Shown one piece after another: positions 1 through 64,000 of a stretch of DNA of 64,000 nt. Position numbers and translations under genes: made by a program. The notes beneath the pieces were generated by a model. The model saw nothing but the letters and a program-made list of their open reading frames with translations. It had not been told where the DNA came from and did no database searches. Source of the DNA: Acinetobacter phage Ab15; the sequence record PP763259.1. The stretch is one strand, 5' to 3'. Positions within the stretch are counted from its first letter, which is position 1, and each line of letters begins with the position of its first letter.

Positions 1-1
1 T

Positions 2-1147
2 ATTTCAGAAGTATCAACAATGAACCAATATGGACATTCTGTTCATGAGATTGTTTTAAGATACAGAAGATTTGAGGAAGGTTCACGATACAATGATGGT
101 AAGATCGGACTAAAATATTTACCAATCAGATCACAACACAGTATTGCTGAATGGGTTTATGACCCTAATGGTAGAACCTTGCTAGGTATTACTCAGAAGA
201 TTCCTCAAACTAAAAAATATATGGGTTATAAAGAAAAAGAAATCTTTATCCCTATTGAAAGTCTCTTAATTTTCAGAGTCAATCCTCAAGATGGTAGCCC
301 TATTGGGACAAGCCCTTTAGATGGATGTTATAGTGCTTGGAGATACTTGGTAACTTATCAAGAAATTGAAGGTACAACTGTTAGTAAAAACCTTAACGGT
401 GTGGGTATTTTTAAAATCCCATCTAAGTATATGGCTGAGCATGCCACTCCAGCAGACCGAAAGGTTTATGAGAATGCAAAACGTATTGTTTCTAATGTGA
501 ACAATGGTGAGCAAGCTGGTATGGTTATCCCTTCAGATTTTGATGAAGTTAGTGGTAAGCCTTACTTTGGTTTTGAAGTTATTAACTCTACAGCATCTAA
601 TACATCTGTTACAGGTGAGATTGTTAAAAGATACACCAATGAAATTCTTCAATGCTTGAGTGCAGATTTATTACAACTTGGTTCTACCAATACTGGTTCT
701 TACTCTCTTGCCGATAGTAAAACTTCTCTAGTAGAAACTGTAGTTGAATCTCGTATGATGGTTATTAAAGAATTAATGAATAGGAAGTTAATTCCAATCA
801 TTGCAGAAGCTAATGGTATGGATTTAGAAAGACTACCTAAATTTGAATTTGGTGATATCTCTAGACCAGACCTTGAGACTTTCGCTAAGGCAATCCAACA
901 ACTTACTGCTGTTAATATGGTATATCGCTCAGCACGTAATGTCAACAGAATTGCAGAGATTCTAAGTCTTCCTGACATGGTTGACCCTGATATCTCTAAA
1001 GAGGAACTTGACAAGTTACTTGGTGTTGACCAAGAAATGCAAAGTAAGAGTGGTAAAGGTTACGCTTCTGATACTGGTGGACTTAATGGAACATCAAATA
1101 AAGTAGCTAAGAAGGATAACTCAGCAAATAATTTACAAAATAAGTGA
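2..1147 (+). CDS. portal protein (5'-partial; reading frame open to window edge)
   Basis: 375-aa ORF whose frame has no stop upstream of the first ATG back to position 2. It lies immediately upstream of the protease-decoration-major capsid block. Call is by synteny and size only. Confidence 0.45.
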   Translation: MSEVSTMNQYGHSVHEIVLRYRRFEEGSRYNDGKIGLKYLPIRSQHSIAEWVYDPNGRTLLGITQKIPQTKKYMGYKEKEIFIPIESLLIFRVNPQDGSPIGTSPLDGCYSAWRYLVTYQEIEGTTVSKNLNGVGIFKIPSKYMAEHATPADRKVYENAKRIVSNVNNGEQAGMVIPSDFDEVSGKPYFGFEVINSTASNTSVTGEIVKRYTNEILQCLSADLLQLGSTNTGSYSLADSKTSLVETVVESRMMVIKELMNRKLIPIIAEANGMDLERLPKFEFGDISRPDLETFAKAIQQLTAVNMVYRSARNVNRIAEILSLPDMVDPDISKEELDKLLGVDQEMQSKSGKGYASDTGGLNGTSNKVAKKDNSANNLQNK

Positions 1148-1154
1148 GGTACTA

Positions 1155-2729
1155 ATGTCAAGAGCACACAGTATTATGCGCTTGAGTGAATCTGTTTTCA
1201 ATACCCCACAATACATGCTTCCAGAGCACTTTGAAAAGCTTACCAGTTATATGATTGATCGTAACACTGGTAAGTTAGCTTGGCAAGTAGATATTGGTGC
1301 TGAAAAAGAAAGAGCAGCAAAAGAAAAAGCTGAAAAGGATAAAGACAAGGTTTTAGCCTTAGATCCAGTTAAAGCAAATTCATTCAAACGACCTGACTTC
1401 TCACAGTATCCAGAAGAAACTCGTGAGCAAGCTCGACAAGATTATTATGACTTCATTCAATATGACCCTAAGAATAAATTAGGTGTTTTAAATATTGAAG
1501 GTACTACTGTTTACAGAAGTACCCCCTTCGAGGCTATGTGTGGGATGACCTCTTACCAAAGACTCGAACGTACTATCAAGGCACAAATAGCAGAGGGTGC
1601 TAAAACCATCCTCATGTATGTTGATAGTGGAGGTGGTGAAGCATTCGGAAATATTGAAACAGCAGTTAACTTGAGAAATATTGCAGATGCATCTGGGGCT
1701 AAATTAATAGCCTATATCGATGGTAAATCTGCTTCAGCAGCTTATGCTTTATCAGTAGTAGCTCATACAGTGGTAGCAAATCCAGACTCAGAAGTGGGTT
1801 CAATTGGGGTTGTTGCTTCACTGATTGAGGATACCACAAAAGAAGAAGGTATACAAACAATCACACTCTTTAGAGGTGATAACAAAGTAGCAACTGATGA
1901 TGAAGGACGTTTTAAAGAAGGCTTCATTCAAAGAATCAACAACACACTTGATCGTTTATATGGTGTATTCACAGGTCACGTAGCTAAGTACAGAAACATG
2001 GATGTCAAGGATGTTGTAGCAACACAAGCTTCTATGTATACCGCAGAGAAAGCCCTAGAGGTTGGCTTGGTGGATGTATTAATGACTCGTGCAGATTTCT
2101 TTGGTGATTACCTTCCAAGACAAACCCAAAGAGTTAACTCTTTAAGTTTCAGTCCGTTTGCTGAAACTACCAAGTTCAAAACAACATGTGAGGATGTAAA
2201 ACAAATGGACGTAAAAGATTTAGATTTAAACCAAAAAGATAATCCAGAAGTAGTAACCCTGCAAAAATCTGAATATGAAGATTTGATGACTAAGGTTTCT
2301 GCTACTGATGAACAAATTAAATTGGCTATTGATGCTGCATTAGCTGAACAAGCTGATACACACCAACAAGCACTTCAAGCATTACAAGCTGATATTGCAC
2401 AAAAAGAAGTTGACTTACAAGCTTTAACTGAACGTGCACAACTAGCTGAACAAAGTTTAATTGATCTAAAACATGAAACTTTAATGGCTGACCGCAGAGA
2501 AAAACTTGAGAAAGTTCTTGCAGTTGACCAAGTAGAAGGTGCAATGCAACTGGCTGCTACATTTAGTGATGAGCAATTCGAAGCTTATCATGCAACACTT
2601 TCAAGTGTTTACCAAAAATCAAAAGACAGTCTTAAAGAGAAGGGTACAAAGGCAAATGATGAAGAGCCTACCAAAGACTATTCTTCTATTTTAGGTGCTG
2701 CAATTCAAAAACACAATCAATCTCGATAA
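1155..2729 (+). CDS. prohead protease (S49/ClpP-like) with C-terminal coiled-coil scaffold-like domain
   Basis: SGGGEAF...GKSASAAYAL...SIGVV block typical of SppA/ClpP-fold head maturation proteases. C-terminal about 150 aa is Q/A/L/E-rich heptad coiled coil (QQALQALQADIAQKEVDLQALTERAQLAEQ). Confidence 0.65.
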   Translation: MSRAHSIMRLSESVFNTPQYMLPEHFEKLTSYMIDRNTGKLAWQVDIGAEKERAAKEKAEKDKDKVLALDPVKANSFKRPDFSQYPEETREQARQDYYDFIQYDPKNKLGVLNIEGTTVYRSTPFEAMCGMTSYQRLERTIKAQIAEGAKTILMYVDSGGGEAFGNIETAVNLRNIADASGAKLIAYIDGKSASAAYALSVVAHTVVANPDSEVGSIGVVASLIEDTTKEEGIQTITLFRGDNKVATDDEGRFKEGFIQRINNTLDRLYGVFTGHVAKYRNMDVKDVVATQASMYTAEKALEVGLVDVLMTRADFFGDYLPRQTQRVNSLSFSPFAETTKFKTTCEDVKQMDVKDLDLNQKDNPEVVTLQKSEYEDLMTKVSATDEQIKLAIDAALAEQADTHQQALQALQADIAQKEVDLQALTERAQLAEQSLIDLKHETLMADRREKLEKVLAVDQVEGAMQLAATFSDEQFEAYHATLSSVYQKSKDSLKEKGTKANDEEPTKDYSSILGAAIQKHNQSR

Positions 2730-2747
2730 TTAGAGGAAGTTCAACAT

Positions 2748-3212
2748 ATGGCAACTTTAGATTTAAATGCATTGTTTAATCTTGGTCACACCGAGTTTTC
2801 TGATGTTTTCCAGACTGAAGCTGGTACAACTATTGGTTATGTTCGTAAGAACATCACAGTAACAGGTACGGCTGGTACAACTTTACAAATCGGTCACATC
2901 TTACAAGATAATGGAGATGGTACTGCCACAATCCCTGCAACTACAGCTTCAATTACAAACCCTGTAATTTACTGTGGTGATGACCCTTACAAACAACAAG
3001 CTGATGGTAAGCGTGACTGGAATTCAAATACAACTGTATTCACAGCAGATAACCTTACACAAGATGTTGTAGTTGTTTATCGTGGTCGTGTTGGTGTAGG
3101 TACATCTTACCTAGTATTCCCTGCCGATGTAACTCCAACTACTCGTGCAGCAGTTTACAAAGCTCTTGACGACAAAGGCTTCAAGATCATCAGACAAATC
3201 GCTAAATACTAA
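2748..3212 (+). CDS. head decoration protein (lambda gpD-like)
   Basis: 154-aa Gly/Thr-rich beta protein directly upstream of the major capsid gene. Position and size match a gpD-like decorator. Confidence 0.5.
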   Translation: MATLDLNALFNLGHTEFSDVFQTEAGTTIGYVRKNITVTGTAGTTLQIGHILQDNGDGTATIPATTASITNPVIYCGDDPYKQQADGKRDWNSNTTVFTADNLTQDVVVVYRGRVGVGTSYLVFPADVTPTTRAAVYKALDDKGFKIIRQIAKY

Positions 3213-3317
3213 TTTTAAGATATTTACGAAAAATAGTCAAAAGGAATTGATGGTGGGTGGGATGAATTTGTTTCGCCACTCATCCCATAACACTTTCAAA
3301 TATGAGGAATTTATAAT

Positions 3318-4388
3318 ATGCCAACTATTCGCAATCCATTAGATTTCAGCACTACTCTTGATCTTACTGATGCTATTAATGAGATCGTACCAGAGTATGG
3401 TGCTTTTAACAACTCTGGATTATTTAATAAACGTGGTACAACTCAGGAAGCTGTACTTTACGAAATCAACCAAGGCGCTCGTAGCTCAATGGTTGGTACA
3501 ACTTCTCGTAGAGAACGTAACACTGTTAAAGACGCTCGTGGGCGTGTTAAACAACAAGCTCTCTACATTCCTTACATCAAACACAGCGCACAAATCGCTC
3601 GTGAAGATGTAGCGTATGTTGTACGTGACTGGAAAGAGCTTACTGTTGAATCAGTAACAGAGTTATACGTAGACAAGCTTGCAAGCTTACGTAGAAACTT
3701 AGAGCAATCTCATGAATATATGGCTGTAACAGCTACACAAGGTATCACTCGTGATCCTCTAGATGGTTCTGTGATTGTTGACATGTTCGCTATCAATGGC
3801 GTTACACAAACAGTTCATACTTGGAACTTCACTGACCCTAACTTCGACCTTATTGGTGCGATTCGTAAGTTAAAAACTGACTTAACTCGTGCCAACCTTT
3901 GGGGTGGTGTGATTCAGTCAGTGGACGTACCAGTAGGTGAAGCGTTGTTTAATGCTATCGTAACACACCCTCAATTAGCTGAACTTTATGTTCTTGCTAT
4001 GACTGGTCGTGGTCAAGAAGCAATCAACAACTCTCGTCCTTGGGCGACAGAAACAATGACTCGTTACGGTATTGCTTCTACGTTTACATTTGATGGTGTA
4101 CGTTTCATGACTTACCCTTCAACATTCCGTACAGAGCAAGGTGACTTGATTGAACCTATCGCTAATAACGAAGGTCACACAATTGTACGTGGTTTATCTG
4201 GTATGTATGAAGCTCGCTTCGCTCCAGACAACAACCTTGACACAATTGGTCAAGTAGGTCAAGAGATTTTCGCATGGCGTACTCCATTGATCGAACGTCA
4301 CCACTTCGAAATCATCACTGAAACAAGCCCAATCTACTTCGCTACACATCCTGAATTAATCTTCAAGATCGTAGGTACATTGGCTTAA
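3318..4388 (+). CDS. major capsid protein (lambda gpE-like)
   Basis: 356 aa, highly expressed-type codon usage (cgt, ggt, gct). Follows the decoration gene and is followed by a strong hairpin. Call rests on module order. Confidence 0.6.
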   Translation: MPTIRNPLDFSTTLDLTDAINEIVPEYGAFNNSGLFNKRGTTQEAVLYEINQGARSSMVGTTSRRERNTVKDARGRVKQQALYIPYIKHSAQIAREDVAYVVRDWKELTVESVTELYVDKLASLRRNLEQSHEYMAVTATQGITRDPLDGSVIVDMFAINGVTQTVHTWNFTDPNFDLIGAIRKLKTDLTRANLWGGVIQSVDVPVGEALFNAIVTHPQLAELYVLAMTGRGQEAINNSRPWATETMTRYGIASTFTFDGVRFMTYPSTFRTEQGDLIEPIANNEGHTIVRGLSGMYEARFAPDNNLDTIGQVGQEIFAWRTPLIERHHFEIITETSPIYFATHPELIFKIVGTLA

Positions 4389-4408
4389 TCAGTCAAATGA
4401 ATAACCTT

Positions 4409-4434
4409 CTAGGCTATCTTTCTAGGTAGCCTAG
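4409..4434 (+). terminator. hairpin after major capsid gene (ctaggcta / tagcctag stem)
   Basis: 8-bp perfect inverted repeat with 10-nt loop, 20 nt after the capsid stop codon. Weak T tract. Confidence 0.35.
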
Positions 4435-4505
4435 ATAACTTTATCTAAAGGCATTTCATAAGGTTTAGAGATGTTTTTACATAAAGTTATTTCTAGGAGA
4501 ATGTA

Positions 4506-5054
4506 ATGGCATTTACATATACAGGCGATCCATCAAACAATAAAATCGATGAGCTTAGATTACTCTTAGGTGACTTAGATGAAAGACAACCAATCTACCA
4601 AGATGAAGAGATTCAATACTTTTTAGATCAAGCTGATGGTAACGTGAAGGTAGCCTTCTACTTAGCTATTGGTGCTATGATTCCAAAGTTTACCCGAATG
4701 GCTAGAGAAAGGGCTGGACAAATCGAAGTTTATGCTGGTGATTACTTCAACCACTACTTACAGTGGATTAAGATGTTAATGAAGCCAACTTCACCATCAT
4801 TCCAGTTAAGAGAAGACGCTCTTTTTTACGGTGGTATTGAGAAGGCTCAGTCACAGCAATACTTCCTAGACCCTTCTATTGTTGCACAACCATTCTATAG
4901 AGGACAATTCTTCAGAATGCCAACTATGATGGGATATCGTAGATTAACCCCTACGGGATTCGCTGAGGTTGATGAAAGTGGAAGACTTTTAGGTTTTGTG
5001 AGGGATGTAGCACTACCAGCAGTTATTGATGATTCTGATGTGCCAAATCCTTAA
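4506..5054 (+). CDS. head-tail connector / head completion protein (hypothetical)
   Basis: 182-aa ORF in head-tail joining position. Confidence 0.35.
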   Translation: MAFTYTGDPSNNKIDELRLLLGDLDERQPIYQDEEIQYFLDQADGNVKVAFYLAIGAMIPKFTRMARERAGQIEVYAGDYFNHYLQWIKMLMKPTSPSFQLREDALFYGGIEKAQSQQYFLDPSIVAQPFYRGQFFRMPTMMGYRRLTPTGFAEVDESGRLLGFVRDVALPAVIDDSDVPNP

Positions 5055-5063
5055 GGAGTAAGT

Positions 5064-5669
5064 ATGGCTAGGGGTGGATTACCTGAATGGCAAAAGGCCA
5101 GATACAGAACAACATATGCTGGAAAGAAAGCCTATACGGTTAGACATAAGAACCTAACCATGCATGTGAATACTGAAAAGTTAGAAGCTCTGAAAGGTGA
5201 ACTTGTTAACCTATCTCTTCAACATTTACGTTACGGCATTGTAGATGACAATAGATATCCTACAAGTGACCCTAGAGGTAGAGGTGGGATGTATGTAGCA
5301 ACCATTTGGAAGCGTCTTGAGTTTGGTTCAGTAGATGAGATCAATGGTAAAGCCAGAGTTATTCCACCACGACCAACATTTACACAACATGTGCACACTG
5401 GTGGTAAAGGGACAGCAAAACTTGTAATGATGGATATCATGCACGATGTCTTTACAGGTAAATCTGTTAGGGATAAAGCATGGGTGAAGTTAGGTTTAGC
5501 AATGCAATCTCGTCTTAAATTCGATGTAATGACTCAGAAAGGTTTTGTTCCATTGAAGTTACCTAGTTGGTCCGATAGATCCCCAACAGACTTCTATAAT
5601 GATACAGGTCATTTAATTAGAAGTATTTCTTATCGAATTATGCCTATAGGTTTAGATTTTAGCAAGTGA
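5064..5669 (+). CDS. hypothetical structural protein
   Basis: 201-aa ORF, RBS ggagtaag upstream, in head-tail joining block. Confidence 0.35.
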   Translation: MARGGLPEWQKARYRTTYAGKKAYTVRHKNLTMHVNTEKLEALKGELVNLSLQHLRYGIVDDNRYPTSDPRGRGGMYVATIWKRLEFGSVDEINGKARVIPPRPTFTQHVHTGGKGTAKLVMMDIMHDVFTGKSVRDKAWVKLGLAMQSRLKFDVMTQKGFVPLKLPSWSDRSPTDFYNDTGHLIRSISYRIMPIGLDFSK

Positions 5670-5687
5670 TTTAGTGGAGATTAAAAT

Positions 5688-6098
5688 ATGGAAATTATGC
5701 CACTATCATCACCTACGGGGCGTGTCAATTTAAAAGTATTGAGACATGTTGGTGGGTATTACGATGAAGATGGGATGTGGGTTGGTGGTCAATATCAAGA
5801 GATCTCTGTTATTGCCAATGTTCAACCAGCTAACAGATGGAACGTACAACAACAATTAAAAGAAGGGGACAGACAGAAAGATACAATCTTAGTTCTCTGT
5901 TACGACAATCTTGTCAAAGCAGATGACAGGGCTGATCCTTCAGGGAATCCTCAAGTTAAAACCAAAGCTGATATTGTTGTCTGGAAAGATAAATACTATG
6001 AGGTAAAAACAGCAGAACCTTATGAAATGGGTGTGCTCAATCACTGTGAATGTATTTGTGTAAGGCTAGATGATGAATCACCATTTATTGGAGGTTGA
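5688..6098 (+). CDS. head-tail adaptor-like protein (hypothetical)
   Basis: 136-aa ORF, synteny. Confidence 0.3.
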   Translation: MEIMPLSSPTGRVNLKVLRHVGGYYDEDGMWVGGQYQEISVIANVQPANRWNVQQQLKEGDRQKDTILVLCYDNLVKADDRADPSGNPQVKTKADIVVWKDKYYEVKTAEPYEMGVLNHCECICVRLDDESPFIGG

Positions 6099-6667
6099 TC
6101 ATGCAAGACAGAAGACAATTCTCAAGAGCATTTAGAGAGTTGATGCCAGATGTACAGTTCTACTGGTCTGGACAAGAAGGTGTAAAACTAACTCCCCCAA
6201 TGGTTCTATTTGATGTTTTAGCTGATGAAATTGTTGGTATGGGTGAAAAACCAACCTCAACCGCACCAAGAGATGTAGCTGGTGATACTGACTATGTTGG
6301 ACGTTATGGGGAAACTAGAGAGGTAGTCGTTCGGGTTTCCTTTATAGGTAAATTTACTGATAGCACATATGCTAATTCCAGAAAGTTTATGGCAATCGTA
6401 AAAAGTTTTCAAGGAAGAAGTGCATTTTACCGACAGGGATTGTCTTTAGCAGGTGTCTCTCCGATGAGGCCAGTTGATGTTTCTACAGAGACTACAGCCT
6501 ATACAAACAACTATGTGGATCTTACCCTTAGATATAAATCAATCTTTGAATTTAATTTAGAGCCTATTGAAGAAGTAGAAGTGAGCCATGTTCTCACTAT
6601 TGACGAAGATTTAGGGACTCCAGAACCTGACTACACAATAACAGGTACAAACACTATCACCAGATAA
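6095..6667 (+). CDS. tail completion-like protein (hypothetical)
   Basis: 190-aa ORF overlapping the previous stop (ATGA coupling). Confidence 0.3.
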   Translation: MIMQDRRQFSRAFRELMPDVQFYWSGQEGVKLTPPMVLFDVLADEIVGMGEKPTSTAPRDVAGDTDYVGRYGETREVVVRVSFIGKFTDSTYANSRKFMAIVKSFQGRSAFYRQGLSLAGVSPMRPVDVSTETTAYTNNYVDLTLRYKSIFEFNLEPIEEVEVSHVLTIDEDLGTPEPDYTITGTNTITR

Positions 6668-6680
6668 AAGAGGAAGAAAA

Positions 6681-7709
6681 ATGGCTTCAAAACTTTCTGA
6701 AGTAGTGAATGTTGTTATTAGAAGAGAGACTAGTTTCATCCGTGAAGCTGATTTAAACACAATGGCTATTGTCTCAAATAACACAACATTTACAGATGCA
6801 TACCGCATCTACACTAATATTGATCAAATTTTAGATGATGGCTTTGATACAGATTCTTATGTTTATAAAGCAGCAGCAATGGCTTTTGGACAAGAAATTA
6901 AACCAGCTAAGATTGTTGTTACAGGTGGTGCTGTTGCAACTGGCGAGTATGTTACAAAGCTTACAAGTACATTAAGTGCATATAACCAATTTTTATACGT
7001 TGTCACAGATGCTACAGCAGATGCAGATATTCTTGCAATTGCAGCTTATGTGGAAACACAAGAGTTATTTTATGGAGTTACTATGACTGATATTACAGCA
7101 CAAGGCAACTTGATGACTCAGCTAAAAACTCTTGGCTACGATCGTACACTTGTTTTATTCAATGAAAATACTACAGGAACTATCCCAGAAGCTGGATGGA
7201 TTGCTAGATTCGGTTCTGAGCAAGCTGGAAGTATCACTTGGGTTCTTAAACCAGTCAAAGGTCTTTTACCATCAAAACTTTCTGAAACACAGAAAACATT
7301 CTTAGAGACTAACAACGTTTCATGGCTAGACAGTTATGAAGACGATGCAGTTATCTCTAATCGTGGTGGTAAGGTTGCTTCTGGTGAGTGGATCGATGTA
7401 ATGCTTGGGGTTCAGTGGATTATCACTCGCTTGAGAGAAGCAGTTTACAACGTTCTAAGAAACCAACGTAAAGTAGGTATGAGTAATGAAGGGGTTGCTT
7501 TAATTGAGGCACCAATTCGTAGAGTTTTAGAACAAGCTATCCTGTTTGGTATCTTGGCAAGAGAACCACAATATTCTCTTATCATGCCTGATGTTCTAGC
7601 ATTGACACCAGCAGAACGTAACTCTCGTAAACTTAAAGGCATCACTTTCAGAGCTAGACTTGAAGGTGCTATTCACTATGTTGACATTGAAGGTACTGTT
7701 TACCCTTAA
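6681..7709 (+). CDS. tail sheath-like structural protein (DUF3383-type)
   Basis: 342-aa protein directly upstream of three tube-like paralogs and the chaperone/tape-measure genes. Composition resembles short DUF3383 sheath homologs. Confidence 0.45.
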   Translation: MASKLSEVVNVVIRRETSFIREADLNTMAIVSNNTTFTDAYRIYTNIDQILDDGFDTDSYVYKAAAMAFGQEIKPAKIVVTGGAVATGEYVTKLTSTLSAYNQFLYVVTDATADADILAIAAYVETQELFYGVTMTDITAQGNLMTQLKTLGYDRTLVLFNENTTGTIPEAGWIARFGSEQAGSITWVLKPVKGLLPSKLSETQKTFLETNNVSWLDSYEDDAVISNRGGKVASGEWIDVMLGVQWIITRLREAVYNVLRNQRKVGMSNEGVALIEAPIRRVLEQAILFGILAREPQYSLIMPDVLALTPAERNSRKLKGITFRARLEGAIHYVDIEGTVYP

Positions 7710-7746
7710 TCCGAGGGTAAACTTACTTAAAATAAGGAGAGTTTAG

Positions 7747-8274
7747 ATGGCTGAACAAAACTTAGGTACATACAGTGCTGAAGAAGTTCAAGTAATTTTA
7801 GAGCAAGAAAGTACAGGTCTAGTTTATAGGGTTGTAGGTTTCATGGAAGATTCTATGGTTACTATAACACCTTCAGTAGATACATACACACCATACAATG
7901 GTGCAGATAATACTGGTGCCCGTATTCACAATGGTAACAGAAGTGCAAACGTGGTTTTATCTCTACAACAAACTTCACCTTCGAACGATGTCTTAACAAG
8001 ACTACTTCAAAAGGATGTTCGTTCACGTAGAAATGAAGGTCTCTTCTCAGTAATGATTAAAGATGCTTCTGGACGTACTGTTGCGACAGCACGACAAGCA
8101 TACATTACAAGACTACCAGAAATCACTTACACAAACAACATGTCAGTGCGTGAATGGAATATTTATGCATACAACTCAGAAATCTTCGTTGGTGGTAACG
8201 CTATGTTAGAACCAGAAGTTGTAGATGCTTTAACAACACTTGAAGCACCTATCGACAACACTTGGGTTGACTAA
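7747..8274 (+). CDS. tail tube protein paralog 1 (DUF3277-like)
   Basis: 175 aa. Shares ...VVLSLQQTSPSNDVLTRLLQ... motif with the next gene. Followed by a strong terminator. Confidence 0.5.
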   Translation: MAEQNLGTYSAEEVQVILEQESTGLVYRVVGFMEDSMVTITPSVDTYTPYNGADNTGARIHNGNRSANVVLSLQQTSPSNDVLTRLLQKDVRSRRNEGLFSVMIKDASGRTVATARQAYITRLPEITYTNNMSVREWNIYAYNSEIFVGGNAMLEPEVVDALTTLEAPIDNTWVD

Positions 8275-8279
8275 TGCTT

Positions 8280-8315
8280 GGGAGGGTTGGGTTTTCCTTC
8301 CCTCCCTTTTTGTTT
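8280..8315 (+). terminator. rho-independent terminator (gggaggg...ccctccc + T tract)
   Basis: 7-bp GC stem, loop, ccctcccttttt. Confidence 0.6.
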
Positions 8316-8330
8316 CTTTGAGAGGATATT

Positions 8331-8897
8331 ATGATCAATGAATTGATGTATTACTCACCAATGGATGTGCAATTCACCATTCTTGGAAAAACTATTTCAG
8401 GTTATGCTGAAGACAACTTCATTGTGATTGAGCCTCAAAATGACACATCAACCATGAAGGATTCTCTTGATGGTAGAGTGCAAATAACACAGAAACCTAA
8501 TGCAATGTATACTGTAACTCTTTCATTGCAGCAGACATCACCAGATAACACCTTATTGAGTGCACTACATACAATCTACAAGAGATTTGGTTCAACATTA
8601 AAACTTCCATTGATTATTAAAGATCATAACACAGGGACCACAATGTATGCAACTGATGTTTTCTTTAGAAGGGAACCTACAGTTACTTTTGGTTCAGCTA
8701 TGAATGTACTTAACTGGGAGTTTAATGTAAAGAATCCTTCTTTTGTCATTAGTGGTAACCCTATAGGTGATAATGATGATATTGAAAGAATGATCAACCA
8801 AGCTATTCAAATAGCTGGTTATTTAGATATTGACCTATCTTCAATTTTAGGAACTGTTAATAATCTTTTTGAAGATGTTAGAGACATATTTGTCTAG
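8331..8897 (+). CDS. tail tube protein paralog 2
   Basis: 188 aa with ...TVTLSLQQTSPDNTLLSALH..., paralogous to 7747..8274. Confidence 0.45.
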   Translation: MINELMYYSPMDVQFTILGKTISGYAEDNFIVIEPQNDTSTMKDSLDGRVQITQKPNAMYTVTLSLQQTSPDNTLLSALHTIYKRFGSTLKLPLIIKDHNTGTTMYATDVFFRREPTVTFGSAMNVLNWEFNVKNPSFVISGNPIGDNDDIERMINQAIQIAGYLDIDLSSILGTVNNLFEDVRDIFV

Positions 8898-8900
8898 GGA

Positions 8901-9515
8901 GTGAATTATATGGCTGATCTTGATTTTGATCAATACATCAAAGAAAACCCCGACATCTTAGGTCAAACAGTTGATAGAGATTCCTTACTAGGTCCACAAG
9001 CTACAAATACTGTTTTAAAGTCATCAACAAAGGCTTCTGAGAGCTTTGGTAACTTTGTTAAGCAAACCCAAAGTGTTCTTAACAGTAGAGTTTTTACAAC
9101 CCTTAAGAGGATTGCTGGAAAGATTATCTCTAATGGTGAGGGTTCTTATGACCCTTCAAAGCATATCTTTTATGTTGGTGATTTAAAATTAGAGGGTGTT
9201 GTTGAATGTAGAATCAACTACCCCGATGTTTTCAAAACTTACGAAAGTATGGCAATTGGTGGAAACCCTGTAACCAGAAAAAGAAATGGTGTAATTACTA
9301 TGGAGATTGTACTGCAAAGAACCTCCCCTAGTTGTAATGCACTTAATCAAGCATGGGATATCATGTATAGAACTGGTAGGGGAAAACTTAAAATCCACAT
9401 TGTCGATAATGGTGGTATTGGCCTAGATGGTGATGCCATTATTGTTAAAAAACCAGACAATACAATGGATATTGATGGTGCAGATTTTACATATACCTTT
9501 CAATTATTTAGATAA
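8901..9515 (+). CDS. tail tube protein paralog 3 (divergent)
   Basis: 204 aa with ...MEIVLQRTSPSCNALNQAWD..., same motif register as the two upstream paralogs. Confidence 0.4.
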   Translation: MNYMADLDFDQYIKENPDILGQTVDRDSLLGPQATNTVLKSSTKASESFGNFVKQTQSVLNSRVFTTLKRIAGKIISNGEGSYDPSKHIFYVGDLKLEGVVECRINYPDVFKTYESMAIGGNPVTRKRNGVITMEIVLQRTSPSCNALNQAWDIMYRTGRGKLKIHIVDNGGIGLDGDAIIVKKPDNTMDIDGADFTYTFQLFR

Positions 9516-9534
9516 TATCTTTGTTATATAAGGA

Positions 9535-9966
9535 GTGAATATGACACAAGAACTACAACGAGTTGTTACTGTTAACGACAAAGAATACACAATTCAAATC
9601 TTCAAGGGTGAAACCTCAATGGTTATCTTCCATGAGTTAAGCCGTGTAATCATCCCCTTCATTAAGGATTTACAGGATGCCTTCACAACTGAAGATGAAG
9701 CAGAAAAAAGTAAAATGATTTTAAGTGCTCTAGAGAAAGTATTCACTACAGTGGATTATAACACAGCACTCAAACTCTTAAAAACTCTGGTAAGTCAAGT
9801 ATATGGTGCCAATGGCCGTGTAATTGTTCCTAATGATGAATTCGCTAAGAACATTACTTCATGGTACTTGTTAGCTTGGGAAGTTATCTCATTCAACTAC
9901 GCTGATGTTTTTTCCTTTCTCGGTTCAGGAGAGACAGCAGCAGACCTGAAACGAGACTTAATCTAA
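9535..9966 (+). CDS. tail assembly chaperone (G-like)
   Basis: 143-aa acidic protein immediately before the tape measure gene. A -1 frame ORF continues past its stop (see next feature). Confidence 0.55.
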   Translation: MNMTQELQRVVTVNDKEYTIQIFKGETSMVIFHELSRVIIPFIKDLQDAFTTEDEAEKSKMILSALEKVFTTVDYNTALKLLKTLVSQVYGANGRVIVPNDEFAKNITSWYLLAWEVISFNYADVFSFLGSGETAADLKRDLI

Positions 9967-10175
9967 AATTAAGGGCTGAACTTGACAAATTAGATGAAGA
10001 GTTCAGCATGCCTCATGAATGGCTGCAAATACTTAGTGCTAAAAAACCTTTGGTTACCTATATGGAATTAAGGAATATGACATGCTCTGAAGTATACGAT
10101 ATTCTTGAGTTGCAAGATAGTTTAGACCTCTACAGGGATGTTGCTGAATATATCCAAGAGCAAAATAAAAAATAA
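9906..10175 (+). CDS. -1 frame extension of tail assembly chaperone (GT-like frameshift product C-terminus)
   Basis: Frame -1 relative to 9535..9966 is open from 9906 to the TAA at 10173..10175. It encodes ...KLRAELDKLDEEFSMPHEWLQILSAKKPLVTYMELRNMTCSEVYDILELQDSLDLYRDVAEYIQEQNKK. Not in the ORF track because it lacks a canonical start. Position mirrors the lambda G/GT arrangement. Confidence 0.45.
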   Translation, partial: CFFLSRFRRDSSRPETRLNLKLRAELDKLDEEFSMPHEWLQILSAKKPLVTYMELRNMTCSEVYDILELQDSLDLYRDVAEYIQEQNKK

Positions 10176-10190
10176 TTGTGAGGTAATATA

Positions 10191-12314
10191 ATGGAAATTG
10201 CTAAGCTGTTTGCCTCTGTCGGCTTCCGAGTTGACACAACAAACCTTGAAAAGTTCGAAAGCAAATTGGGCCAAGTACAGACTAAGTTTGTAGGTTTTAG
10301 CCAAACAATTAGTGCTGTTGGTACACAAGCATCTACAGCAATTGTCCCTGTAAATAACTTACTTAAAGCTTTAGATTTTAAAGGTAAAAGTACAGGTATT
10401 ACCCCTTTAGTTACTGCTTTAGGGAGATTATCTACCACAGTAAATGCAATGAATACTTCTGAGTTCCACTTAAAGATTCAAAAAATTACATTAGCACTAG
10501 AAGAATCTAGACCTAGTATTTGGAAAAGTAAAAATGCTTGGGAAGCATACGCTAAAGCTGTAGCAGAAGCAAGGGCTGCCTTAACAGGAAACTGGGGAAG
10601 AATGCCCCCTAGCCCAAGAACTGCTGCTAGTGGTGCTGCTGGGGTAGCTGGAGGTATGGCTTTAGGGTCAACTATGAGAGGAGGTGGTGGTTATGTATCA
10701 TCACCTCACTACACACCAGCAAGTAGACTTTTAGCACCAATGGTTGGCTCTCACTTAGCTTATTTAGGTTCTGGTGGCGTTATGGCTGGGGTTGGTGCTA
10801 TCTATGCCACTAAAGCCACTCTAGATAGAGCACAAGAGAACGTAACCGCAGAGAACTTTGTAAAGATGGCCTCTAAAGATGATGACGAGTTCAAACAAAA
10901 CCGAGATTGGTTGTGGGAAAGATCACAGTACTATGGTACTGACATCAATGCCAACATGGAAGGTTTTGGTAAAATCTACATGAACACCATTGATTCTCTA
11001 GGAAGAAAAGCTTCTTTAAATGTTATTGAAGACATTATGAAGTATAACACTGCTATGCACACTTCTAGGGAAGCTCAGAAGTTTATTAACAAGTCATTGT
11101 ACCAAATGGCAGGTACAGCCCAAGTAAACGCTCAAGACTATAACCAATGGGAAGAACACGTAGCTGGTGGTAACAAAGTGGCTTCTGCTGCTCTTGATAT
11201 CTTAGCACGACAAGGTAAAATCCAAAAAGATTGGAGAGAATTAGGAACCGCCAAAAAAGCTATTTCCGAATTAAAACTCCAAGGTAAGGATTTAGTACCA
11301 GCCTTGACACAAGCTATGGCTAATGCTTCTGCTAAAGGTCTAGAAACTGGTCGTACTGGTTACCAAGCCCAACAAACAAGATTCCAAAACCAAGTAACAC
11401 AATTTGCTAGGGATCTTGCTGATGGTGGCTTGTTCGATATGGCTAAGAATTTCTTTAAGTTACTATCAACCATTATGGATGTCATGAAGGCAATGATGCC
11501 AATATGGACTGGTTTAGCTAAGGTTATGGGATTCTTCTTTGAGAATTTAGCTTTAGGCATTGAAGCCATTAAGGAATTTTTGAAGTATGGTCTAGATTTT
11601 ATATCATTCTTATATGAAACACGTACTGGTGCTCTTATTGCCAATGCTGGTATTGCTTTACTTCTTATTGGACTTTGGAGATTCTTCAATGGCTTCAAGA
11701 AGTTTATGACTGCTGTTAAATTATTAATGGCTTCAAACCCAATCCTATTAGCATTAATGGCAATCATTACTATTCTAGGTTTCCTATATGGTCAATGGAA
11801 AGCACAACAAGAAGGTTTAGATAACTGGTTAGATGTCTTTACGGATGTTCTAACAATTGCCAAATATTCATTCTTAGAGTTTGTCTACAATGTACAATCA
11901 TACTTCTTTATGATGATTTCGTCAATTGTCTCTAAAGGCATGGAAATCAAAACTTGGTTGTCTGATGTAATTGAAGAAATGAGGGAGATGAGTAAAGTTG
12001 TTGACTTGATTGTTACTGGTTTTGAGAAAGTTGAAGAGTTGAGACAAAGAAACAAAAAGAACCGAGAGGAACTTGATGGAGTATTTGAAAAATATGGAAT
12101 CAACAGAAATAGTTTCTGGTCACCAATGGCTAAACCTATTCAACAACCAACTACACCAAGTCCTTCTAAGAATGCTTTTGGTAATGGCTTAAGTGGCTTT
12201 ACTGGTGCTGACTTCAGAATCAAAACTGAAGGTCAATTCACACTGGTTGACCAAAAAGGAAAACCTCTGGGTAATGCTGAGAATATTAATTCTCAAGTTG
12301 CTTATGGTGTTTAG
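10191..12314 (+). CDS. tail tape measure protein
   Basis: 707 aa, Ala/Gly/Met-rich with hydrophobic transmembrane-like segments (ALIANAGIALLLIGLW, ILLALMAIITILGFLYG). Follows the chaperone pair. Confidence 0.75.
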   Translation: MEIAKLFASVGFRVDTTNLEKFESKLGQVQTKFVGFSQTISAVGTQASTAIVPVNNLLKALDFKGKSTGITPLVTALGRLSTTVNAMNTSEFHLKIQKITLALEESRPSIWKSKNAWEAYAKAVAEARAALTGNWGRMPPSPRTAASGAAGVAGGMALGSTMRGGGGYVSSPHYTPASRLLAPMVGSHLAYLGSGGVMAGVGAIYATKATLDRAQENVTAENFVKMASKDDDEFKQNRDWLWERSQYYGTDINANMEGFGKIYMNTIDSLGRKASLNVIEDIMKYNTAMHTSREAQKFINKSLYQMAGTAQVNAQDYNQWEEHVAGGNKVASAALDILARQGKIQKDWRELGTAKKAISELKLQGKDLVPALTQAMANASAKGLETGRTGYQAQQTRFQNQVTQFARDLADGGLFDMAKNFFKLLSTIMDVMKAMMPIWTGLAKVMGFFFENLALGIEAIKEFLKYGLDFISFLYETRTGALIANAGIALLLIGLWRFFNGFKKFMTAVKLLMASNPILLALMAIITILGFLYGQWKAQQEGLDNWLDVFTDVLTIAKYSFLEFVYNVQSYFFMMISSIVSKGMEIKTWLSDVIEEMREMSKVVDLIVTGFEKVEELRQRNKKNREELDGVFEKYGINRNSFWSPMAKPIQQPTTPSPSKNAFGNGLSGFTGADFRIKTEGQFTLVDQKGKPLGNAENINSQVAYGV

Positions 12315-12351
12315 GTAGCAGAATACAGGAGAATAAAATGAGGGATCATGA

Positions 12352-13245
12352 ATGAGATATCACCTATATTCAATCAACACGGGAGAGGTAATCTCTCTCG
12401 ATGCTACCACAAGCTTTAGTGAAAGCCATAAGGCCAATGTCACAGAGCATCCTGTGGAAATGGGCACACCAATTAGTGACCATGTGTTCTTATCCAACCC
12501 AACACTTAACCTGAAGGGTATCGTGACAGATTATGATGTAGTTAATAGTGAATATATTGACTTGTCAAGCTTCTCGGTATCCTCAATAGTTCAAGATGTA
12601 ATTAGTCTTTTTAAGGACCCTACAGATGTTGATAATATTTCAACACAGGATGACACTAAGTTAGACTTTAGGTCAATTGCTGTTGCAAACGCCTTAAAGA
12701 AAGCTTTCTATGATCGCCATGTTTTCTCTTTGTTTGTTTTAGATGACACAGAAGATGCACCACCTATTGATCACTACAACACAGTGGTAATCGATGGTCT
12801 AACCTTCACTAGAAGTGCTGACAATGGTGGTGAAATGATTGAGGTTGATATTGCACTCAAGCAAATACGATTAGCCAAAATCAGAAGATCTGAAGTGACA
12901 AAAGCCGAGAAGGATGCCTTAGATAAAGCTGTTTCTCAGACAGCTAAATCAAACGCTACTAAAGATAGTACTAGTGGTTCATCTAAGAGTACTAAAGATG
13001 GTAAAGGTACTAAAACAAGTGGTGATGGTGCCTTTTCGGATCCTTCAGATATTAGCAAACAATTTGATGTTGGTGCTAAAGAAGGCGAAGGTGCTGGAAG
13101 TTTAGTTGGTAAGGTTAGATCCAAGACAGCAGCTATGGCTAAACAAAAGATGGTAGATGCAGAAGATGCTAGAAAGTTAGCCGAAAGAAACCGAGCAGGT
13201 ATCTCTGAAGGTAAAACTTACGGAACTACTTATGGTGGTAGATAA
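12352..13245 (+). CDS. tail protein following tape measure (distal tail / XkdP-position), Ser/Thr/Lys-rich C-terminus
   Basis: 297-aa ORF by position. C-terminal low-complexity KDSTSGSSKSTKDGKGTKTSGDG. Confidence 0.35.
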   Translation: MRYHLYSINTGEVISLDATTSFSESHKANVTEHPVEMGTPISDHVFLSNPTLNLKGIVTDYDVVNSEYIDLSSFSVSSIVQDVISLFKDPTDVDNISTQDDTKLDFRSIAVANALKKAFYDRHVFSLFVLDDTEDAPPIDHYNTVVIDGLTFTRSADNGGEMIEVDIALKQIRLAKIRRSEVTKAEKDALDKAVSQTAKSNATKDSTSGSSKSTKDGKGTKTSGDGAFSDPSDISKQFDVGAKEGEGAGSLVGKVRSKTAAMAKQKMVDAEDARKLAERNRAGISEGKTYGTTYGGR

Positions 13246-13259
13246 TTTAAGGAGTATGT

Positions 13260-13607
13260 ATGGAGCAATTAAAATATTATGGTTGTAGGGTAGCACTTTA
13301 TAACGATAAAAATTACACATGCTTTATCAAGCTCTCGGATTTTACCTACCACTTAGCCTTTAGGTACAACACCTTTGCTGGTGCATATATGTTAACTGTA
13401 TATGATGCCAATGGTAATACTCTAATATCAAACAAAATGGTCAAACCTGACAGGATGTTTGATATTAGACCTAGAGAGAATTCTGTAGAATCTTTGAACT
13501 TGGTATTTAACAAAATATTCCCAAATGCTGATGTAAATTATGACAAATGGGATGACAACATGATGTGCACAGCCTATCTTACACGATGGGAGAATGTAGA
13601 GCAATAG
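13260..13607 (+). CDS. hypothetical tail protein
   Basis: 115-aa ORF. Confidence 0.3.
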   Translation: MEQLKYYGCRVALYNDKNYTCFIKLSDFTYHLAFRYNTFAGAYMLTVYDANGNTLISNKMVKPDRMFDIRPRENSVESLNLVFNKIFPNADVNYDKWDDNMMCTAYLTRWENVEQ

Positions 13608-13620
13608 GAAAGGAGGGTTT

Positions 13621-14817
13621 ATGTCTGAATATTTATGGGACAGGAAGATCAGGGTTACAGTTTACAAACAAGGCTTGACAACTGATGAAATCACCCAAAT
13701 CCTTGCAAGCACAGATGATGGTCTTGAAGAGGGTTTCGATAGAAGCCCAACTCAGACAGGTATTTTAAAGTTTGAAATTGATCAAGAGTTACCTATTGAG
13801 TTTGAGATTACAAAAACTCTAGACAATAGTGGAAAGAATAACTCTGCAAGTTTAAGAATATACAATATTAGTGAAGATACTGCAAAAACTATGGGCCACC
13901 AAATGCTCACAGTTAAAATTGAAGTAGCTTATAGAGGTATGCCTCTTACACCAATCTTCCTAGGGGATGTTATTAGTGCATCCTACAAGAGAGGTAAAGA
14001 AGGAAACTATGCTGACTTTGAGATGAGTCAATCATACCTAATACAAAATACAGGAATTAAATTCTCTGCTACATTCCCTGCTGGGATGACCTATGCGGAA
14101 GCTGTGTTTTTTGTTTTAGATTTTTATAGTTTTGCTGGTGAGTTTTACTCTGCCAAAGAAGATGAAATTGCCATGTTCCAAAAGCCATTACCTTATGGTT
14201 TAAGCTTAGAGGGAAACATGGCTGAATGTTTAGCAAAGCTTTTAAAGCCTATAGGTATGAATTGGCACATTACTCAAGCTAACACTATTCAAATTTTTAC
14301 TGATAGGGTTTTTGAGGAAGGTGGTACTAGTGGAACAATCTCAAAACAAGGTCTAGTTCCAAATAAAACACAATCAAGTGATGTTACAACAAGCACTGGT
14401 TTAACAATATACTCATTCGATGCTGATAGTGGTTTGATTGAAAAACCATACCTAAAAACTGAGACAGTTACGAAAAGAATGGGTGAGGTAGCCAATAATG
14501 AAACATTCATTGCAGTAAAACCTACAAAGTCAAAAGCTAAATCTACAAGTGAAGCAGTTGGTACAAATAAAAAGAAAACCAAAAAAGCTGTAAAGACACC
14601 AAACAAACCGAAGATCACTGTAGCTCGACAAGTTGTTGAGTTTAAAACCTTACTATTACCTCAGATAGAACCAAAAACGGTTGTTGATATTGTTTCCAAA
14701 ACACAGGAAAACATTAGTGGTCGTTACGGAATTTTAGAGGTTAAATATACAGGTGCCAGCTATGATGATAAATGGTACTGTGAATGCATCGGAGTTGCAA
14801 CCAGTAAGATAGATTAA
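13621..14817 (+). CDS. baseplate hub-like protein (XkdQ position)
   Basis: 398-aa ORF between the tape measure and baseplate genes. Lys-rich linker KSKAKSTSEAVGTNKKKTKKAVKTPNKPK. Confidence 0.35.
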   Translation: MSEYLWDRKIRVTVYKQGLTTDEITQILASTDDGLEEGFDRSPTQTGILKFEIDQELPIEFEITKTLDNSGKNNSASLRIYNISEDTAKTMGHQMLTVKIEVAYRGMPLTPIFLGDVISASYKRGKEGNYADFEMSQSYLIQNTGIKFSATFPAGMTYAEAVFFVLDFYSFAGEFYSAKEDEIAMFQKPLPYGLSLEGNMAECLAKLLKPIGMNWHITQANTIQIFTDRVFEEGGTSGTISKQGLVPNKTQSSDVTTSTGLTIYSFDADSGLIEKPYLKTETVTKRMGEVANNETFIAVKPTKSKAKSTSEAVGTNKKKTKKAVKTPNKPKITVARQVVEFKTLLLPQIEPKTVVDIVSKTQENISGRYGILEVKYTGASYDDKWYCECIGVATSKID

Positions 14818-14821
14818 AGGA

Positions 14822-15571
14822 GTGAACATGAACACAGATTTTATCACAGCACTAAAGAAAGGTGCACAAACCCAGACTGAGAACAGGTACTATTGTTTAC
14901 CAGCCGAGGTTGTTGGTGTTGCCAATCTTGATAAGGGTGTAATTGATGTAAAACCAATTATTGAACGAGTGTATGATGATGGATCTGTAAATGAAGTTCC
15001 TACCATATTATCTGTGCCAATAGCACACCCACACACAAGAAATAGTGCCATAATGTTACCAGTAAATCAAGGTGACAGTGTACTTTTAGTTTTCTCTCAG
15101 AGGGATATTTCTGCATTTAAAGGTGGAGCAAGAAGTTCTCATGAACCAGAAACAAGAAGAGTTCATGATTTAAATGATGCCTTTGCCATTCTTGGAATTA
15201 GTCCCCTAGAGGAAAGCCCTTATGCATCACAGCAGCATTCCTTGCCACACTCCACAAGTGATGTTGTTGTGGTGCATAATTTAGGTTCTTCAAATGAAAA
15301 TGAAGTAAGACTAAAACGCAATGGAGACATTGAGTTAACTACACCAAATAATTTCGTAGTTAATGCAAAAACAGCACAATTTAATGTTGACAAATTGATA
15401 AATACGGGTGATAATATTGTAGAGGGAGACTCTACTGTAAATAGCAACCAGACAGTTAATGGAATGACTAATCTTGTTGGTGGTGGTGTTGCCAAGGGAA
15501 TCTCTCTAGAACAACATAGACACCATTACACCGATGATGGTAACGATATGATTACAGACCCTCCACAATAG
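14822..15571 (+). CDS. baseplate spike / gpV-like protein
   Basis: 249 aa, N-terminal OB-like region (CLPAEVVGVANLDKGVIDVKPI) reminiscent of P2 gpV and Mu gp45-type spikes. Call by position. Confidence 0.35.
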   Translation: MNMNTDFITALKKGAQTQTENRYYCLPAEVVGVANLDKGVIDVKPIIERVYDDGSVNEVPTILSVPIAHPHTRNSAIMLPVNQGDSVLLVFSQRDISAFKGGARSSHEPETRRVHDLNDAFAILGISPLEESPYASQQHSLPHSTSDVVVVHNLGSSNENEVRLKRNGDIELTTPNNFVVNAKTAQFNVDKLINTGDNIVEGDSTVNSNQTVNGMTNLVGGGVAKGISLEQHRHHYTDDGNDMITDPPQ

Positions 15572-15591
15572 TGAGGGTTTATTTTTAAGGG

Positions 15592-16008
15592 GTGTATATG
15601 GACATACTATTAGTAAATGGGAAGGTTTCCATTACAGGAAATCAACTCCATCCAACAACAGACCTTGCCAGTAAAGTTTCCCAAAGAATCTACGTAAGAC
15701 TTAAAAGCAACAAAGGTTACTGGTTTCTTGACACTACCTTTGGGGTTGCTTGGCTTGATGAAATCTTTGGAAAAAGAAGAACTAAAGCTGCAATCGATAC
15801 TCGACTTCAACAAGAAATCTTGAAAGACACTTATATTGAAAGAATTAGTTCTTGGTCATCTAACATTGATGGCCGTTCCTATAGTTGTCAATTTACCATA
15901 CAGGTTATAAGAAGTCAAGATGAGGATAACACAATTACCATGAGGTTAGTTGGTAACGAATCTGGTCTTATCCTTCAAGATAGTCTAGGTAATGTATATG
16001 AAATATAG
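15592..16008 (+). CDS. baseplate wedge protein, gp25/GPW-like (XkdS/DUF2634-like)
   Basis: 138 aa directly upstream of the J-like gene. Size and order match the PBSX xkdS-xkdT-xkdU cassette. Confidence 0.45.
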   Translation: MYMDILLVNGKVSITGNQLHPTTDLASKVSQRIYVRLKSNKGYWFLDTTFGVAWLDEIFGKRRTKAAIDTRLQQEILKDTYIERISSWSSNIDGRSYSCQFTIQVIRSQDEDNTITMRLVGNESGLILQDSLGNVYEI

Positions 16009-16017
16009 GAGGCTTAA

Positions 16018-17481
16018 ATGGCTAGAACTGTAAATGGAGTTTTACAAAGAGATTCTTTATCAGATATTAGAACAAAGCTAAGAACCAAAGCTGTTGAGAT
16101 TTTCCAAGAAGTTACACCTTATGGTCAATCAGTTGATACAGACCCAGCTTCTATTTTAGGTAGGTGGATTGATATTAATGCTGAAGCAAAATACGACCTT
16201 GAAGAAATAACTGAGTATCTTATTAATATGGCTGACTTAGACACAGCCGAAGGTAACAAACTTGAAGACATTACCAGTTTAGGTGGTATTGATAGACTAC
16301 AGTCAACAGCTTCTCAGGTTTTACTTGTTGTTGTAGCTAAACCATATACAGTTATCCCAGCAGGTTCATTCATTAAGAGTGCTTACACTAACGACACTTT
16401 CTCAACCGACTATGAAATTCAAATCCAATCGACACAAGGAGAAGGCGGTGTTTTTGGTTATGACCTCAATGTTGCTGACTCTAGTGATCCAAACTTTAAC
16501 TACGTCTTCACATGGCAACGAGATTCATCTCCGAGCACAAACATTAATGTTAATGTACAACGTGGCACTGGTTCTTTTGACTCTTTTCTACAACTACTTG
16601 TAGATACAATCAATCAAACAACCAATGATGTATTTGCTGAGATATCTTCAGATGGATACCTTAAGATCACTACAACAGATTACAATGAGACAATATCATT
16701 AAGATTAACAGCGAGTCAAGTTGTTAATGTTTACCAAGGTGTTGAAGCAACCTGTACTAACTTAGGTGCTGTATCGGCTGATGCTGGTACTTTAACTTCA
16801 ATTCAAAGTCCTGTTAATGGTTGGTTATCAGTTAATAACCCTTTTGATGCTTCGATTGGTTCAGAAATTCAAACCGATGAAGAATTGAGAGATTACTACA
16901 AAGCAGCTAAAAACTTTGGTGGGTCAAGTACTTTGAATGCTCTTCAAGCTTCCTTGTACAGAGTCTCAGGAGTTAAATACGTCTATATCAGTGAGAATAC
17001 ATCTAACATTACCACAACAATGCCATCACACTCATTCAGTGCTGTAGTCCTTGGTGGAAGGAGAGATGATATCGCACAGGTTATCTTCGAAAATAAACCT
17101 CTTGGTATTAACTCTTTTGGTTCTTCTGAAGGTAATGCTGTTGATATCAACGGAAACAACTACACTGTTAATTTTAGTCGCCCTGAGTTTGTTCCTATTG
17201 CTATCAGAATTAGTCTTACACAACAAGCTGGTTTCGAAAATAGTAACTACGATCAAATTAGACAGAATATTATCAACTATCTAAACAGTATGCAATATGG
17301 TGGAGGGGTTGTTTCAATATCAAGACTTTATACACCAATTAATGCGGTGCCAAACCACTATATTAATAGTTTGGAAATTGGTCGAATAGTGAATGGTGTA
17401 CCTGAATATGGAACATCAAACATTACCCTTCAGTATAATGAGATACCAACAATCAATCCAGAAAACATCCAATTCTACTAG
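16018..17481 (+). CDS. baseplate J-like protein (XkdT-like)
   Basis: 487 aa in canonical position between gp25-like and XkdU-like genes. Confidence 0.5.
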   Translation: MARTVNGVLQRDSLSDIRTKLRTKAVEIFQEVTPYGQSVDTDPASILGRWIDINAEAKYDLEEITEYLINMADLDTAEGNKLEDITSLGGIDRLQSTASQVLLVVVAKPYTVIPAGSFIKSAYTNDTFSTDYEIQIQSTQGEGGVFGYDLNVADSSDPNFNYVFTWQRDSSPSTNINVNVQRGTGSFDSFLQLLVDTINQTTNDVFAEISSDGYLKITTTDYNETISLRLTASQVVNVYQGVEATCTNLGAVSADAGTLTSIQSPVNGWLSVNNPFDASIGSEIQTDEELRDYYKAAKNFGGSSTLNALQASLYRVSGVKYVYISENTSNITTTMPSHSFSAVVLGGRRDDIAQVIFENKPLGINSFGSSEGNAVDINGNNYTVNFSRPEFVPIAIRISLTQQAGFENSNYDQIRQNIINYLNSMQYGGGVVSISRLYTPINAVPNHYINSLEIGRIVNGVPEYGTSNITLQYNEIPTINPENIQFY

Positions 17482-17489
17482 GAGGTTAT

Positions 17490-18116
17490 ATGATAGATCA
17501 TAGCTTCACAGAAAAAGCTCGATCAAGATATACAGGAACCTTTAAGGGTGATGGTGTTTTTGATTGTGCAGTTAGAACTGGTATTGCATATGAACAAGAT
17601 TGCTTAGATCAGTTTGATGACTTTGTTGATAAGCTTTTTAACATTGACAAATCTTCTGGTTTGATGTTAGACCTTATAGGGAAAATTGTAGGTCAGGATA
17701 GGGTTTTAATTTCTTACACTGACCAAAATAATTTTGGTTTCTTAGGTCACCCCTTGGCAGAATCCTTTGGTACAAAAGCAAATCCAAATATTGGTGGTTA
17801 TTGGAAGAGTTCTTCGTCTTCCAGCACTATTTATAGGAAGATGGCTGATGATACTTACAGGACTGTCTTGAAGGCAAGAATTGCATCAAATATCTCTAGA
17901 GGAACTATCAATGACTTCCTCAGAGTTATAAATATTCTTACTGGTCACACTAGATCTCAAATTATTGAGGGTCCTGAAAGCGGTAGTGTCACTTTGGTAA
18001 TCCCTTCGGGTAATGCAACATTAGTTCAATATTATTATACACGTATAGGACAATCAGATCAAATTCTGCCAATTCCTGTAGGTGTTAGTTTAAAAGTTAT
18101 TATTGTAGAGGAATAA
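17490..18116 (+). CDS. XkdU-like tail protein (DUF2313-type)
   Basis: 208 aa by position after the J-like gene. Confidence 0.4.
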   Translation: MIDHSFTEKARSRYTGTFKGDGVFDCAVRTGIAYEQDCLDQFDDFVDKLFNIDKSSGLMLDLIGKIVGQDRVLISYTDQNNFGFLGHPLAESFGTKANPNIGGYWKSSSSSSTIYRKMADDTYRTVLKARIASNISRGTINDFLRVINILTGHTRSQIIEGPESGSVTLVIPSGNATLVQYYYTRIGQSDQILPIPVGVSLKVIIVEE

Positions 18117-18117
18117 A

Positions 18118-19182
18118 ATGGCAAGAATGAACAAGCCCAACGACTACAATGTTATTTGGGCACAATCAGGTGGTAAATCTGATATTACAGCTAAGATTCC
18201 TGAAGGTTGGGTTGTTGAGATTCCTGACTTTGAAGATATGAACGCCCTTCAGTACAGACAAGATAGAGCCATTGCTTATCTTCTACAAGTTGGCGTTCCT
18301 GAGTGGGATTCTAGCAGTGTTTACTATGTAAGTCAGATTGCAAACAGAAGCGGTGTATTGTACAGAGCTATCCAAGAAAACCAAGGAAGAGACCCTTCGA
18401 CCTCAGTTGCTAATGGTTATTGGGAAAAATTATCACCTTCTTATGCTGAGTTCACAACACTTCAAAATAGGATAAACTCAACAGACCCATTCTCACAGTA
18501 TATTCTTAAAACTCAACCAGTAGTTTCTGTCACTATGGGTGCTACTGGTTATCGGTCCAATATTGAGCCAACTACAGGTATGTTCTTTAATGGTACTGAA
18601 ATGGAGTTTAGAAAGTCAGGTACAACTACAGCAGTTATCCCTCCACAAACCTTAAGTATTGAAGACAACAGTAAAAACCTAGCAACTACAGCTTGGGTAA
18701 AATCGTTGATTGCTGATGAGATTGCTAAAGTTACTACTAAGTTCCAAGTTGGGATTGGTGAATCAATTATCAGTAACAACCCTCAAAATCCAGCTACAAC
18801 CAAAGGTTATGGTGTTTGGGCTTTAGATTGCCAAGGTAGAACAATTGTAGGTGTTTCTCAAAACACACCAGACCCTACTTGGACTAAAACTGTGAATAGT
18901 TTATTTGGTGCTTATACACATACGTTAAGTACCGCAGAAATGCCTAAACATAAACACAGAGGGGCTGGTTCACCAGATGGTAGTGGCACTAGCGTTGTTG
19001 GTTGGGATTCTAGCACAAAGGTTATCGACCCTACAATGGCACTTGTGATGAAGTCAGATTACGGTACCTTACAAGATAACTACACTATTTACCCTCTAGA
19101 TTGGGGTGAAGAGGGTGGTAGCCAACCTCACAATAACGTTCAACCATCACAAACAAAGTATATCTGGACAAGAATTGCTTAA
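18118..19182 (+). CDS. tail fiber protein with phage tail-collar domain
   Basis: C-terminal ...AYTHTLSTAEMPKHKHRGAGSPDGSG... matches the tail-collar (T4 gp12-type) HxH motif. ATGA coupling to the upstream gene. Confidence 0.55.
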   Translation: MARMNKPNDYNVIWAQSGGKSDITAKIPEGWVVEIPDFEDMNALQYRQDRAIAYLLQVGVPEWDSSSVYYVSQIANRSGVLYRAIQENQGRDPSTSVANGYWEKLSPSYAEFTTLQNRINSTDPFSQYILKTQPVVSVTMGATGYRSNIEPTTGMFFNGTEMEFRKSGTTTAVIPPQTLSIEDNSKNLATTAWVKSLIADEIAKVTTKFQVGIGESIISNNPQNPATTKGYGVWALDCQGRTIVGVSQNTPDPTWTKTVNSLFGAYTHTLSTAEMPKHKHRGAGSPDGSGTSVVGWDSSTKVIDPTMALVMKSDYGTLQDNYTIYPLDWGEEGGSQPHNNVQPSQTKYIWTRIA

Positions 19183-19197
19183 TTAGGAGTAGGAGCG

Positions 19198-19581
19198 ATG
19201 GAGATATTTTCAATTAGTACAGCCATTGCCTTCATCAAACCTATAATTCCAAATATCATCGGTGGTGCTTTATCTATTAAGGATGAGATAACAAGTGGTG
19301 CTAAAGAACAATCTTTTAAGAAATACTTTGTTCTTTTCACTATGTTTATCTTGGCAGTATCTTTTGGGTACTACCTTGGTGGCTTTATTATTGAGTATTT
19401 GAAGATAGAGAAATGGAGTGGTGACTTGCCCACATTCTCTTATGCAATGATCATGATATTAGCTACAGCATCGAGTCTAAGGTTTATTAAGAAATTCACA
19501 AGCCGTATCGAAGAAATATTGGATTTAATCTTTGATGGTTTTATCGGCTTGATCAAAACCATATTTAAGATGGATAAGTGA
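19198..19581 (+). CDS. membrane protein (holin candidate)
   Basis: 127 aa with 3 predicted hydrophobic helices. Confidence 0.3.
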   Translation: MEIFSISTAIAFIKPIIPNIIGGALSIKDEITSGAKEQSFKKYFVLFTMFILAVSFGYYLGGFIIEYLKIEKWSGDLPTFSYAMIMILATASSLRFIKKFTSRIEEILDLIFDGFIGLIKTIFKMDK

Positions 19582-19602
19582 TAGCCATGAAGGAGTTATC
19601 GA

Positions 19603-19929
19603 ATGAATAACATTATCGACAGTATTACTGCATCTTTTGTTGGAATAGCTTTGTTGCTAACCCCAACAGTTGTATTCCAAGGGGTGATGGTTGCACTTGT
19701 CGCCTTTTTCATTTGGATTGAGTATTTCTCAAAGAAATTTGATAAGAATGGTTTTATGTATGTGATGTTCACATTTATAGGAATGTCAGCATCCATACTC
19801 TATTACTATGCCCCTAGTATTCAGACCGATTTTGGTTGGACTATAGCGTTAATTACATTTAGTTTATACACAATATACTTCTTAAAGTATATCTGGAGAA
19901 TGAGAAAAGATAATCGCACAGGAGATTAG
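19603..19929 (+). CDS. membrane protein (holin candidate)
   Basis: 108 aa with 3 hydrophobic helices and a charged C-terminus (RMRKDNRTGD). Confidence 0.3.
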   Translation: MNNIIDSITASFVGIALLLTPTVVFQGVMVALVAFFIWIEYFSKKFDKNGFMYVMFTFIGMSASILYYYAPSIQTDFGWTIALITFSLYTIYFLKYIWRMRKDNRTGD

Positions 19930-19930
19930 A

Positions 19931-21175
19931 ATGGAACAACTTGTTTTAAATATTAATAAAGTCCCTGTTGTGGAAGCATCTCAATTTAAATACTCAGACC
20001 ATATTTTTGTTTCAGTTAATGGTCAATTTAAAAGAATGAAAAGAACTGATCTCATTACCTTATTGAGTGCTGATGTTAAGGGTGAAAAAGGTGAGAGAGG
20101 TCCGATTGGTTTACAAGGTAGGACTGGAGCTACAGGTGCAACTGGTGCCACAGGAGCTACAGGTGCAACTGGAGATAAAGGCGATAAGGGAGATCGTGGA
20201 GATCGTGGTTTCCGAGGATGGTCACCAGTCTTCAAATCAGTGGCTGAAGATGGTTCTATTTACCTATACTTAAGTGATTGGGTTGGTGGTGAAAATACAA
20301 AACCTGATGTTCTAGGTTATATCTCACCTACAGGGATTGTAAACTATATCACTGAGGGCGCAACTGCAATCAACACTGACTTTGCACCACAAATCAATGA
20401 CCTTCAAGCAAATAAACTAGACGTTGGCTCTACAACTAGTGCTATCCCTGAAGGTTCAAACTTGTATTATACAGATGCAAGAGTTCGTGATGTAATCCTT
20501 ACAGATCTCTCTACAGCGACCTCTACAGCTATTGTAGCGACAGATACTGTATTAAGTGCATTTGGCAAGGCACAGGCTCAACTTAACCTTAAACAGAACA
20601 GTTCAAGCTTAGGAACAGATGTACAAGCTACAGTTCTATCTACTTACACCGTTGGTGGTAATACAGAAATTGCCAACACTGACACCATAGCAGCAGCTTT
20701 TGGTAAAGCTCAAGGGCAAATTAATGCTAGACAACTTTCAGCCAATCTTTCATCTGATGTTCAGGCTTTAGTACTTTCAGGTTATGTTGTTGGTTCTAAC
20801 ACAGCTTTAGCCAATACAGATACTTTCATTGCTGCTCTTGGCAAGTTGCAAGGTCAGATCAATGCCAGAGAGGTAGCTGCCAATGTACCAGCAGATGTTA
20901 GGGCAACAGTTCTTACAGGTCTTTCTACAGCAAGTTCTACAGCAATTACTGCTACAGATACTGTCTTGTCAGCCTTCGGGAAATTACAAGCCCAAGTCAA
21001 CTTGAAACAAGACTCATCTACCCTAGCTGCAAATGTAAGATCAACAACCCTTACAGGTTTCTCTGCTACACCAAACTCAGCAGTAGTTGCAGCAGACACT
21101 ATATTGGCAGCAATAGGAAAATTACAGGCTCAAGTTGATAGTTTATCTTCTAGAGTAACAGCACTAGGAGGATAA
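19931..21175 (+). CDS. collagen-like tail fiber protein with internal ~42-aa repeats
   Basis: Gly-X-Y run GEKGERGPIGLQGRTGATGATGATGATGATGDKGDKGDRGDRGFRG (nt 20081..20218). C-terminal 2/3 consists of at least 5 divergent repeats ...TDTVLSAFGKAQAQLNLKQ... Confidence 0.6.
   Translation: MEQLVLNINKVPVVEASQFKYSDHIFVSVNGQFKRMKRTDLITLLSADVKGEKGERGPIGLQGRTGATGATGATGATGATGDKGDKGDRGDRGFRGWSPVFKSVAEDGSIYLYLSDWVGGENTKPDVLGYISPTGIVNYITEGATAINTDFAPQINDLQANKLDVGSTTSAIPEGSNLYYTDARVRDVILTDLSTATSTAIVATDTVLSAFGKAQAQLNLKQNSSSLGTDVQATVLSTYTVGGNTEIANTDTIAAAFGKAQGQINARQLSANLSSDVQALVLSGYVVGSNTALANTDTFIAALGKLQGQINAREVAANVPADVRATVLTGLSTASSTAITATDTVLSAFGKLQAQVNLKQDSSTLAANVRSTTLTGFSATPNSAVVAADTILAAIGKLQAQVDSLSSRVTALGG
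20081..20218 (+). repeat. 9-bp (GGn-GCn-ACn) collagen-like tandem repeat inside tail fiber gene
   Basis: ggtgcaactggtgccacaggagctacaggtgcaactgga... encoding (G-A-T)n and G-D-K / G-D-R triplets. Confidence 0.7.
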
Positions 21176-21176
21176 T

Positions 21177-21743
21177 ATGGCAACAACTTTTCTAGAGGAA
21201 ACTGTAGAAGTTTCAATTTCTCGTGAAGAGGCACCAACAACCTCTTCAGGGGTTGACCTAAGAAATATTTTAATTGTTAGCGACAACCCTAGATATTCAG
21301 ATAGTCATCGAGTCTACTCATCTGTTTCTGAAATGAAAATGGATGGTTTTACCAGTGATGACTTCGCTTTAAAATTTGCTGCTCTTTACTTCCCAAATAC
21401 AACAATACCTTACGATAGACCAAAGCTTATTGTATCTGGTGGTGCTCTTCTAACAGATTACCATGAATATATTAACAAGATATCTCAAGTATTGCAATCA
21501 ACAGATAACTTTGGATTGATTGTTACTGATGGTTTATATAGAGGCTTAACTGAGGAACAAGGTGCCAACTTTGTAATTAATGTTGCCCAGTATGTTGAAA
21601 CTACTGAGAAGTTTTATGCAGTTTTTCTCGACAATAGATTTATGCCTGAATACAAACAATTCATCCATGCAGCTAGTGATGATGTTGTACTAACAGAATC
21701 ACCTGAAGGATTATTGACAGAGAGTTCCTTTGTCAAAGAATAA
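21177..21743 (+). CDS. hypothetical protein (tail fiber assembly/chaperone position)
   Basis: 188-aa ORF overlapping the fiber stop (TAATATG). Confidence 0.3.
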   Translation: MATTFLEETVEVSISREEAPTTSSGVDLRNILIVSDNPRYSDSHRVYSSVSEMKMDGFTSDDFALKFAALYFPNTTIPYDRPKLIVSGGALLTDYHEYINKISQVLQSTDNFGLIVTDGLYRGLTEEQGANFVINVAQYVETTEKFYAVFLDNRFMPEYKQFIHAASDDVVLTESPEGLLTESSFVKE

Positions 21744-21769
21744 TTCAAGGCAGTTAAAAGGAGTTTAAC

Positions 21770-22444
21770 ATGGACATTTTAAAATTTAACTCTCGTGGTG
21801 ATTTAGTAGTTCACCTACAGAAAAAACTTGCATCATTAGGCTATAAGTTAAACCCAGATGGAATCTTTGGAAAGGCCACACAAGAAGCTGTTATTCATTT
21901 CCAAAGACAAAATGGCTTAACTTCTGATGGTATCGTTGGCAAGTTAACTTGGTCTATGTTGGACTCTAAAACTTCATCAATAGGTAAAACTAGAACAATT
22001 AGCCAAAACGGTATTGACTTTATAAAAAGTTTTGAGGGCTTAAGACTGCGTGCTTATGACGATGGTGTTGGGGTGATAACTATTGGTTATGGCACAACCC
22101 GTTATCCAAATGGTCATAAAGTTCAATTAGGCGATACCTGCACTGAAAAACAGGCAGAACAATACTTAGCCAATGATTTAGTCAAGTTTGAAAAAGCTGT
22201 TAATGAACTGGTAAAAGTCCCAGTCAATCAAAACCAATATGATGCACTTGTTAGCTTCACATATAATGTTGGAGTAGGTGCACTATCCACAAGTAAGGCT
22301 TTAAAGCTTCTAAATGCTGGTGATTACACTGGTTGTGCTAAAGCTATGCTTTCTTGGAATAAAGGTCGTGTTGGTGGAAAACTTGTTGAAATTGGTGGTC
22401 TAACCAGAAGAAGAAATGCAGAAAAGGATTTATTTTTAAAATAA
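21770..22444 (+). CDS. endolysin: N-terminal PG_binding_1 domain + GH24 (T4-lysozyme-like) muramidase
   Basis: N-terminal LQKKLASLGYKLNPDGIFGKATQEAVIHFQRQNGLTSDGIVGKLTW (peptidoglycan-binding repeat). Catalytic region FEGLRLRAYDDGVGVITIGYGTT (T4L Glu11/Asp20 register). Confidence 0.8.
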   Translation: MDILKFNSRGDLVVHLQKKLASLGYKLNPDGIFGKATQEAVIHFQRQNGLTSDGIVGKLTWSMLDSKTSSIGKTRTISQNGIDFIKSFEGLRLRAYDDGVGVITIGYGTTRYPNGHKVQLGDTCTEKQAEQYLANDLVKFEKAVNELVKVPVNQNQYDALVSFTYNVGVGALSTSKALKLLNAGDYTGCAKAMLSWNKGRVGGKLVEIGGLTRRRNAEKDLFLK

Positions 22445-22465
22445 AAAGGATACAAGGAGAGATTT

Positions 22466-22747
22466 ATGGCTGATGTTTTAGTATCAGGTATCAAAATTTC
22501 AGAAATGGAATTAGTTAACGATGTAACAGGCGCTGAGAAAGTACCTACAGATCAAACAGGTGATAAAGCTATTAATATTGACCAGATATTAGCTTATGTT
22601 AATAGTAAGGTTAAACCTGTTTGGGGAAACATTCAAGGTGATATTGATCAGCAAACTGACTTGATTGACATCATAACTGCTCAAAATGCCACATTGATAA
22701 ATGAAATTGAACAGCTTAAACTTAGAGTTACACAACTAGAAACTTAA
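22466..22747 (+). CDS. hypothetical protein with C-terminal coiled coil
   Basis: 93-aa ORF, RBS aaggagag upstream. Last gene of the plus-strand late block. Confidence 0.4.
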   Translation: MADVLVSGIKISEMELVNDVTGAEKVPTDQTGDKAINIDQILAYVNSKVKPVWGNIQGDIDQQTDLIDIITAQNATLINEIEQLKLRVTQLET

Positions 22748-22751
22748 AAAG

Positions 22752-22784
22752 AAACCCCTGAAGGAATTCCTTCAGGGGTTTTTC
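22752..22784. terminator. bidirectional intrinsic terminator (aaacccctgaagg aatt ccttcaggggttt)
   Basis: 13-bp perfect palindrome around an EcoRI-like AATT centre. Flanked by A-run on the left and T-run on the right. Sits between convergent genes. Confidence 0.8.
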
Positions 22785-22804
22785 TATGGCTAAAAATTTA
22801 TGAT

Positions 22805-25576
22805 TTATTGACAGTTATCACATTCTTCATGTCGCTTAATATCACCAGATCCCCTCATAGAGTAGATGTAGTATAAAGCTAAGATACCTGCATTTTCCAA
22901 AGCATATTTGTGAACCTTCATAATATACTCTGGAGTGTCATTACTTGTAAAATACAAGTTGATTGACTGTTGCTGATCAATATATTGTTGTCGTTGTGCA
23001 CACAAATCCAAATGTTTGATCATGTCAATCTCAAAGGCAGTTCTAAAGACATCCTTCTCATGCTGAGTCAACCAGTGAACATGTTGTACAGAACCTTTAT
23101 GCTTATTGATGTCATTGATTACGTCTTCATTGTAAACACCACGTTCCTTCATGATCTCTAGAAGGACCTTATTAACCCTCCAGATATCTCCTCCAGCACT
23201 CTGCTTAACGAACACCATAGCAACATCTAAACCAATACCTTCAGAAGCACCAGCCATAATCTCTGCTGTTGACTTTGTAGGTGGCATCATCATCGTTGTT
23301 GCATTACGGATTCCTAAATGAGCGCACCCTTCAGGCATACCAACTTCACGAGCCAACCACTTAGAAGCAGCTAAGGTTTGATCTCTCATACCCTTAAAGA
23401 TTTCTTCATTTAACCAGAAGCTCTCAAGGCTACCTACCACAATTCTACGTTTTTGTAGTAGTGTGTGGAAACCTAATACACCTGTACCAACTGCACGGAA
23501 TCTCTTGGTGAAGGCTAAGATTTTTCTAAATGCCAAGGCATCCTCTTTACCTTGCTTAGTTCGGTTTTCCATAAACTCGATGTAGTCACTCACATTACAA
23601 TCTTGCATTACATGTGCAATAAATGCTAAGTGAGGACATCTCGATTTCCACTCATCGTATAAGTCAAGGTTCAAGTTCAGAATTACACAAGAGAATGTAT
23701 GCTTCTCATCACTACCAAGTAACACTTCTTGGCAATTCATAGTATTCAAACCATTGAACATCAACATGTTACGTTTTGGCTCAAGTGCACAATATGTATC
23801 ATCAAATCTTCCTTGGTCGATCACTTCATCAACACATACAAATCTTTCAGCAGAACGTTGAGGTTTTCTTTCACTCCATTTTAGGCGGTGTGTTTTTAAA
23901 CCTAACTGACTCAACTTAAAGAGACCTGTACTCGATACAAGAAGACGATAAGCATCTTGGCATTCAAACAGTCCTTTATCACCCGTACCATTATTGAGAG
24001 GTAATTCTTTTAGACCACCTACATCCCTCAAGACAACCTTTGAAGAAACACCAAGTGTTTGTAACATCAATTGCACATCTTGTAAGAATGTCTTGTGAAT
24101 GCTTACCACTTGGATAGATTCATTTTCACCATTACGAGCAATAGTTCCATCTGAATCTAGGAGTCCAGCAAACCATTCCAATCGGCTTTCAACAGTGTAC
24201 TCAGATGTTGGTACAAAGAATTTATCCTTAAGTCCTTCACTGTGAGTAAGCTTAATACGATCACCACCTTGAAGTCCTGACACTGAAGAAACGCAAGTTA
24301 TATTTTCAAGTAACTCCTTCTTCTTACCATACAAGTATGTGTGTTTTTTACCTTTGTATTCAAAACCATCACCAGTGAAGAATCCATTAGTGTAAGCATG
24401 TTCGAGGGTCTTGTCACCTAAAATAACTGGTAGATCAAATTTAGATAGTCGATCACCAGACTTCAACTCGTAGGCACGTTTAATGACCTCATTGCCATCC
24501 TCACCAACAACCTTAAAGCGGTGATACTCTGTGCAATCTAATTCATACCCTGAATCAGTTACCACTTTAACTAACTTCTGATTTTCACCAGTTTTGATAA
24601 TTGTCACTTCAGACCATTCAAAACCATTCCACACCTCGACCTGTTGTCCCTCAAGGTCAGAAATCGTTTGATATCCACTTTTAGTTAAGATTAATGTCTC
24701 AGGTGAAACACACAAATTAGAAGCTTTCGCTGTCATACCTGCATCTTTAAATGCCTGAGCTAAGTGGCGGTTCATTTCATCAATCTTAGTGAAGTAACCC
24801 TTACCACGTTGCATCTTGATAGCAATAGCTTTAGCTAATAGGGCAACTGCTTCTGGGTCATCCTTGACTAACTTCTCAATGTACTCGTCCTTACATAACC
24901 ATGCTGGGTTATTACTTTCAGGTCGTTTGAATAAGTACTTTAAAACTTCCTCAAACTCGGGATGTTCAATACTTACAGCATAAGATAAACTACCTCTACG
25001 GCTACCTTGAACAACCTCATCCATACAGTTGATTAAGTCACGGATAAGAGGCATAACCCCACCACTGTAACCACCACGAGGTAGTTTCTTACCTTTATAG
25101 GCCCAATCATCAATTGAGTAAGATGTACCATGTGAGTGCTTAGTTAGGATAGCTGCTTCAGTCACACAATCATAACGAGAGAACAAGTCATCACCAACAT
25201 AACCGCTAGCACAACTTACTGTTGATCCCCTTTCAGGTAAACCACTGTTCGCCAATAAAGGAGTTGAACAAGACACATAACCATCCCAAAGTACGTCAAA
25301 AAACACCTCCTCCCAAGTTTTACCAGCCGTATAAGTATCCACATTCCACCAAGAAGGGTACTTATCTGGTGCATGTTTAGCTAAAGTCTTAGCAATCATT
25401 TTATAGCGAGCTTTTACAGTCTCACCATTCCACGAATACTTTTCAAAGAACAACTGAGTCCCACCAGTGGTAAACCATTTAGGGATCTCTCCATGTTCTT
25501 GTAGTTTTTTTCGAAGTTGACTGTAACTGTCAACCCCGTATAATTCCAATGTCTCTAAATAAGATAAAACAGCCAC
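22805..25576 (-). CDS. nrdA: ribonucleotide reductase large subunit (class I NrdA-like) interrupted by an intein
   Basis: Extein motifs VSCSTPLLANSG, SNL-[intein]-CQEVLL...FSCVILNLNL match the NrdA SNLCxEI...LCxLxxxNL active-site region. Mature extein length about 597 aa, no ATP cone. Confidence 0.8.
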   Translation of the reverse strand: MAVLSYLETLELYGVDSYSQLRKKLQEHGEIPKWFTTGGTQLFFEKYSWNGETVKARYKMIAKTLAKHAPDKYPSWWNVDTYTAGKTWEEVFFDVLWDGYVSCSTPLLANSGLPERGSTVSCASGYVGDDLFSRYDCVTEAAILTKHSHGTSYSIDDWAYKGKKLPRGGYSGGVMPLIRDLINCMDEVVQGSRRGSLSYAVSIEHPEFEEVLKYLFKRPESNNPAWLCKDEYIEKLVKDDPEAVALLAKAIAIKMQRGKGYFTKIDEMNRHLAQAFKDAGMTAKASNLCVSPETLILTKSGYQTISDLEGQQVEVWNGFEWSEVTIIKTGENQKLVKVVTDSGYELDCTEYHRFKVVGEDGNEVIKRAYELKSGDRLSKFDLPVILGDKTLEHAYTNGFFTGDGFEYKGKKHTYLYGKKKELLENITCVSSVSGLQGGDRIKLTHSEGLKDKFFVPTSEYTVESRLEWFAGLLDSDGTIARNGENESIQVVSIHKTFLQDVQLMLQTLGVSSKVVLRDVGGLKELPLNNGTGDKGLFECQDAYRLLVSSTGLFKLSQLGLKTHRLKWSERKPQRSAERFVCVDEVIDQGRFDDTYCALEPKRNMLMFNGLNTMNCQEVLLGSDEKHTFSCVILNLNLDLYDEWKSRCPHLAFIAHVMQDCNVSDYIEFMENRTKQGKEDALAFRKILAFTKRFRAVGTGVLGFHTLLQKRRIVVGSLESFWLNEEIFKGMRDQTLAASKWLAREVGMPEGCAHLGIRNATTMMMPPTKSTAEIMAGASEGIGLDVAMVFVKQSAGGDIWRVNKVLLEIMKERGVYNEDVINDINKHKGSVQHVHWLTQHEKDVFRTAFEIDMIKHLDLCAQRQQYIDQQQSINLYFTSNDTPEYIMKVHKYALENAGILALYYIYSMRGSGDIKRHEECDNCQ
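23735..24712 (-). mobile_element. intein (326 aa) with LAGLIDADG homing-endonuclease domain inside nrdA
   Basis: Begins CVSPETLILTKSGYQ (block A). LAGLIDADG-type motifs NGFFTGDGF and LEWFAGLLDSDGTI. Ends ...MLMFNGLNTMN followed by +1 Cys, which is the catalytic Cys of the NLC(x)E motif. Penultimate His replaced by Met. Confidence 0.8.
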
Positions 25577-25586
25577 AAATACCTCC

Positions 25587-26150
25587 TTACTTACTTCCTT
25601 GTAATCCTTTATTCTCTTCTGAATCTTCCATGATCAGCTTCAAGAGTTCTTCTTGTTCCTCTTGTTCTTTCTTCCTCATATTATTCCAAGCTTCTACAAA
25701 CATAGCCTCAGACCAGTTACTTTCATACTCTCGGTTTTGACCCTTAGTGAAGAAATCTGGCATCTGGTAACCGTATGTATTTAAGTTAAACATCTTAGCC
25801 ACTTTAGAATCCTTCTGAGTAACTTGAAACTCTTTAGGGATTTTATCTACAGGAACCTGCAAACGAGTCAAGAAAGTAAAGATTCGGAAGCGCACAAAAT
25901 CAATGTACTCGGCTGTTGTATACCCATTAAGTGAACCTGAAGGGATTGCCATATCAATGATTCGCTTCTCATGCTCTAACACGTAGTGGCAAGCTTGTAG
26001 TAACTTTCCAAACATTTCTTCATGCTCATGTAGAGGTTTCCCTACTTCATGGAAATAGGTGTTAAAATGTTCTGCGGCGTAAATTCCATGCAACATGGGT
26101 TGTTCAGGTGTGCTCGTTACACACACCCCGTAGAGTACTTCACCACTCAA
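25587..26150 (-). CDS. nrdB: ribonucleotide reductase small subunit, C-terminal exon (exon 2)
   Basis: 187-aa ORF with no ATG at its 5' end (track start is TTG). In-frame stop 13 codons upstream. Continues the ferritin-like fold begun in 26539..27306. Confidence 0.65.
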   Translation of the reverse strand: MSGEVLYGVCVTSTPEQPMLHGIYAAEHFNTYFHEVGKPLHEHEEMFGKLLQACHYVLEHEKRIIDMAIPSGSLNGYTTAEYIDFVRFRIFTFLTRLQVPVDKIPKEFQVTQKDSKVAKMFNLNTYGYQMPDFFTKGQNREYESNWSEAMFVEAWNNMRKKEQEEQEELLKLIMEDSEENKGLQGSK

Positions 26151-26538
26151 GTACTCACAGCTTACACTTTCATGTAAGATCAGACTATATCATCACCACA
26201 AGGTTTTACTTGTTGTGGTGCTTCCCACTTCGGTCTTACTTAAGACCTACTCCCCGAAGGGATAGTCGTTGAGGATTCTAAACCTAATTCCAACCACAAA
26301 GCTTTCCAACGTTTTTTATGCCTAATTAACGAAACATATCTAATGTATCCAGAAAATTTTGGATGTTTAAATTTTTCCATAATTACCTCCATAATAAGAG
26401 GTTGGAATTAGGTTTAGCTTTCCTGCTGATTGCCCAATACTTTAGATTTTTACTCAGTGTTTAAATTTTTCAACACTTCAGTACTAAAGTCTCTAAGGGG
26501 TTTCCAGCATTTCAAGAAGTTTATTGAGGACTTGCAAA
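26151..26538 (-). ncRNA. group I self-splicing intron (ORF-less) in nrdB; boundaries approximate to within 40 nt
   Basis: Minus-strand RNA contains R-like element CAACGACUAUC (fwd 26261..26271) and S-like element GAUAUAGUCUG (fwd 26181..26191), able to form P7 (GACUA/UAGUC). Also a CCCUUCGGGG tetraloop hairpin, a GGUCUUAAGUAAGACC hairpin, and a P9-like CUUACA-UGAAAG-UGUAAG hairpin just before exon 2. No ORF of 60 aa or more on either strand. Confidence 0.65.
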
Positions 26539-27306
26539 TTAATCCTCATCTAGTGCACTCTGGTTAGCAATTTGGGCAATAACTTTAATTAAGTTAAAAC
26601 CATTTGTCTGGAAGCTCTTAAGGATAGCAAAACTAGAGAACAACAAAGCTGTCTCTGTTAAAGAGAAGCACAAGCATGCAAGCATCTTGTTTTCATCTCG
26701 CATTAAACCATCTAACCATTCCATACGTTCATTGAGTACAGGGTCATCAATGTATGATGTGTAGTAATCATCAGTATCTAGTCCAAGTACAATGTTAATC
26801 TCATTGTACGTTCGTGCATGGACCATCAACTCAATCATTGCTAAAGCAGAAGCACCAGCACGGGATTCATGTCGAGGGAATACTTTAATGAATAATCCAT
26901 TCCAGAATTCATCACCAACAATTAATTCATACTGTAAGAATAAGTGTAGAACTGTTTTTACTGCATGTAGTTGCTCTTTAGTTAGCACATACTCAAGTTC
27001 CATCTGGTCATTCTTGACTTCCATTTCACTCTTAAACCACATCTGCTCTTCAAGCTGCTGGTCAGCAATCTCAAGAATCTTTGGGTACTTAATCTCATAG
27101 CCACTATTGGGTGATGTAATACGGGTTTGCACTAATCCAGTTTTCTCTGAATTTAATGTTTTGTTTATTGTCACATAAACGAATTTCCCTTCAGGGTTTT
27201 TCTCATCCTTGACATTGATGATAACCTTTCCAGCCGGTGGTGGTAAAAATCTAATCTTCTCAACCTGACCTTCGGTTAAATCCACCTCAATATTAATTTT
27301 AGACAT
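26539..27306 (-). CDS. nrdB: ribonucleotide reductase small subunit, N-terminal exon (exon 1; stop codon lies just inside intron)
   Basis: Contains di-iron/tyrosyl-radical region ...SALAMIELMVHARTYNEI... (Ex2H + Tyr register of NrdB) and ...CLCFSLTETALLFSSF... (second Glu ligand helix). ORF ends where the NrdB helix with the RDExxH ligands should follow. Confidence 0.7.
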   Translation of the reverse strand: MSKINIEVDLTEGQVEKIRFLPPPAGKVIINVKDEKNPEGKFVYVTINKTLNSEKTGLVQTRITSPNSGYEIKYPKILEIADQQLEEQMWFKSEMEVKNDQMELEYVLTKEQLHAVKTVLHLFLQYELIVGDEFWNGLFIKVFPRHESRAGASALAMIELMVHARTYNEINIVLGLDTDDYYTSYIDDPVLNERMEWLDGLMRDENKMLACLCFSLTETALLFSSFAILKSFQTNGFNLIKVIAQIANQSALDED

Positions 27307-27385
27307 CTTAACTCCTTTTAATTTTTAAAATTATAAATCATAAACTCCATGTAAAAGTAAGGCCACTCAATGGTGGCCTCTTCTG

Positions 27386-27862
27386 TTATTTACGTTTAAT
27401 TCTTGCACTGGTAATTCGAGGTTTATCTGAAGAGCGATGATACTCAATTTCAAAACCCAACTCATTTAAGATGTCTGAAAATTCACGAGAGGTTAAATTG
27501 GAGTCAAACAATGGTACATCCTCACCATAATTCTTGACAACTTTAATACCTTGAATTTCCTTACGAGATACCTTTTCCAAGATTTCTTCACAAAATAACT
27601 TAGCGAATAAGTCACACAGTGTTTGTACTGCTGGTCGTTTCTCTGGGGTTCGAAAACCGTTCTGGTCCTCTAATGAGTGCCAACCCCACCAACGACCTTC
27701 ACCAATATCTGTTTGTGCGAATAAACTTCGAGTATTTCTTTTGTGATCCTGATAATGCCCAAGTCGCACAATAAAGTTATCTAGAGTATTCCCTGTCATG
27801 TCTACATAATTAGGACGTTTGGTAGGGTCTTTCTCTTGGACTTGGTTTACTGTTTCAATCAT
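27386..27862 (-). CDS. hypothetical protein, first gene of the minus-strand nrd transcription unit
   Basis: 158-aa ORF (…DIGEGRWWGWHSLEDQNGF…) with RBS. Function not recognised. Confidence 0.4.
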   Translation of the reverse strand: MIETVNQVQEKDPTKRPNYVDMTGNTLDNFIVRLGHYQDHKRNTRSLFAQTDIGEGRWWGWHSLEDQNGFRTPEKRPAVQTLCDLFAKLFCEEILEKVSRKEIQGIKVVKNYGEDVPLFDSNLTSREFSDILNELGFEIEYHRSSDKPRITSARIKRK

Positions 27863-28287
27863 ATAGTCTCCTTATGAATTGTTTACATAATATGTAGGGA
27901 TGTTATCTGGCACCTCTACAAGTTGAAGGTATTGTAGTATGAATTAAATTTATAAAACACCCCACACCTTTAGAAATTCTTAAAAGTTTACCTTGTTTGG
28001 TTGTTTGTTAAACACAACACAAAATAAAGGTAGAACCTAGAGGTTATCTTTAAATTTGTCACTAGGGGAAATCCTTCAGGGAATAAAAAAGGGCACCACC
28101 TTGAAGTAGTGCCCTAAAAAGTACCCTAGGGAATATTAATATATTAACCCCTGAGGAAAATTTTTTAAGTATCCTCTTATATTTATAGTACCCCAAAAAG
28201 TCATTTTGTCAAGCTAAAACCATGCCAATTAATCATTGGAAATTTCGATTAAAAATTAAATATTAGTAAATTCTGTAAAAAATACAT

Positions 28288-28307
28288 CAGACCGATTTGA
28301 TCAAATG
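28288..28307. promoter_or_regulatory. 20-bp direct repeat copy 1 (cagaccgatttgatcaaatg) containing palindrome ATTTGATCAAAT
   Basis: Identical copy at 28351..28370. Internal 12-bp perfect palindrome with central GATC. Confidence 0.6.
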
Positions 28308-28350
28308 CATTTTTTAAAAGTGAAAATAACCAGTTCAAAATGGTTTTAAC

Positions 28351-28370
28351 CAGACCGATTTGATCAAATG
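28351..28370. promoter_or_regulatory. 20-bp direct repeat copy 2 (operator/iteron candidate)
   Basis: Perfect repeat of 28288..28307, 63 bp centre-to-centre. Lies 47 bp upstream of the TTGACA at 28417. Confidence 0.6.
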
Positions 28371-28416
28371 TTCTAATAAGGTAATAAATAGGGTTTTAAA
28401 TATGTTTCTTTTTAAG

Positions 28417-28443
28417 TTGACAGAGAAAAAATTTTTTTATAAA
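28417..28443 (+). promoter_or_regulatory. sigma70-like promoter (TTGACA, 15-nt spacer, TATAAA) for 28493 gene
   Basis: gTTGACAgagaaaaaattttttTATAAAg, 50 bp upstream of the ATG. Confidence 0.45.
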
Positions 28444-28492
28444 GTTATCCACATCCAAAGATGGTTGATTGGTATAAGTAAGGAGAATTTTT

Positions 28493-29209
28493 ATGTTTAA
28501 AGGTTTTTTAACAGATGTAGCAAAAGAAGCTGGTGTTGGTCCTGCAATTCTTTTAAATCAGTTGCACCAATGGGTTAAGTCTACTGGAAACCAGAAGATT
28601 TACCGTTCTAATGCTCAATTATCTGAAGACCTTGATGGAGTTCTTTCAGTAGCAGCTATTCAACGTCATAAGGTAAAACTGATTGAATGTGGATACATTA
28701 TCGTTTCTCACGATAAAGGAACTATTCGTACTACTACTTACCAATTAACTGAGAAAGCTTTGAAATCTTTAGGTGCTTTCTTTGACAAAGCTAAAGACAA
28801 AGTTAAACAAGCCTTCCAACCTAAAAAACCTAAACAACAAGTTCCAGCACAACCTAAAGAGGAACCAGTAAAGCAAAGCACTGAGAAACCAACCTCTATG
28901 GAAGAAGAGTTTAAGAAAGCTGGTCAAGAACGTAAGGACCTCCCTAGAGGTTGCCCTAAAGAACTTCTTAAAGGTATCTTTATGAGTGCTAAGAAAGAAG
29001 AGGAAAAACAAGAAGATGTTGTTTATGAGGACAATTCTGAAGAGTTATTTGGAAAGAAATTCGAAAGTGAAGACTTGAGTGATGAAGAAATCTTTGATAA
29101 AATGAGTAAAACTCTTGGTGGTTTATTTAAGACTATCCCTAATGTGGATAAAAGAAATTCAAACCTTCAATCTATGACTAACTTTGGTAACTTTCGAGAA
29201 GAGTACTAA
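28493..29209 (+). CDS. putative winged-helix DNA-binding protein (replication initiator/early regulator candidate) with acidic/Lys-rich C-terminal half
   Basis: N-terminal 90 aa look like a wHTH fold (…KIYRSNAQLSEDLDGVLSVAAIQRHKVKLIECGYIIVSHDKG…). Positioned right after the repeat-containing control region. C-terminus low complexity. Confidence 0.35.
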   Translation: MFKGFLTDVAKEAGVGPAILLNQLHQWVKSTGNQKIYRSNAQLSEDLDGVLSVAAIQRHKVKLIECGYIIVSHDKGTIRTTTYQLTEKALKSLGAFFDKAKDKVKQAFQPKKPKQQVPAQPKEEPVKQSTEKPTSMEEEFKKAGQERKDLPRGCPKELLKGIFMSAKKEEEKQEDVVYEDNSEELFGKKFESEDLSDEEIFDKMSKTLGGLFKTIPNVDKRNSNLQSMTNFGNFREEY

Positions 29210-29241
29210 GGCTTATTGATTAATAATCGGAGAAATCGATA

Positions 29242-29865
29242 ATGACTAAACATAAAATCGGAAAACCTGATTTCTGTCAGAATTATCCTGAATTAAATAA
29301 AGCTTTTGAGGAAGAGCTTCAGAGTCTATGCCGTGAAGAAGACGAACAGACTGTGAACATTAGGAAAGCTTTCGAAAATTTCAAACAATTCCTAACACAA
29401 GCTATTTATGGGACCACTGAGTGTGTAGACCCTAGAGTTCGTGTGTTGGCACAGGCTGGATATGGTTTTGGTACTAAGAATTGGCGTTTTTATTATGAAG
29501 ATATTTTAGAAAATGCTCTTGAGTATGCCCGTGAAAAACTGAGTGCTGATGAGTATGAAGATGTTCGTGCAATGAAGGAAACTTTCTTAGGTGAGGACTT
29601 GATAGAGCAGCACTGTCAAGATATGCTAAGAGAATTTTACGGATATGATTACAAAGTTTATTGTTCAGAGTTTTACCGCTACTTTATACGAGATATGAGT
29701 TTAGTTGAAGAGGCTTATTTCTTTACTTTTGCAAATGTTGCTGGTTGGGGTGTTTGGTTTATTGTTAAATTACTTATTGGTATTCCTTGGGCAATTCTAG
29801 TTTTTGTACTTTATGTAGTTTTTGGAGGCTTGGAAAGGATTTATAATATTCTTTTTAAAAAGTAG
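29242..29865 (+). CDS. hypothetical protein with C-terminal transmembrane segment
   Basis: 207 aa. C-terminal WGVWFIVKLLIGIPWAILVFVLYVVFGG. Confidence 0.4.
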   Translation: MTKHKIGKPDFCQNYPELNKAFEEELQSLCREEDEQTVNIRKAFENFKQFLTQAIYGTTECVDPRVRVLAQAGYGFGTKNWRFYYEDILENALEYAREKLSADEYEDVRAMKETFLGEDLIEQHCQDMLREFYGYDYKVYCSEFYRYFIRDMSLVEEAYFFTFANVAGWGVWFIVKLLIGIPWAILVFVLYVVFGGLERIYNILFKK

Positions 29866-29894
29866 TTGACATTATTTTCTACCTGATCTAATAT
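29866..29894 (+). promoter_or_regulatory. sigma70-like promoter (TTGACA-17-TAATAT)
   Basis: agTTGACAttattttctacctgatcTAATATac upstream of 29963 gene. Confidence 0.55.
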
Positions 29895-29962
29895 ACACAC
29901 ATCAGGTAGAAGGTATAGATACCTAAAAATTAATAAACGAGATATCCTAAGAGGAAACTTAA

Positions 29963-30454
29963 ATGAAAGCGATTGTTAGTTCATCTTTAAAGGCACAAGA
30001 AGTTCGCTCTAAGCGTGAAAACTTGGAGTTTAAATCAAATGGGACTACGTTGTATCGTTCACTTGAAAAAATGTTCAAGATTCGTGATGCACTTGCTGAT
30101 GCTAAAGCAACTATTGCTGAAGTAACTGGTGAGAAATACATGATCGTTACAGCCGATGAAGCGATCAGTATTTATGAAAATAACAAATCATCATTTACAA
30201 GTTTTACTTTTGTAAAGATTTCTGATTGCACATTACGTACAATTTCTACTCGACAAACTGATATTGGTGTGTCTGGCACTGCTCGTCCAAGTAAAAACAA
30301 AGATCAATATAATGTCTTTGATACTAACTTGGCTAAGAAAATGATCAAAGAAGGTCGTAAAGAAGAAGTTGAAAGTGGTGGTGCATGGCGTTCATTTAAC
30401 AAGAAATCACTTGTTAGTATGCGACACAATGGTATAACTTATTTGATTGCATAA
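29963..30454 (+). CDS. hypothetical protein
   Basis: 163 aa, RBS gaggaaac. Confidence 0.4.
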   Translation: MKAIVSSSLKAQEVRSKRENLEFKSNGTTLYRSLEKMFKIRDALADAKATIAEVTGEKYMIVTADEAISIYENNKSSFTSFTFVKISDCTLRTISTRQTDIGVSGTARPSKNKDQYNVFDTNLAKKMIKEGRKEEVESGGAWRSFNKKSLVSMRHNGITYLIA

Positions 30455-30533
30455 GTTAAAGAATCAATTAAAACTTAGAAATTAATTTAACAAGAGTCAT
30501 CCAAAAGGTGCTCTTGTTTTTCGTCTTTATAAA

Positions 30534-30833
30534 ATGGAGAAAAAGATGGTATTTGAAATTGGAATTCTTAGAGAAGCTTTGCAAGGTATCAGGAAGGCAA
30601 AAATGAAAGTGAGACTTGATCCGTATATTAGCGAGGAAGAGTGCATCGAAATTCTTGAGGAACTTAATCTTGCAGAGATGGTGCACATGTCTCTCATTGC
30701 AACAATGCATGAGCAGCAACAAGTTGTGTCTGGAAAAGGAATTATAAAAGGGACTAAGACACCAAAAGAAATTTTAGATCAACTTCGAGAGAAATCACCA
30801 GAGGATTCTAAAGTAATTTTACCAGATAATTAA
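30534..30833 (+). CDS. hypothetical protein
   Basis: 99 aa, same orientation as flanks. Opposite-strand 84-aa ORF rejected. Confidence 0.4.
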   Translation: MEKKMVFEIGILREALQGIRKAKMKVRLDPYISEEECIEILEELNLAEMVHMSLIATMHEQQQVVSGKGIIKGTKTPKEILDQLREKSPEDSKVILPDN

Positions 30834-30846
30834 AAGGAGGAAAACT

Positions 30847-32883
30847 GTGCAATATGAAGGATTCAAAATAAAAGGTGGAACTTACCAAAATTTTGATGTG
30901 AGTGATTTAGATTTTAGCCATGAACACAAAACAACCTGCCCTAAATGTAAATCTAAAGGTAAGGACCGTTCTGGGAATAACTTTCATATTTACTCTCCAG
31001 ATGAATTAGGTAGACCGAGTGGTGGTAAGTGTTGGGCTGCTGGTTGTGGATTTCGTATCTTAAGCGCTGAAATTATCGGTGAGCTAGAGGCTACAGGAAA
31101 TGGTCATGGTAAATATGAGTTAACAGAAGAGGAAAAAGCTGAATTAAAGACACAACAGCTTTTAAGGAAATCTCAAAGGAATAAGGAGAAGGCATTGGAA
31201 AAGGCATTATCTAGGGAAGATTTTTTGTCGATTTGGCAAAGCACTGGATCTGACCCTAAAGGTTGGAGAGGTTTGACAAAAGAAACCTGTGATGATTTAA
31301 AAATCCGATTCCGATATAATGAGGATGATGGTAAGCCAAACTCAATGTTGGTCCCAACCTTTATGCCTATGGAGGATGGCGCTAAGGCTGTACCAGTGGG
31401 TTATAAGATTCGAGTATTCCCTAAAGACTTCTCTCATTCAGTTGGTGCTTTTGGTAAAGCTACTGATTTGATTGGTATGGCAAAATTCCACAGCCATAAC
31501 AAAACTTTAGTGATTACTGCTGGTGAAGTTGACTGGGCTTCAGCTTATCAGATGTACAAGGCTAAGAAACCTGAACGTTATATTCCAGCTATTGCAACCT
31601 CACCACTGGGTGAAGAGGGAACCTTACAGCACTTCTTGGAGAACCCTAGAAACTATGAGTTCTTCATGCAGTTTGATAAGGTTATCTTGTGCTTAGACTC
31701 TGATGATGCTGGCTTAAAGGCTATGGAATCATTTGCCGAGAAGATGCCTAGAGAGAAGCTTTGGAAGGTTCAACTACGTTACAAAGATGTAAATGAGTAT
31801 CTTGTACAAGGTAAGTATCAAGAGTTTGTCGATGATGTTGAGTTTAAGGCCAAACCATGTCATGATTCCTTGATCATTGGTTCTGGTGGTTGGCAAGTTG
31901 CCATTAAGCGTGAAATTAGTGTGGAGAAGTTGCAATTACCTCCAATGTTGTGTAGACTAGAGAAATCTATAAAAGGTGGTTTCCCAATGGGTCGTATTGT
32001 AACCATTGGTGCAGCAAGTTCTGCTGGTAAAACCACCTTAGTAAACTCGATGATTTATTACTGGTTGGGTTTAAGAACACATAAAATCGGTATTGTATCT
32101 TTGGAGTTAACCTTTGGTCAATACTGTATGGATATGCTGTCACGACATGTTGGTAGAAAAATTGATGCATTTGAGACAGTTAAGGAACAACAAGATTTCT
32201 TAAATCGTCCAGATGTGATTGATGCTGCAAATGATTTCTTCTACAATGAAGATGGAAGTGATAGATTCTGGGTGGTTGATAACCGAGATTCAAACATTGC
32301 AGAGATTCAACGTCTGTGTGAACAGATGGTTATCCAACATGGAATTAATGTTCTTATCTTAGACCCAGTTTCAGACTTAACACAAAAACTTGATAAAGAA
32401 AAACAAGTTGAGTTTGCTTCTTGGCAAAAGAGTTTTGTTAAGAAACATAATGTCTTGATGATTCAAATTTCACACGTTCGTAAAACAGGAAATGGTCAAA
32501 AGAGTTATGCTGAAGGTGCTGTACCTACAGAAGATGACTTGATTGGATCATATGCTGTTGGTTCATCTAGTGCGTGTACCATTATGCTTGCACGTAATAA
32601 GATGAGTGATAACCCACGTGTACGTAATACCACAGGTGTTTATGTTCCAAAGTGTCGTTGGAGTCCAGTTACAGGTCACTTGGATGATATTTACTACGAT
32701 CTAGAGACACACCGATTGCACAATCTAGAGCAATGGGATTTGGGTATTGTCGATACTGGACAGAAGCTCTTGTTAGATGAAGACCTAGATACAAAAGGTG
32801 ATGATCAAGATCATGTTTGTGCTGATGAGCAGGAATCTGTGTATGCATCATCAAGTGATGTAACTCAATTGTTTAGTGAGTAA
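30847..32883 (+). CDS. DNA primase/helicase (T7 gp4-like: zinc-ribbon + TOPRIM + DnaB-family helicase)
   Basis: GTG start after aaaggagg. Cys4 zinc ribbon CPKCKS...GGKCWAAGCGF. Walker A GAASSAGKTT in C-terminal RecA-like domain. Confidence 0.8.
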   Translation: MQYEGFKIKGGTYQNFDVSDLDFSHEHKTTCPKCKSKGKDRSGNNFHIYSPDELGRPSGGKCWAAGCGFRILSAEIIGELEATGNGHGKYELTEEEKAELKTQQLLRKSQRNKEKALEKALSREDFLSIWQSTGSDPKGWRGLTKETCDDLKIRFRYNEDDGKPNSMLVPTFMPMEDGAKAVPVGYKIRVFPKDFSHSVGAFGKATDLIGMAKFHSHNKTLVITAGEVDWASAYQMYKAKKPERYIPAIATSPLGEEGTLQHFLENPRNYEFFMQFDKVILCLDSDDAGLKAMESFAEKMPREKLWKVQLRYKDVNEYLVQGKYQEFVDDVEFKAKPCHDSLIIGSGGWQVAIKREISVEKLQLPPMLCRLEKSIKGGFPMGRIVTIGAASSAGKTTLVNSMIYYWLGLRTHKIGIVSLELTFGQYCMDMLSRHVGRKIDAFETVKEQQDFLNRPDVIDAANDFFYNEDGSDRFWVVDNRDSNIAEIQRLCEQMVIQHGINVLILDPVSDLTQKLDKEKQVEFASWQKSFVKKHNVLMIQISHVRKTGNGQKSYAEGAVPTEDDLIGSYAVGSSSACTIMLARNKMSDNPRVRNTTGVYVPKCRWSPVTGHLDDIYYDLETHRLHNLEQWDLGIVDTGQKLLLDEDLDTKGDDQDHVCADEQESVYASSSDVTQLFSE

Positions 32884-32923
32884 TTGAATGCATATCTATT
32901 AAAGAATTAATTAGGAGGTAATT

Positions 32924-35428
32924 TTGACAGACCAAAAGAAATATCACGTTTTTGCAGCAGACTTAGAAAGTACAGGTTTGCTTCATCATCTTGAAGAACA
33001 GGGTGAGAATGCCCGATTACACAACTTTGGTCTGTTATCTACCAAAAGTGATTCTTATGCCATTCTACATCCAATGGAACAAGAAGACCGTGAGAAACTT
33101 CAAAAGGTTTTAGATCGTGAAGATACTGTTTTGGTTATCCATAATGGTATCTGCTATGATATAGAAGCTTTAAAACATTTTAAATTTGATACTTCAAAAG
33201 TTAAAGTAATTGATACTTTATATCTTGCTTGGTACTTAGATTTCTTTAAGGAAGGTCGTTATGGCTTAGAGGCTTATGGTGAGTTGTTAGGATTTCCTAA
33301 GCCACCTATTGAAGATTGGGAGAATCTAACCCAAGAGGATTATGACCACCGTGTTTATGGGGATATTAAAATCCAGAAAGCACTTTGGTTAAAGCTTTGT
33401 AAGCAATTTGCAGAACTGTACAACATTCCAAATGATGAGTACATGGAGTCCCGTGTCATTGATCATTATGCAATGAAGTACATTATGTGGAAGGGTGAAC
33501 AGATGCGTATTCAACAAGAGAATATGTGGAAGTTCGACTATGAAAAAGCTGCACCAATGCTTAAGAAAATTGAGTTTCAAATCAATGAAAAGATTGAAGC
33601 TCTCACAAGTGTAATGCCGAAGGTTCCAGTCTATGCAACAAGAAAGCGTCCAGCTAAACCTTTCAAGCAAAATGGTGAGTTAAGCTCTACAGGTTTAAAA
33701 TGGAAGGAACTCACAGAGGAAATGAACCTGCCTTTTGAACATGCAGATGAAATCCGAGTGATTACTAAATATAATCCACCAAACCCAGCTTCACCAGCAC
33801 AGGTTAAAGATTGGCTGTTTGATTTAGGGTGGGTGCCACAAACCTACGAGTTTAAGAAAGATGACAGTGGTGAAAGGAAAATCCCTCAGATTTATGTAAA
33901 AGGATCTGGTGGTGAGGTTTGCCCATCTGTACAAGAGCTTGCAGAGCGATACCCAGAGGTTGGTCACTTGGTTGGCCTTGGTGTATTAAAGCACCGAAAA
34001 GGAATGGTAGCTAACTGGCTCAACAACCATAGAAATGGATACCTAACAGCCCGTGCTGCTGGGTTTACTAACACCTTACGCTTGAAGCATGCAGAGTTGG
34101 TAAATATTCCTTCTGGTCGTGTTTTCTTAGGTTCACAAGTACGTGCACTATTAACGGTGCGTGATGATGCTAACATTTTGTTAGGTTCAGACTTAAGTTC
34201 TTTAGAAAACCGATTGAAGTTCCACTTCCAGATGCCTCTTGACCCTGACTATGTTAAGGCCCAGATGTCTAAAGACTTCGATCCTCACTTATCCCTAGCT
34301 CTTCTTGCTGGACTACTCACAGAGGATGAAGTCAACTTCTACAAGATAGAAGAAAAAGGCTTTGACATGCCTGATGAAGTGTACACTGATGATCTCAAGG
34401 AGATGCTTGCTAAGAGTGATGATTGGAAACATACTGAATTGGCTCGTATTGAGAAGATACGTGGTATGGGTAAAGCTGGTAACTATGCTTGTTTGCCAAT
34501 GGATACTCAAGTTGCAATTATTGATACAAATAATTTTGGTTATGTGAAGTATGTCACATTTGATGATTTAAAAGATACGGACCGAATTGTTCAGTATTGG
34601 TCTGATTCTGGAGAATATACAGCAAGTCCTTATAAGTACAAACACTTCTATAAGGATGCAGAGGTTGTGACTGTAAAAATTAAACCTGATGGGATTGTGA
34701 CATTTAAATGCACTATGAACCACCGTTGGTTGGTGAGGTTTGATAATGGTCGTGAAGGTTTTGCTGAACTTTCAGATATCATTTCAAATAACTACGAAAT
34801 GAATTATGCTGGCGTGTGGGTAAAGGGTTCCGACTTAGAAATTATAGAAGTTACAAAAGAGGACGTTTTTTGTTTGACTACTGAAAGTTCATCATTCTTG
34901 ATTAAACAGGGTAGGTATTATTCGATTACTGGTAACTGTCAGTATGGCGCTGGAGCTAAAACTGTGGCACGTACAGCGAAGGTATCTTTAGATGTTGGTC
35001 AACAGATTGTTGAAGGTTATCGAATGATGAATTGGTCCATTGATGTTATTGCTTCTAATACATCAATTAAAAAGACATCCTTTGGTGATTTCCAGTTAAA
35101 CCCAATCAATAAGATGTACTATCCTCTCAAGACAGCTAAGGATAGATTCTCAACATTAATTCAAGGTAGTGGTGCCTATGTACTTGATCTTTGGTTGATG
35201 TTTATTTTTAAACGCTTGAAGTTAGCTCATCAAGTTGGTATTATGAAGGATGTTAAACTTCTAGGACAATTTCATGATGAAATAATCTTAGAATTCAATG
35301 AGTTACAGAAATCAGAAGTTGAAAAGTTGGTTAATGACGCTATGGGTGATGTTAATAACGCTTTAAAACTTCATGTAGATTTAGCATGTGATATTAAGTT
35401 TGGTAAAAACTACTCTGATATTCACTAA
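32924..35428 (+). CDS. family A DNA polymerase with 3'-5' exonuclease domain, interrupted by a mini-intein
   Basis: TTG start after aggaggt. Exo I motif FAADLESTG. Pol motif A LLGSDLSSLENR, motif C GQFHDEIILE. Motif B split as GKAGNYA-[intein]-CQYGAGAKT. Confidence 0.85.
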   Translation: MTDQKKYHVFAADLESTGLLHHLEEQGENARLHNFGLLSTKSDSYAILHPMEQEDREKLQKVLDREDTVLVIHNGICYDIEALKHFKFDTSKVKVIDTLYLAWYLDFFKEGRYGLEAYGELLGFPKPPIEDWENLTQEDYDHRVYGDIKIQKALWLKLCKQFAELYNIPNDEYMESRVIDHYAMKYIMWKGEQMRIQQENMWKFDYEKAAPMLKKIEFQINEKIEALTSVMPKVPVYATRKRPAKPFKQNGELSSTGLKWKELTEEMNLPFEHADEIRVITKYNPPNPASPAQVKDWLFDLGWVPQTYEFKKDDSGERKIPQIYVKGSGGEVCPSVQELAERYPEVGHLVGLGVLKHRKGMVANWLNNHRNGYLTARAAGFTNTLRLKHAELVNIPSGRVFLGSQVRALLTVRDDANILLGSDLSSLENRLKFHFQMPLDPDYVKAQMSKDFDPHLSLALLAGLLTEDEVNFYKIEEKGFDMPDEVYTDDLKEMLAKSDDWKHTELARIEKIRGMGKAGNYACLPMDTQVAIIDTNNFGYVKYVTFDDLKDTDRIVQYWSDSGEYTASPYKYKHFYKDAEVVTVKIKPDGIVTFKCTMNHRWLVRFDNGREGFAELSDIISNNYEMNYAGVWVKGSDLEIIEVTKEDVFCLTTESSSFLIKQGRYYSITGNCQYGAGAKTVARTAKVSLDVGQQIVEGYRMMNWSIDVIASNTSIKKTSFGDFQLNPINKMYYPLKTAKDRFSTLIQGSGAYVLDLWLMFIFKRLKLAHQVGIMKDVKLLGQFHDEIILEFNELQKSEVEKLVNDAMGDVNNALKLHVDLACDIKFGKNYSDIH
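34490..34936 (+). mobile_element. mini-intein (149 aa, no endonuclease domain) in DNA polymerase motif B
   Basis: Starts CLPMDTQVAIIDTNNFGY (block A), TMNHRWLV (block B, TxxH), ends ...FLIKQGRYYSITGN + Cys. Splicing it restores KAGNYACQYGAGAKT, equivalent to the RRxAKxxNFGxxYG O-helix. Confidence 0.8.
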
Positions 35429-35439
35429 TTGGAGGTTGT

Positions 35440-35685
35440 ATGAGAGATTTCTTAGGAGTTTTACTTGAGGTTGATGACGATGTTGTTTTGTTAAAAACAC
35501 CAATCGTTGGTGAGCACACATTTAAAATTGGAAAAGTTAAAAAGATTTCTTCTAAAAAAGTTTTGGTGGAAATCAAAGGTCGTCCTTATCGTTGGAGTGA
35601 TGAGGAATGTATTCATGAGGTTTGGAGATACCCAGAGCAATTAATTCAAGTAGATATTGAGGTACATAGAAATGAAGAGCATTAA
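35440..35685 (+). CDS. hypothetical small protein
   Basis: 81 aa, RBS ggaggt. Confidence 0.35.
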   Translation: MRDFLGVLLEVDDDVVLLKTPIVGEHTFKIGKVKKISSKKVLVEIKGRPYRWSDEECIHEVWRYPEQLIQVDIEVHRNEEH

Positions 35686-35911
35686 TGGTTATGAACTGAA
35701 GGTTGGTCAATTGGTTATCTGTGCAGAACAGAAGACAGCAGATTTCTTTCATGGTAAAATTACACAGATTAACGAAAAGACTGTTATTGTAGAAACACAT
35801 CGGGAAAACTACAAGTACCACAAATACTCTAAACCAGTGACTGGCTATGTAACTCACCCAAGACGACCTGAACAAGTATTTGTTTTAGGAAGCCCTAAAG
35901 AATTAAATTAA
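35657..35911 (+). CDS. hypothetical small protein
   Basis: 84 aa, overlaps previous gene. Confidence 0.35.
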   Translation: MRYIEMKSINGYELKVGQLVICAEQKTADFFHGKITQINEKTVIVETHRENYKYHKYSKPVTGYVTHPRRPEQVFVLGSPKELN

Positions 35912-35940
35912 AAATTCTTTAAAATATTTTATAAAAGTAG

Positions 35941-35969
35941 TTGACATGGTGTTTTAATTATGATTTAAT
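35941..35969 (+). promoter_or_regulatory. sigma70-like promoter (TTGACA-17-TTTAAT)
   Basis: agTTGACAtggtgttttaattatgaTTTAAT in 250-bp AT-rich gap before the SSB gene. Confidence 0.45.
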
Positions 35970-36167
35970 TAGCACAATAAATTAATAATAAATATATTAC
36001 CTACCTTAGATGTGCAACACATCATATTTTTAGGAAGCCTCTAGGCAAGCCAGAAAGAAAAATGGAGAAGACAAGTTTTATTTAAGTCAGGACGACTATA
36101 ATTAAGCGACTTTACGTCTTTTTCGCAAAACATATCTTAAAAGTATTTACTAAAAGGAGTTTACTAA

Positions 36168-36827
36168 ATGGCTAATACAAGTCTAGTTGATGGTGTTGTT
36201 TTATTTAATTCTTTGAAAAACCCAAAGTTTAAATTCGAAAGTCAAACTCGCCGAGAGTTTACAATCGATTTGATTGTGAGTAAGAAAGATGCTATCGCTT
36301 GGAATAAACGTTTCAAGAAACAGCAAGCTGAAATTATTGACAACCAAGACTTTGTGGCAAAGTTTGAGATGGAAGTACCGTTCCCTGAGCAAGATGAACA
36401 GTATAAAATCAAAGTAAAACGCCCAGCAGATTATGAAGAAAAGGATCCAACAACCCTTCAGAAAACTGGTCGAATCTTACCAATTCCAGATAAGTATCGC
36501 CCTCGTGTTCTACAGTTGGTTGACCCAGAAACACGTAAATGTGTTGATATTACCTTCAAGGATTTTGGTGTAGGTCGTGGATCTAAAGTAACTGTTCAGT
36601 ATGAAGAACGTGATAATGGTTCTTTTGGGACTACAGCACGTTTATCTAACGTTCGTGTTAACGAGTTGGTGAAGTTTGAGACAGGAAACTCATTTGATCA
36701 ACTTGGTGAGGTGGAAGAGGTTATGGAAAACCCTTACGCACAAAAAGCAACTCCAGCGCCAGCAGCTAATGAAGGCGGTGCCACTGGTGGTGACCCAAGC
36801 CAATCAGAAGTTGAAGATCTCTTTTAA
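36168..36827 (+). CDS. single-stranded DNA-binding protein (T7 gp2.5-like)
   Basis: 219 aa. Acidic C-terminal tail ending SEVEDLF (aromatic terminal residue as in gp2.5). Located among replisome genes. Confidence 0.5.
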   Translation: MANTSLVDGVVLFNSLKNPKFKFESQTRREFTIDLIVSKKDAIAWNKRFKKQQAEIIDNQDFVAKFEMEVPFPEQDEQYKIKVKRPADYEEKDPTTLQKTGRILPIPDKYRPRVLQLVDPETRKCVDITFKDFGVGRGSKVTVQYEERDNGSFGTTARLSNVRVNELVKFETGNSFDQLGEVEEVMENPYAQKATPAPAANEGGATGGDPSQSEVEDLF

Positions 36828-36841
36828 TTGGTGAGGTAGAT

Positions 36842-37387
36842 ATGAGTGCAAGAAATCCGAAAAGGAAAGTTTATAAAACAAACCCAAAAATAACAATTTC
36901 TGTAGAGAAGGACCTTCGTTGGAGAGATGTTAAGGATATGGTTTTTGATTCGATAGAACAGGGAGTTCCTTCGGATTTTGAATCTAAAAAACTTGCACAA
37001 CTATCTATCAAGTTACTAGCTGAGAAACAAGGACGTTCTCAGTTAAACTTGAGTTTTTATCCAGTTGTTCGTAGTACCCTTGAACATTTAACCCCTGATG
37101 AACTTAGAAAGATAGCCATTCAGTGTATTGTGAAATGTACTGAGACAGAAGAAACCAGTGAGAACATTGTACCTATTGCTAATAAGGTTGGTGTTATTTA
37201 TGGAAGATTCTTTGATTATCGCTATAAGGGAAAACCTTATGTGGTATCTAAGCAAGCTGATCTTTTAGAAGAAGAAGTGGGTGTTGCAAATTTACCTAAA
37301 GATGGTGATCTGGAAGAAAACCAACTGGAGGAAGATGAGCAGTATGACATCATGGGGGCATTAGGACATATCCCTATAGATTTGTAG
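36842..37387 (+). CDS. hypothetical protein
   Basis: 181 aa, acidic C-terminus. Confidence 0.4.
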   Translation: MSARNPKRKVYKTNPKITISVEKDLRWRDVKDMVFDSIEQGVPSDFESKKLAQLSIKLLAEKQGRSQLNLSFYPVVRSTLEHLTPDELRKIAIQCIVKCTETEETSENIVPIANKVGVIYGRFFDYRYKGKPYVVSKQADLLEEEVGVANLPKDGDLEENQLEEDEQYDIMGALGHIPIDL

Positions 37388-37409
37388 TTCATAGGTTTTT
37401 ACAAGGAAT

Positions 37410-38663
37410 TTGCATAAGGAGTTGTGCATGAGTTGTTATGATGGAATTGGTGAGAAGTTGCCAATTGTCACTGACTTAGGTGTTATTGAATATGAATTAC
37501 CAGTTTATGGCTCTAAGGATGTTGTTGCAGTTTTTGACTTAGACTTTATTGTGTACTCTTCTGCATGTATGGCTGATCACACATCAATTAAGGTGACATC
37601 GAAAAAGAAAGGTGTTGTCAAGTACTTCAAAAGTAGAACTGAATTTAATGAATTGCTGAGAGGGTTTAATGAAAAGAACCCTGAAGGTAAACTCACTAAA
37701 GCGGATTTTATTATTGAAGATATTGTTGTTCCCCAGCCTGTATCACATGCCTTAAGAAGTATTAAAGCACGAATTCAAGGTATTATGGAAGTCCTTGGTG
37801 CAAATAAAGCTGAGTATTATGTTGGTGGTGAGGATAATTTCAGGATGAGATTGCCATTGCCAGTACCATACAAAGGTAACCGAAAGGAAATGAGGAAGCC
37901 TACTCATTTAGCAGAAAGTAAAAAGTATGCTATTGAGGTTATTGGTGCCAAGAGTGTCTACGGTAGGGAGGCTGACGATGTGGTAACACAACGAGCCGTT
38001 CAGATTAGAAAGCAAGGAGCTAAAGCTATTCTGATTGGCGAGGATAAAGATGCTTATGGTACATTTAATATCTACACTTATAACCCAAAAAAGGATTTTG
38101 AGCCTTTCTTCATAGGTGAATCCCCTTCTGTTTGGAGCACAAGTTTCATTGGTCACATAGACACAATTGAAAAGGTATCCATAGATAAGAATACAGGGAA
38201 AGAAAAAATCACTTACGATTATAAAGGTTGTGGCCTAGCATGGAAATGCTATCAGATTGCCACAGGGGATGATGCAGATGGTTACCACTTCTTAGATATT
38301 GCCAAGAGATTATATTGTGATAAACATGGAGTCAGTCTAATGGCAGCAGCTAAGAAGATTCAACTCGATAGGGTGGGTTTAGTGGAAAAACTAAACAATG
38401 CCAAGGAAGAAAAAGAGTTGTGGGAAATTCTCTTAGAGCATTCAAAAAAATATTATGGGGAAGAGCCTTTCGAATATACAGACCACAATGGTATTAAACA
38501 CACAACAGATTATATAGGTGTTCTTAACTTATACTATCACTGTGTGCATATGAGATTGTCAGTCGCTGATGACAATACCTTCTACACCATCTTGAGAAAA
38601 CATGGATTGTATGATGGTCCGTTTAATCCAGAAGTTGAATATTGTTATTTGTTCGAAAAGTAA
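37410..38663 (+). CDS. 5'-3' exonuclease / flap endonuclease (T5 D15 / T4 RNase H family)
   Basis: GGEDNFRMRLPLPVPYKGNRK matches the FDG..FR.ELYP.YKANR motif. YGREADDVV matches the GYEADDVI metal-binding motif. Confidence 0.65.
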   Translation: MHKELCMSCYDGIGEKLPIVTDLGVIEYELPVYGSKDVVAVFDLDFIVYSSACMADHTSIKVTSKKKGVVKYFKSRTEFNELLRGFNEKNPEGKLTKADFIIEDIVVPQPVSHALRSIKARIQGIMEVLGANKAEYYVGGEDNFRMRLPLPVPYKGNRKEMRKPTHLAESKKYAIEVIGAKSVYGREADDVVTQRAVQIRKQGAKAILIGEDKDAYGTFNIYTYNPKKDFEPFFIGESPSVWSTSFIGHIDTIEKVSIDKNTGKEKITYDYKGCGLAWKCYQIATGDDADGYHFLDIAKRLYCDKHGVSLMAAAKKIQLDRVGLVEKLNNAKEEKELWEILLEHSKKYYGEEPFEYTDHNGIKHTTDYIGVLNLYYHCVHMRLSVADDNTFYTILRKHGLYDGPFNPEVEYCYLFEK

Positions 38664-38702
38664 TCTTTCAGTAATTATTCAGTTCAAATTAACAAAAATT
38701 TG

Positions 38703-38731
38703 TTGACTTGGTGTTTGCATAGTTCTAATAT
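38703..38731 (+). promoter_or_regulatory. sigma70-like promoter (TTGACT-17-TAATAT)
   Basis: tgTTGACTtggtgtttgcatagttcTAATATacaaggaatagttATG. Confidence 0.6.
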
Positions 38732-38744
38732 ACAAGGAATAGTT

Positions 38745-39419
38745 ATGGTTGCAAGACATTCAAGAACTAAGTTAAATATATCTAACATTGATACATCAAA
38801 TATGAAACCTTCGGAGAAAGTTCAACATATACTTGAGCTTAATCCAGAGGTTTTCCCTTCTAAGGCTTCTTATATTGACCTCTTAAGGAAGTGTATTCGT
38901 GCAGGTTGGGTAAAACACCCAGTTAAGCAAGCTTACAAAGAGTCAAAAAAGAAGAAGATCAAAAACCCAAACCCATATCACCAGAAAAGATTTGAGTATG
39001 TTTGGGGTTACACATGTGAAATTTGTGGTGAAGATTATGTCGAAAAGGATATCGAAGTAGACCACAAAGTAGGAAACATTAGATTTACCGAAATAGAGGA
39101 CTTTGAGAGTTATGCTCTTGCAATTTTACATATTGCACCAGAGGACTTGCAAATACTTTGTGCTTATCGGGACACTGATGTTAGATCAAGGAAGAAACAT
39201 TCTTGTCACCATATCAAAACACTAGCAGAAAAGAATGGAATATCTTTTGAAGAGGCTAAAGTTTTGAAAAAGGTTATTCAGGTGGAGAAGTCTGGTGAAG
39301 GTGCTGTTGTAAAGATGTTGACTAGTTTAGGTGTGTCTGCTAAGGATATTCCAAAAACAAAGTCAGGTAAAAATAAATTATTAAGGGAGGTTGCTCTAAG
39401 TCAAGTTAAGGCTAAGTAA
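38745..39419 (+). CDS. HNH endonuclease
   Basis: CEICGEDYVEKDIEVDHKVGN...H...CHHIKT (HNH Cys/His core). Start moved to ATG at 38745, downstream of the promoter and aagga RBS. Confidence 0.65.
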   Translation: MVARHSRTKLNISNIDTSNMKPSEKVQHILELNPEVFPSKASYIDLLRKCIRAGWVKHPVKQAYKESKKKKIKNPNPYHQKRFEYVWGYTCEICGEDYVEKDIEVDHKVGNIRFTEIEDFESYALAILHIAPEDLQILCAYRDTDVRSRKKHSCHHIKTLAEKNGISFEEAKVLKKVIQVEKSGEGAVVKMLTSLGVSAKDIPKTKSGKNKLLREVALSQVKAK

Positions 39420-39432
39420 CCTTGGAGGTAAA

Positions 39433-40404
39433 ATGTCAAAACAAAATTTAGAGTATAATCTCGAAATGGTTGAGCCTAGAGCTTGGCATGCTAAAGCTGT
39501 AGAAATGAGTCTGCAAGGTAAATCTTCAAGTGATATTGCTGAGGCTTTACTTGGCAGACGTACTCAAGGAAGTACGGTTCGAGATTTTCTTCGGAAGGTT
39601 AGTATCAGTAAGGCTGCTATTGAAGAGGTTGAGCCTGTAGAGATTCAGGAAAAGAACCCAACTATTTTAATCATTGCTGATACACAGTGTAAACCAGATG
39701 AGAGCCTTGAATATATGTTGTGGGTTGGGCACTATATTGCCGAGACAAAACCTGATGTTATTGTGCATATTGGTGACCATTTTGACTTCCCAAGTTTGTC
39801 GAGTTACGATAAAGGGAAAGCAAGTTCTGAGGGGCGTAGACTCTCTGATGACATTGAGGCTGGTTGTTTAGGGTTTGAGTATTTAAATTTACCTATGAAG
39901 AAGTACCCTGAATATAAACCACGTAAAATATTCTGTCTAGGTAACCATGAAGAGCGTCTTGATCGTTATGTGAATGATAACCCTGAGTTGGTTGGGACAC
40001 TAGGTACAGACAAGTTACCATTCAAGGAACATGGTTGGGAGGTTCACCCTTTCTTGAAACCTGTAGAGGTTAATGGGATTCACTTTGTACACTACTTGGC
40101 TAATCCATTTACAGGGAAACCTTATGGTGGTACTGCAAACAGCATCTTGAAAACAGTGGGTCGATCTTTTGTGGTTGGTCATAAACAGTGTTTAGATGTT
40201 GCTATCAGACCTGTTATTGATGGAACACAACAAATTGGTATTATCAATGGTGCTTGCTACTCATTTGATGAATCTTACAAGGGTTACCAAGGCAATAACC
40301 ACTTCAGAGGTATTACTGTTTTGACAGATGTTGAAAATGGTTTTGGTTGCCCATCATTTATATCGTTAGAACAAATGAGAAAAATATACTATTCAGAAAT
40401 TTAG
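39433..40404 (+). CDS. calcineurin-like metallophosphoesterase with N-terminal HTH-like segment
   Basis: Motifs IADTQ, GDHFDFP, GNHEERL, GHKQ (phosphoesterase signature D-x-H...GD...GNHE...H). N-terminus SSSDIAEALLGRRTQGSTVRDFLRK. Confidence 0.6.
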   Translation: MSKQNLEYNLEMVEPRAWHAKAVEMSLQGKSSSDIAEALLGRRTQGSTVRDFLRKVSISKAAIEEVEPVEIQEKNPTILIIADTQCKPDESLEYMLWVGHYIAETKPDVIVHIGDHFDFPSLSSYDKGKASSEGRRLSDDIEAGCLGFEYLNLPMKKYPEYKPRKIFCLGNHEERLDRYVNDNPELVGTLGTDKLPFKEHGWEVHPFLKPVEVNGIHFVHYLANPFTGKPYGGTANSILKTVGRSFVVGHKQCLDVAIRPVIDGTQQIGIINGACYSFDESYKGYQGNNHFRGITVLTDVENGFGCPSFISLEQMRKIYYSEI

Positions 40405-40413
40405 GAGGAGATT

Positions 40414-41328
40414 ATGGAAGATAAAGATTTAGGTGAAGTTAAAGAGGTTTTACAAGAAGTGAGCACACAAATTCAGAACGTATCAAATGATGCTCAGAGT
40501 GCTGCTATTGAGTTGGCTCATAGCGAGGTTGAACAGCTAGAGATTTCACCTGAAGAACAAGCTCGACAGGACCGTGTTGTAGCTTGTGTTCGTAAGATTG
40601 TACTATTGAATACAATCATGGGCAACAACCCTGTGTACGGTGTTCTACCAAGTGAGCATTTGAAAATTTTATCTGCTCAAGAAAAAGTATTCTTGGAAGA
40701 ACGTAATGAAGCCTTAGCTGCAATCCATTCTAAATACCTTATTGAAGTATTAGATGGTTTAGCTGATATGTTTGTTGTACAGACTGGCTACCAACATTTA
40801 AACGCACCAATTCCAGAAGAGTTAATTGCTGAAGGTCGTTTCTCAGAACAATTTGCAGGGCATGTCGGCTCAGCTTTAATGGGTCCAGAGATTGGTGCTC
40901 TATCAAATAGTGTATTTGCAGGTATGGCTGATGCATTCCATATTGCACGTATTGCCTCAGAACAGCTTTTTATTGATAAGATTGGGGTGAGCCAAGAACG
41001 ATACCTTGAGGGTTGTATTCGAGCGCTAGAGCTTGTCTGTGATAACAACTTAGCTAAAGCTACAAAAGACAAAGATGTGGCTGCACATTGGTACAAGAAA
41101 CTTGGTAAAAAGTTAGTCGAGAAAGAAGGATGGCATATCCGTGCAGTCGAAGTCAATGGTGAAACTTGGTACTCACTTTTTGATGGCAATGGTAAGTTCC
41201 GTAAACACAAAGACTTTGTTGGTGTAGATTTGCAACCTGTTTTAGATTATATGCTTGAGGGTATTGACAAAGAGTTAATTCCAGATCAAGATAATGCTAA
41301 GTTACTATTCGAACAAGCGAGAGGTTAG
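40414..41328 (+). CDS. hypothetical protein
   Basis: 304-aa ORF, RBS ggaggag. Confidence 0.4.
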   Translation: MEDKDLGEVKEVLQEVSTQIQNVSNDAQSAAIELAHSEVEQLEISPEEQARQDRVVACVRKIVLLNTIMGNNPVYGVLPSEHLKILSAQEKVFLEERNEALAAIHSKYLIEVLDGLADMFVVQTGYQHLNAPIPEELIAEGRFSEQFAGHVGSALMGPEIGALSNSVFAGMADAFHIARIASEQLFIDKIGVSQERYLEGCIRALELVCDNNLAKATKDKDVAAHWYKKLGKKLVEKEGWHIRAVEVNGETWYSLFDGNGKFRKHKDFVGVDLQPVLDYMLEGIDKELIPDQDNAKLLFEQARG

Positions 41329-41370
41329 TATTATGTGTCGAAGTGCTAAGTATTTTGAAGGGGGTGATGA

Positions 41371-42402
41371 TTGAGTTTAACAAAAGATTTTTTTGAAAGA
41401 GATACAAACATCACTGCTAAGGTTATTGCTGACAGCATTTCCCCTTCAGGAAATCGTATCACGACCTTTGAGATTGAATATCCACGATTTATTCTTGCTG
41501 AATTAAACACCCACAAGATGTTGGAAAAGAATTCTTCTAGTTCTCGTGCTATTCCCATCACTAAAATGATTGAGCAGATTCAAAACAATATGGCTCTACC
41601 TTTGTATTGGGGTTCTAAGCAAGCTGGTATGCAAGCTGGAGCAGAAATAACCAATGCTCAAGACTTTGGGCAAGGAGCTTATCAGTGGTGTGGTGCTGCC
41701 AAGGATGTTGAAGCAAGAGTATTGGTTCTTGATAAACAAGGTTACCATAAACAAGTTGTTAATCGTTTGCTTGAACCTTTTCAGATGATGAAGACTGTCA
41801 TCACTGGCACTGACTGGGATAACTTCTTTAACTTACGTATTCATCCAGATGCTCAACCTGAATTCTGTATGTTGGCTTACAAGATGTATATGGCTATGCA
41901 AGAGAGTACTCCTGTAAAATTAGTTGCTGGTCAATGGCATTTACCATTTGTTCACACTTTTATTAGTAAAGAGGGTGTTCAATATTATAGTGATGGTATT
42001 AATCCTCTGAGTGGTGGTAAACAACTTTCACTTGAAGAAGCTATTCGTGTATCTGCATCGTGTTGTGCTCAAACATCATACCGTAAGAGTGATGATTCAT
42101 TAGAGAAAGCTGATAAGATTTTCGACATGTTGATCAAGGCAGATGTGCTTCATGCTTCACCTTTTGGGCACTTAGCTACACCAATTGTATCTGTAAATGA
42201 CACTGTTAATGAAATCTATAAAAATCTGACAGACGATTTTACTTGGGAACTTGGTGTAACTCATATGAGACGTGGTGGTATATTGTGTTCAGGTAATTTA
42301 ACTGGTTGGATTTCATATCGACATCTTATTCCAAACAATACATGTTATGAATTTGATTTTGAAGAACGTATGAAGCTCTTCTCAGATGGAAGTGTTTCTT
42401 AA
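41371..42402 (+). CDS. ThyX-like (flavin-dependent thymidylate synthase fold) protein with degenerate RHR motif
   Basis: ...RITTFEIEYPRFILAELNTHKMLEKNSSSSRAIP... aligns to ThyX ...FTFhvkaPiFvarqwfRHRiasyNElSgRYs. ...TDWDNFFNLRIHPDAQPEF aligns to ThyX [21 protein letters not shown]. 343 aa, about 100 aa longer than canonical ThyX. Confidence 0.55.
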   Translation: MSLTKDFFERDTNITAKVIADSISPSGNRITTFEIEYPRFILAELNTHKMLEKNSSSSRAIPITKMIEQIQNNMALPLYWGSKQAGMQAGAEITNAQDFGQGAYQWCGAAKDVEARVLVLDKQGYHKQVVNRLLEPFQMMKTVITGTDWDNFFNLRIHPDAQPEFCMLAYKMYMAMQESTPVKLVAGQWHLPFVHTFISKEGVQYYSDGINPLSGGKQLSLEEAIRVSASCCAQTSYRKSDDSLEKADKIFDMLIKADVLHASPFGHLATPIVSVNDTVNEIYKNLTDDFTWELGVTHMRRGGILCSGNLTGWISYRHLIPNNTCYEFDFEERMKLFSDGSVS

Positions 42403-42412
42403 GGAGGTGTAC

Positions 42413-42802
42413 ATGGCTTATGTACGAGCAAGCCACAAGGATGTGGTAGAGTTACTTACACAGGGAAACTATGAAGTAACCAAGGAAAATATTTATAAAG
42501 CATTACATTTGGTTTTTGGTTTTGATAGAACTCGTAGGGGTGAGTTTGGAATTGAAGATTCTGAAACGGCTTTATCGGAGAGTGATATTGGCAAAAAGCG
42601 TTGGTTTAGTGTAGATGCATACCAACACAAAACCTTGGATGGTGAAGTTGTGGTTGGGTTAATGTATATTGGCTACGAACGTAAGGATGAGGATTGGATT
42701 CAAAATGGACGACCTTCAGAGGAAGTTAAAATGGAAATTCGAAATGATCCATCTTACAATGCTTTAATTGCTGGTTTGAGTCGAAGACGACCTGTTAGTT
42801 AA
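42413..42802 (+). CDS. hypothetical protein
   Basis: ORF 42386..42802. Likely start at ATG 42413 after ggaggtg RBS. Confidence 0.4.
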   Translation: MAYVRASHKDVVELLTQGNYEVTKENIYKALHLVFGFDRTRRGEFGIEDSETALSESDIGKKRWFSVDAYQHKTLDGEVVVGLMYIGYERKDEDWIQNGRPSEEVKMEIRNDPSYNALIAGLSRRRPVS

Positions 42803-42891
42803 CGATTAAAATTTGAAGTGTTTCTTTATAGAGGCAAACCTAAAGGCTCACCTCTGGTGGGCTTTATTTGTATGTGCAGAAGGAGTTTTAA

Positions 42892-43671
42892 ATGGGAAAA
42901 AATATTACCCGTAAAAGAGAGGATGGCCGTAACACCCGTAACCGTGACTACAGACAAGAAATTGGAGAAAGAGATTTATACATCAGTGAGAAGCACAAAC
43001 AACAACGTGAAGAGTATATTAAGCAAAACCCAATTGTTCCATTAAACCCTAAACAACGTAGATATATGGAACTCTTAGATGAGAAGAAGTGTATCATTGC
43101 TACAGGCTTTGCAGGTACATCTAAAACATATATCCCCACAGCTATCTTTGCAGATTTATACCGTACAGGAAAGCTTAAGAAAATTGTTTTAATTCGACCA
43201 GCCGTGTCTAATTCTAAGAGTTTAGGTTACTTTGCAGGGACTATCGAGCAAAAGAGTTCTGTTTGGTTGGCACCTGTTATTGATGTGCTATACAAACGTC
43301 TAGGTCGTCCAGCAGCCCTACAGGCTATCGCTAATGGTGACATTGAGTTTGTTCCTATGGAAACAGTTAAAGGTAGAAGCTTTGATGAAGACACAGCAGT
43401 TATTGTTACGGAAGCTGAAGATTGTACCAAAGAGGAAATCATGTCTCTACTAACCCGACAAAATGGTTGTAAGATGGTCATTGAAGGTGATGTTCGACAA
43501 AGTGCACTCCGAGAGGAAAGTGGTTTGAAGTTGGCTATTGATCTTTACTCTAAGCACAAATCCCTTCAGGAAACTATGGGGTTAATTAACTTTGATGATG
43601 TACAGGATATTGTTCGAAGCAAGGAATGCCGTGAGTGGATTAAAGTGTTTGTGAAAGAGAGGTTGATGTAA
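42892..43671 (+). CDS. phoH: PhoH-like ATPase
   Basis: Walker A ATGFAGTSKTY. Overall PhoH register (…IVLIRPAV…GDVRQ…). Confidence 0.7.
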   Translation: MGKNITRKREDGRNTRNRDYRQEIGERDLYISEKHKQQREEYIKQNPIVPLNPKQRRYMELLDEKKCIIATGFAGTSKTYIPTAIFADLYRTGKLKKIVLIRPAVSNSKSLGYFAGTIEQKSSVWLAPVIDVLYKRLGRPAALQAIANGDIEFVPMETVKGRSFDEDTAVIVTEAEDCTKEEIMSLLTRQNGCKMVIEGDVRQSALREESGLKLAIDLYSKHKSLQETMGLINFDDVQDIVRSKECREWIKVFVKERLM

Positions 43672-44057
43672 TGTCTGAGGATGTACATACACGTTCTTAT
43701 AGTGATGCAGTAGAGCACATGCATAAGTGTGAGAATGCTCTACTGGAGGCCATTAACAATGTATTTGAAGAGTACTCCAAGATGAATTACTTCTTGGATT
43801 CCTATTTGAATATGTCAGAGGCATTGAAACAAATTAAGAGTGATTTCAATGTCTTAATTGATAAGGTAAATAATTTTAACTTTTCTTTTGAAAAAGTGTT
43901 GACAAAGAATTTTTCTATTGGTAAAGTATGCTACATATTAAGGGCGAAAGCCAAAATAGATAAGACATCTGGTTTAACAAAGATTGACACTTTCAGTGTT
44001 TTTAAGATAAACTTGGATGGTTCTCAGTCGATAGTTTTAGCGGGAGATTGGTTATGA
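43671..44057 (+). CDS. hypothetical protein
   Basis: 128 aa, ATGTAATG coupling with phoH. Confidence 0.4.
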   Translation: MSEDVHTRSYSDAVEHMHKCENALLEAINNVFEEYSKMNYFLDSYLNMSEALKQIKSDFNVLIDKVNNFNFSFEKVLTKNFSIGKVCYILRAKAKIDKTSGLTKIDTFSVFKINLDGSQSIVLAGDWL

Positions 44058-44070
44058 AAAACTTTTAAAT

Positions 44071-44310
44071 TTGGAGATTTATGTGAACATTACGCAAGCA
44101 CAACTTGATCATTTAGGAACTTTGCATACATTAATGATTTCTTCTAAAGAATCTTATGATGAAGCAGTTAAGAAAATTGCTGAAGATAATGGTGTTGATG
44201 CATCAGTACTAAAATCCTTTGTAGGTAAGTATGAAGGTGATCGTGAAAAACTAAGCAAAGAGATTGATAAAAAACAACAGTTTATTGATCTTGCTGAAAA
44301 ATTTAATTAG
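44071..44310 (+). CDS. hypothetical protein
   Basis: 79 aa. Confidence 0.35.
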   Translation: MEIYVNITQAQLDHLGTLHTLMISSKESYDEAVKKIAEDNGVDASVLKSFVGKYEGDREKLSKEIDKKQQFIDLAEKFN

Positions 44311-44320
44311 GAGAATTAAT

Positions 44321-44746
44321 TTGGAAAATGTAGAAGATATGTTAAAAGCCCTTAAAGAAATCGTTGAAACACGAGTTAAGATGGCTGAACTTGCTGAAAT
44401 CATGGAGCGTAAAACACCTTTAGAAGTTGCTCGTGCTTGGTACAGTACTCAAAAAGGTAATTACATGATTACCAAACAGTCTTATGAAGACGATGAAGAA
44501 GTTGATGAAGTTAAATTAAAACTCGTTGGTTTCGTTGAAGATGGTGACAATTACAAGTTTGAATTTGAAACAGTACTTGGTGATACAATTCAACTTGGCG
44601 GTAATCTTCATAGTGACTACGTGCTTGTTGCAGAAGCGGTTGAAGTTTCAGCACTTGATCAAATGAATGCAATTATTGCCATTCTTGAACCTGACAATCA
44701 AGTTGTAGAAATTGAAAAATCCACAATTGGTCACTTGTTAAATTAA
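44321..44746 (+). CDS. hypothetical acidic protein
   Basis: ORF 44264..44746. In-frame TTG at 44321, 7 nt after aggag RBS, avoids overlap with upstream gene. Confidence 0.35.
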   Translation: MENVEDMLKALKEIVETRVKMAELAEIMERKTPLEVARAWYSTQKGNYMITKQSYEDDEEVDEVKLKLVGFVEDGDNYKFEFETVLGDTIQLGGNLHSDYVLVAEAVEVSALDQMNAIIAILEPDNQVVEIEKSTIGHLLN

Positions 44747-44826
44747 TTTTTAGCATAAACATAAAATATTAATTAAGGTTGTGCACGAGGTGTGCACTTC
44801 CGATAGAAATTTAGGAGAAAATATTT

Positions 44827-45399
44827 ATGACACGTTTAAATACTCAATATGTTGAAACTGAAAACACTGGTAAGTTAAAAGTTGGTGATGTTGTTGAAAT
44901 CTTAAATACAGAAGAATTCCATGATGGTGCAAAAGTTGGTGATCGTGCTGTTGTTCTACAAATTCGAACTATGCCAATCATGGGATTACGATTCGCTGTA
45001 TTAGGTTATGAAGTGGAAGGTTTTGACCACCTTGTATTCCGAAACATTGATTTTGAAGACTTTGAAGATGAAGTTAAATTCTTAGGTCGTCAAACAGATG
45101 CACATGAATTCCAAACCAAATACCTTGAAAAGTTAGGTGCTACAAACATCCGTGTTCTTGATCTTGCAGGTTTTGCCGAAGATTATGTAGAGCAAAATGC
45201 TGTTTACCCTCTAGTTGGTGCTGCATTGAAACCTACAATCAAGTGGGTTGAAAGCGAAGATAAAGGTCTTGTTGATGCTGTAACTGGTTGGGAAGCTGAT
45301 ACTGATGAAGATGGTGATGTTCTTGTGTTCCAACTTGAAGATGGTAACATCCAGTACACTCAGTTAGATGGAGGTGTTGAGTTAGCTTTAGCTAGTTAA
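44827..45399 (+). CDS. protein with N-terminal KVGD-repeat small-barrel domain (same family as the 56-64 kb array) plus acidic C-terminal domain
   Basis: N-terminus KLKVGDVVEILNTEEFHDGAKVGDRAVVLQI shares the double KVGD motif. Confidence 0.45.
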   Translation: MTRLNTQYVETENTGKLKVGDVVEILNTEEFHDGAKVGDRAVVLQIRTMPIMGLRFAVLGYEVEGFDHLVFRNIDFEDFEDEVKFLGRQTDAHEFQTKYLEKLGATNIRVLDLAGFAEDYVEQNAVYPLVGAALKPTIKWVESEDKGLVDAVTGWEADTDEDGDVLVFQLEDGNIQYTQLDGGVELALAS

Positions 45400-45426
45400 T
45401 TCAATTAAATAACTGATTAAAGAATG

Positions 45427-45451
45427 CCCCAACATTGTTTGGGGTTTTCTT
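45427..45451 (+). terminator. rho-independent terminator (ccccaa cattgt ttgggg ttttctt)
   Basis: 6-bp GC-rich stem + T tract, 28 nt after stop of 44827..45399. Confidence 0.65.
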
Positions 45452-45477
45452 GTAGTTTAACTTGACAGGAGGTCATT

Positions 45478-45882
45478 ATGGAAGTACGTGTAAAAAGCTC
45501 TTTGGCGCCTAGCTTTGGTGTTAAAGATACCAGTGGGTCTGTGGGTTGTGAAGCTCCAGTAGCAATAGGCAATGGTTTAAGTGGGGGTACAATTAAATCT
45601 GATGGGGGTTCCTCAACATATTACGACATTGCATTGCCTGATGGATTACTCGATGAGCTAATTCGAAGAAAGCAAGATGAAGGACAATCTTATATTAAAA
45701 CTGAAGAGATCATCGAACTAGGTCTTGGAAATGATTTTGATGCTGGAAATATCTTCAAGTGTTTAATTCGAATGCAATCCTTAAAGAATGGTAAAGGTAA
45801 GGCTGGAAATGACTTAGAGTATGATGCTAACAAAGTTGTTTATTCTGCCAAAAAAATAGCAAAACGCTATTCTAAAAAATGA
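45478..45882 (+). CDS. hypothetical Gly/Ser-rich protein
   Basis: 134 aa, RBS caggaggt. Confidence 0.4.
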   Translation: MEVRVKSSLAPSFGVKDTSGSVGCEAPVAIGNGLSGGTIKSDGGSSTYYDIALPDGLLDELIRRKQDEGQSYIKTEEIIELGLGNDFDAGNIFKCLIRMQSLKNGKGKAGNDLEYDANKVVYSAKKIAKRYSKK

Positions 45883-46232
45883 TTTCACATGTTATTATCT
45901 CTCAAAAGATAACCTTTGAGAGATTTTTTATGACTATGCGAAAAGAAGATGGTGGGATTGACTACCTACTTGCCTCTTTGTTTTTATTATTGGGGTTTGT
46001 TTTAGGTGCTCTATTTCTTGCCTACCAAAACACTCAGTTTATGAAGAATGAGATGTATACAGATTGTGCTAAGGTAGGATTTTATGAGATCTATCCAGAT
46101 AAGGGTAAAGGTGTATACTGTACCATAGCAAAGTACGAGAAAGAGCACACTGAATACACTACTTACAAGGTTTTTAAAGATGATGGTGAGTTGTTTGCTA
46201 CCCTTCGTGAAGATTTAGGAGAGAAGAAATGA
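45879..46232 (+). CDS. hypothetical membrane protein
   Basis: 117 aa with one TM helix (LLASLFLLLGFVLGALFLAY). Confidence 0.4.
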   Translation: MISHVIISQKITFERFFMTMRKEDGGIDYLLASLFLLLGFVLGALFLAYQNTQFMKNEMYTDCAKVGFYEIYPDKGKGVYCTIAKYEKEHTEYTTYKVFKDDGELFATLREDLGEKK

Positions 46233-46711
46233 AAGTTTATCACAGCAGTAAAGATCACACTTGGGAAACACCTCAAGAATTATTTGACAAGTTGAATAAT
46301 GTGTTTAACTTTAAAACGGATGTGTGTGCATTACCTGAAACAGCTAAGTGTAATGAATACTTCACACCCGAAGTGGATGGGTTAAAACAAGATTGGGTTG
46401 ATGTTTGCTGGTGTAATCCTCCTTATGGTAGGATGCAAAAAGACTGGATTAAAAAGGCTCGTGATGAAGCCTTGAAAAACGATGCAACCGTTGTGATGTT
46501 GATTCCAGCTAAACCAGATACAAAGATTTGGCACGATGTAATCTTTAAGGATTATTCAGCAGTTTGTTTTATTAAGGGAAGATTGCGTTTTGGTAGTGCT
46601 AAAGAAAATGCACCTTTTCCATCTGCTATTGTTGTTTTTGGAAATGTTACTAGCAAGCAAATAGAAACATTAAGCAGTTTTGGTTACACAATAATTAAGG
46701 AGAAACATTAA
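46229..46711 (+). CDS. small DNA N6-adenine methyltransferase (phage Dam family, NPPY motif)
   Basis: WCNPPYG catalytic motif IV. 160 aa is typical of the minimal phage Dam (PF05869-type) enzymes. Confidence 0.55.
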   Translation: MKVYHSSKDHTWETPQELFDKLNNVFNFKTDVCALPETAKCNEYFTPEVDGLKQDWVDVCWCNPPYGRMQKDWIKKARDEALKNDATVVMLIPAKPDTKIWHDVIFKDYSAVCFIKGRLRFGSAKENAPFPSAIVVFGNVTSKQIETLSSFGYTIIKEKH

Positions 46712-47226
46712 TGCACATTCAGAAAGGTAAACTTCGCTTTAATAAGCGAGAGTTGTGGAACTTAGATAAACACCTTGCTAAAGTTATTGTTCAGGGGTTA
46801 CAACAGTTCAAGAGTGTCCACAAGAACACCATCCCACCACACTTAGTCACTGAGGATATTAACCCTGAAACTGGTAGAGAGGTTTATTGGGATTATTCGA
46901 GTGAGTATTGTGATGAACAATGGCAAGAGTTATTAGATAAGATGATCTTTGCGTTTACAGAGCATCCCACATACTTTGATATTGAACCTTATGATTTCCA
47001 CTATGATGATTTAACACACCCTGAAAAGTTTCCTGAGCAAGTGTGGGAAGAGCATCCTGTTTATGGTAAGATAACAGAGTGGAGACAGGTGCTAAAAGAA
47101 GGTGTTACACAAGAAGATGTAGATGCTTGGTGGGAACGTAGTCGAGCTTACGATGCTGAGATTAAACGCAAAGTGGATGAAGGGCGAGAGTTATTCATTA
47201 AACATTTTGATAGCTTGTGGGACTGA
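46711..47226 (+). CDS. hypothetical protein
   Basis: 171 aa, ATG overlapping upstream stop. Confidence 0.4.
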   Translation: MHIQKGKLRFNKRELWNLDKHLAKVIVQGLQQFKSVHKNTIPPHLVTEDINPETGREVYWDYSSEYCDEQWQELLDKMIFAFTEHPTYFDIEPYDFHYDDLTHPEKFPEQVWEEHPVYGKITEWRQVLKEGVTQEDVDAWWERSRAYDAEIKRKVDEGRELFIKHFDSLWD

Positions 47227-47256
47227 GATATACAACACTATTGAGGAGGGTCAAGA

Positions 47257-47460
47257 ATGAATTTTGGTTGGTATGAAATTATGGATCGTATTTCTGTTAT
47301 TCAGAATGCGTTAGAAGATAATGTAAGAAATCATCAAGAAGTTGATGAAAAGTTACAAGAGTTAGTTGATTCTGCACAAGAGATGTTATGTAAAGCATAT
47401 CAACATGCTGCGAGTCAATGGGATGAGAGTTGTAGAGATTTTGAGGATGGGTGTAAATGA
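47257..47460 (+). CDS. hypothetical small acidic protein
   Basis: 67 aa. Confidence 0.3.
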   Translation: MNFGWYEIMDRISVIQNALEDNVRNHQEVDEKLQELVDSAQEMLCKAYQHAASQWDESCRDFEDGCK

Positions 47461-47762
47461 GTAAGAAAATTCCATGTGAAGAAATTCAGAGGTTAAAACG
47501 AGCTAACTTTTGGTTGTGTAGAGATAGAGTTAAAGTTAAGAATCTTATGAGAGAGAAACTTGCTCGTGTTGTTGAGTTAAACAAGTCAATGCAACAGATG
47601 GCTTATAGTTCTCTTAAAGAATGTACAAAACAAAGAAACAAACTTATTGATGAACACTCTTTGCTGATTGATTTGTATGTGAGGATTAACCAAGATATTT
47701 ATGACAATGGTGTTAAGATTATGAAGCTCAGAAATGGTCTAAACAAGGACGTGTCTAAATAA
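47457..47762 (+). CDS. hypothetical protein
   Basis: 101 aa. Confidence 0.35.
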   Translation: MSKKIPCEEIQRLKRANFWLCRDRVKVKNLMREKLARVVELNKSMQQMAYSSLKECTKQRNKLIDEHSLLIDLYVRINQDIYDNGVKIMKLRNGLNKDVSK

Positions 47763-47782
47763 CTCTTGATTGTATTCACACT

Positions 47783-48112
47783 TTGGTTAGCACTCTGTTT
47801 AAATTTTTATCTGGAGAAATGTATATGAGTAGTCATTGGTACGAGGCGGTTATTAATGAATTTGGCACAGCAGAGAACTTTATTGAGGAGGTTTGTAAGA
47901 AACAAGGTGTTGCAGATGAAGATATTAATCATCAAGTTAGTCAGCGACAACCTAAAAACACTTGTTTAACTGTGGATGAGCTTATTGCTAAACTTGAGGA
48001 AATTAGAGAAAAACAGGGTGGTGGTGCTTTAGTTTGCTTTCAGGATTCTAGTGGATATGACGCGGATTGTGTTGGTGTAACTGTTGATAACGATACTGTC
48101 GTAATTTTTTAA
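47783..48112 (+). CDS. hypothetical protein
   Basis: 109 aa. Confidence 0.35.
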   Translation: MVSTLFKFLSGEMYMSSHWYEAVINEFGTAENFIEEVCKKQGVADEDINHQVSQRQPKNTCLTVDELIAKLEEIREKQGGGALVCFQDSSGYDADCVGVTVDNDTVVIF

Positions 48113-48150
48113 CTTTTAAATAGGAGAAATAAATGAGTAAGGGGATTTAA

Positions 48151-48825
48151 ATGTTTAGAGTTGCGTTAATAGGAAGTCGTGAGCTTGAGAAAAACCCTAA
48201 GTATCATGATCAAATAAAATTCTGTTGGAATGTGTGTTTGGCTTGTGCTCAACAAGGATATACATTCACATCAGGTCTGTGTGAGTTGGGTATGGATGGT
48301 ATTGCACAGAAAGCTTATAGTAAAGCAATGGAAAATGGATGGGTGACTGAAAAGAACTTCGAAGTTTATGTTGCTACACAGAAAAACATTGATCGAAGTT
48401 GTTTACCTAATAAACATTTAGCTGTTGTAAGAAATCCAGACTTAATTAAAAAGTCTGAGGAGATTGCTAAATCTGTTATGGGTGAATCGCATTGGTCTAG
48501 ATGTAATGAATGGGCTAGAGGGATGCATAGTCGTAATTGTCATCAGATTCTTGGTTATGATTTAGAAAGTCCAGTTGATTGTGTTATCTGTTGGACACCA
48601 GAAGGTAAGATACAAGGTGGTACTGCTACAGCAATTAAACTTGCAATGAAATATAACATCCCTGTATTTAATCTTGGTATTTCTGACAAAGAAAAGGTAG
48701 TTCAGGACATTATTGAATTTTTGAAAGGAAAAGGTGTTTATGAATTTAAGGAGAGAAAATGTGTCTCCATCAATCTCAAAAACTTGTTGACAAACCTTCC
48801 GAATACCCCTAAGATTCAACCATAA
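48151..48825 (+). CDS. DprA/Smf-like (SLOG superfamily) Rossmann-fold protein
   Basis: VALIGSR...SGLCELGMDGIAQKAY...HSRNCHQILG...GGTATAIKLAMKYNIPVFNL follows the DprA register (SGxAxGiD...RNRii...SGsLxTA...PvfavP). Confidence 0.45.
   Translation: MFRVALIGSRELEKNPKYHDQIKFCWNVCLACAQQGYTFTSGLCELGMDGIAQKAYSKAMENGWVTEKNFEVYVATQKNIDRSCLPNKHLAVVRNPDLIKKSEEIAKSVMGESHWSRCNEWARGMHSRNCHQILGYDLESPVDCVICWTPEGKIQGGTATAIKLAMKYNIPVFNLGISDKEKVVQDIIEFLKGKGVYEFKERKCVSINLKNLLTNLPNTPKIQP
48787..48815 (+). promoter_or_regulatory. sigma70-like promoter (TTGACA-17-TAAGAT) inside 3' end of upstream gene
   Basis: tgTTGACAaaccttccgaataccccTAAGAT, 36 bp before 48851 ATG. Confidence 0.45.
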
Positions 48826-48850
48826 GATAAACACTTAGTTTGGAGTTAAA

Positions 48851-49678
48851 ATGTTAAAAAAGATTGCTTTAGTTGGTATCATGGTTGCTTCTGCAATTTC
48901 ATTCACAGGTTGTACACGAGTTACTGATGCAGAAGTTGGTGTAAAGACTAGTTTCACTGGTAAAATTTCTGATACACCACAATATCAAGGGTTGTACTTC
49001 CCTTGGGTATATAGCTTAGATAAATTCTCTACACGTAACCTGATTATTGATGTTTCTGGTCAGCCTATTGTTGAGAATGTGCAGATGGATGGTATGACAA
49101 TTCGGGTAAACTACTCAATCAAACCTGAACTTGCACCTGAAATGTGGAAAACACAGAAGGCACAACATATGGTTCGTGGAGGTGGTGAAGGAGATGAAAA
49201 ACGTGAGATATTCCTCATGGGTTTATATGTTGAGACAATCTCTCGTAATGTCATGATGGATGTGGTTAAGAACTACAAAGCCTTAGAGGTAAACTCTAAG
49301 CGTACAGAGATTGAGCCAATCTTAAAATCTCAGATTGTGAAGACAATCAATGCCAACGGTCGTGGTAAGTATGTAAATATTAATGAGGTGGTTATTATTA
49401 ATTCACAACCACCGAAATCTGTAATGGATTCCGCTAAGCGTTACTTGACATCACTAAACGACTTACGCACAAAGCAGAATGAAGTAGAGATTGCTAAGCA
49501 AGAATCTGAGCGATTAAAAGCTTTGGCTTCGCAAGCCAATGAAACCACTCTAGACTACATGCGAGCACAAGCCCAATTGAATAACTCAGAGGCAATGATG
49601 GAAATGGCTCGTAATAAGAGTGCCAATAAGTTGATCATTGCACCAATGAATATTACTTCATTAGGTAAGTTGGACTAA
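48851..49678 (+). CDS. SPFH/Band-7 (prohibitin/flotillin-like) lipoprotein
   Basis: Signal peptide + lipobox MLKKIALVGIMVASAISFTG-C. Central beta/alpha SPFH-like region and C-terminal E/A/Q-rich helix (EVEIAKQESERLKALASQANE...AQAQ). Confidence 0.5.
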   Translation: MLKKIALVGIMVASAISFTGCTRVTDAEVGVKTSFTGKISDTPQYQGLYFPWVYSLDKFSTRNLIIDVSGQPIVENVQMDGMTIRVNYSIKPELAPEMWKTQKAQHMVRGGGEGDEKREIFLMGLYVETISRNVMMDVVKNYKALEVNSKRTEIEPILKSQIVKTINANGRGKYVNINEVVIINSQPPKSVMDSAKRYLTSLNDLRTKQNEVEIAKQESERLKALASQANETTLDYMRAQAQLNNSEAMMEMARNKSANKLIIAPMNITSLGKLD

Positions 49679-49685
49679 TTGATTT

Positions 49686-49714
49686 GGGGAGGGAGACTTC
49701 CCCTTGTTTATTTT
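49686..49714 (+). terminator. probable intrinsic terminator (ggggag...cttcccc + ttgtttatttt)
   Basis: Imperfect GC hairpin followed by T-rich tract between SPFH gene and next gene. Confidence 0.4.
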
Positions 49715-49724
49715 GGAGGCTGGC

Positions 49725-50195
49725 ATGTCGTGGTTTAAGCGATTGTTTGGCACAAAGATTGTACAACAACATAACATTGTTTCTGGTGGATCAGTAGTTG
49801 CTGGAGACTATGTTGGGAGAAATAATAAAGGGGGTGGTTCGATGGGTTTTAGTGTAAGTATGTCTGGTGGTTCTGTTAATGTAAATGGCAAAACATACAC
49901 AGGAAAGAATATCCAAATCAACGGTGATCAAGTTATCATTGATGGAGTTGTGCAAGAAGGTGCACCTTTGGTTGGTCCTATTAATGTCACTGTCAATGGT
50001 GATGTGGAATCACTTCGAACTGTTTCTGGTGACATTACTGTAAATGGTTCTACAGGTTCAATTCAAAGTACATCAGGAGATGTTCAAGTAGGTGGTGATG
50101 TGTCTGGAAATGTGCAAACAGTCTCTGGTGATGTATCGTGCAAGAAAATTGAAGGGGATGCACGTACAGTATCTGGCGATATAAAAACCCGTTAA
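49725..50195 (+). CDS. beta-repeat protein (bactofilin-like V-x-G-D-[VI] repeats)
   Basis: Start at ATG 49725 (MSWFKRLFG) after ggagg. About 7 repeats of T/VxSGDVxVxG every 12-14 residues. Confidence 0.45.
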   Translation: MSWFKRLFGTKIVQQHNIVSGGSVVAGDYVGRNNKGGGSMGFSVSMSGGSVNVNGKTYTGKNIQINGDQVIIDGVVQEGAPLVGPINVTVNGDVESLRTVSGDITVNGSTGSIQSTSGDVQVGGDVSGNVQTVSGDVSCKKIEGDARTVSGDIKTR

Positions 50196-50388
50196 GGAGT
50201 TATTAAGTGAATGCATTTATCTTGTGGTTTATGGTATTTATGCTTTACCTTTTGGTATGGCGTGTGGTAAAATTGTATAAAGAAGATAAGGTTGGGGAGT
50301 TCTTTACAATGATGTGCATTGTAATGCTGCCAATACTAACAACTGTTATCTCTAAAGCTGTATTAAGTAGTTAATTAGGAGAAAATAT

Positions 50389-50736
50389 ATGTCAAAAAAT
50401 TCACATGTGAATACATTGGAAGTTGTAAATGGTGGTAATCCTGTCGTTAGTATTCAAGATTTGAACACTGCACGTAAAAACAAGTTGTTCCATGATGGTT
50501 TACAACGTGTATATGAAAAGATGTACCGTAGTGGTTTTATGAAAGATACCACACCAAAACAACAAAAGATGATTGAGGAAGAACCAATCATGATGTTATC
50601 TCGTGAGCTATATCCATCACGACAAGCGTACCGACATGCATTACGTAGTTGGGCTAAGCAGAAAGAGCGCTTTGCTAAAGCTGACTCTCGTGGATTGCTT
50701 CCAGAGCACTTAAAGGTTCACTTAACTGGACTTTAA
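50389..50736 (+). CDS. hypothetical protein
   Basis: 115 aa, RBS aggagaaaa. Confidence 0.4.
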   Translation: MSKNSHVNTLEVVNGGNPVVSIQDLNTARKNKLFHDGLQRVYEKMYRSGFMKDTTPKQQKMIEEEPIMMLSRELYPSRQAYRHALRSWAKQKERFAKADSRGLLPEHLKVHLTGL

Positions 50737-50758
50737 GACTTACCTTAAAGGACCATAT

Positions 50759-51388
50759 ATGGTCCTTTTTGATTTAAAGGTGATAGAAATGAAAAAACGA
50801 GTTTATGGTGTAGGAATCAATGATTCTACTTTGCAAGTATGTCAGAGTAAAAAGAAACTTCCAGAATATAGGTTGTGGTGTAAGATGCTGGAGAGATGTT
50901 ACAGTGATTTTTATCACAAAGAGCATCCAACCTACAAGGGATGTGAAGTGGAACCCTTTCTCCTATCCTTCACAAACTTCTATAATTTCGTAAGAAGTTT
51001 AAAGGGTTTTGGTGAGGTTGATGAGAAAGGTAGACCCTTCCAGATGGATAAGGATATTTTAGTTAAAAGGAATAAAACTTATGGGGTTGACACTATTTGT
51101 TTTGTACCACAAGAGATAAATCTATTTCTTGTCAATGCTAAACTGCTTAGAGGTGAACTCCCAGTTGGTGTTGATTATTGTGAAGGGAATGGTAAATATC
51201 GTTCTAGGTTGAGGGTGTTTAATAAGAAAAAGCATCTAGGGTATTTTTCTTCTGTTGAAGAAGCGTTTGCTGCATATAAAGTTGCAAAAGAGCGACACGC
51301 TAAAGTTTTAGCTTTAAAATGGAAAGACAAAATAGACCCTAGAGTATATAACGCACTTATGAAATACGAGGTGAGTATAGATGACTAA
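50759..51388 (+). CDS. AP2-domain endonuclease-like protein (homing-endonuclease-associated DNA-binding domain)
   Basis: C-terminal KHLGYFSSVEEAFAAYKVAKERHA is an AP2/HNH_3-associated DNA-binding motif. N-terminal YGVGINDS...EYRLWCKMLERCYS. Start uncertain (50759 or ATG 50789). Confidence 0.4.
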   Translation: MVLFDLKVIEMKKRVYGVGINDSTLQVCQSKKKLPEYRLWCKMLERCYSDFYHKEHPTYKGCEVEPFLLSFTNFYNFVRSLKGFGEVDEKGRPFQMDKDILVKRNKTYGVDTICFVPQEINLFLVNAKLLRGELPVGVDYCEGNGKYRSRLRVFNKKKHLGYFSSVEEAFAAYKVAKERHAKVLALKWKDKIDPRVYNALMKYEVSIDD

Positions 51389-51581
51389 ATACAAAGTTGG
51401 TGATAAAATAAAGGTGGTAGCTACCAAGTTACAACAACGAGATATAGGAATTACATCAGTAAATTTGAAAGGTGAGATTGGGGTTGTGAAATCAATCTGT
51501 AGTGATGGGGTTACTGCAAATTTTAAGAAAGGTGGCGACTGGTCCTTACGCTTTAGTGATATCCAAAAAGTGGTTGAGTAA
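51381..51581 (+). CDS. small KVGD-family protein (divergent member)
   Basis: YKVGDKIKVV...GEIGVVKSI...DIQKVVE. Confidence 0.4.
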   Translation: MTKYKVGDKIKVVATKLQQRDIGITSVNLKGEIGVVKSICSDGVTANFKKGGDWSLRFSDIQKVVE

Positions 51582-51604
51582 TTGTTGTGCAAGTGTAAAT
51601 TAAT

Positions 51605-51633
51605 TTGACAATAATAACTTTTGATGATATACA
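51605..51633 (+). promoter_or_regulatory. sigma70-like promoter (TTGACA-17-TATACA)
   Basis: aatTTGACAataataacttttgatgaTATACAt, 34 bp before 51668. Confidence 0.5.
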
Positions 51634-51667
51634 TAAAGAACTATTAAACTTTTAAGAGGAATATTTT

Positions 51668-52099
51668 ATGGATCATCAAGAAAAATTTGATCAAAATCAA
51701 CCAGAAACTTCAAAACACAAGGGAACACCTTGGTTAGATTGGCTTCGTGGTACTATTGGCACCCTGTTAATTGTTATTGCAGTTGGTGCTTTTGTTGCGA
51801 ATAATCAACAACAACAATCCAACTCTATTGTAACTGCTATTCAAGCTTTGAACAAGGATAAAATTCGAGAAACATACTCTTCAAGTAACTATAATATTGC
51901 CATGACATGTGGCATGGATGGTAACTACCAAACTGCCTCTAATGTTTTAGAGCTAAGTGATGTCAAAGTTAAAACCCTTAATAGTATTGTGCTGTACGAT
52001 ACTGGTATTGTAATGGCAAACTTTAGTGACAACACAAAGTTTATCACAGATATTAAAAACTGCACAATAAATGTTCAGAAACTAACTAAGGAGTCGTAA
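51668..52099 (+). CDS. hypothetical membrane-anchored protein
   Basis: 143 aa, one TM helix (GTIGTLLIVIAVGAFVA). Confidence 0.4.
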   Translation: MDHQEKFDQNQPETSKHKGTPWLDWLRGTIGTLLIVIAVGAFVANNQQQQSNSIVTAIQALNKDKIRETYSSSNYNIAMTCGMDGNYQTASNVLELSDVKVKTLNSIVLYDTGIVMANFSDNTKFITDIKNCTINVQKLTKES

Positions 52100-52249
52100 T
52101 ATGAGGGAAATTTCTAAAGAGGGTATCAAAAGAAAAGTTAAAGATTGGTATAACCTAGCAGCAACACATCCAAGGATTACCTATGCGATATTCTTGGTGG
52201 TTGTTTTTTCTTTAATACTTTTAAATGCTGAATAATAACAGGAGGTTAT

Positions 52250-52816
52250 ATGGGGATCAGGGGGACTGGTGACTATATTCGTGTGGCTGTTTCTCAAGAG
52301 GCAAAAGCTGCACTTGCTCGGAAGTTATTGCCTTTAGAGAATGTCAAAGATAAATATAGTGCATCAGCACAAACACAACTAGGTTTTCCTTTTGGGGGTA
52401 ACCTAGGGATTCCCTACACCTTAGAAACTATGAAGAGGCGCTATGTAGATTTCCTTGGTGAGAATGAGATTAAGATTCTTAGGTATATGATGCGGATATC
52501 TTTATCCTCAATTAAGTATGGAATGTATACCAAGCAAGATTACGCTATGGTGAACTTCACAAGCTCTATTGTATCACCTTATCTCTGGGATGTGTTTAAA
52601 GAGTGGCTAATCTCATGTGGATTTACTGTACGAGAGGATATTCGAGAGACAGTACTAATTCAAGATTCTTACAATCAAGGGTCTGGAAGGTTTAAACTAA
52701 TGTACGGTGCAAAAATCTTTTGGTCAAAAAAATCTGAAGAAAATGTTGACTTGTTAGCTAAGATTGGTGTAGGATTAGGTATCAAAAATGGTTATGACCT
52801 AGAGGAAATCTTATGA
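52250..52816 (+). CDS. hypothetical protein
   Basis: 188 aa, RBS caggaggt. Confidence 0.4.
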   Translation: MGIRGTGDYIRVAVSQEAKAALARKLLPLENVKDKYSASAQTQLGFPFGGNLGIPYTLETMKRRYVDFLGENEIKILRYMMRISLSSIKYGMYTKQDYAMVNFTSSIVSPYLWDVFKEWLISCGFTVREDIRETVLIQDSYNQGSGRFKLMYGAKIFWSKKSEENVDLLAKIGVGLGIKNGYDLEEIL

Positions 52817-53199
52817 CCGAATTAGTTAAACAAGAAGAGAAAACTTCTGAAGATGAAATCATAAAAGTTAAAAAGAGTGTTGTTGTAGAGTATATCCTGA
52901 AGGATAGAAAGCGACATATGAAAATGCAACAAGAACGTTACCGACATATGCGTGAAGTTGATAAAATTAACATGCGTATCTTATTAGGTCATGGTGCAAT
53001 GTGTTTCCTTTTAGTTTTAATTTTTCTTTGGAATGTCATCGACATTATTGCAACACGAGACTTTTCAGCAGTCCTTTTGGGTGCATTTAATGTAATAACC
53101 TTGTTTATGTTTGCTACTCAAATCGATAGTGCATTACACTGGTGGGATGAAGAAGAGGAAAGAACAGGAGGGTATCTTGCCGACACAGAAACAGACTGA
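52813..53199 (+). CDS. hypothetical membrane protein
   Basis: 128 aa, two TM helices. Confidence 0.4.
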   Translation: MTELVKQEEKTSEDEIIKVKKSVVVEYILKDRKRHMKMQQERYRHMREVDKINMRILLGHGAMCFLLVLIFLWNVIDIIATRDFSAVLLGAFNVITLFMFATQIDSALHWWDEEEERTGGYLADTETD

Positions 53200-53662
53200 T
53201 TCACTATACGTTGAAATGCTAGAACCCCTGAAGAAACGCTCTCATGGGGTTAGAGCTAAAGTTGGAGCAATCTTGGTGACCCAACAAGGTAACCTTCTGG
53301 TTGGAATTAATGGGCTACCTAAACAGCTTGGAAACAAGTTGGAAATTGAAGAGGTGGTTCTAGAAAGTCTGTTCGGACAGTCACCTAGATGGGTTCTCAC
53401 AGGTGAGTTAATAACTAAACCTACAGTTATCCATGCAGAGATGAACTGCATTTTAAAGGCTGCTAGAGAAGGAGTTAGCACAGTTAATTCTACTGTCTAT
53501 GTAACGCTATCACCATGTGCTCATTGTGCCTCTATGCTTGTTTCTGCTGGTGTAAAGCGGTTGGTTTATGTTGAGGATTATCGTGATCCTTCTGGGTTGG
53601 ATGTTTTAAGACGATGCGATGTGGAGGTGGTTAAGTATGAGCCTGAAAAGAAAAATGGCTAG
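53147..53662 (+). CDS. dCMP deaminase (CDA-fold zinc deaminase)
   Basis: HAEMNCI (His/Glu zinc-catalytic motif) and PCAHCAS (Cys-x-x-Cys). ORF opens at 53111. Likely start ATG 53147. Overlaps upstream gene. Confidence 0.7.
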   Translation: MKKRKEQEGILPTQKQTDSLYVEMLEPLKKRSHGVRAKVGAILVTQQGNLLVGINGLPKQLGNKLEIEEVVLESLFGQSPRWVLTGELITKPTVIHAEMNCILKAAREGVSTVNSTVYVTLSPCAHCASMLVSAGVKRLVYVEDYRDPSGLDVLRRCDVEVVKYEPEKKNG

Positions 53663-53930
53663 AAAGGCCCTAGAGGATTGGTCAGAGAAGACAACTCCAG
53701 AGCAATTTGTTAAAGAACATGAAGGTATTATTTTTGTGGAGAAAGAACCTACAAGATGCTTGAGGTGTCAAATTGGATGCTATGTTCACGATGAATGGCA
53801 AGAGGAAATAGGTAGAGGTAGAACAGTAACAATAGTTAGTGAAATTTGTGAAAGTTGTGGACATAATTACTATAGTGAAATGGCTAGGTTAGCTGAAGAA
53901 TGTTACCAAGCAAGTGAGAAAGAGGTGTGA
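53619..53930 (+). CDS. hypothetical zinc-ribbon protein
   Basis: CLRCQIGC...CESCGH four-Cys arrangement. Confidence 0.35.
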   Translation: MWRWLSMSLKRKMARKALEDWSEKTTPEQFVKEHEGIIFVEKEPTRCLRCQIGCYVHDEWQEEIGRGRTVTIVSEICESCGHNYYSEMARLAEECYQASEKEV

Positions 53931-53933
53931 TGT

Positions 53934-54263
53934 ATGAATATGTTGGAAGGGTATCTGAAAAAGAGAATGTTGGGTTGTGCTTTTAAAGGTATTATCCACC
54001 AAGGTCCTAGCAAAGAAAAATTTCAGGATGCTGAATTTCTACTTACAAGAATTTCAAATCGCTATGTTTGGGGACATCCTGTAGGGCATCCAAAGAAGAA
54101 ATTCTGCTTTAAATTGTCCGAAGTTAGATTTTACTTTGATGATCAACAATTGGAACCACATCAATCATTTATGTGTAAGTTGATGGAATCTCTATCTGAT
54201 GTTGAAGATGATCTTGAAAGTGGCTTTCTAGGTTCCCTTATGGGCAAAACAAACCAAACTTAA
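53934..54263 (+). CDS. hypothetical protein
   Basis: 109 aa. Confidence 0.35.
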   Translation: MNMLEGYLKKRMLGCAFKGIIHQGPSKEKFQDAEFLLTRISNRYVWGHPVGHPKKKFCFKLSEVRFYFDDQQLEPHQSFMCKLMESLSDVEDDLESGFLGSLMGKTNQT

Positions 54264-54286
54264 AATTTAAATTAGAAATTTACCAA

Positions 54287-54319
54287 CCCCTAGTGCTTGA
54301 CATTAGGGGTATTTTTTTT
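54287..54319 (+). terminator. intrinsic terminator (ccccta ... tagggg + tattttttttg)
   Basis: 6-bp stem, 11-nt loop that itself contains TTGACA, 9-T tract. Confidence 0.6.
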
Positions 54320-54360
54320 GCTTAAATTAAACTTAGTAGATAACCTAAAGGTTAATTTTT

Positions 54361-54801
54361 ATGACAACTTATGTATATGTTGAAATGTCTGAGGGATTGA
54401 AATCCCCAGTGGGTAAACTCCACGAGGTTGATACCTCAATGATTTGTATCCATAAAGATACACTATTTGAGGGATTTCCAGAAGTAAACTTCGACATGTT
54501 GATGGAAACCTTGAAAGAACACCTCAATGAATTTGAAGAGTCAACCTTCTTGAAAAACTGGCAGGGTGTGGGTTATATGAAAAATATACCACAACATCAA
54601 TTTGCACTCAGAATGGTTGAGAAGTATAAATTATTTCAAGCTCTTGATGAAATGGAACTTGATGGTTTTGAATATGATGAATACGCTAATGGTGTTGTTC
54701 AAAGTATGCTGGCACTGTTAGATGATTTATTCAATTATGGGGATACCATTGAAGTGGTCAAGATTATTTACGCTGGTGAAGTTAATAACCTGTTTGGGTG
54801 A
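54361..54801 (+). CDS. hypothetical acidic protein
   Basis: 146 aa. Confidence 0.4.
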   Translation: MTTYVYVEMSEGLKSPVGKLHEVDTSMICIHKDTLFEGFPEVNFDMLMETLKEHLNEFEESTFLKNWQGVGYMKNIPQHQFALRMVEKYKLFQALDEMELDGFEYDEYANGVVQSMLALLDDLFNYGDTIEVVKIIYAGEVNNLFG

Positions 54802-54811
54802 GGGTTTTTAA

Positions 54812-55021
54812 ATGAAAGAGAAATGGACTATTGCTGCTGCTGTGGCTTGTAGCATCTTAATCCTGTACTTCTGTGCACTATCACAAAATAAAGCTAAAGA
54901 GGCTCAGTGTGATGGAGAAACGCGATTTTATGCAAGTGGTGGGAGAATTTATGCTTGTGACAACTACAAGAAAACACCTCAAGGTCAGCAACAGGAATCC
55001 AGTAAATGGACAAACAATTAG
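54812..55021 (+). CDS. small secreted/membrane protein
   Basis: 69 aa, N-terminal hydrophobic segment IAAAVACSILILYFCAL. Confidence 0.35.
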   Translation: MKEKWTIAAAVACSILILYFCALSQNKAKEAQCDGETRFYASGGRIYACDNYKKTPQGQQQESSKWTNN

Positions 55022-55209
55022 TTTTGAACTATTTAAGGACCTGTAGTTTTTCTTACATAAGACCTATGTATCGATCCCTACAGGTCAGATCTAAAGAAAT
55101 GTCTTTGAATAAATTTAGAAAGTTTTTAAAAGATATGGAAAAAGAAGGGTTAATTGAAGAGGTTGAGATACTTCCTCACCATGACTTTCCTTGCTGGAGA
55201 TTAAAATGA
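55006..55209 (+). CDS. hypothetical small protein
   Basis: 67 aa. Confidence 0.3.
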   Translation: MDKQLVLNYLRTCSFSYIRPMYRSLQVRSKEMSLNKFRKFLKDMEKEGLIEEVEILPHHDFPCWRLK

Positions 55210-55424
55210 CATTCTTTAATGAAGGGCGTATTGGTGGAAAAGATGAGGTAGAGTTGGGAACTAGGGTAATATCAAGTCTCAATGTGCACAGTTTCAATAA
55301 AGTCACCTACGAGTTTTCCTTCTTGATTTTTGGTGATGAGTTTGATAAAACTATCTACACACGCTTTGATATAGATTTTAATATCGAAGACCATGAAGAA
55401 TTTATCTGGAGAGATGATGGGTAG
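55191..55424 (+). CDS. hypothetical small protein
   Basis: 77 aa. Confidence 0.3.
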   Translation: MLEIKMTFFNEGRIGGKDEVELGTRVISSLNVHSFNKVTYEFSFLIFGDEFDKTIYTRFDIDFNIEDHEEFIWRDDG

Positions 55425-55698
55425 ATTTCAAATAGGTGAGGTTGCTATACTGGAAACCATCCCTGAAATTTTAAAAAGGGATTTAGCCATTTGTAAAATT
55501 CATGAAGGTGCAGTATGCAAAATTCTTGATATTATTGGTGATGGTAAAACACTGGTTATTGGAAATGAGAAATGGGACTGTTCTCAAGAGGTTGATGTTA
55601 TGAGACGTGCCAAAATTAAACCGCCAGAGAAATATTCTACATATAATGGTAAAGCTATACGTATTAACACTTTATTTTTAGGAAAAATTTATGGATAA
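55393..55698 (+). CDS. small-barrel family member (divergent; ...IGEVAIL...GAVCKILDI...GNEKWDC)
   Basis: 101 aa. Loose match to the KVGD/NPxW family. Confidence 0.3.
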   Translation: MKNLSGEMMGRFQIGEVAILETIPEILKRDLAICKIHEGAVCKILDIIGDGKTLVIGNEKWDCSQEVDVMRRAKIKPPEKYSTYNGKAIRINTLFLGKIYG

Positions 55699-55757
55699 TA
55701 TGAGCAGTAGAGATGTCATTTTTACAGTGGCAGCTATAGGAATATTTTTCTATATGT

Positions 55758-56174
55758 TTGGATTTTGGTCAGCTTACTTTATTTTTACCTAATAGGATTC
55801 CTATGAAACAAATTATTTTTCTAGATGATGAAAGAGTTATCCAAGACGTAACTTGGATAGACTACTCTCAATGGTCAGGTGCTTATGTTATTTCTCAAAG
55901 TTCAGCTTCTCGTTTAATTTCGTACATTAAACATTATGGGAAATACTTTGACTGGGAAAATACTTTGTTTTCCTTAGACCATGACCTTCAGGATTTTGAT
56001 GGGGAGGAAGAGTCTACAGGTTATACTTTCATTAAATGGTTGGTTGACTTTATGGTTGAGAACGAAATTTCTTTAAAGTACCTCCATGTAGTTGTGCACT
56101 CACAAAACCCTATTGGCAAAGAAAACATTGAAAAATATATCAGTAATGCTAAACTACACTATTTAGAATTCTAG
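55758..56174 (+). CDS. hypothetical protein
   Basis: 138 aa. Confidence 0.35.
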   Translation: MDFGQLTLFLPNRIPMKQIIFLDDERVIQDVTWIDYSQWSGAYVISQSSASRLISYIKHYGKYFDWENTLFSLDHDLQDFDGEEESTGYTFIKWLVDFMVENEISLKYLHVVVHSQNPIGKENIEKYISNAKLHYLEF

Positions 56175-56180
56175 GAGATT

Positions 56181-56399
56181 TTGATGGGATATTACAAAGT
56201 AGGTGATGTAGTTGAAATTACCAAACTAATAGCTTTAGATGAAGAACTTGGTATAAAAGTTGGGGATATTGCGAAGGTCCAACGAGTAAAAGATTACGAT
56301 GATGGTGATCATCATATCATCTGTTATAATCCAAAATGGGATAGATTAACTGATAGATTAAGACGAATGGTCCCCCGACAGTTAAAAAAGGTGAAGTGA
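56181..56399 (+). CDS. KVGD/NPxW small-barrel family paralog
   Basis: YYKVGDVVEI...GIKVGDIAKV...ICYNPKWD. Confidence 0.55.
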   Translation: MMGYYKVGDVVEITKLIALDEELGIKVGDIAKVQRVKDYDDGDHHIICYNPKWDRLTDRLRRMVPRQLKKVK

Positions 56400-56629
56400 T
56401 GAGGGATCGTCTACATGTTGATATAAAACTTGGTGACAAAGTAGTCGTATACTTTGCTATGGGTATTGACAAAAGGTACAACATAAAAGATGGAGATGTT
56501 GCCAAGGTGATACTAACTGATCAAGATGGTGCTTGGTGTTATAACCCTAATTGGAAAGTTGTAGAAGGTCAAGACCTTAAGATTAAAGCTAACTATATGT
56601 CATCTACACAAATAGAAAAGGTAAAGTAA
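56396..56629 (+). CDS. KVGD/NPxW small-barrel family paralog
   Basis: KLGDKVVV...IKDGDVAKV...WCYNPNWK...QIEKVK. ATGA overlap. Confidence 0.55.
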   Translation: MMRDRLHVDIKLGDKVVVYFAMGIDKRYNIKDGDVAKVILTDQDGAWCYNPNWKVVEGQDLKIKANYMSSTQIEKVK

Positions 56630-56631
56630 AT

Positions 56632-56862
56632 ATGAGTTACGATGCTGATAAATTCGAATATGGCGATAAGGTTGAAGTTATGCAGCTTTGCACATTTGAT
56701 GCAACGTACAACATTAAAGTTGGTGATGTAGCCAAAGTAAGATTTGTTCAAACTACATTTAGTGGTGAACAATATATTGAGTGCTACAACCCTGAGTGGG
56801 ACCATGAGGGTATTGGTGGTGATCGGAACATGCTGGCTTGGCAAATTAAGAAGGTAGGCTAA
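56632..56862 (+). CDS. KVGD/NPxW small-barrel family paralog
   Basis: YGDKVEV...IKVGDVAKV...ECYNPEWD...QIKKVG. Confidence 0.55.
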   Translation: MSYDADKFEYGDKVEVMQLCTFDATYNIKVGDVAKVRFVQTTFSGEQYIECYNPEWDHEGIGGDRNMLAWQIKKVG

Positions 56863-56873
56863 GGAGGTGATTA

Positions 56874-57095
56874 GTGGGAAAATATAAAGTTGGGACTAAG
56901 GTTAAAGTTGTGAAACTAACTCAGGGCGACTTTGATAGGGGTGTTCGAGTAGGACATATTGCTAAAGTTCTTGAAGTAAGGGGTTTAGATGGGGCTGCCT
57001 ATTGTCACAACCCCGAATGGGATTATAGAGGGTTACAACGTCAAAGTAGGACAATGTTACCCCACCAAATTGAAAAATGTGAGGTGCACAAGTGA
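56874..57095 (+). CDS. KVGD/NPxW small-barrel family paralog
   Basis: YKVGTKVKV...VRVGHIAKV...YCHNPEWD...QIEKC. Confidence 0.55.
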   Translation: MGKYKVGTKVKVVKLTQGDFDRGVRVGHIAKVLEVRGLDGAAYCHNPEWDYRGLQRQSRTMLPHQIEKCEVHK

Positions 57096-57325
57096 GTGTA
57101 GATTTTAGTCAAGATAAAAGTAAAGGCAAAGGTTTACCAATTGAGGAAATTCGTTATCGTGCACCAAAATATGCTACACATTATGAAATTCAAGGAAATG
57201 AGGTGGTATACTACGCTAAGGACCAAATAGGTCGTTGGTGCTATGTCGATGATGAAAGTGGTGGAGGTTGGCCTACACATTCTTGTGAATGGGATCGTCT
57301 GGATAATGAACTGAAGCCACTTTAA
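57092..57325 (+). CDS. small protein, divergent family member (C-terminal CEWDRL)
   Basis: 77 aa. Only the C-terminal half resembles neighbours. Confidence 0.35.
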   Translation: MSVDFSQDKSKGKGLPIEEIRYRAPKYATHYEIQGNEVVYYAKDQIGRWCYVDDESGGGWPTHSCEWDRLDNELKPL

Positions 57326-57326
57326 T

Positions 57327-57548
57327 GTGGTTTTACTTTTTGGAGATTATGTGATGTTGAAAGTTGGTGATAAAGTAGAGGTGATAGAGGTTTTAGCTGC
57401 CGATGAGTGGGCTAATATTAAAGTAGGTGATGTTGCAAAAGTCACTGTGGTGAGAGGTCCTTTTTGGATTCAATGTGAAAATCCTGAATGGGTAGACGGT
57501 TTCATGCCTATGAGAGAATACCAAATCAAAAAGGTAGGTAATTTATGA
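57327..57548 (+). CDS. KVGD/NPxW small-barrel family paralog
   Basis: LKVGDKVEV...IKVGDVAKV...CENPEWV...QIKKVGNL. Confidence 0.55.
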   Translation: MVLLFGDYVMLKVGDKVEVIEVLAADEWANIKVGDVAKVTVVRGPFWIQCENPEWVDGFMPMREYQIKKVGNL

Positions 57549-57739
57549 GTTACCATTTAAAGGTTGGAGATAAGGTGGAGATCACGTGGATTCACCAACT
57601 TGATGACTGCGATGGAATTAAGGTTGGTGATGTTGCAAAGATTGTTTGCGTGATTAATGAAAGGTGGTACATCTGTGCTAATCCTAACTGGTTGGCTGGA
57701 AAAATGCCAATGAAAGACTACCAAATCAAAAAACTTTAA
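57545..57739 (+). CDS. KVGD/NPxW small-barrel family paralog
   Basis: LKVGDKVEI...IKVGDVAKI...CANPNWL...QIKKL. Confidence 0.55.
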   Translation: MSYHLKVGDKVEITWIHQLDDCDGIKVGDVAKIVCVINERWYICANPNWLAGKMPMKDYQIKKL

Positions 57740-57758
57740 AAATTATTTTAAAAAGTTG

Positions 57759-57787
57759 TTGACAGGAAAATTAAATACCACTAACAT
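57759..57787 (+). promoter_or_regulatory. sigma70-like promoter (TTGACA-17-TAACAT) before AAA ATPase gene
   Basis: gtTTGACAggaaaattaaataccacTAACATaag. Confidence 0.45.
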
Positions 57788-57875
57788 AAGCATCATAGAG
57801 AACAAGCAAACAAAGTTCTTAGTGAAATACTTGAATAAACAGCACATTGGTGCACAAACTATCTAGGAGATATTA

Positions 57876-59069
57876 ATGGATTTACTTATTGGTCATTCTT
57901 ACCAGTTAATCAACACTAAAGATCCAGCTTTCATGTTCACAACTGGTTTTAGTGACCCTAAGACAAATAAAGTCATTAAAGATGCTGTTATTAAACCATA
58001 CAGCAAAGATGATGATGGTGATGTTTTTGCTTATGCATACTTCCCAGATCGTCAAGACACTATTATCAATCCAGATCACAATGTGTTGATCATTCGAAGT
58101 GAATTTGATTTGTTTAAAGAAGTTGGTGCTGGTGATCAATCTCAACCAGAAGTGGATGGAATTGAAGAAAGTGAAGTATTCTCTCACAATCTTAAGAAGA
58201 TGTTCCAAGAGATGGTTGATAAAAACCTAGGCTCTGAAGAGATGCAAGCGAAGATCACTGAAACTATCCGTGAAACTGTGCTAGAGCAAGCTCCACGACC
58301 ACTTGAGGTTAAATTTGGTGAGAAGACAACTGTAATTGGTACTGCTCACGTAATGCTTGAAGAAGCTTTAAAACGCTTGAATGCAACAAAGAACATTATG
58401 TTGGTTGGTCCTGCTGGTTCTGGTAAGACTTACCTTGCAGCACAACTTGCAGAGTCTTTACAGCTTGACTTCTCATCAATTTCTTGTAGCTCTGGTATGT
58501 CTGAATCAGTAATTACTGGTTGGTTGTTACCTGTTGATGGTGGTGCATTTGAATACCATGAAAGTGACTTTATTCGAATTTACGAAAATGGTGGTGTGTT
58601 CTTGTTTGATGAAATGGATGCTGCTGACCCATCTATCCTATTGATCATCAACCAAGCATTAGCTAATGGTAAAATTACAGTTCCACAGCGTAAAGGTAAT
58701 ACAGAAGTTAAACGACATAAAGACTTCATTTGTGTGGGTGCATGTAACACATTTGGTCGTGGTTCTAACTTGATGTACTCTGGTCGTGAACGTTTAGATG
58801 AATCAACCCTTGACCGTTTCCGTTTAGGTTTGATGGAAATGGATTACGACAAGCTCCTTGAAGAAAAAGTTGTTGATAAAGCTGTTCGTGAATGGGCTTG
58901 GCAAGTACGTGCTCGAATTCAGGAAAGTGGTTTACGCCGAGTGATGTCAACACGTTTCATGATCGATGCAACTAAGTTGTTACAAAATACTGATGCAACA
59001 ATGCAGAAAGTAAAAGATATCTTCTTTGTTGGTTGGTCTGATGACGAGAGACATAAAACTGATTTATAA
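57876..59069 (+). CDS. AAA_5 family ATPase (MoxR/CobS/NorQ-like) with about 150-aa N-terminal extension
   Basis: Walker A MLVGPAGSGKTYLA. Walker B VFLFDEMDAADP. Sensor region and ...STLDRFRLGLMEMDY (arginine-finger/LDRF motif typical of CobS/MoxR). Confidence 0.7.
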   Translation: MDLLIGHSYQLINTKDPAFMFTTGFSDPKTNKVIKDAVIKPYSKDDDGDVFAYAYFPDRQDTIINPDHNVLIIRSEFDLFKEVGAGDQSQPEVDGIEESEVFSHNLKKMFQEMVDKNLGSEEMQAKITETIRETVLEQAPRPLEVKFGEKTTVIGTAHVMLEEALKRLNATKNIMLVGPAGSGKTYLAAQLAESLQLDFSSISCSSGMSESVITGWLLPVDGGAFEYHESDFIRIYENGGVFLFDEMDAADPSILLIINQALANGKITVPQRKGNTEVKRHKDFICVGACNTFGRGSNLMYSGRERLDESTLDRFRLGLMEMDYDKLLEEKVVDKAVREWAWQVRARIQESGLRRVMSTRFMIDATKLLQNTDATMQKVKDIFFVGWSDDERHKTDL

Positions 59070-59084
59070 CAAAAACTTCCCAAG

Positions 59085-59120
59085 AAACCCCTAAAGGAAT
59101 TCCTTTAGGGGTTTTATTTT
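59085..59120 (+). terminator. intrinsic terminator (aaacccctaaagg aatt cctttaggggttt + tattttg), near-copy of 22752..22784
   Basis: 13-bp palindrome differing from the 22752 element by one complementary pair (tgaagg to taaagg). Confidence 0.75.
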
Positions 59121-59134
59121 GCATAAATTTTACT

Positions 59135-59162
59135 TGATTTAAAAATAGAATTTGTTTAGAAT
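59135..59162 (+). promoter_or_regulatory. sigma70-like promoter (TTGATT-16-TAGAAT)
   Basis: acTTGATTtaaaaatagaatttgttTAGAATc, 36 bp before 59199. Confidence 0.45.
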
Positions 59163-59198
59163 CTACTTAGTTATTAAGCTCAATAAGAGGATATCTCA

Positions 59199-60092
59199 AT
59201 GTATAAATCTGTTGAAAATGTTAAAGGTTTGCACGGTAAAGTGGCGATCGTTAAATATAGAAATGTTTCTGATGCTATGGACCACTATAAAAAATATGAT
59301 GTGGACATCCCTTTCAAGCACAATAAAGGTAAGGTTTCAGAGTATCGTGGTGGTCATCATAGTACTGATTGGACAGGTTTTAGTGATCAACGTCACTTTG
59401 AACAAACTATGCTTCATGGTGATAAAATCAAAGCGATTGAGATTGAAGAAATTCAAGCACCAGAAGTTAAGGTTGAGTCACGTAAACGTAAACGCCATAA
59501 AGGGCCTATCGGTGATACTTTAGATATTCATGCAGTATATCGTGGTGAATTGGATCGTGCATGGACCTATACCAAACGTGATATGCATGATGGTGGTATG
59601 AAAAACATCACCCTCCTAATTAACATTGGTGATAACTGTGGTATTTCCTCACAGGCATTAGGGTGGCGTGGTGCAGTGGCATTGAAAGTCTGTGATGTGA
59701 TGACTGAAGCTGGCTACAATGTTCGAATCATTGCTAACCAAATGACTGAAGATTTAACCCGTGATGACGATGGTTATGGCTACAATTGCACAACTGTTAA
59801 GGACTTTGATGAATACTTGGATGTGCCTAAGCTTGCTGCAATCTTCTGCCGTGCAGGTTTCTTCCGTTCAGTAATCTTCACCACAATTGTTTATGAAGCT
59901 GAATTACTGGGGAAACGTGTAGGTTACGGTTTAGGTCGATCTATCAAGTCACACAGTGAGGAAGGTAAGAAGCTAATCGAACATGTGCACCAAGATGAAG
60001 GATATATGGTGGTATTCCCTTCGGTGAATGGTAAAGAGGATGCTTTAAATGCCATGAAGGAGATCTTAAAGCCTTATTTAATTGAGGAATAA
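59199..60092 (+). CDS. partner protein of the AAA_5 ATPase (CobT/VWA-position; no clear MIDAS motif)
   Basis: 297 aa immediately downstream of the AAA_5 gene with its own RBS (agaggat). Lys/Arg-rich linker KVESRKRKRHKG. Confidence 0.35.
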   Translation: MYKSVENVKGLHGKVAIVKYRNVSDAMDHYKKYDVDIPFKHNKGKVSEYRGGHHSTDWTGFSDQRHFEQTMLHGDKIKAIEIEEIQAPEVKVESRKRKRHKGPIGDTLDIHAVYRGELDRAWTYTKRDMHDGGMKNITLLINIGDNCGISSQALGWRGAVALKVCDVMTEAGYNVRIIANQMTEDLTRDDDGYGYNCTTVKDFDEYLDVPKLAAIFCRAGFFRSVIFTTIVYEAELLGKRVGYGLGRSIKSHSEEGKKLIEHVHQDEGYMVVFPSVNGKEDALNAMKEILKPYLIEE

Positions 60093-60094
60093 TC

Positions 60095-60388
60095 ATGGAT
60101 CGTCAAGAGATGATTAAGAAGTACCCTATCGGCTCTAAGCTGGTAGGGAGGTATCTAGGACACAAAAAGTCTTCAAGTGAAATGATTTGTAAGGTTGTTG
60201 GTTATTCTGCTTTCAGAACTTCGATTTTAGTCTATAATCCAGAAATAATTGGTCATACTGGTACTGGAAGATGTGTAGATCAAACAGGATCTAGAATTTC
60301 TGGGGAAAAGATAAAAGATTTTTATGGTAACCATTGTTGGTATATAGATAGTGAGACCTTATCTGGGTATAGATTATGCAAAAGATAA
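60095..60388 (+). CDS. FPIG/HCWW subfamily small protein paralog
   Basis: KYPIGSKLV...VVGY...YNPEIIGHTG...GNHCWYIDS. Confidence 0.5.
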   Translation: MDRQEMIKKYPIGSKLVGRYLGHKKSSSEMICKVVGYSAFRTSILVYNPEIIGHTGTGRCVDQTGSRISGEKIKDFYGNHCWYIDSETLSGYRLCKR

Positions 60389-60705
60389 ATCCTAAATTAA
60401 AAGAATTAGTCAAAAGATTTCCCATAGGTAGTAAGGTGGTAGCAGACAAAAATCATACCTCATCAGAAATATTTGATGAGTGTGGTTATGCCTACGTGGT
60501 TGGATATGGTTGTGATACCAAGCTAACATATGATGAATTTGGTTGGTTATTGTTGCACCACCCAGACTTTGATGGTCATAGTGGTAATTCTTATGGAATT
60601 CTTGGTGCTAATTTTGAGTTGTACCATGAGGGTGAAATTCAAAAGAAATATGGTTGTACCTGTTGGTGGGATACTGGAGGTCATTGTCAGTTATTGAAGG
60701 AGTGA
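60376..60705 (+). CDS. FPIG/HCWW subfamily small protein paralog
   Basis: KRFPIGSKVV...VVGYG...HHPDFDGHSG...KKYGCTCWWDT. Confidence 0.5.
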   Translation: MQKINPKLKELVKRFPIGSKVVADKNHTSSEIFDECGYAYVVGYGCDTKLTYDEFGWLLLHHPDFDGHSGNSYGILGANFELYHEGEIQKKYGCTCWWDTGGHCQLLKE

Positions 60706-60711
60706 GTTCAC

Positions 60712-61023
60712 GTGTCGGAAGAAAATGAAGTGGAAATTGTGAAAGAATTGGCGAAAAGGTTCCCCATAGGATGTAAAGTTGCCAAAGGTGATGTATACAA
60801 TTCCTCTATATTTCACTATGTAGATTTTGCATATGTCATTGGTTATAATATTTATGGTAATGATCACTGGTTACTTCTCTACAATGAAGATTTTGAGGGT
60901 CATTCATCAATTCATGGTGCACTAGTACACAACCATAAAAAATGCTCTATGGCTGAGATTAAAAAGAAGTACGGAAGGCATTGCTGGTGGGCTGATTCAA
61001 AATTAGTAAAAAGGGTGGGATAG
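60712..61023 (+). CDS. FPIG/HCWW subfamily small protein paralog
   Basis: KRFPIGCKVA...VIGYN...YNEDFEGHSS...KKYGRHCWWADS. Confidence 0.5.
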   Translation: MSEENEVEIVKELAKRFPIGCKVAKGDVYNSSIFHYVDFAYVIGYNIYGNDHWLLLYNEDFEGHSSIHGALVHNHKKCSMAEIKKKYGRHCWWADSKLVKRVG

Positions 61024-61027
61024 TAAT

Positions 61028-61309
61028 ATGCAGAAAGTTTCCAGTGATTTAGTTGATAAATTCCCTATTGGATGTAAAGTAATGGTGATTATTGGAGATG
61101 GTAGGTGGAAAACTGGAGATATTGGCAAGGTTATAGGTTATGGTGATACAGATGAGGTTGTTGTACATAATCCAAGTATAGAAGGGCATAGTGCAGCAAC
61201 TTCCTGTTTTGATGAGAATGGTTGTAGGATCAAAGATGAAGTAAGGTTAAAATATGCAGGTCATTTATGGTACATCCATATAAGAAGTGTAGAAAGAATT
61301 GGAGGTTAG
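61028..61309 (+). CDS. FPIG/HCWW subfamily small protein paralog
   Basis: DKFPIGCKVM...VIGYG...HNPSIEGHSA...KYAGHLWYIH. Confidence 0.5.
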   Translation: MQKVSSDLVDKFPIGCKVMVIIGDGRWKTGDIGKVIGYGDTDEVVVHNPSIEGHSAATSCFDENGCRIKDEVRLKYAGHLWYIHIRSVERIGG

Positions 61310-61312
61310 GTT

Positions 61313-61774
61313 ATGAGTAAGCAAGTAGAAAACCCTAAGTACAAATCCTTAAAACAACCTACAGGTAATGGTTCATATCGCCCTAAAGGTTATGGCTGGG
61401 TGCAAGTTGATAAGTTAGTAGGTTCTGACAATCAGTATGGTATTGTAGAGAATGGTATCTATAAGGTTGTGGTTTACAATCCTTTAGGTGTAATTATTAT
61501 TACTCCAAATGCCCCGTATGGTGACAACACAAGAGAGCTAATTAAGGATCAATATCATTGGGTTTCATTTGATGATGTCTTTAATCCAATACCTGAAGAT
61601 GAAGAACTGAAGGTTGGTGATAGGGTAATGCTTAATCAAGACTACAACACCTATAAAAAAGGTTATGTTATGAAAGTAAAAGAAATCAGAAAAGATGGTG
61701 ACGAATTGCTTGTACAACTTTGTAATCCGAGTACATCCTTCTGGGCTTATTCTCATAGAATACGTAAATTCTAA
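61313..61774 (+). CDS. two-domain protein with C-terminal KVGD/NPxW-family domain
   Basis: ...LKVGDRVML...GYVMKVKEI...LCNPSTSFWAYS. Confidence 0.45.
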   Translation: MSKQVENPKYKSLKQPTGNGSYRPKGYGWVQVDKLVGSDNQYGIVENGIYKVVVYNPLGVIIITPNAPYGDNTRELIKDQYHWVSFDDVFNPIPEDEELKVGDRVMLNQDYNTYKKGYVMKVKEIRKDGDELLVQLCNPSTSFWAYSHRIRKF

Positions 61775-61858
61775 TTCAGTTTCCCTTGAAAACTTGCACA
61801 AACAATCAAGAAATGGTAATATGCACCTATTAATCAACCAAGCATTGTAGGTGCTAAA

Positions 61859-62323
61859 ATGGCTAAACATTTTAAGTATACTAAACATCTTGAATCACAA
61901 AATTCTCAAACAATGGCATCACCATTTAATAAAGTGACTACTTATGTAGCTCGCTTTTTTCGTGTTGCCTTTAAAAACTTCTCAAGTATGTTTGAGGGTG
62001 GAAGTCCTCAAGATATCGTGCGAGATAGATTTAAAGAGTGGCACGAAGATGTAAACCTTGCAAATAAGAAGGTGACTTATCAAGTTGGTCAGAGAGTTAC
62101 TATTAATGATGTTTCTTATTTTGAGAAATACAGAGGTTTTCATGCTGGTGATGTTGCAAAAATTACCAAATTGATTAATGAGGATGGTGTTGAGAAGTTA
62201 GCACTCTTCAATCCTAAATGGATTACTGCTAAAGATGAACTTGGTTTGGGTTGTGTAATTGTTGATCCTAAGAAATGCATGGTGGAGATTGTTGGTGTAA
62301 AATCTGGGGGTGTAAATGTATAA
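61859..62323 (+). CDS. KVGD/NPxW family protein (N-terminally extended)
   Basis: YQVGQRVTI...FHAGDVAKI...LFNPKWI. Confidence 0.45.
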   Translation: MAKHFKYTKHLESQNSQTMASPFNKVTTYVARFFRVAFKNFSSMFEGGSPQDIVRDRFKEWHEDVNLANKKVTYQVGQRVTINDVSYFEKYRGFHAGDVAKITKLINEDGVEKLALFNPKWITAKDELGLGCVIVDPKKCMVEIVGVKSGGVNV

Positions 62324-62564
62324 TGAAGGTCTACCTGTAGATGGTGCTAAAATAGTGGTTAACAACCCTGATGGCATATCCAGAAGCACCTACAACGTAA
62401 GAGAAAACGATGTGGCGAAAGTAGTGGGGAGAATTCATGGTTCTGGTTACAGTATACTAGCATACAATCCTGATTGGAAAAATAAAGAGAGGGATCACGA
62501 TGCATTTACATACAAGGGACCTTGTGTGGTATTGTGTCGCAGTGAGTATGAGGTAATTGAGTAA
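62316..62564 (+). CDS. KVGD/NPxW family paralog
   Basis: VDGAKIVV...VRENDVAKV...AYNPDWK. Confidence 0.45.
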   Translation: MYNEGLPVDGAKIVVNNPDGISRSTYNVRENDVAKVVGRIHGSGYSILAYNPDWKNKERDHDAFTYKGPCVVLCRSEYEVIE

Positions 62565-62887
62565 TGGAAATGTGGGATGGTTATGGTGTGTCAAGCTATG
62601 CAAAAGGTGAAGGTGAAAAGAAGTCTTCGGAAGTTTTTGTAGGTTCAAAGATAGTTATAACAAAACCTGACAGTGTTTCTATTGAAAGGAATGCTCTTAA
62701 TGGTGATATTGGGAAGATTGTGTGCATAGAAACTGGTGTTTTTGGAGTAACTAGGTATCTGGCATATAATCCAAAGTGGAAATGTCGTGACGATGGTATG
62801 CAGGAGGATTTTAGATATGATGGATTGTTCATCGTCCTTTCGAGAAGAGAGTTTGAGGTGATTCGATATGAAAACAAAAGTTGGTGA
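62564..62887 (+). CDS. KVGD/NPxW family paralog
   Basis: VGSKIVI...LNGDIGKIV...AYNPKWK. Confidence 0.45.
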   Translation: MEMWDGYGVSSYAKGEGEKKSSEVFVGSKIVITKPDSVSIERNALNGDIGKIVCIETGVFGVTRYLAYNPKWKCRDDGMQEDFRYDGLFIVLSRREFEVIRYENKSW

Positions 62888-63080
62888 TAAAATCAAAATA
62901 ACCTCTCTTGATAAGTACAGTTATGCTACAGGAGTAGAAATAGGACATATTGGTAAAGTTGTTGAGGTTTACCCTGCTGGGTGCTTTGCTGAGAATCCGT
63001 TGTGGGGTGAAGGTTCAACAGGATTCTTTAACAATGAATTTGAGGTCTTAAAGGAATCTGAGGGGTTAAACGATGGCTGA
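62868..63080 (+). CDS. KVGD/NPxW family paralog
   Basis: TKVGDKIKI...VEIGHIGKV...AENPLW. Confidence 0.45.
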   Translation: MKTKVGDKIKITSLDKYSYATGVEIGHIGKVVEVYPAGCFAENPLWGEGSTGFFNNEFEVLKESEGLNDG

Positions 63081-63342
63081 GTGTTATTATTGGGATGTAC
63101 CATCACAAGTTAAAGAGCCTACAATAAAAGTTGGCGATAAGGTTGAGATAGTTGATCCTTGGCAGCTTGACAAACGACTTGGAATTCAGGTTGGGGATGT
63201 GGCTAAAGTGGTTTATGTGGGAAATGATCACTTAAGGTGCAATAATCCAAGATGGAATATATGTGATCATAAGATCGGCAGGGTGATGGGCTTAAATCAA
63301 ATTAAGCTGATTGTGAATACTCATAAGGAAGAATATCTATGA
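63073..63342 (+). CDS. KVGD/NPxW family paralog
   Basis: IKVGDKVEI...IQVGDVAKV...CNNPRWN. Confidence 0.5.
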   Translation: MAECYYWDVPSQVKEPTIKVGDKVEIVDPWQLDKRLGIQVGDVAKVVYVGNDHLRCNNPRWNICDHKIGRVMGLNQIKLIVNTHKEEYL

Positions 63343-63596
63343 AAGAACCAGAAATTGGCACAAAAGTTGTAATTGTTAATCCTGATGACCGTTCTCGTGC
63401 AGAAGGTATTGTTGAAGGTGATGTTGCGAAGGTTGTTGGGGTGGAGGCTTCCATAAAAAGTTGTGATTTACTACTTCTCTTGCACAATCCTAAGTGGAAA
63501 AACATGCATGAAGATGTTCTAAGTTGTAACACACCTTGTCATCTTGTATACTTATCTGAATGTGATATTTACGAAGAATGCCTTAAGGGGGATTAG
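63339..63596 (+). CDS. KVGD/NPxW family paralog
   Basis: IGTKVVI...VEGDVAKV...LHNPKWK. Confidence 0.45.
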   Translation: MKEPEIGTKVVIVNPDDRSRAEGIVEGDVAKVVGVEASIKSCDLLLLLHNPKWKNMHEDVLSCNTPCHLVYLSECDIYEECLKGD

Positions 63597-63598
63597 TT

Positions 63599-63949
63599 AT
63601 GAGTGCTAAGATACCAGAAATACCACCTATACCAAAACCAGAGCCAGAAAAACCTTATGAAAGTTCTCCGATTGTATATAGTCGATTTAATCATCAAAAG
63701 TGTCAGTATGAAGTATTTTCTGTAGGTGAGAGGGTGAGAATATTCCTTTACGGATCTCAATTCCTGAATAATTATGGGATTTACGATGGTCAAGTAGGGA
63801 AAATTGTAGAGATAAAAAAGGTTGATATGGGGAATGGACGTGTTGTTGCTAAGATTTACATAAAAAACCCACTATGGCACTATAAATTACCCGACAAAGA
63901 CCCTACAATAATGGAGTTTTTGGATCATGAAGTTTCCAAGTTGGAGTAG
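63599..63949 (+). CDS. KVGD/NPxW family paralog (extended N-terminus)
   Basis: SVGERVRI...YDGQVGKIV...IKNPLWH. Confidence 0.45.
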   Translation: MSAKIPEIPPIPKPEPEKPYESSPIVYSRFNHQKCQYEVFSVGERVRIFLYGSQFLNNYGIYDGQVGKIVEIKKVDMGNGRVVAKIYIKNPLWHYKLPDKDPTIMEFLDHEVSKLE

Positions 63950-64000
63950 GGGATAAAGTAGGGAGTAGGGGTAGAGTAGTAATTAAAGTGTTAACTAAAG

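Follow-up and report, generated by a model that had tools for sequence, protein, structure and literature searches.

Inteins before the catalytic cysteine of ribonucleotide reductases

The point directly before the thiyl-radical cysteine is the most frequent insertion site of contiguous inteins in class I/II ribonucleotide reductases (RNRs; PMC2677866). In Vibrio phage ICP1, annotation and literature alike present the LAGLIDADG protein gp203 found at this point as intein-encoded and removed from NrdA by splicing (PMC10448857), and the same SNL|C site is occupied in the Rheinheimera Barba phages, Pectobacterium phiTE, Vibrio PG07, eugene and helene. The inteins of this group end in ...FNGILTGQ|C, that is, in Gly-Gln. 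The RNR of Chilo iridescent virus (CIV) contains a 'glutamine-type' intein with an atypical C-terminus, whose splicing is efficient with the native Gln in place (PMC4031507, PMC549080). A Bacillus phage SPbeta-type intein in bnrdE is located at the same site (FSNL|C) and ends in ...FNGIVTGN|C; its last residue is Asn, and the penultimate position (G:6) is occupied by Gly instead of His. Among solved structures, PI-PfuI (from the RNR of Pyrococcus furiosus, PDB 1dq3) and PI-SceI/TliVMA combine a HINT domain with a double-motif LAGLIDADG endonuclease; they are larger, possess extra DNA-recognition regions and have the canonical His-Asn ending. Finally, the penultimate His is often missing from class 1 inteins of phages: mycobacteriophage inteins with Gly, Lys or Ser at G:6 splice completely, and restoring the His makes them slower (PMC5050341).

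Here, we describe an intein in the nrdA gene of phage Ab15, an A. baumannii phage of the Herod/YMC13-03-R2096/AM24 group. The analysed window is the whole stretch of 64,000 nucleotides (PP763259.1), to which all positions refer, and all features given below lie on its minus strand. The Ab15 intein is about 52–55% identical to those of the ICP1 group over residues 1–324 and has the same length (about 326 aa); it shares with them the splicing blocks, a Cys at F:4, two LAGLIDADG motifs and the lack of a penultimate His. It differs from them in its ending, ...FNGLNTMN|C (Met-Asn), and in its host gene, which encodes a short, class Id-like alpha subunit. The Gly-Gln type comprises most relatives of the Ab15 intein, including those whose RNRs resemble eukaryotic or giant-virus ones (GTIKSSNL|C). 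Unlike the CIV intein, with which it was compared by description only, the Ab15 intein ends in the canonical Asn. The SPbeta-type intein is much more distant (about 25% identity) and larger (about 385 aa), with Asp instead of Cys at F:4. PI-PfuI and PI-SceI/TliVMA are the best solved-structure matches in sequence comparison (E = 1.6e-4) as well as in fold, and share the architecture of the Ab15 intein at only 12–18% identity. The RDF intein in Bethlehem gp51 (penultimate Gly) is, like that of Ab15, a phage class 1 intein devoid of penultimate His; however, the mycobacteriophage inteins reside in different host proteins and display no detectable close homology to it, and Met is absent from the residues reported for them at G:6 (PMC5050341). 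A literature search on Acinetobacter phage inteins returned no specific description.

The nrdA precursor and its intein-less allele

The nrdA precursor (22805–25576) is an open reading frame (ORF) of 923 amino acids, identified from the ORF list and by Pfam and NCBIfam searches as an RNR alpha subunit with an intein. It matches the Pfam families Ribonuc_red_lgC (E = 3.8e-50) and Ribonuc_red_lgN, its top NCBIfam family is NrdE-prime, and the nrdA of Acinetobacter phage Herod is 98.6% identical to it. In the GenBank records of these A. baumannii phages, the product appears mostly as a 923-aa 'class Ia' reductase with the intein unmarked.

The insert, CVSPETL...NGLNTMN (23735–24712; 326 aa, 978 nt), is delimited by an exact presence/absence comparison with the sister phage Mithridates, by its domains and by its predicted fold; the coordinates and residues assigned to it in a sequence-only reading of this DNA proved exact. 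Both junctions are in frame (SNL|CVSPETL and NGLNTMN|CQEV). On the minus strand, Cys1 is encoded by TGT (24710–24712), directly preceded by AAT TTG (N-L), while the last Asn of the intein is encoded by AAT (23735–23737), preceded by ACT (Thr) and ATG (Met) and followed by TGC, CAA and GAA. This TGC (23732–23734) specifies the +1 Cys, which is the nucleophile of the C-extein and also, within NLCQE, the thiyl-radical Cys of the RNR (PMC2677866). The N-extein (24713–25576; 288 aa, ending in ...AKASNL) is colinear with codons 1–288 of Mithridates nrdA, and the C-extein (22805–23734; 309 aa plus stop), delimited by its sequence and the same comparison, starts with CQEVLLGS.

In silico removal of the insert yields a 597-aa protein reading ...AKASNLCQEVLLGS..., a stretch whose residues pair one to one with 'asnlcsei' in 6dqw and 6dqx, structures of class Id RNR alpha (spliced sequence against 6dqw: E = 4.3e-71, with asnlcqev opposite asnlcsei). 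The NxCxE finger loop of the RNR barrel is thereby restored, as seen from the lgN and lgC matches and the 6dqw alignment, and this alignment upholds the earlier claim that the insertion lies directly N-terminal to the thiyl-radical Cys and that the catalytic Cys itself doubles as +1 nucleophile. Judged by its sequence, the host protein is a short class I RNR alpha subunit, class Id-like. The adjoining gene is nrdB, which is given as two or three fragments in the GenBank records of four of these phages because its intron is unmarked. The mature proteins are a class Id-like alpha of 597 aa and a beta of 423 aa.

A search of related phages for an empty site, as advised in the sequence-only reading, was successful: the nrdA of Mithridates (1794 nt) lacks exactly these 978 nt, with exteins 95% identical to those of Ab15 and an empty junction reading AAT TTG|TGT CAG. 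It is next to inconceivable, in the light of this allele, that the RNR alpha of this lineage simply contains these 326 residues as a structural insertion of its own that is never removed. Such an insertion would agree with the in-frame nature of the segment and with that alone, whereas the segment is missing precisely from a near-identical gene, adopts a predicted HINT and LAGLIDADG fold and interrupts the active-site loop that bears NxCxE. A normal RNR insertion domain, which had been named as the finding that would overturn the intein, is likewise ruled out by the empty allele and the fold; the test fails because a natural intein-less allele exists. The combination of intein features with an exact empty allele is far beyond chance.

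A class 1 intein with a homing endonuclease

Of the residues used in class 1 splicing, Cys1, the TxxH of block B (Thr61, His64), the C-terminal Asn326 and the +1 Cys are present. Block A, with the Cys1 nucleophile (CVSPETLILTKSG; 24674–24712), was located by alignment and by the NCBIfam model intein_Nterm (TIGR01445), which matches residues 1–66. Block B (GYELDCTEYHRFKV; 24509–24550), with Thr61 at B:7, His64 at B:10 and Phe66 at B:12, and block F (FDDTYCALEPKRNMLMF; 23756–23806), with Cys308 at F:4 and Asn315 at F:13, were placed by the family alignment, the block F positions being numbered backwards from the C-terminal Asn on the model of inteins in the literature. Block G, NGLNTMN (23735–23755), comprises Thr at G:5, Met325 at G:6 and Asn at G:7, and is identical in six intein-bearing phages.

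The LAGLIDADG homing-endonuclease domain covers approximately residues 100–290 (23843–24415), according to Pfam LAGLIDADG_3 (E = 1.9e-11) and Foldseek. Motif 1, YTNGFFTGDGF (residues 107–117; 24362–24394), aligns with 'wlagfiagdgc' of PI-PfuI, and motif 2, WFAGLLDSDGTI (residues 180–191; 24140–24175), with its 'iaGLfDaeGhv'; the acidic residues of both (Asp115 in TNGFFTGDG, Asp188 in FAGLLDSDG) fall opposite the PI-PfuI motifs. Across the family, D186 is invariant and D188/G189 are nearly so, and all are intact here.

The comparison with intein profile models, proposed in the sequence-only reading as a check, succeeded at the N-terminus, where intein_Nterm scored 36.6 bits against a cut-off of 24.5. 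It did not at the C-terminus, where the NCBIfam search returned no match to the intein_Cterm model. Pfam Intein_splicing reached 27.3 bits, below its gathering threshold of 35.8. The AlphaFold (AF2) model of the intein is of high confidence (pLDDT 92.8, pTM 0.91), and its top PDB match in Foldseek is the homing-endonuclease intein 7qsu (E = 4.6e-14). Homing-endonuclease inteins (TliVMA, PI-SceI, PI-PfuI) rank first, followed by I-DmoI and by mini-inteins (6frg, 6riy). The HINT fold of the model matches full inteins as well as mini-inteins, and its alpha-beta-beta-alpha-beta-beta-alpha pseudo-dimer matches I-DmoI (E about 1e-5, target-normalized TM about 0.55) and the endonuclease domains of PI-SceI and PI-PfuI.

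The earlier identification of a LAGLIDADG intein is thus confirmed by Pfam, TIGR01445, the predicted fold and the presence of both motifs. We are highly confident that the segment is a class 1 intein with a double-motif LAGLIDADG homing endonuclease, inserted in nrdA directly before the thiyl-radical Cys and, to go by its residues and modelled fold, presumably capable of splicing and cleavage.

The C-terminal splice junction within the intein family

Homologues of the intein were found in 31 database proteins, all of them within RNR alpha genes, and related inteins in 336 phage records. The insertion point in the RNR alpha, NL|C (or NP|C), is the same in every relative whose N-terminal junction was read. 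Identity to relatives P0001–P0012 amounts to 40–60% over 98–100% of the intein length, and TYC..EP..FNG is conserved in the family alignment. Full-length, degraded and mini forms coexist among the relatives, the endonuclease domain being deleted in the mini-inteins P0028 and P0029 and degraded in P0025; these three forms make up the usual intein life cycle.

The residues at the C-terminus were surveyed in 40 relatives, comprising ICP1, SPbeta-like inteins, Caulobacter phages, and giant-virus and metagenome sequences. A penultimate His is found in none of the 40: G:6 is Gly in 38, Ala in one and Ser in one, and never Met, while G:7 is Gln in 29 and Asn in 11. The absence of this His from the Ab15 intein, pointed out from the sequence alone, is real, with Met in its place and ...NTMN|C in all six intein-bearing phages. 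A lineage-specific loss of the His can be discarded, as all 40 sampled relatives are without it. The sequence-only reading had further taken its absence to imply an altered splicing mechanism, and this part does not hold: the His is missing in about 5% of functional inteins, which keep the class 1 pathway, and is not required in all inteins (PMC4031507).

Compared with the family consensus, block G has changed from ILTGQ to LNTMN, i.e. in three of the last four residues, a departure that may impair cleavage at the C-terminal junction. A compensated frameshift of the consensus was considered and rejected, the codon-level comparison showing no such pattern. The only feature peculiar to the Acinetobacter-phage clade is the Met-Asn ending, together with Asn at F:13. 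Relatives have a small residue at G:6, and the Met found here is clade-specific variation that gives no ground for excluding the intein from the allelic family. A scan of IMG/VR for further Met-Asn members or empty sites retrieved only YMC13/03/R2096, already known, and distant Gly-Gln and Gly-Asn relatives.

The usual helpers of Asn cyclization are histidines at F:13 and G:6. By the steps deduced from the family, the 923-aa precursor would be translated and Cys1 would undergo an N-S acyl shift aided by Thr61 and His64 of block B. The +1 Cys, the future catalytic Cys, would then take over the N-extein by trans-thioesterification, Asn326 would cyclize and release the intein, and an S-N shift would restore the SNL-CQE finger loop of an active 597-aa RNR alpha. 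Asn cyclization would have to take place here without either helper His, their places being taken by Met (G:6) and Asn (F:13). The same two histidines are missing from many relatives, and the family has therefore evidently solved this step in another way.

Drift of block G (Met at G:6, Asn at G:4, no His at F:13) might also have left an intein that is splicing-defective or capable of cleavage only, with a dead nrdA and reliance on the host RNR. The ending is unique with respect to the 40 relatives, intein_Cterm does not match and phage RNR is often dispensable; T4 nrdA is an example, as cited in PMC3037004, so that phage viability is no proof of splicing. We nevertheless hold this outcome to be very unlikely. 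The 2772-nt ORF is intact in all six phages with an invariant block G, the nucleophiles Cys1, Asn326 and Cys+1 are retained, and relatives that likewise have neither histidine occur widely, with their reading frames preserved. A mycobacteriophage intein with penultimate Gly splices completely (PMC5050341), and the exteins exhibit pN/pS values of 0.02–0.09, although much of the underlying divergence may predate the intein invasion.

The missing histidines could also be explained by a non-canonical route, in which Cys308 (F:4) acts with Thr at G:5 as a class 3-like branch-point nucleophile. Class 3 inteins have no N-terminal nucleophile and possess a Trp(B:12)-Cys(F:4)-Thr(G:5) triplet (PMC5050341). 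The Cys at F:4 is indeed family-wide, save for the distant SPbeta-like intein (Asp), G:5 is usually Thr, and the mini-intein P0029, with Trp at B:12, displays the full W-C-T triplet. However, it is the lack of a nucleophile at the N-terminus that defines this class (PMC4031507, PMC5050341), whereas Cys1 is conserved throughout the relatives. Across inteins as a whole, only one residue is commoner at F:4 than Cys (PMC4031507). The Ab15 intein is itself excluded from class 3, as it has Cys1 and carries Phe66 rather than Trp at B:12; only Cys308 and Thr324 fit the triplet. A class 3-like route is consequently highly improbable, and the class 1 pathway is retained as the reading of this intein.

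Within a family that ends almost always in Gly-Gln or Gly-Asn, the clade may have remodelled the C-terminal splice junction into Asn-Thr-Met-Asn, with His at neither F:13 nor G:6. If splicing is efficient, it would offer a natural case of Asn cyclization free of helper His, with a bulky Met at the scissile bond; we regard this scenario as quite unlikely. Catalysis might in that case come from the family-specific Cys at F:4 or from the C-extein RNR residues Cys+1, Gln+2 and Glu+3. A coupling of splicing to redox state is also conceivable, given that Cys1, Cys308 and Cys+1 are close to one another.

Recent spread among Acinetobacter phages

The six intein-bearing Acinetobacter phages originate from Korea and Russia. 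No stop codon or frameshift occurs in any of their six intein copies, and ...NTMN|C is invariant. Between pairs of these phages, synonymous divergence is approximately 10-fold lower in the intein than in the exteins (pS of 0.009–0.024 versus 0.067–0.30; Fisher p down to 3e-17). The codons flanking the insertion also differ by allele type: they are TGC CAA in all intein-bearing alleles versus TGT CAG in the empty one, and Bestia and AM24 show 7 silent changes within the last 21 nt of the N-extein. This low divergence and these short, co-conversion-like donor-type flanks fit a recent homing of the intein. In a cell infected by both types of phage, an empty nrdA, e.g. that of Mithridates, would be cut at its AAT TTG|TGT CAG junction by the free intein or by the precursor, and repair from an intein-bearing genome would copy the intein with a few flanking bases. 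Ordinary recombination, as opposed to endonuclease-driven homing, could in principle also produce the low divergence of the intein.

At the protein level, pN/pS of the intein ranges from 0.2 to 0.8 (2–11 differences per pair), mostly above the extein values, and is 0 for the Herod/YMC13 pair, which differs at two synonymous sites only. These higher values fit a relaxed constraint on the intein. Alternatively, the intein might splice normally with an inactive endonuclease, its distribution (six carriers versus one empty allele) then reflecting vertical inheritance plus ordinary recombination or precise loss instead of homing. The intein pN/pS of up to 0.8 (few sites), above that of the exteins, is in line with such a loss of activity, as are the degraded and mini relatives, which show endonuclease decay to be common in the family. 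Nonetheless, we consider an inactive endonuclease unlikely: vertical inheritance cannot give a synonymous divergence about 10-fold below what these genomes show in the gene around the intein, short donor-type tracts adjoin both junctions, and both catalytic Asp and the near-invariant endonuclease residues are intact. The suggestion that the intein is a potentially active homing element is thus strengthened by the population evidence.

Significance

The practical value of this intein is modest. Mithridates, with its empty site, and the six phages with the intein are near-isogenic, sequenced phages that constitute a natural homing pair, and the Met-Asn ending is a natural block G variant which intein engineers may set against the Gly-Gln relatives. 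Both the intein and the nrdB intron are unmarked in GenBank records of A. baumannii phages that are therapeutic candidates. The element is genuine and seems to have moved recently, yet it is ordinary, because it belongs to a widespread phage family of which all sampled members lack the penultimate His. For basic biology it carries little weight, being one more allele of a well-populated family of phage RNR inteins at the best-known RNR intein site.

An intein in the large subunit of ribonucleotide reductase

The window is DNA of an Acinetobacter baumannii phage whose ribonucleotide reductase (RNR) gene nrdA is a 923-aa precursor ORF (22805..25576, minus strand) with RNR large-subunit all-alpha and barrel domains. 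The gene is 98.6% identical to that of phage Herod across its length and 94.7-97.3% identical to those of YMC13/03/R2096, P577, Bestia and AM24. Reading of the junctions, in exact agreement with the residues and placement given in the sequence-only reading, assigns precursor residues 289-614 (23735..24712, minus strand) to an insert bounded by ...AKASNL/CVSPETL... (N side) and ...MFNGLNTMN/CQEVLL... (C side). Without it, the protein has 597 aa and, among solved structures, comes closest to 6dqw and 6dqx, short alpha subunits of class Id (E 4e-71), whose 'asnlcsei' pairs in the alignment with 'asnlcqev', the NxCxE finger loop, established in RNRs as bearing the thiyl-radical Cys.

Four independent lines (domains, fold, residues and a natural empty site) establish that the insert is an intein, and bear out the initial proposal of a LAGLIDADG intein placed before the catalytic Cys. 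The insert matches LAGLIDADG_3 (Pfam, E 1.9e-11) and intein_Nterm (NCBIfam, 36.6 bits for a cut-off of 24.5); Intein_splicing (Pfam) stays sub-threshold at 27 bits, and the domain-model search returned no match to a C-terminal intein model, as expected given the atypical ending. An AlphaFold2 model computed from 21 aligned sequences (pLDDT 92.8, pTM 0.91) has as best PDB matches the homing-endonuclease inteins TliVMA (7qsu, E 4.6e-14), PI-SceI and PI-PfuI; next in rank come I-DmoI, an endonuclease with two motifs, and mini-inteins. Splicing residues are present (Cys1, block B Thr61..His64, C-terminal Asn326 and a +1 Cys), and the two LAGLIDADG motifs, ending at Asp115 and Asp188, align with those of PI-PfuI. 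Finally, the 1794-nt nrdA of phage Mithridates (MW316731) is colinear with both exteins and lacks exactly the 978 nt of the insert; this natural intein-less allele rules out a normal RNR insertion domain.

The GenBank record of YMC13/03/R2096 already lists intein N-terminal and LAGLIDADG domains for the protein; no paper describing the Acinetobacter phage intein was found in the literature searched.

Genomic surroundings

The spliced alpha subunit (597 aa), named class Ia in public records and NrdZ in that of Mithridates, shows no detectable ATP-cone domain and best matches the class Id structures and NCBIfam 'NrdE-prime'. Between the end of nrdA and a convergent ORF (22466..22747, plus strand) lies a GC-rich hairpin with a perfect 13-bp stem, AAACCCCTGAAGG AATT CCTTCAGGGGTTT, and a T run after it (22752..22781), probably a terminator; weak Rfam 'His_leader' matches there on both strands most likely reflect its palindrome. 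A putative tail-fibre ORF (19931..21175, plus strand) contains a collagen-like Gly-X-Y run, GERGPIGLQGRTGATGATGATGATGATGDKGDKGDRGDRG, and then about six copies of a repeat 30-40 aa long (...TDT.LSAFGK.QAQ.N.KQ...).

The small-subunit gene nrdB (exons 26542..27306 and 25587..26093, minus strand) is interrupted by an ORF-less group I intron of 448 nt (26094..26541, minus strand; Rfam RF00028, 54.9 bits for a gathering score of 50), a T closing the upstream exon and a G the intron. The intron falls between codons 255 and 256, inside ...SALDED/LHGIYAAEH, a stretch resembling the R2 metal-ligand motif E-x-x-H. It is absent from Mithridates, Bestia and AM24, has no ORF in the window and Herod, and encodes an HNH endonuclease in YMC13/03/R2096 and P577; thus all three stages of the intron life cycle occur in one phage group, in a distribution independent of the intein. 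In GenBank the exons are entered as distinct proteins. The spliced beta subunit has 423 aa, and its roughly 70 extra N-terminal residues and acidic, Glu-rich C-terminal tail matched no Pfam family. A further mobile-element polymorphism within the same 10 kb as the nrd genes concerns a free-standing gene for an HNH homing endonuclease, located upstream of the operon in Herod (L002, 9319..9927) and Bestia (L004, from 7506). It is missing in Mithridates and apparently in the window, which is colinear with Mithridates there (~27900..28700).

An allelic family without the penultimate histidine

At E<=1e-3, 31 homologues of the intein were retrieved from a large protein database, all within RNR alpha genes. 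Related inteins also occur in 336 phage records, several already annotated as such, including Vibrio ICP1, 115 Rheinheimera phages, Pectobacterium phiTE, and Caulobacter phiCbK-like, Corynebacterium and SPbeta-like Bacillus phages. The N-terminal junction, missing from some partial database proteins, is NL/C wherever read, or NP/C in class II-like hosts. C-terminal junctions were compared across 40 relatives from outside the Acinetobacter phages, namely 17 database proteins, 13 phages and 10 IMG/VR contigs. Not one shows His in the penultimate position, whose absence is therefore family-wide. At G:6, 38 of them have Gly, one Ala and one Ser; 29 end in Gln and 11 in Asn. Judged by these endings, the family is mostly of the 'glutamine type', shared with the RNR intein of Chilo iridescent virus, for which PMC4031507 reports better splicing with the native Gln than with Asn.

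The Acinetobacter clade ends in N-T-M-N, versus L-T-G-Q or L-T-G-N in the family. Among the junctions read, Met at G:6 was seen only in its six phages, among which the whole block is invariant. As the closest relatives (55-60% identity) all end in Gly-Gln, the Met-Asn ending is probably derived; codon comparison gave no sign of a frameshift origin. Since F:13 is Asn, both helper histidines are missing, as in ICP1-like relatives, where F:13 is Gly. F:4 is Cys throughout the family, apart from Asp in the distant SPbeta-like intein. This Cys and Thr at G:5 recall two of the three residues in the W-C-T triplet of class 3 inteins; the definition of a class 3 intein does not apply, Cys1 being present everywhere and B:12 being Phe.

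The absence of the penultimate His, noted at the outset, holds, but the 'altered mechanisms' attached to it were overstated, because inteins lacking this residue take ordinary class 1 steps with other helper residues (PMC4031507, PMC5050341). In about 5% of functional inteins, G:6 is occupied by something other than His, and His is not universally required at either F:13 or G:6 (PMC4031507). In phage class 1 inteins the penultimate His is poorly conserved, and one with penultimate Gly splices completely, restoration of His making it slower (Kelley et al., PMC5050341).

Proposed splicing and spread

We infer the following route, its steps 1, 2, 4 and 5 from the family and step 3, the Asn cyclisation, likewise, with no helper residue assigned. 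Translation would yield the 923-aa precursor (1); a thioester would form at Cys1 and the N-extein pass to the +1 Cys, later the radical Cys (2); Asn326 would cyclise without help from His (3), and the finger loop SNL-CQE would be formed anew (4). The freed 37-kDa protein could then cleave intein-less alleles in mixed infections, repair copying the intein in (5). With its active-site loop interrupted by the intein, the precursor cannot work as a reductase, and reductase function therefore needs splicing. Viability of intein-bearing phages is no proof of splicing, since phage RNR can be dispensable (T4 nrdA, cited in PMC3037004).

Between intein-bearing phages, nucleotide differences amount to 0.2-1.1% in the intein versus 1.8-7.6% in the exteins of the same genes, and synonymous-site divergence to 0.009-0.024 versus 0.067-0.30 (Fisher p as low as 3e-17, window versus AM24). 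A ten-fold lower synonymous divergence goes beyond what purifying selection can produce, so the intein must have spread horizontally over already diverged nrdA alleles. The C-extein starts with TGC CAA in every intein-bearing allele, versus TGT CAG in the empty Mithridates allele. In Bestia and AM24, seven silent differences fall in the final 21 nt of the N-extein, in a 100-nt stretch that is identical elsewhere; co-conversion of a short donor flank in a separate event would be expected to leave this pattern. These junction differences are best read as footprints of the spread. Of the few substitutions inside the intein, a relatively large share change an amino acid. Among relatives, full-length forms, P0025 (232 aa), whose endonuclease is degraded, and the mini-inteins P0028 and P0029 (~140 aa) fit the usual invasion-decay cycle.

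The suggestion of a potential homing element is strengthened by the low synonymous divergence and the donor-type flanks: the intein looks to be, or recently to have been, mobile, with a predicted present-day cleavage activity. Neither of the features first flagged, the site and the lack of a penultimate His, is unusual. The intein is an ordinary one: with its clade-specific Met-Asn ending, it adds a new member to an allelic family that is already known, is widespread and occupies the best-known RNR intein site.

Follow-up and report, generated by a model that had tools for sequence, protein, structure and literature searches.

The nrdB gene of Acinetobacter phage Ab15, which encodes the small subunit of ribonucleotide reductase (RNR), is interrupted by a 448-nt segment that we interpret, with a probability of roughly 93%, as a group I intron of the phage IA type that is predicted to self-splice and that probably has a history of homing (Table 1). 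The insertion is exact to the nucleotide when compared with closely related phages, its removal restores the open reading frame, and all pairings of the ribozyme core are present, with covariation between phages. Throughout, the window is the whole 64,000-nt stretch of DNA that was analysed (sequence record PP763259.1), and a slash within a sequence marks a junction.

Table 1. Features of the nrdB intron and its surroundings in the Ab15 window.
Feature	Position	Strand	Details
nrdB exon 1	26542..27306	-	255 codons; ATG at 27306; ends ..GAU GAG GAU; colinear with AM24 nrdB to 26542
Extra N-terminal residues of NrdB	27100..27306	-	~45 residues, relative to KIL phages
First metal-ligand motif	26818..26832	-	NrdB residues 159-163
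P1	26526..26547	-	exon GAGGAU (26547..26542) with guide GUCCUC (26531..26526); U26542·G26531 wobble at 5′ splice site
Group I intron, 448 nt	26094..26541	-	starts with in-frame stop UAA; ends on omega-G 26094
P10	26536..26532 with 26093..26089	-	P1-loop UGCAA with exon 2 UUGCA, 5 bp
P3	26513..26519 with 26227..26221	-	CUUCUUG with UGGGAAG; from Rfam alignment
P4, P5 and P5a/P5b extension	26424..26509	-	P4 is UGCUGG with UCAGCA; from Rfam alignment, minimum-free-energy fold and P5a covariation with KIL phages
P6 and P6a	26273..26423	-	P6 is GGA with UCC; P6a is a 14-bp stem (26417..26404 with 26291..26278) that encloses the ORF loop
Shine-Dalgarno hairpin	26386..26401	-	CCUCU-UAUUAU-GGAGG
HNH homing endonuclease ORF remnant	26240..26392	-	50 codons from ATG 26392, or 46 from ATG 26380 (annotated start in R2096)
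Catalytic core	26182..26272	-	J6/7, P7, P7.1, P7.2, P3 3′ strand, P8
P7	26269..26263 with 26187..26182	-	GACUA with UAGUC, plus A·U across a bulged C
P7.1	26262..26251	-	UUCG-loop stem
P7.2	26247..26232	-	hairpin between P7.1 and P3 3′ strand
P8	26220..26194	-	8 bp
P9	26178..26161	-	GAAA-loop hairpin
P9.1	26156..26133	-	8-bp hairpin, GAGUACUU with AAGUACUC
P9.2	26127..26107	-	followed by UGAACAACCCAUG, which ends in omega-G
nrdB exon 2	25587..26093	-	starts UUG CAU GGA (L H G); stop codon 25589..25587
Charged C-terminal tail of NrdB	25590..25680	-	~25 residues, ..RKKEQEEQEELLKLIMEDSEENKGLQGSK, relative to KIL phages
nrdA	22805..25576	-	carries an intein
nrdA intein	23735..24712	-	326 aa, LAGLIDADG domain

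Intron borders and the predicted spliced product

Six Acinetobacter baumannii phages (YMC13/03/R2096, P577, Herod, Mithridates, Bestia and AM24, the last of which is described as a myovirus) match the window at 97-98% identity over the 2 kb around the nrdB intron. The window carries nrdA directly after the nrdB fragments on the minus strand. Comparing allele lengths with a 2,001-nt query (window 25400..27400) separated these phages into distinct states. The matching region measures 1553 nt (2001 minus 448) in AM24, Mithridates and Bestia, which have no intron; 1875 nt (2001 minus 126) in Herod, which has a 322-nt intron without an ORF; 2001 nt in the Ab15 window, with its 448-nt intron and ORF remnant; and 2409 nt (2001 plus 408) in R2096 and P577, whose 856-nt intron holds an intact HNH ORF. 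These length differences map precisely to the place of the intron.

In AM24, nrdB is a single uninterrupted 1272-nt gene, and the borders of the Ab15 intron were set by a four-way alignment that includes this intron-less allele. Ab15 and AM24 match through ..GAT GAG GAT (26542), the match resumes with TTG CAT GGA (26093), and 26094..26541 is exactly the segment missing from AM24, Mithridates and Bestia. The AM24 allele places the junctions at U26542/U26541 and G26094/U26093. Both the intron and exon 2 begin with U, and a slide of the junctions by one base gives an identical spliced sequence; only the placement given here is canonical, because the slid version would not end the intron on G.

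The initial annotation had proposed one nrdB gene interrupted by a group I intron, not two genes, and the Rfam match described below, the AM24 alignment and the restored ORF all bear this out. It had also correctly placed the stop of the NrdB frame (TAA, 26541..26539) and had correctly described a downstream ORF that opens with TTG at 26150 without an ATG and has an in-frame stop 13 codons upstream; this ORF is in another frame, that of exon 2. Its borders need revision: by the AM24 alignment, the interval of 26151..26538 gives way to the 448 nt in Table 1. The 5′ splice U had been sought at 26569 or 26578, 27 to 36 nt away from the actual U26542, and the omega-G within 26143..26162, 49 to 68 nt away from the actual G26094.

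Joining the exons yields a 423-aa ORF that aligns with AM24 NrdB without gaps and is identical to it at 419 of 423 residues; the exon 1 frame on its own matches the Pfam family Ribonuc_red_sm (E = 1.1e-22). The spliced gene and AM24 nrdB differ at 39 nucleotides over 1272 nt, 11 of which lie in exon 2 (2 of these 11 alter an amino acid). Because only 4 of the 39 differences alter an amino acid in total, both exons are under purifying selection. The spliced RNA would read ..GAUGAGGAU/UUGCAUGGA.. across the junction, where the conceptually spliced protein reads ..NQSALDED/LHGIYAAEH... The second Glu-x-x-His metal motif is intact in this product (DEDLH), with the intron falling between its Glu and His codons. 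HMMER aligned the spliced motif to ..IDEQIH.. of the closest solved structures, and the uninterrupted relatives read DE[DN][LF]H at this site without exception (16 of 16).

The intact motif settles a question about the metal site. SGEVLY had initially been taken as the exon 2 motif, with Tyr in place of His, and this was attributed either to a misplaced junction or to a genuinely unusual metal site. SGEVLY translates 26147..26130, within the P9.1 hairpin and loop of the intron, and the apparent His-to-Tyr change arose because the 3′ junction had been misplaced. Alignment of the spliced protein had been proposed as a means of inspecting this position, and the spliced protein aligns with AM24 NrdB with the His present (DED/LHG). 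The first of the two explanations was therefore the correct one, and no unusual metal site exists at the second motif once the junction is placed correctly.

Differences between Ab15 and AM24 cluster at the insertion site, with 8 of the 39 no more than 30 nt away from it in either direction (Fisher p = 3e-4). This cluster of synonymous changes fits either a diverged endonuclease target or co-conversion in the course of homing. The last two codons of exon 1 are GAG GAU in all intron-bearing alleles, in both of the phage genera considered below, as P1 and the U at the splice site demand. The 16 relatives that have no intron all use other codons here (14 have GAA GAC, one GAA GAT and one GAA AAC).

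Ribozyme anatomy and homologous introns

The Rfam scan that the initial annotation had proposed matched Intron_gpI (RF00028) at 26575..26161 on the minus strand, with 54.9 bits against a gathering score of 50 (E = 3.3e-11). Intron_gpI is the only RNA-family match in the 64-kb window, and no second intron was found there with Rfam (at E up to 0.1) or with the model R1 described below. The Rfam alignment misplaces P1 and stops at P9, the generic model being without P9.1 and P9.2; the junctions therefore rest on the comparison with the intron-less allele and on hand-built pairings. When the Rfam P1 (26575...) and 3′ end (26161) are taken as splice sites, they are contradicted by the intron-less allele. 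The Herod allele scores 82.4 bits with the same family.

P7 is formed by two elements, the R-like UCAACGACUA (26272..26263) and the S-like GAUAUAGUCU. These elements, the UUCG stem (P7.1) and a P9-like GAAA hairpin had all been recognised in the initial annotation, and all are present. P9 had also been thought to abut exon 2, but P9.1 and P9.2 intervene, the three hairpins together spanning 26107..26178 (-), and the last base of the intron is the terminal omega-G. P2 is missing from the intron, the gap between P1 and P3 being only 6 nt (AAUAAA).

P7.1 and P7.2 lie between P7 and the 3′ strand of P3, an arrangement that Michel and Westhof (1990) are said to have given as the mark of subgroup IA. 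A model that contains both hairpins matches the T4 td and T4 nrdB introns, and both hairpins covary. These features point to the phage IA type, to which the T4 td and T4 nrdB introns also belong; the Ab15 intron is IA2-like, with the finer label of IA2 as opposed to IA1 or IA3 being a candidate assignment.

A homologous intron of 408 nt is found at the identical codon position (..AIDED/LHGF..) in the Pseudomonas syringae phages vB_PsyM_KIL1-5 (Flaumdravirus). Between KIL and Ab15, identity is 69% over 312 nt of the intron and only 47% for the NrdB proteins. As in Ab15, the KIL intron starts with UAA, has the same helices and has an identical P1 and guide. It differs in its shorter P8, P9.1 and P7.2 and in residing in a different phage genus and host, and its P6a loop holds an independently decayed remnant of the same endonuclease ORF, with a premature stop after 19 codons. 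GenBank joins the exons of the KIL nrdB CDS, whereas the Acinetobacter phage records do not.

A MAFFT alignment of the Ab15, Herod and KIL introns misaligned P6a, P7.2, P8 and P9.x, and a strand-by-strand check of the helices was used in its place. Helix by helix, every Ab15 pairing is kept in the KIL intron. P1, P4, P5, P7 and P7.1 are identical, compensatory changes occur in P10, P3, P5a, P6, P6a, P7.2 and P9, and P8, P9.1 and P9.2 also differ in sequence while staying paired. For example, P10 is formed by UGUGA with UUACA in the KIL phages, P3 carries one compensatory change (C-G to U-A), and the third pair of P6 is A-U in Ab15, G-C in Herod and U-A in KIL. That one intron occupies this codon in both Acinetobacter and Pseudomonas phages suggests that it has passed from one phage genus to another.

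To describe the 3′ core, a covariance model (R1; 112 nt, P7 to P9) was built from the Ab15 sequence and the hand-built structure. It scores Ab15 at 146 bits, T4 td at 59.7 bits and T4 nrdB at 55.4 bits, and matched 121 introns in IMG/VR loci. In the R1 alignment of 105 distinct phage introns, which is fitted to the model and for which the pattern used to collect IMG/VR loci fixed P7 and P7.1, 97.9% of cells are paired and double (compensatory) changes are seen in 28 of 31 pairs, a result unreached by any shuffle or slid register.

Beyond the homologues at this site, the exact P7 and P7.1 module UCAACGACUAUCCCnnnnGGGAGUAGG is present in more than 120 viral contigs of IMG/VR (loci L034-L153), and several R1 matches can occur on a single contig (six in L056, four in L121). 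Phage IA-type introns with this kind of module are a very large family found in many genes. Same-site introns are rarer in that collection: a search of IMG/VR with the P1/guide/P3 pattern recovered only KIL1 and R2096, and three metagenome matches to the pattern were rejected as unrelated elements in a different gene. The metagenome contigs L155, L156 and L157 carry a group-I-like element with the same 5′ junction and guide (GAGGAU/UAA..AGUCCUC..AAACUU); this element follows a reading frame ending in ..MRQAED, and its core sequences are unlike those of the Ab15 intron. Among 20 NrdB relatives in IMG/VR, 18 are without an intron (no Rfam match, and an uninterrupted site where covered). In the library searched, papers on the KIL phages, on R2096 and on comparisons of Acinetobacter phages do not mention the intron.

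The endonuclease remnant and the allelic states of nrdB

Two domains are recognised in the 182-aa ORF in the P6a loop of R2096 and P577, HNH_3 at aa 50-91 (E = 1.8e-12) and HTH at aa 127-157, and the ORF matches PHROG 59, ‘HNH endonuclease’ (E = 9e-28). Alignment of the Ab15 intron with that of R2096 reveals a deletion of 408 bp, in frame, between short ATACA repeats; its joint lies near 26344/26343. The deletion takes out ~136 codons, among them those of HNH_3 and of most of the HTH domain, and leaves a loop of 112 nt. The initial annotation had called the intron ORF-less, and indeed no intact endonuclease ORF lies inside it; the term nonetheless passes over the HNH deletion remnant in the P6a loop, the gene for which is intact in phages that are 98-99% identical. 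The last part of the ORF shares its sequence with P6a, P7, P7.1 and a portion of P7.2. Since the intron outside the deletion differs from that of R2096 at one base only, which adjoins the joint (99.8% identity), the loss of the endonuclease gene looks recent.

The remnant has no family match. Its Shine-Dalgarno sequence and start codon are kept, and so are the 34 C-terminal residues that follow the matched HTH segment. Whether these 46-50 in-frame codons are retained for a function of their own is a speculative matter, and we regard it as unlikely. The GGAGG of the Shine-Dalgarno sequence sits within a small hairpin (Table 1), a possible relic of control over endonuclease translation. A similar hairpin, CCUCU-UAUU-AGAGG, makes up the whole of P6a in Herod.

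The introns of R2096, P577 and Herod occupy the same site as that of Ab15 and are 99.4 to 99.8% identical to it. They differ in their P6a loops: the HNH+HTH ORF is intact in R2096 and P577, only its remnant is left in Ab15, and Herod has a minimal P6 and no ORF. The empty-site stage is represented by AM24, Mithridates and Bestia, with divergent synonymous codons. The 448-nt intermediate form of Ab15 is absent among the 50,697 phage records searched. It is tempting to see in these 97-99% identical A. baumannii phages every stage of the life cycle of a homing endonuclease and its intron at one codon. Taken as a whole, including the retained remnant as its bolder part, this reading is doubtful.

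GenBank records of R2096, P577 and Herod give nrdB exon 2 as a separate CDS, which in R2096 is misnamed ‘alpha chain’. In Herod, a free-standing gene annotated as ‘HNH homing endonuclease/DNA-binding protein’ lies upstream of the nrdB region (L003:44-652); at the same position, AM24 and R2096 carry a different ORF on the opposite strand.

Proposed splicing, alternatives and relation to known introns

We propose that nrdB and nrdA would be transcribed together from the minus strand and that ribosomes would halt at the UAA formed by the first three bases of the intron. The RNA would then fold, with exon GAGGAU paired to guide GUCCUC as P1, and an exogenous guanosine would attack after U26542. 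P10 would align exon 2 for ligation of the exons after G26094, and the resulting mRNA would encode NrdB in its normal 423-aa form. The intron presumably arrived by homing, driven by the HNH endonuclease encoded in the P6a loop. The in-frame 408-bp deletion has destroyed this gene in Ab15 and so would have left the intron as an immobile, still-splicing passenger.

There are other possible explanations for the interruption of nrdB. A compact intron of ~390 nt, lying at roughly 26151..26538 and followed by an exon 2 near 26150 that encodes SGEVLY and a His-to-Tyr site, would agree with the end of the Rfam match (26575..26161) on a G after the P9 hairpin and with the ORF that opens at TTG 26150. 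It is extremely unlikely, given that 26094..26541 is wholly missing from the AM24 allele, which reads DED/LHG; the product of such a gene would be short of residues present in AM24 and would contain 19 that are not, the SGEVLY codons form the 8-bp P9.1 hairpin, and a P1 bearing the U·G pair is possible only at U26542. A truly split gene, from which two NrdB halves are translated separately and then assemble, has a precedent in the nrdA of Aeromonas phage Aeh1, which is split by mobE. The records of R2096, P577 and Herod do annotate two separate CDSs, and RNR genes that are split and yet functional are on record (PMC3653736). Here, however, the true border of exon 2 offers no start codon and no ATG. 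The only upstream start, TTG 26150, falls within the P9.1 helix with no Shine-Dalgarno sequence before it, and a protein made from it would begin with 19 extra residues encoded by the intron. The break would moreover separate two ligands of one metal site, and the intervening RNA holds a complete, covarying ribozyme core, all of which makes separate translation just as hard to credit as the compact intron.

A little more weight, though still very small, can be given to a dead intron, in which the ribozyme no longer splices efficiently, for example through the P6a-loop deletion, and nrdB is a pseudogene. Outside the deletion, one base differs from the R2096 intron and all helices are intact, and the deletion itself falls in a peripheral loop that Herod is wholly without, while having a higher Rfam score. 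Few non-synonymous changes are seen in the exons, and the downstream nrdA is intact. What speaks for such a state is that the endonuclease gene has already decayed, as in a degenerating element, and that the case for splicing is sequence-based. Among these explanations we thus favour the 448-nt intron that is predicted to splice.

The protein encoded by the joined exons has features of its own. The nearest PDB matches of NrdB are 6cwo, 6cwp, 6cwq, 8dq4 and 8dq5 (E about 1e-19), which we take to be the class Id beta of Flavobacterium johnsoniae. The first metal-ligand motif has the form E-x-x-x-H, which is not typical; it reads IELMVHARTY in Ab15, FELQVHARFY in KIL and MERAVHAEFY in the IMG/VR relatives (loci L008-L026), and the HMMER alignment to ECEF-RHSEAY of 6cwo and 8dq4 needs a one-residue gap. 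An unusual metal site, if there is any, would lie at this first motif rather than at the second. The extra N-terminal residues and the C-terminal tail that distinguish Ab15 NrdB from that of KIL (Table 1) have no family match.

The intein in nrdA is inserted at ASNL/C...N/CQEV, directly before the conserved NLCxE motif, which presumably holds the catalytic cysteine, and its removal would leave an alpha subunit of 597 aa. AM24 and R2096 probably carry this intein too, because the length of their nrdA CDS is identical (2,772 nt). Both RNR genes are invaded at essential motifs. Selfish elements are known to target the most conserved codons of RNR genes, and the nrdB intron and nrdA intein repeat this pattern. 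No other phage genes are interrupted by introns and inteins as often as those for RNR (PMC3653736).

For annotation, the consequence is that nrdB, listed as two unrelated CDSs in R2096, P577 and Herod, should probably be given as one gene, the correct product of which would be a single 423-aa spliced protein. The allelic series is found in phages that are considered for therapy, and it could serve to measure homing and endonuclease decay. The general understanding of group I introns is unchanged; what is added is a second distinct intron site in phage nrdB, placed exactly between two metal-ligand codons.

Of the known systems, the T4 td intron (I-TevI) resembles that of Ab15 in its 3′ core, as seen in its R1 score, and in having an endonuclease ORF that ends at the start of P7; it differs in its host gene and in the GIY-YIG family of its endonuclease. 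The T4 nrdB intron shares the function of its host gene, the 3′ core architecture of P7, P7.1, P7.2, P8 and P9, a reading frame that stops right at the 5′ splice site, and an HNH-family endonuclease ORF just upstream of P7 that runs into the core. The T4 enzyme, I-TevIII, is likewise a truncated HNH endonuclease, a deletion derivative by the T4 record’s own note. The likeness to T4 nrdB drawn in the initial annotation thus holds for the kind of element but not for its insertion site, which is ..YVSFAC/TFNF.. in T4 and ..DED/LHG.. in Ab15. Judging from the E. coli NrdB sequence, the T4 site presumably lies ~27 codons upstream of the Glu-x-x-His site used in Ab15. There is no DNA similarity between the two introns at the blastn level, a P2 hairpin is apparently present in T4 nrdB and none in Ab15, and Ab15 NrdB may be class Id-like, by its nearest PDB matches, rather than class Ia. 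The T4 nrdB and Ab15 introns are independent insertions of one type of intron into genes of the same function.

Follow-up and report, generated by a model that had tools for sequence, protein, structure and literature searches.

Putative iteron-type repeats in the probable origin and rep-control region of an AM24-group Acinetobacter phage

The window analysed here, a 64-kb stretch of DNA, belongs to an Acinetobacter myophage of the AM24/Herod group and carries two identical 20-mers in an AT-rich gap upstream of a replication module. We read the two 20-mers as iteron-type sites for the product of the adjacent winged-helix gene, gp28493, within an origin and rep-control region, and give this reading, drawn from sequence comparison, about an even chance of being right. 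The gap itself, at 28.2-28.5 kb, is probably the phage's (putative) origin and rep-control region. A preliminary description of this DNA had proposed an operator pair, or origin iterons, for a dimeric DNA-binding protein; for these putative sites that is still the best reading, strengthened by 20-22-bp arrays at distant loci and by the concerted change of the two copies in relatives.

AM24-group myophages of A. baumannii (~97 kb) are under development for therapy, and their replication module is annotated almost wholly as 'hypothetical protein'. We found no paper in the literature on an origin or iterons in this group. The analysis contributes three things: a probable initiator, gp28493; a probable location of the origin and rep-control region, the 28.2-28.5-kb gap; and iteron-like arrays at the same place beside homologous genes in Saclayvirus and cluster-14 phages. 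Origin studies and engineering (safe insertion sites, minimal replicons) thereby gain an annotation and a map open to testing, and there is a basis for understanding the mosaicism around the repeat site.

An exact 20-bp duplication

The repeat features are as follows.

28288..28307, plus strand: repeat copy 1 (c1), CAGACCGATTTGATCAAATG, exact match
28295-28306: perfect 12-bp palindrome ATTTGATCAAAT in c1
28308..28350: AT-rich spacer of 43 bp, its length invariant across relatives
28351..28370, plus strand: repeat copy 2 (c2), the identical 20-mer CAGACCGATTTGATCAAATG, exact match
28358-28369: the same perfect palindrome in c2

Exact matching thus confirmed the 20-mers that had been described at 28288 and 28351, each with its GATC-centred 12-bp palindrome, and both read on the plus strand as direct repeats. 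A search for additional copies, which the preliminary description had suggested, found none at three or fewer mismatches in the 64-kb window and none at four or fewer in the ~33 kb of the AM24 genome that lie beyond it. None of 100 shuffled windows held two matches to the 20-mer, and local direct repeats of 16 bp or more number only two in the window, the other one being coding. The exact 20-bp duplication is therefore out of the ordinary for this window, while the palindrome on its own is ordinary, as the window holds 22 palindromes of 12 bp, about what its composition predicts. The boundaries of the repeats are sharp, the sequences flanking c1 and c2 being unrelated. The two copies had been placed on opposite faces of the helix; this was wrong, as their 63-bp distance divided by 10.5 gives 6.0 helical turns, which puts them on the same face. 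That distance also equals 3 x 21 bp, and a test for 20-22-bp tandem periodicity in the window's own repeat region was not significant (P=0.76).

Promoters and DnaA boxes around the repeats

The gap that holds the repeats (630 bp) is the largest intergenic gap of the window and its only divergent junction. Gene order agrees with the placement first described, between a leftward nrd unit and a rightward replication unit, the latter made up of the rep-like gene, a primase/helicase (30847-32883) and a DNA polymerase. The least stable 200-bp duplex in the 64 kb (28248-28447) covers both copies, and its flanks (28227-28286 and 28370-28430) are among the top 0.2-0.8% for instability, which is compositional evidence only. 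The other features of the region are these.

28185..28212, minus strand: sigma-70-type promoter TTGACA-16-TACTAT of the other, leftward divergent arm, conserved in relatives
28371..28416, plus strand: conserved AT-rich element TAATAAGGTAATAAATAGGGTTTTAAATATG... before the -35, with 93% mean pairwise identity in 11 relatives
28417..28445, plus strand: sigma-70-type promoter TTGACA-17-TAAAGT (10/12 matches) of the rep-like gene and replication module
28445..28453, plus strand: perfect DnaA box TTATCCACA, abutting the -10 and lying over the predicted transcription start
28493..29209, plus strand: gp28493, 238 aa, with a wHTH domain and replication-initiator-like (O-like/DnaD-like) homology
29143..29151, minus strand: second perfect DnaA box (TGTGGATAA on the plus strand), in the 3' part of gene 28493

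The TTGACA promoter and wHTH gene expected downstream of the repeats are thus both in place (28417-28445 and 28493), and the promoter showed no variation among close relatives. The AT-rich element in front of it is recognisable also in the cluster-14 and AciJM_313 loci, and a similar element lies upstream of a second TTGACA...TAAAGT promoter, at 43899. It is probably an UP-like promoter element, and its recurrence at 43899 argues for a part in transcription rather than in unwinding.

Only two perfect DnaA boxes occur in the 64-kb window, at 28445(+) and 29143(-), and for 64 kb of DNA the probability that two such boxes fall less than 800 bp apart is ~0.018. The first, 75 bp from c2, is kept in 11/11 close relatives, and the distant lineages examined are without it. 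The second is kept in 9/11 relatives, a conservation that possibly reflects coding constraint, as the box overlaps the conserved codons N-V-D-K.

The position of the repeats between two divergent sigma-70-type promoters invites a purely transcriptional reading, in which they are operators or enhancer-like sites that act through looping and have no role in replication initiation, the regulator being a host factor, some other phage protein, or gp28493 in the role of a MarR-like autoregulator. The palindromic core of each copy, the same-face phasing at 6.0 turns and the promoter-like behaviour of the adjoining conserved AT-rich element all fit this reading, which we nevertheless regard as unlikely. 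An operator pair would be expected to combine a dyad with promoter overlap; the dyad is present, but the site centres (28300.5 and 28363.5) overlap neither promoter: relative to the start predicted for the 28417 promoter they are at about -88 and -151, and they lie upstream of the leftward -35 by over 85 bp. Nor is the leftward promoter tightly coupled to the repeats, since an HNH insertion can displace it by ~650 bp.

The adjacent winged-helix protein

The gene for gp28493 begins ~120 bp downstream of the repeats and is the first of the replication module. Its product has a winged helix in the N-terminal part (approximately residues 7-95), which a disordered linker joins to helices in the C-terminal part. 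In the AF2 model, pLDDT exceeds 90 over most of the N-terminal domain, whose elements (H15-31, E35-37, H40-46, H53-66, E69-73, E81-85) follow the H1-(b1)-H2-H3-b2-wing-b3 topology with a recognition helix.

Profile searches connected the protein to replication. It matches PHROG families 11233 ('replication initiation protein', 2.1e-9), 678 ('O-like', 1.6e-7) and 6493 ('DnaD-like helicase loader', 8.6e-7), and such initiator-type matches range from 2e-9 to 4e-6 and span most of its length, the PHROG function labels being computational. No curated Pfam or NCBIfam model scored above its cut-off with gp28493; members of its family match Pfam RP-C (RepC-N), HTH_36 and DnaD_N, and some depositors have named homologues DnaD or replication initiation protein. 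Foldseek returned generic wHTH folds only, which do not separate an initiator from a regulator. By both structure and sequence, the nearest PDB neighbours of the wHTH are MarR-type transcription factors, and a profile of 56 homologues matches the MarR-type wHTH of AdcR at 2.5e-6. Kinship of the wHTH with MarR-family repressors is what a transcriptional role would predict, but outside the wHTH the protein finds its homology among initiator and loader families. We consider gp28493 the probable replication initiator of the module.

Repeats in close relatives

We compared the repeats across 11 genomes. While c1 occurs as allele A, as allele B (CAGTTCATTTTGATCAAATG) or in degenerate form (in two isolated phages, Bestia and Herod, and in L007, a relative from metagenomic data), c2 is better kept, being intact or with at most two changes in 10/11 genomes and degenerate only in Mithridates. 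Two intact copies are thus dispensable, as one or the other has decayed in some relatives, and every close relative has at least one good copy. All of them keep a c1-c2 distance of 63 bp, despite substitutions in the spacer. HNH-gene insertions are always to the left of c1, so that the unit of c1, spacer, c2, promoter, DnaA box and gene stays contiguous. Repeat positions 11-13 and 18-20 are invariant in 13/13 sequence variants, and TTTGATCAAATG is present in at least one copy in most genomes. Both copies in close relatives share their allele at positions 4, 5, 7 and 8 (AC.GA or TT.AT), a pattern that, judging from these alignments, cannot be the product of independent drift. The allele-B palindrome is 10 bp long, as against 12 bp in the window, and the spacer holds a conserved CCAGTTCAAAATGGTTTT whose CAGTTCA is the left half of the allele-B repeat.

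The same comparison also bears on the possibility that the repeats have no sequence-specific binding role and are a by-product of recombination, gene conversion or homing-endonuclease mosaicism. On the one hand, nowhere does the intergenic region vary more than between c1 and c2, and this part is visibly mosaic: Mithridates carries allele A at c1 and allele B at c2, and Bestia combines an allele-A c2 with a spacer that is allele-B-like. In five genomes HNH genes sit immediately next to c1, and either copy can decay. Conservation among the 11 relatives (75% for c1, 84% for c2, 82% for the spacer and 95% for the promoter) is no better for the whole 20-mers than for the adjoining non-coding DNA. 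Neither gp28493 nor any of five neighbouring proteins has an alignment column that distinguishes genomes with allele A from those with allele B, so that the concerted change of the repeats is not explained by co-evolution of gp28493; the wHTH is practically invariant among the aligned genomes of both alleles, and covariation of protein and site was set aside as evidence of binding. On the other hand, the invariant positions, the retention of TTTGATCAAATG, the sharp repeat boundaries and the fixed spacing all speak against a by-product. Gene conversion between 20-bp tracts 63 bp apart is moreover mechanistically unlikely without selection. We thus hold the by-product reading to be improbable. 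A second specificity factor could account for the concerted switch between alleles A and B without change in gp28493 or its neighbours.

A metagenome scan with a conserved 30-mer yielded no further relatives, and a scan of viral-contig proteins yielded R2096 only.

Distant homologous loci

Nine distant loci were tested for repeat periodicity against 500 shuffles each. In these the gp28493 homologue (30-54% identity) is again preceded by an intergenic region of 230-500 bp, and five of the nine (TAC1, Acibel004, phiAB441, L025 and AciJM_313) have significant 20-22-bp tandem periodicity just upstream of it (P<0.002). The TAC1 array comprises five units at 22 bp, and the AciJM_313 units (CAGTGATTCATTTTGATAA) resemble the allele-B 20-mer; the other four loci showed no significant repeats. 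A TTGACA promoter occurs at the equivalent position in TaPaz, phiAB441 and Ab3. Thus even where protein identity is down to 30-35%, related motifs and arrays precede the homologous gene, which argues against a by-product of recombination, and direct-repeat arrays with a 20-22-bp period are typical of iterons, not of operators.

Hallmarks of iteron-type origins are at least two direct repeats (~17-22 bp) that share one orientation, adjoining AT-rich and easily unwound DNA, associated DnaA boxes and an array phased at ~21-22 bp. The window has two 20-mers in one orientation, adjoining AT-rich DNA (by composition only), and predicted boxes at 28445 and 29143; as for phasing, it has a single 63-bp pair, and arrays are found in 5/9 distant loci.

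A possible mechanism and its likeness to known systems

From this arrangement we infer the identity of the binder, DNA melting, helicase loading and autoregulation as steps of a possible mechanism. Dimers of gp28493 would bind the dyad core (TTTGATCAAA and the adjacent ATG) of each copy and, as the copies are 6.0 turns apart, both proposed dimers would sit on one face of the helix. They might then interact across the 43-bp AT-rich spacer, bending or looping it, and the distortion could open neighbouring AT-rich DNA, with help from transcription that starts at the 28417 promoter and perhaps from host DnaA at TTATCCACA. The C-terminal helices of gp28493 would recruit the phage primase-helicase (30847-32883), and the rep promoter may in turn respond to occupancy of the sites, a feedback seen in iteron plasmids.

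This architecture is ordinary in concept and involves no new mechanism. Like the lambda origin, it joins direct repeats with an internal dyad to adjoining AT-rich DNA and a strong promoter close by. Lambda O binds as a dimer through an N-terminal winged helix and recruits helicase through its C-terminal part, and gp28493 matches the PHROG 'replication initiation O-like' family, remotely (1.6e-7) and under a computational label. However, lambda has four close iterons inside the O gene, as opposed to two copies 63 bp apart and upstream of the gene here, and the Ab15 phage supplies its own primase-helicase and polymerase.

Iteron plasmids (pSC101, F oriS, P1 oriR, RK2, pPS10) likewise combine contiguous iterons, AT-rich DNA, one or more DnaA boxes, a rep promoter and a rep gene. 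The iteron length of ~20 bp and the 21-22-bp phasing in distant phage relatives agree with them, and autoregulation through the same sites would be plausible here. In contrast, plasmid Rep proteins (RepA/RepE/pi) have two WH domains where gp28493 has one WH and helices, the window has only two full copies, and the order of DnaA box and iterons differs. Because this is a lytic phage, the copy-number control and handcuffing logic of those plasmids has no place here. SaPI origins, in which sets of initiator-binding repeats flank an AT-rich stretch beside rep/primase genes, resemble the region in having repeats and an AT-rich stretch next to replication genes. They differ in that the SaPI Rep is a helicase that itself binds the iterons and the ori lies downstream of rep, and there is no sequence relationship.

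MarR repressors share palindromic sites with the region and provide the nearest solved folds and profiles to the gp28493 wHTH. Yet gp28493 is without their dimerisation helix bundle, its linker is long and disordered, and its C-terminal helices are unrelated; unlike paired MarR operators, the repeats overlap no promoter, and homology outside the wHTH leads to initiators.

GATC and the Dam-like gene

A methylation-sensitive switch had also been proposed for the repeats, coupled to a small methyltransferase gene elsewhere in the window.

46229..46711: Dam-family ORF, matching Pfam PF05869 at 5e-29, above the cut-off, with an NPPY motif

The Pfam match bears out the Dam family assignment, and the characterised PF05869 members T1, HP1 and VT2 Dam methylate GATC; for the window's enzyme GATC specificity is putative, and against TIGR01712 it scored 78 bits, below the 97-bit cut-off. 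According to the proposal, the GATC state set by the phage Dam would control the early/late or replication decision. GATC does form the dyad centre of both copies in the window, every close relative has at least one GATC-bearing copy, and GATC-cored iterons have precedent in RctB of V. cholerae ori2, whose consensus WTGATCAT has a TGATCA/GATC core (PMC7174414). The RctB 11/12-mers and P1 oriR are the nearest precedents for the methylation idea, and the pap GATC pair is another known analogue of a Dam-sensitive switch. But the hosts of RctB and P1 oriR have Dam and SeqA, and GATCs there are conserved and clustered, whereas here Dam is sporadic and GATC often lost.

The Dam-like gene is an accessory gene. 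Among relatives it occurs only in Herod and the cluster-14 phage B9; AM24, whose repeats are identical, lacks it, as do Bestia, R2096, P577 and Mithridates. GATC is gone from c1 in 5/11 close relatives (including Herod, even though that phage has the Dam-like gene) and from c2 in Mithridates, and no GATC occurs in the repeats of most distant lineages, among them TAC1, Acibel004, TaPaz, phiAB441 and Ab3. There is no local clustering, the two GATCs in the repeats being the only ones between 27745 and 29885, and the tetramer is under-represented genome-wide (observed/expected 0.65). A Dam/SeqA system is not known from the genus Acinetobacter. An orphan adenine methylase described in A. baumannii, AamA, has TTTRAATTYAAA as its target (PMC13201069). 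The coupling to Dam thus fared poorly: as a conserved mechanism a Dam switch is already largely refuted, and we consider it extremely improbable that such a switch operates at these repeats. In the Dam-carrying minority (the window phage and Herod), GATC methylation could conceivably retune binding of the initiator, a mobile methylase then serving both anti-restriction and replication timing. This too we judge very unlikely; if true, it would give these phages an optional control of replication timing on a host without its own Dam.

Other candidate functions of the region

Several further readings were considered and set aside. GC skew changes sign only where genes change orientation and was uninformative as an origin marker. 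All the weaker core matches (29093, 36692, 44653, 51685, 58605) fall within coding sequence, which leaves no motif regulon. The TTGATC of the palindrome could act as a -35, but the window offers no acceptable -10 at a distance of 16-18 bp, and a P1-like TGATCA pac site was set aside because the repeats are far from the terminase gene (AM24 29039-30469) and number only two. No Rfam family reached threshold in the intergenic region, a ssDNA or RNA hairpin between the two palindromes was no better than shuffles (z = -1.3), and consensus sequences of the IHF, FNR, Fur, CRP and LexA type found no convincing match in the region. Elsewhere in the window, a second AT-rich gap lies at 35876-36167.

The intergenic gap and its repeat pair

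Both repeats fall within a gap of 630 bp (27863-28492), the longest intergenic stretch in the window and its sole divergent junction. On the left, and oriented leftward, are a 158-aa ORF, the intron-containing nrdB and the intein-containing nrdA; on the right, and oriented rightward, are gene 28493, three small ORFs, a primase/helicase and DNA polymerase A.

Features of the gap and the gene to its right
28115-28080 (-): intrinsic terminator, 11-bp stem and T-run
28212-28185 (-): leftward promoter, TTGACA-16-TACTAT
28288-28307 (+): repeat copy 1 (c1)
28351-28370 (+): repeat copy 2 (c2)
28371-28416: conserved AT-rich element, between c2 and the rightward promoter
28417-28445 (+): rightward promoter, TTGACA-17-TAAAGT
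28445-28453 (+): perfect DnaA box, TTATCCACA, adjoining the -10 of the 28417 promoter
28493-29209 (+): gene 28493, encoding a 238-aa protein (gp28493)

Exact matching bore out the preliminary description in that there are two exact 20-bp direct repeats, CAGACCGATTTGATCAAATG, each containing the perfect 12-bp palindrome ATTTGATCAAAT. No third copy was found in the 64-kb window with up to three mismatches permitted, nor a further copy in the AM24 genome beyond the window region, and none of the shuffled sequences gave two matches to the 20-mer. Palindromes of 12 bp are ordinary by themselves (22 in the window, about the composition expectation); the exact 20-bp duplication is unusual, as the window holds only one other local direct repeat of at least 16 bp, and that one is genic. 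The latter (20126-20172) is a 27-nt (9-codon) tandem repeat in a 414-aa ORF (19931-21175). The sequences flanking c1 and c2 are unrelated, so that the repeat unit has sharp borders, and the copies start 63 bp, or 6.0 helical turns, apart, which places them on the same side of the helix and not on opposite faces as had been proposed. A purely transcriptional role for the 20-mers, whose dyad centres fall at about -88 and -151 (taking a start near 28452) and overlap neither promoter, appears unlikely.

The leftward promoter is followed about 65 nt on by the strong intrinsic terminator (28212-28076, - strand; fold z = -4.65). This segment, for which Rfam returned sub-threshold matches only, is either a small RNA of ~100 nt or a terminator/attenuator within an nrd operon leader of ~315 nt.

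Conservation among close relatives

The window belongs with the A. baumannii myophages AM24, Mithridates, Bestia, Herod, YMC13/03/R2096 and P577, unclassified Caudoviricetes that have been named 'cluster 13' (PMC11126041). Among 11 distinct genomes and contigs of close relatives (gp28493 identity 79-98%), the sequence rightward of c2 is near-invariant (AT-rich element 93%, promoter 95%, 5'UTR 93%) and the DnaA box at 28445-28453 (+) is kept in all 11, with c1, the spacer and c2 being less conserved (75%, 82% and 84%, respectively). The c1-c2 spacing is 63 bp in every one, and positions 11-13 and 18-20 of the 20-mer show zero variation. The 20-mer has two alleles, A (CAGACCGATTTGATCAAATG) and B (CAGTTCATTTTGATCAAATG), with both copies A in allele-A genomes and both B in allele-B genomes; at one allele-B locus (L012) the repeat is again perfect, and 21 bp long. 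Independent drift cannot account for the same four substitutions in c1 and c2. A and B genomes are not told apart by any residue of gp28493 or five neighbouring proteins, and thus co-evolution with these proteins does not explain the allele switch.

Copy c1 has degenerated in Bestia, Herod and one further locus (L007), in all three of which an HNH endonuclease gene lies directly to its left, and c2 is degenerate in Mithridates, an A/B recombinant. The preliminary description had counted absence or variability in close relatives against a role for the repeats; they do vary, but the variation is non-random and at least one good copy is kept in each genome. That the 20-mers have no specific function, the pair having arisen by recombination or homing mosaicism, seems quite unlikely.

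The product of gene 28493

The description of gene 28493 as wHTH-like was confirmed by a profile of its 56 homologues (exhaustive search), which matches a MarR-type winged helix (AdcR, 2.5e-6), and by AlphaFold2 with the homologue alignment, which gave a confident canonical winged helix at residues ~7-95, followed by a linker of low confidence and by C-terminal helices. Foldseek against the PDB returned generic wHTH structures, with the MarR family at the top; DnaD-N ranked 34th and a complex of plasmid Rep with DNA 36th. The protein itself had no significant Pfam match, RepC-N staying below threshold; single homologues matched RP-C (n = 10), HTH_36 (n = 6) and DnaD_N (n = 4). In PHROGs the protein is assigned to phrog_20659, with weaker matches, spanning most of its length, to 'replication initiation protein' (2.1e-9, residues 5-194), 'replication initiation O-like' (1.6e-7), 'DnaD-like helicase loader' (8.6e-7) and another initiator family (4.2e-6). 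Remote homology and gene context, rather than a curated family assignment, make gp28493 most consistent with an initiator or loader.

Repeat arrays in distant relatives

Homologues of gp28493 at 30-54% identity (tblastn) occur in Saclayvirus (TAC1, Acibel004, phiAbaA1 and others), vB_AciJM_313 and the cluster 14 phages B9, TaPaz, Ab3 and phiAB441. An intergenic region of 230-500 bp comes immediately before the gene in all six phage records examined, and several lineages carry tandem repeats of their own directly upstream of the equivalent AT-rich element and promoter.

Tandem arrays upstream of gp28493 homologues (coordinates of each locus)
TAC1 (L014), 2286-2395: five units TCCATnTTTCG..., exactly 22 bp
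Acibel004 (L016), ~270-378: 22-bp array
phiAB441 (L018), ~2291-2380: 22-bp array
Metagenomic locus (L025), ~1225-1315: 22-bp array
AciJM_313 (L015), 2313-2392: 20-bp units CAGTGrTTCATTwTG..., like allele B

Periodicity, scored as matches at offsets 18-24 across 88 bp against 500 shuffles, was significant for all five arrays (P < 0.002; 0/500 shuffles) and not significant for TaPaz, Ab3, two further loci (L024, L026) and the window. The AciJM_313 locus additionally contains TTGATCAA and AATGATCATT palindromes. These 20-22-bp arrays are probably iteron arrays, previously undescribed, and the repeats of the distant loci point to a family-wide order of lineage-specific direct repeats, AT-rich element, promoter and wHTH initiator-like gene. 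In the window's lineage the array seems reduced, to two full units with three periods between them; the c1-c2 spacer retains CAGTTCA, the left half of allele B.

We favour a reading, with belief and doubt in about equal measure, in which the 20-mers serve gp28493 as iteron-type sites within the region that controls the replication module and is its probable origin. Lambda ori/O, iteron plasmids and SaPI origins are well-known examples of such an architecture; what is new is its recognition in this family of phages, the relevant genes of which are annotated as hypothetical.

Origin-like features

Of all 200-bp segments of the window, 28248-28447 has the least stable duplex. The 64 kb contain just two perfect DnaA boxes, 28445-28453 (+) and 29143-29151 (-), which flank gene 28493; the chance of two such boxes less than 800 bp apart is ~0.018 in a post hoc test. 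Nine of 11 close relatives keep the second box, which falls in conserved N-V-D-K codons. GC skew was uninformative as an origin marker.

A similar AT-rich element precedes another promoter (43854-43927: TTGACA-17-TAAAGT at 43899, with upstream ATAAGGTAAATAATTTTAAC...TTTCTTTT like the element before the 28417 promoter). Given this recurrence, the element at 28371-28416 is better read as an UP-like promoter element than as an unwinding element, and the likeness suggests that the two promoters form a common class.

Over lengths of 40-100 bp, the least stable duplex of the window falls in a second non-coding gap (35876-36167, 292 bp), at 35896-36010; this gap is a candidate alternative origin or strong regulatory region.

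The Dam-like gene and GATC

ORF 46229-46711 matches the Dam family (PF05869, 5e-29) and has an NPPY motif, scoring under the TIGR01712 cut-off. Near-identical genes were found only in Herod (100%) and B9 (92%) among 50,697 phage records; ~490 bp are missing exactly there in the syntenic regions of AM24, Bestia, R2096 and P577, and Mithridates has other DNA in its place. By these comparisons the gene is an accessory cassette that the cluster 14 phage B9 also carries.

The repeats had been proposed to be coupled to this gene through their GATC. Acinetobacter is not known to have Dam or SeqA. AM24, which has no Dam, carries repeats identical to those of the window, Herod has Dam and has lost the GATC of c1, c1 is without GATC in 5/11 genomes, and the repeats lack it in most of the distant lineages. 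The GATC-containing origin motifs in PMC7174414 come from Dam-containing taxa only, and the orphan adenine methylase described from A. baumannii targets TTTRAATTYAAA (PMC13201069). Dam distribution, GATC loss and host background together refute an obligatory coupling; just two GATC sites lie between 27745 and 29885. A Dam switch is very improbable, and optional modulation by Dam in isolates that carry it is possible but improbable.

Short palindromes are strongly avoided across the window: CCGG occurs once (observed/expected 0.07), and CGCG (0.28), GGCC (0.46) and GATC (0.65) are also under-represented, consistent with restriction avoidance.

HNH insertions and mosaicism

A gene of ~200 aa, an HNH homing endonuclease by annotation in Bestia and Herod, lies directly left of c1 in five relatives.

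HNH-type genes left of c1, equivalent to window ~28255-28287 (coordinates of each locus)
L003, 3859-4467
L005, 3850-4458
L007, 2139-2747
L009, 2149-2754

In Bestia, Herod and L007 the degenerate c1 provides the -35 TTGACA for the HNH gene, and in L009, where c1 is intact, its TTGATC has TATATT 17 bp away on the minus strand. Homing may target the c1 border.

The Dam region (45300-47500) is 100% identical to Herod across 2.2 kb, and the repeat region (27400-29300) is closest to AM24 (98.3%), without Herod's HNH insertion; by these identities the genome is mosaic. The nrdB gene is split into ORFs 26539-27306 and 25587-26150 by a group I catalytic intron (26161-26575, - strand; Rfam RF00028, 54.9 bits against a cut-off of 50). 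In R2096 the two nrdB ORFs are separated by an HNH endonuclease gene, and the Herod annotation likewise gives nrdB as two ORFs. The product of nrdA (22805-25576, - strand) is 923 aa in the window, compared with 597 aa in Mithridates and two further loci (L010, L012); this greater length and the R2096 annotation of an intein N-terminal splicing region and LAGLIDADG domain indicate that nrdA has an intein.
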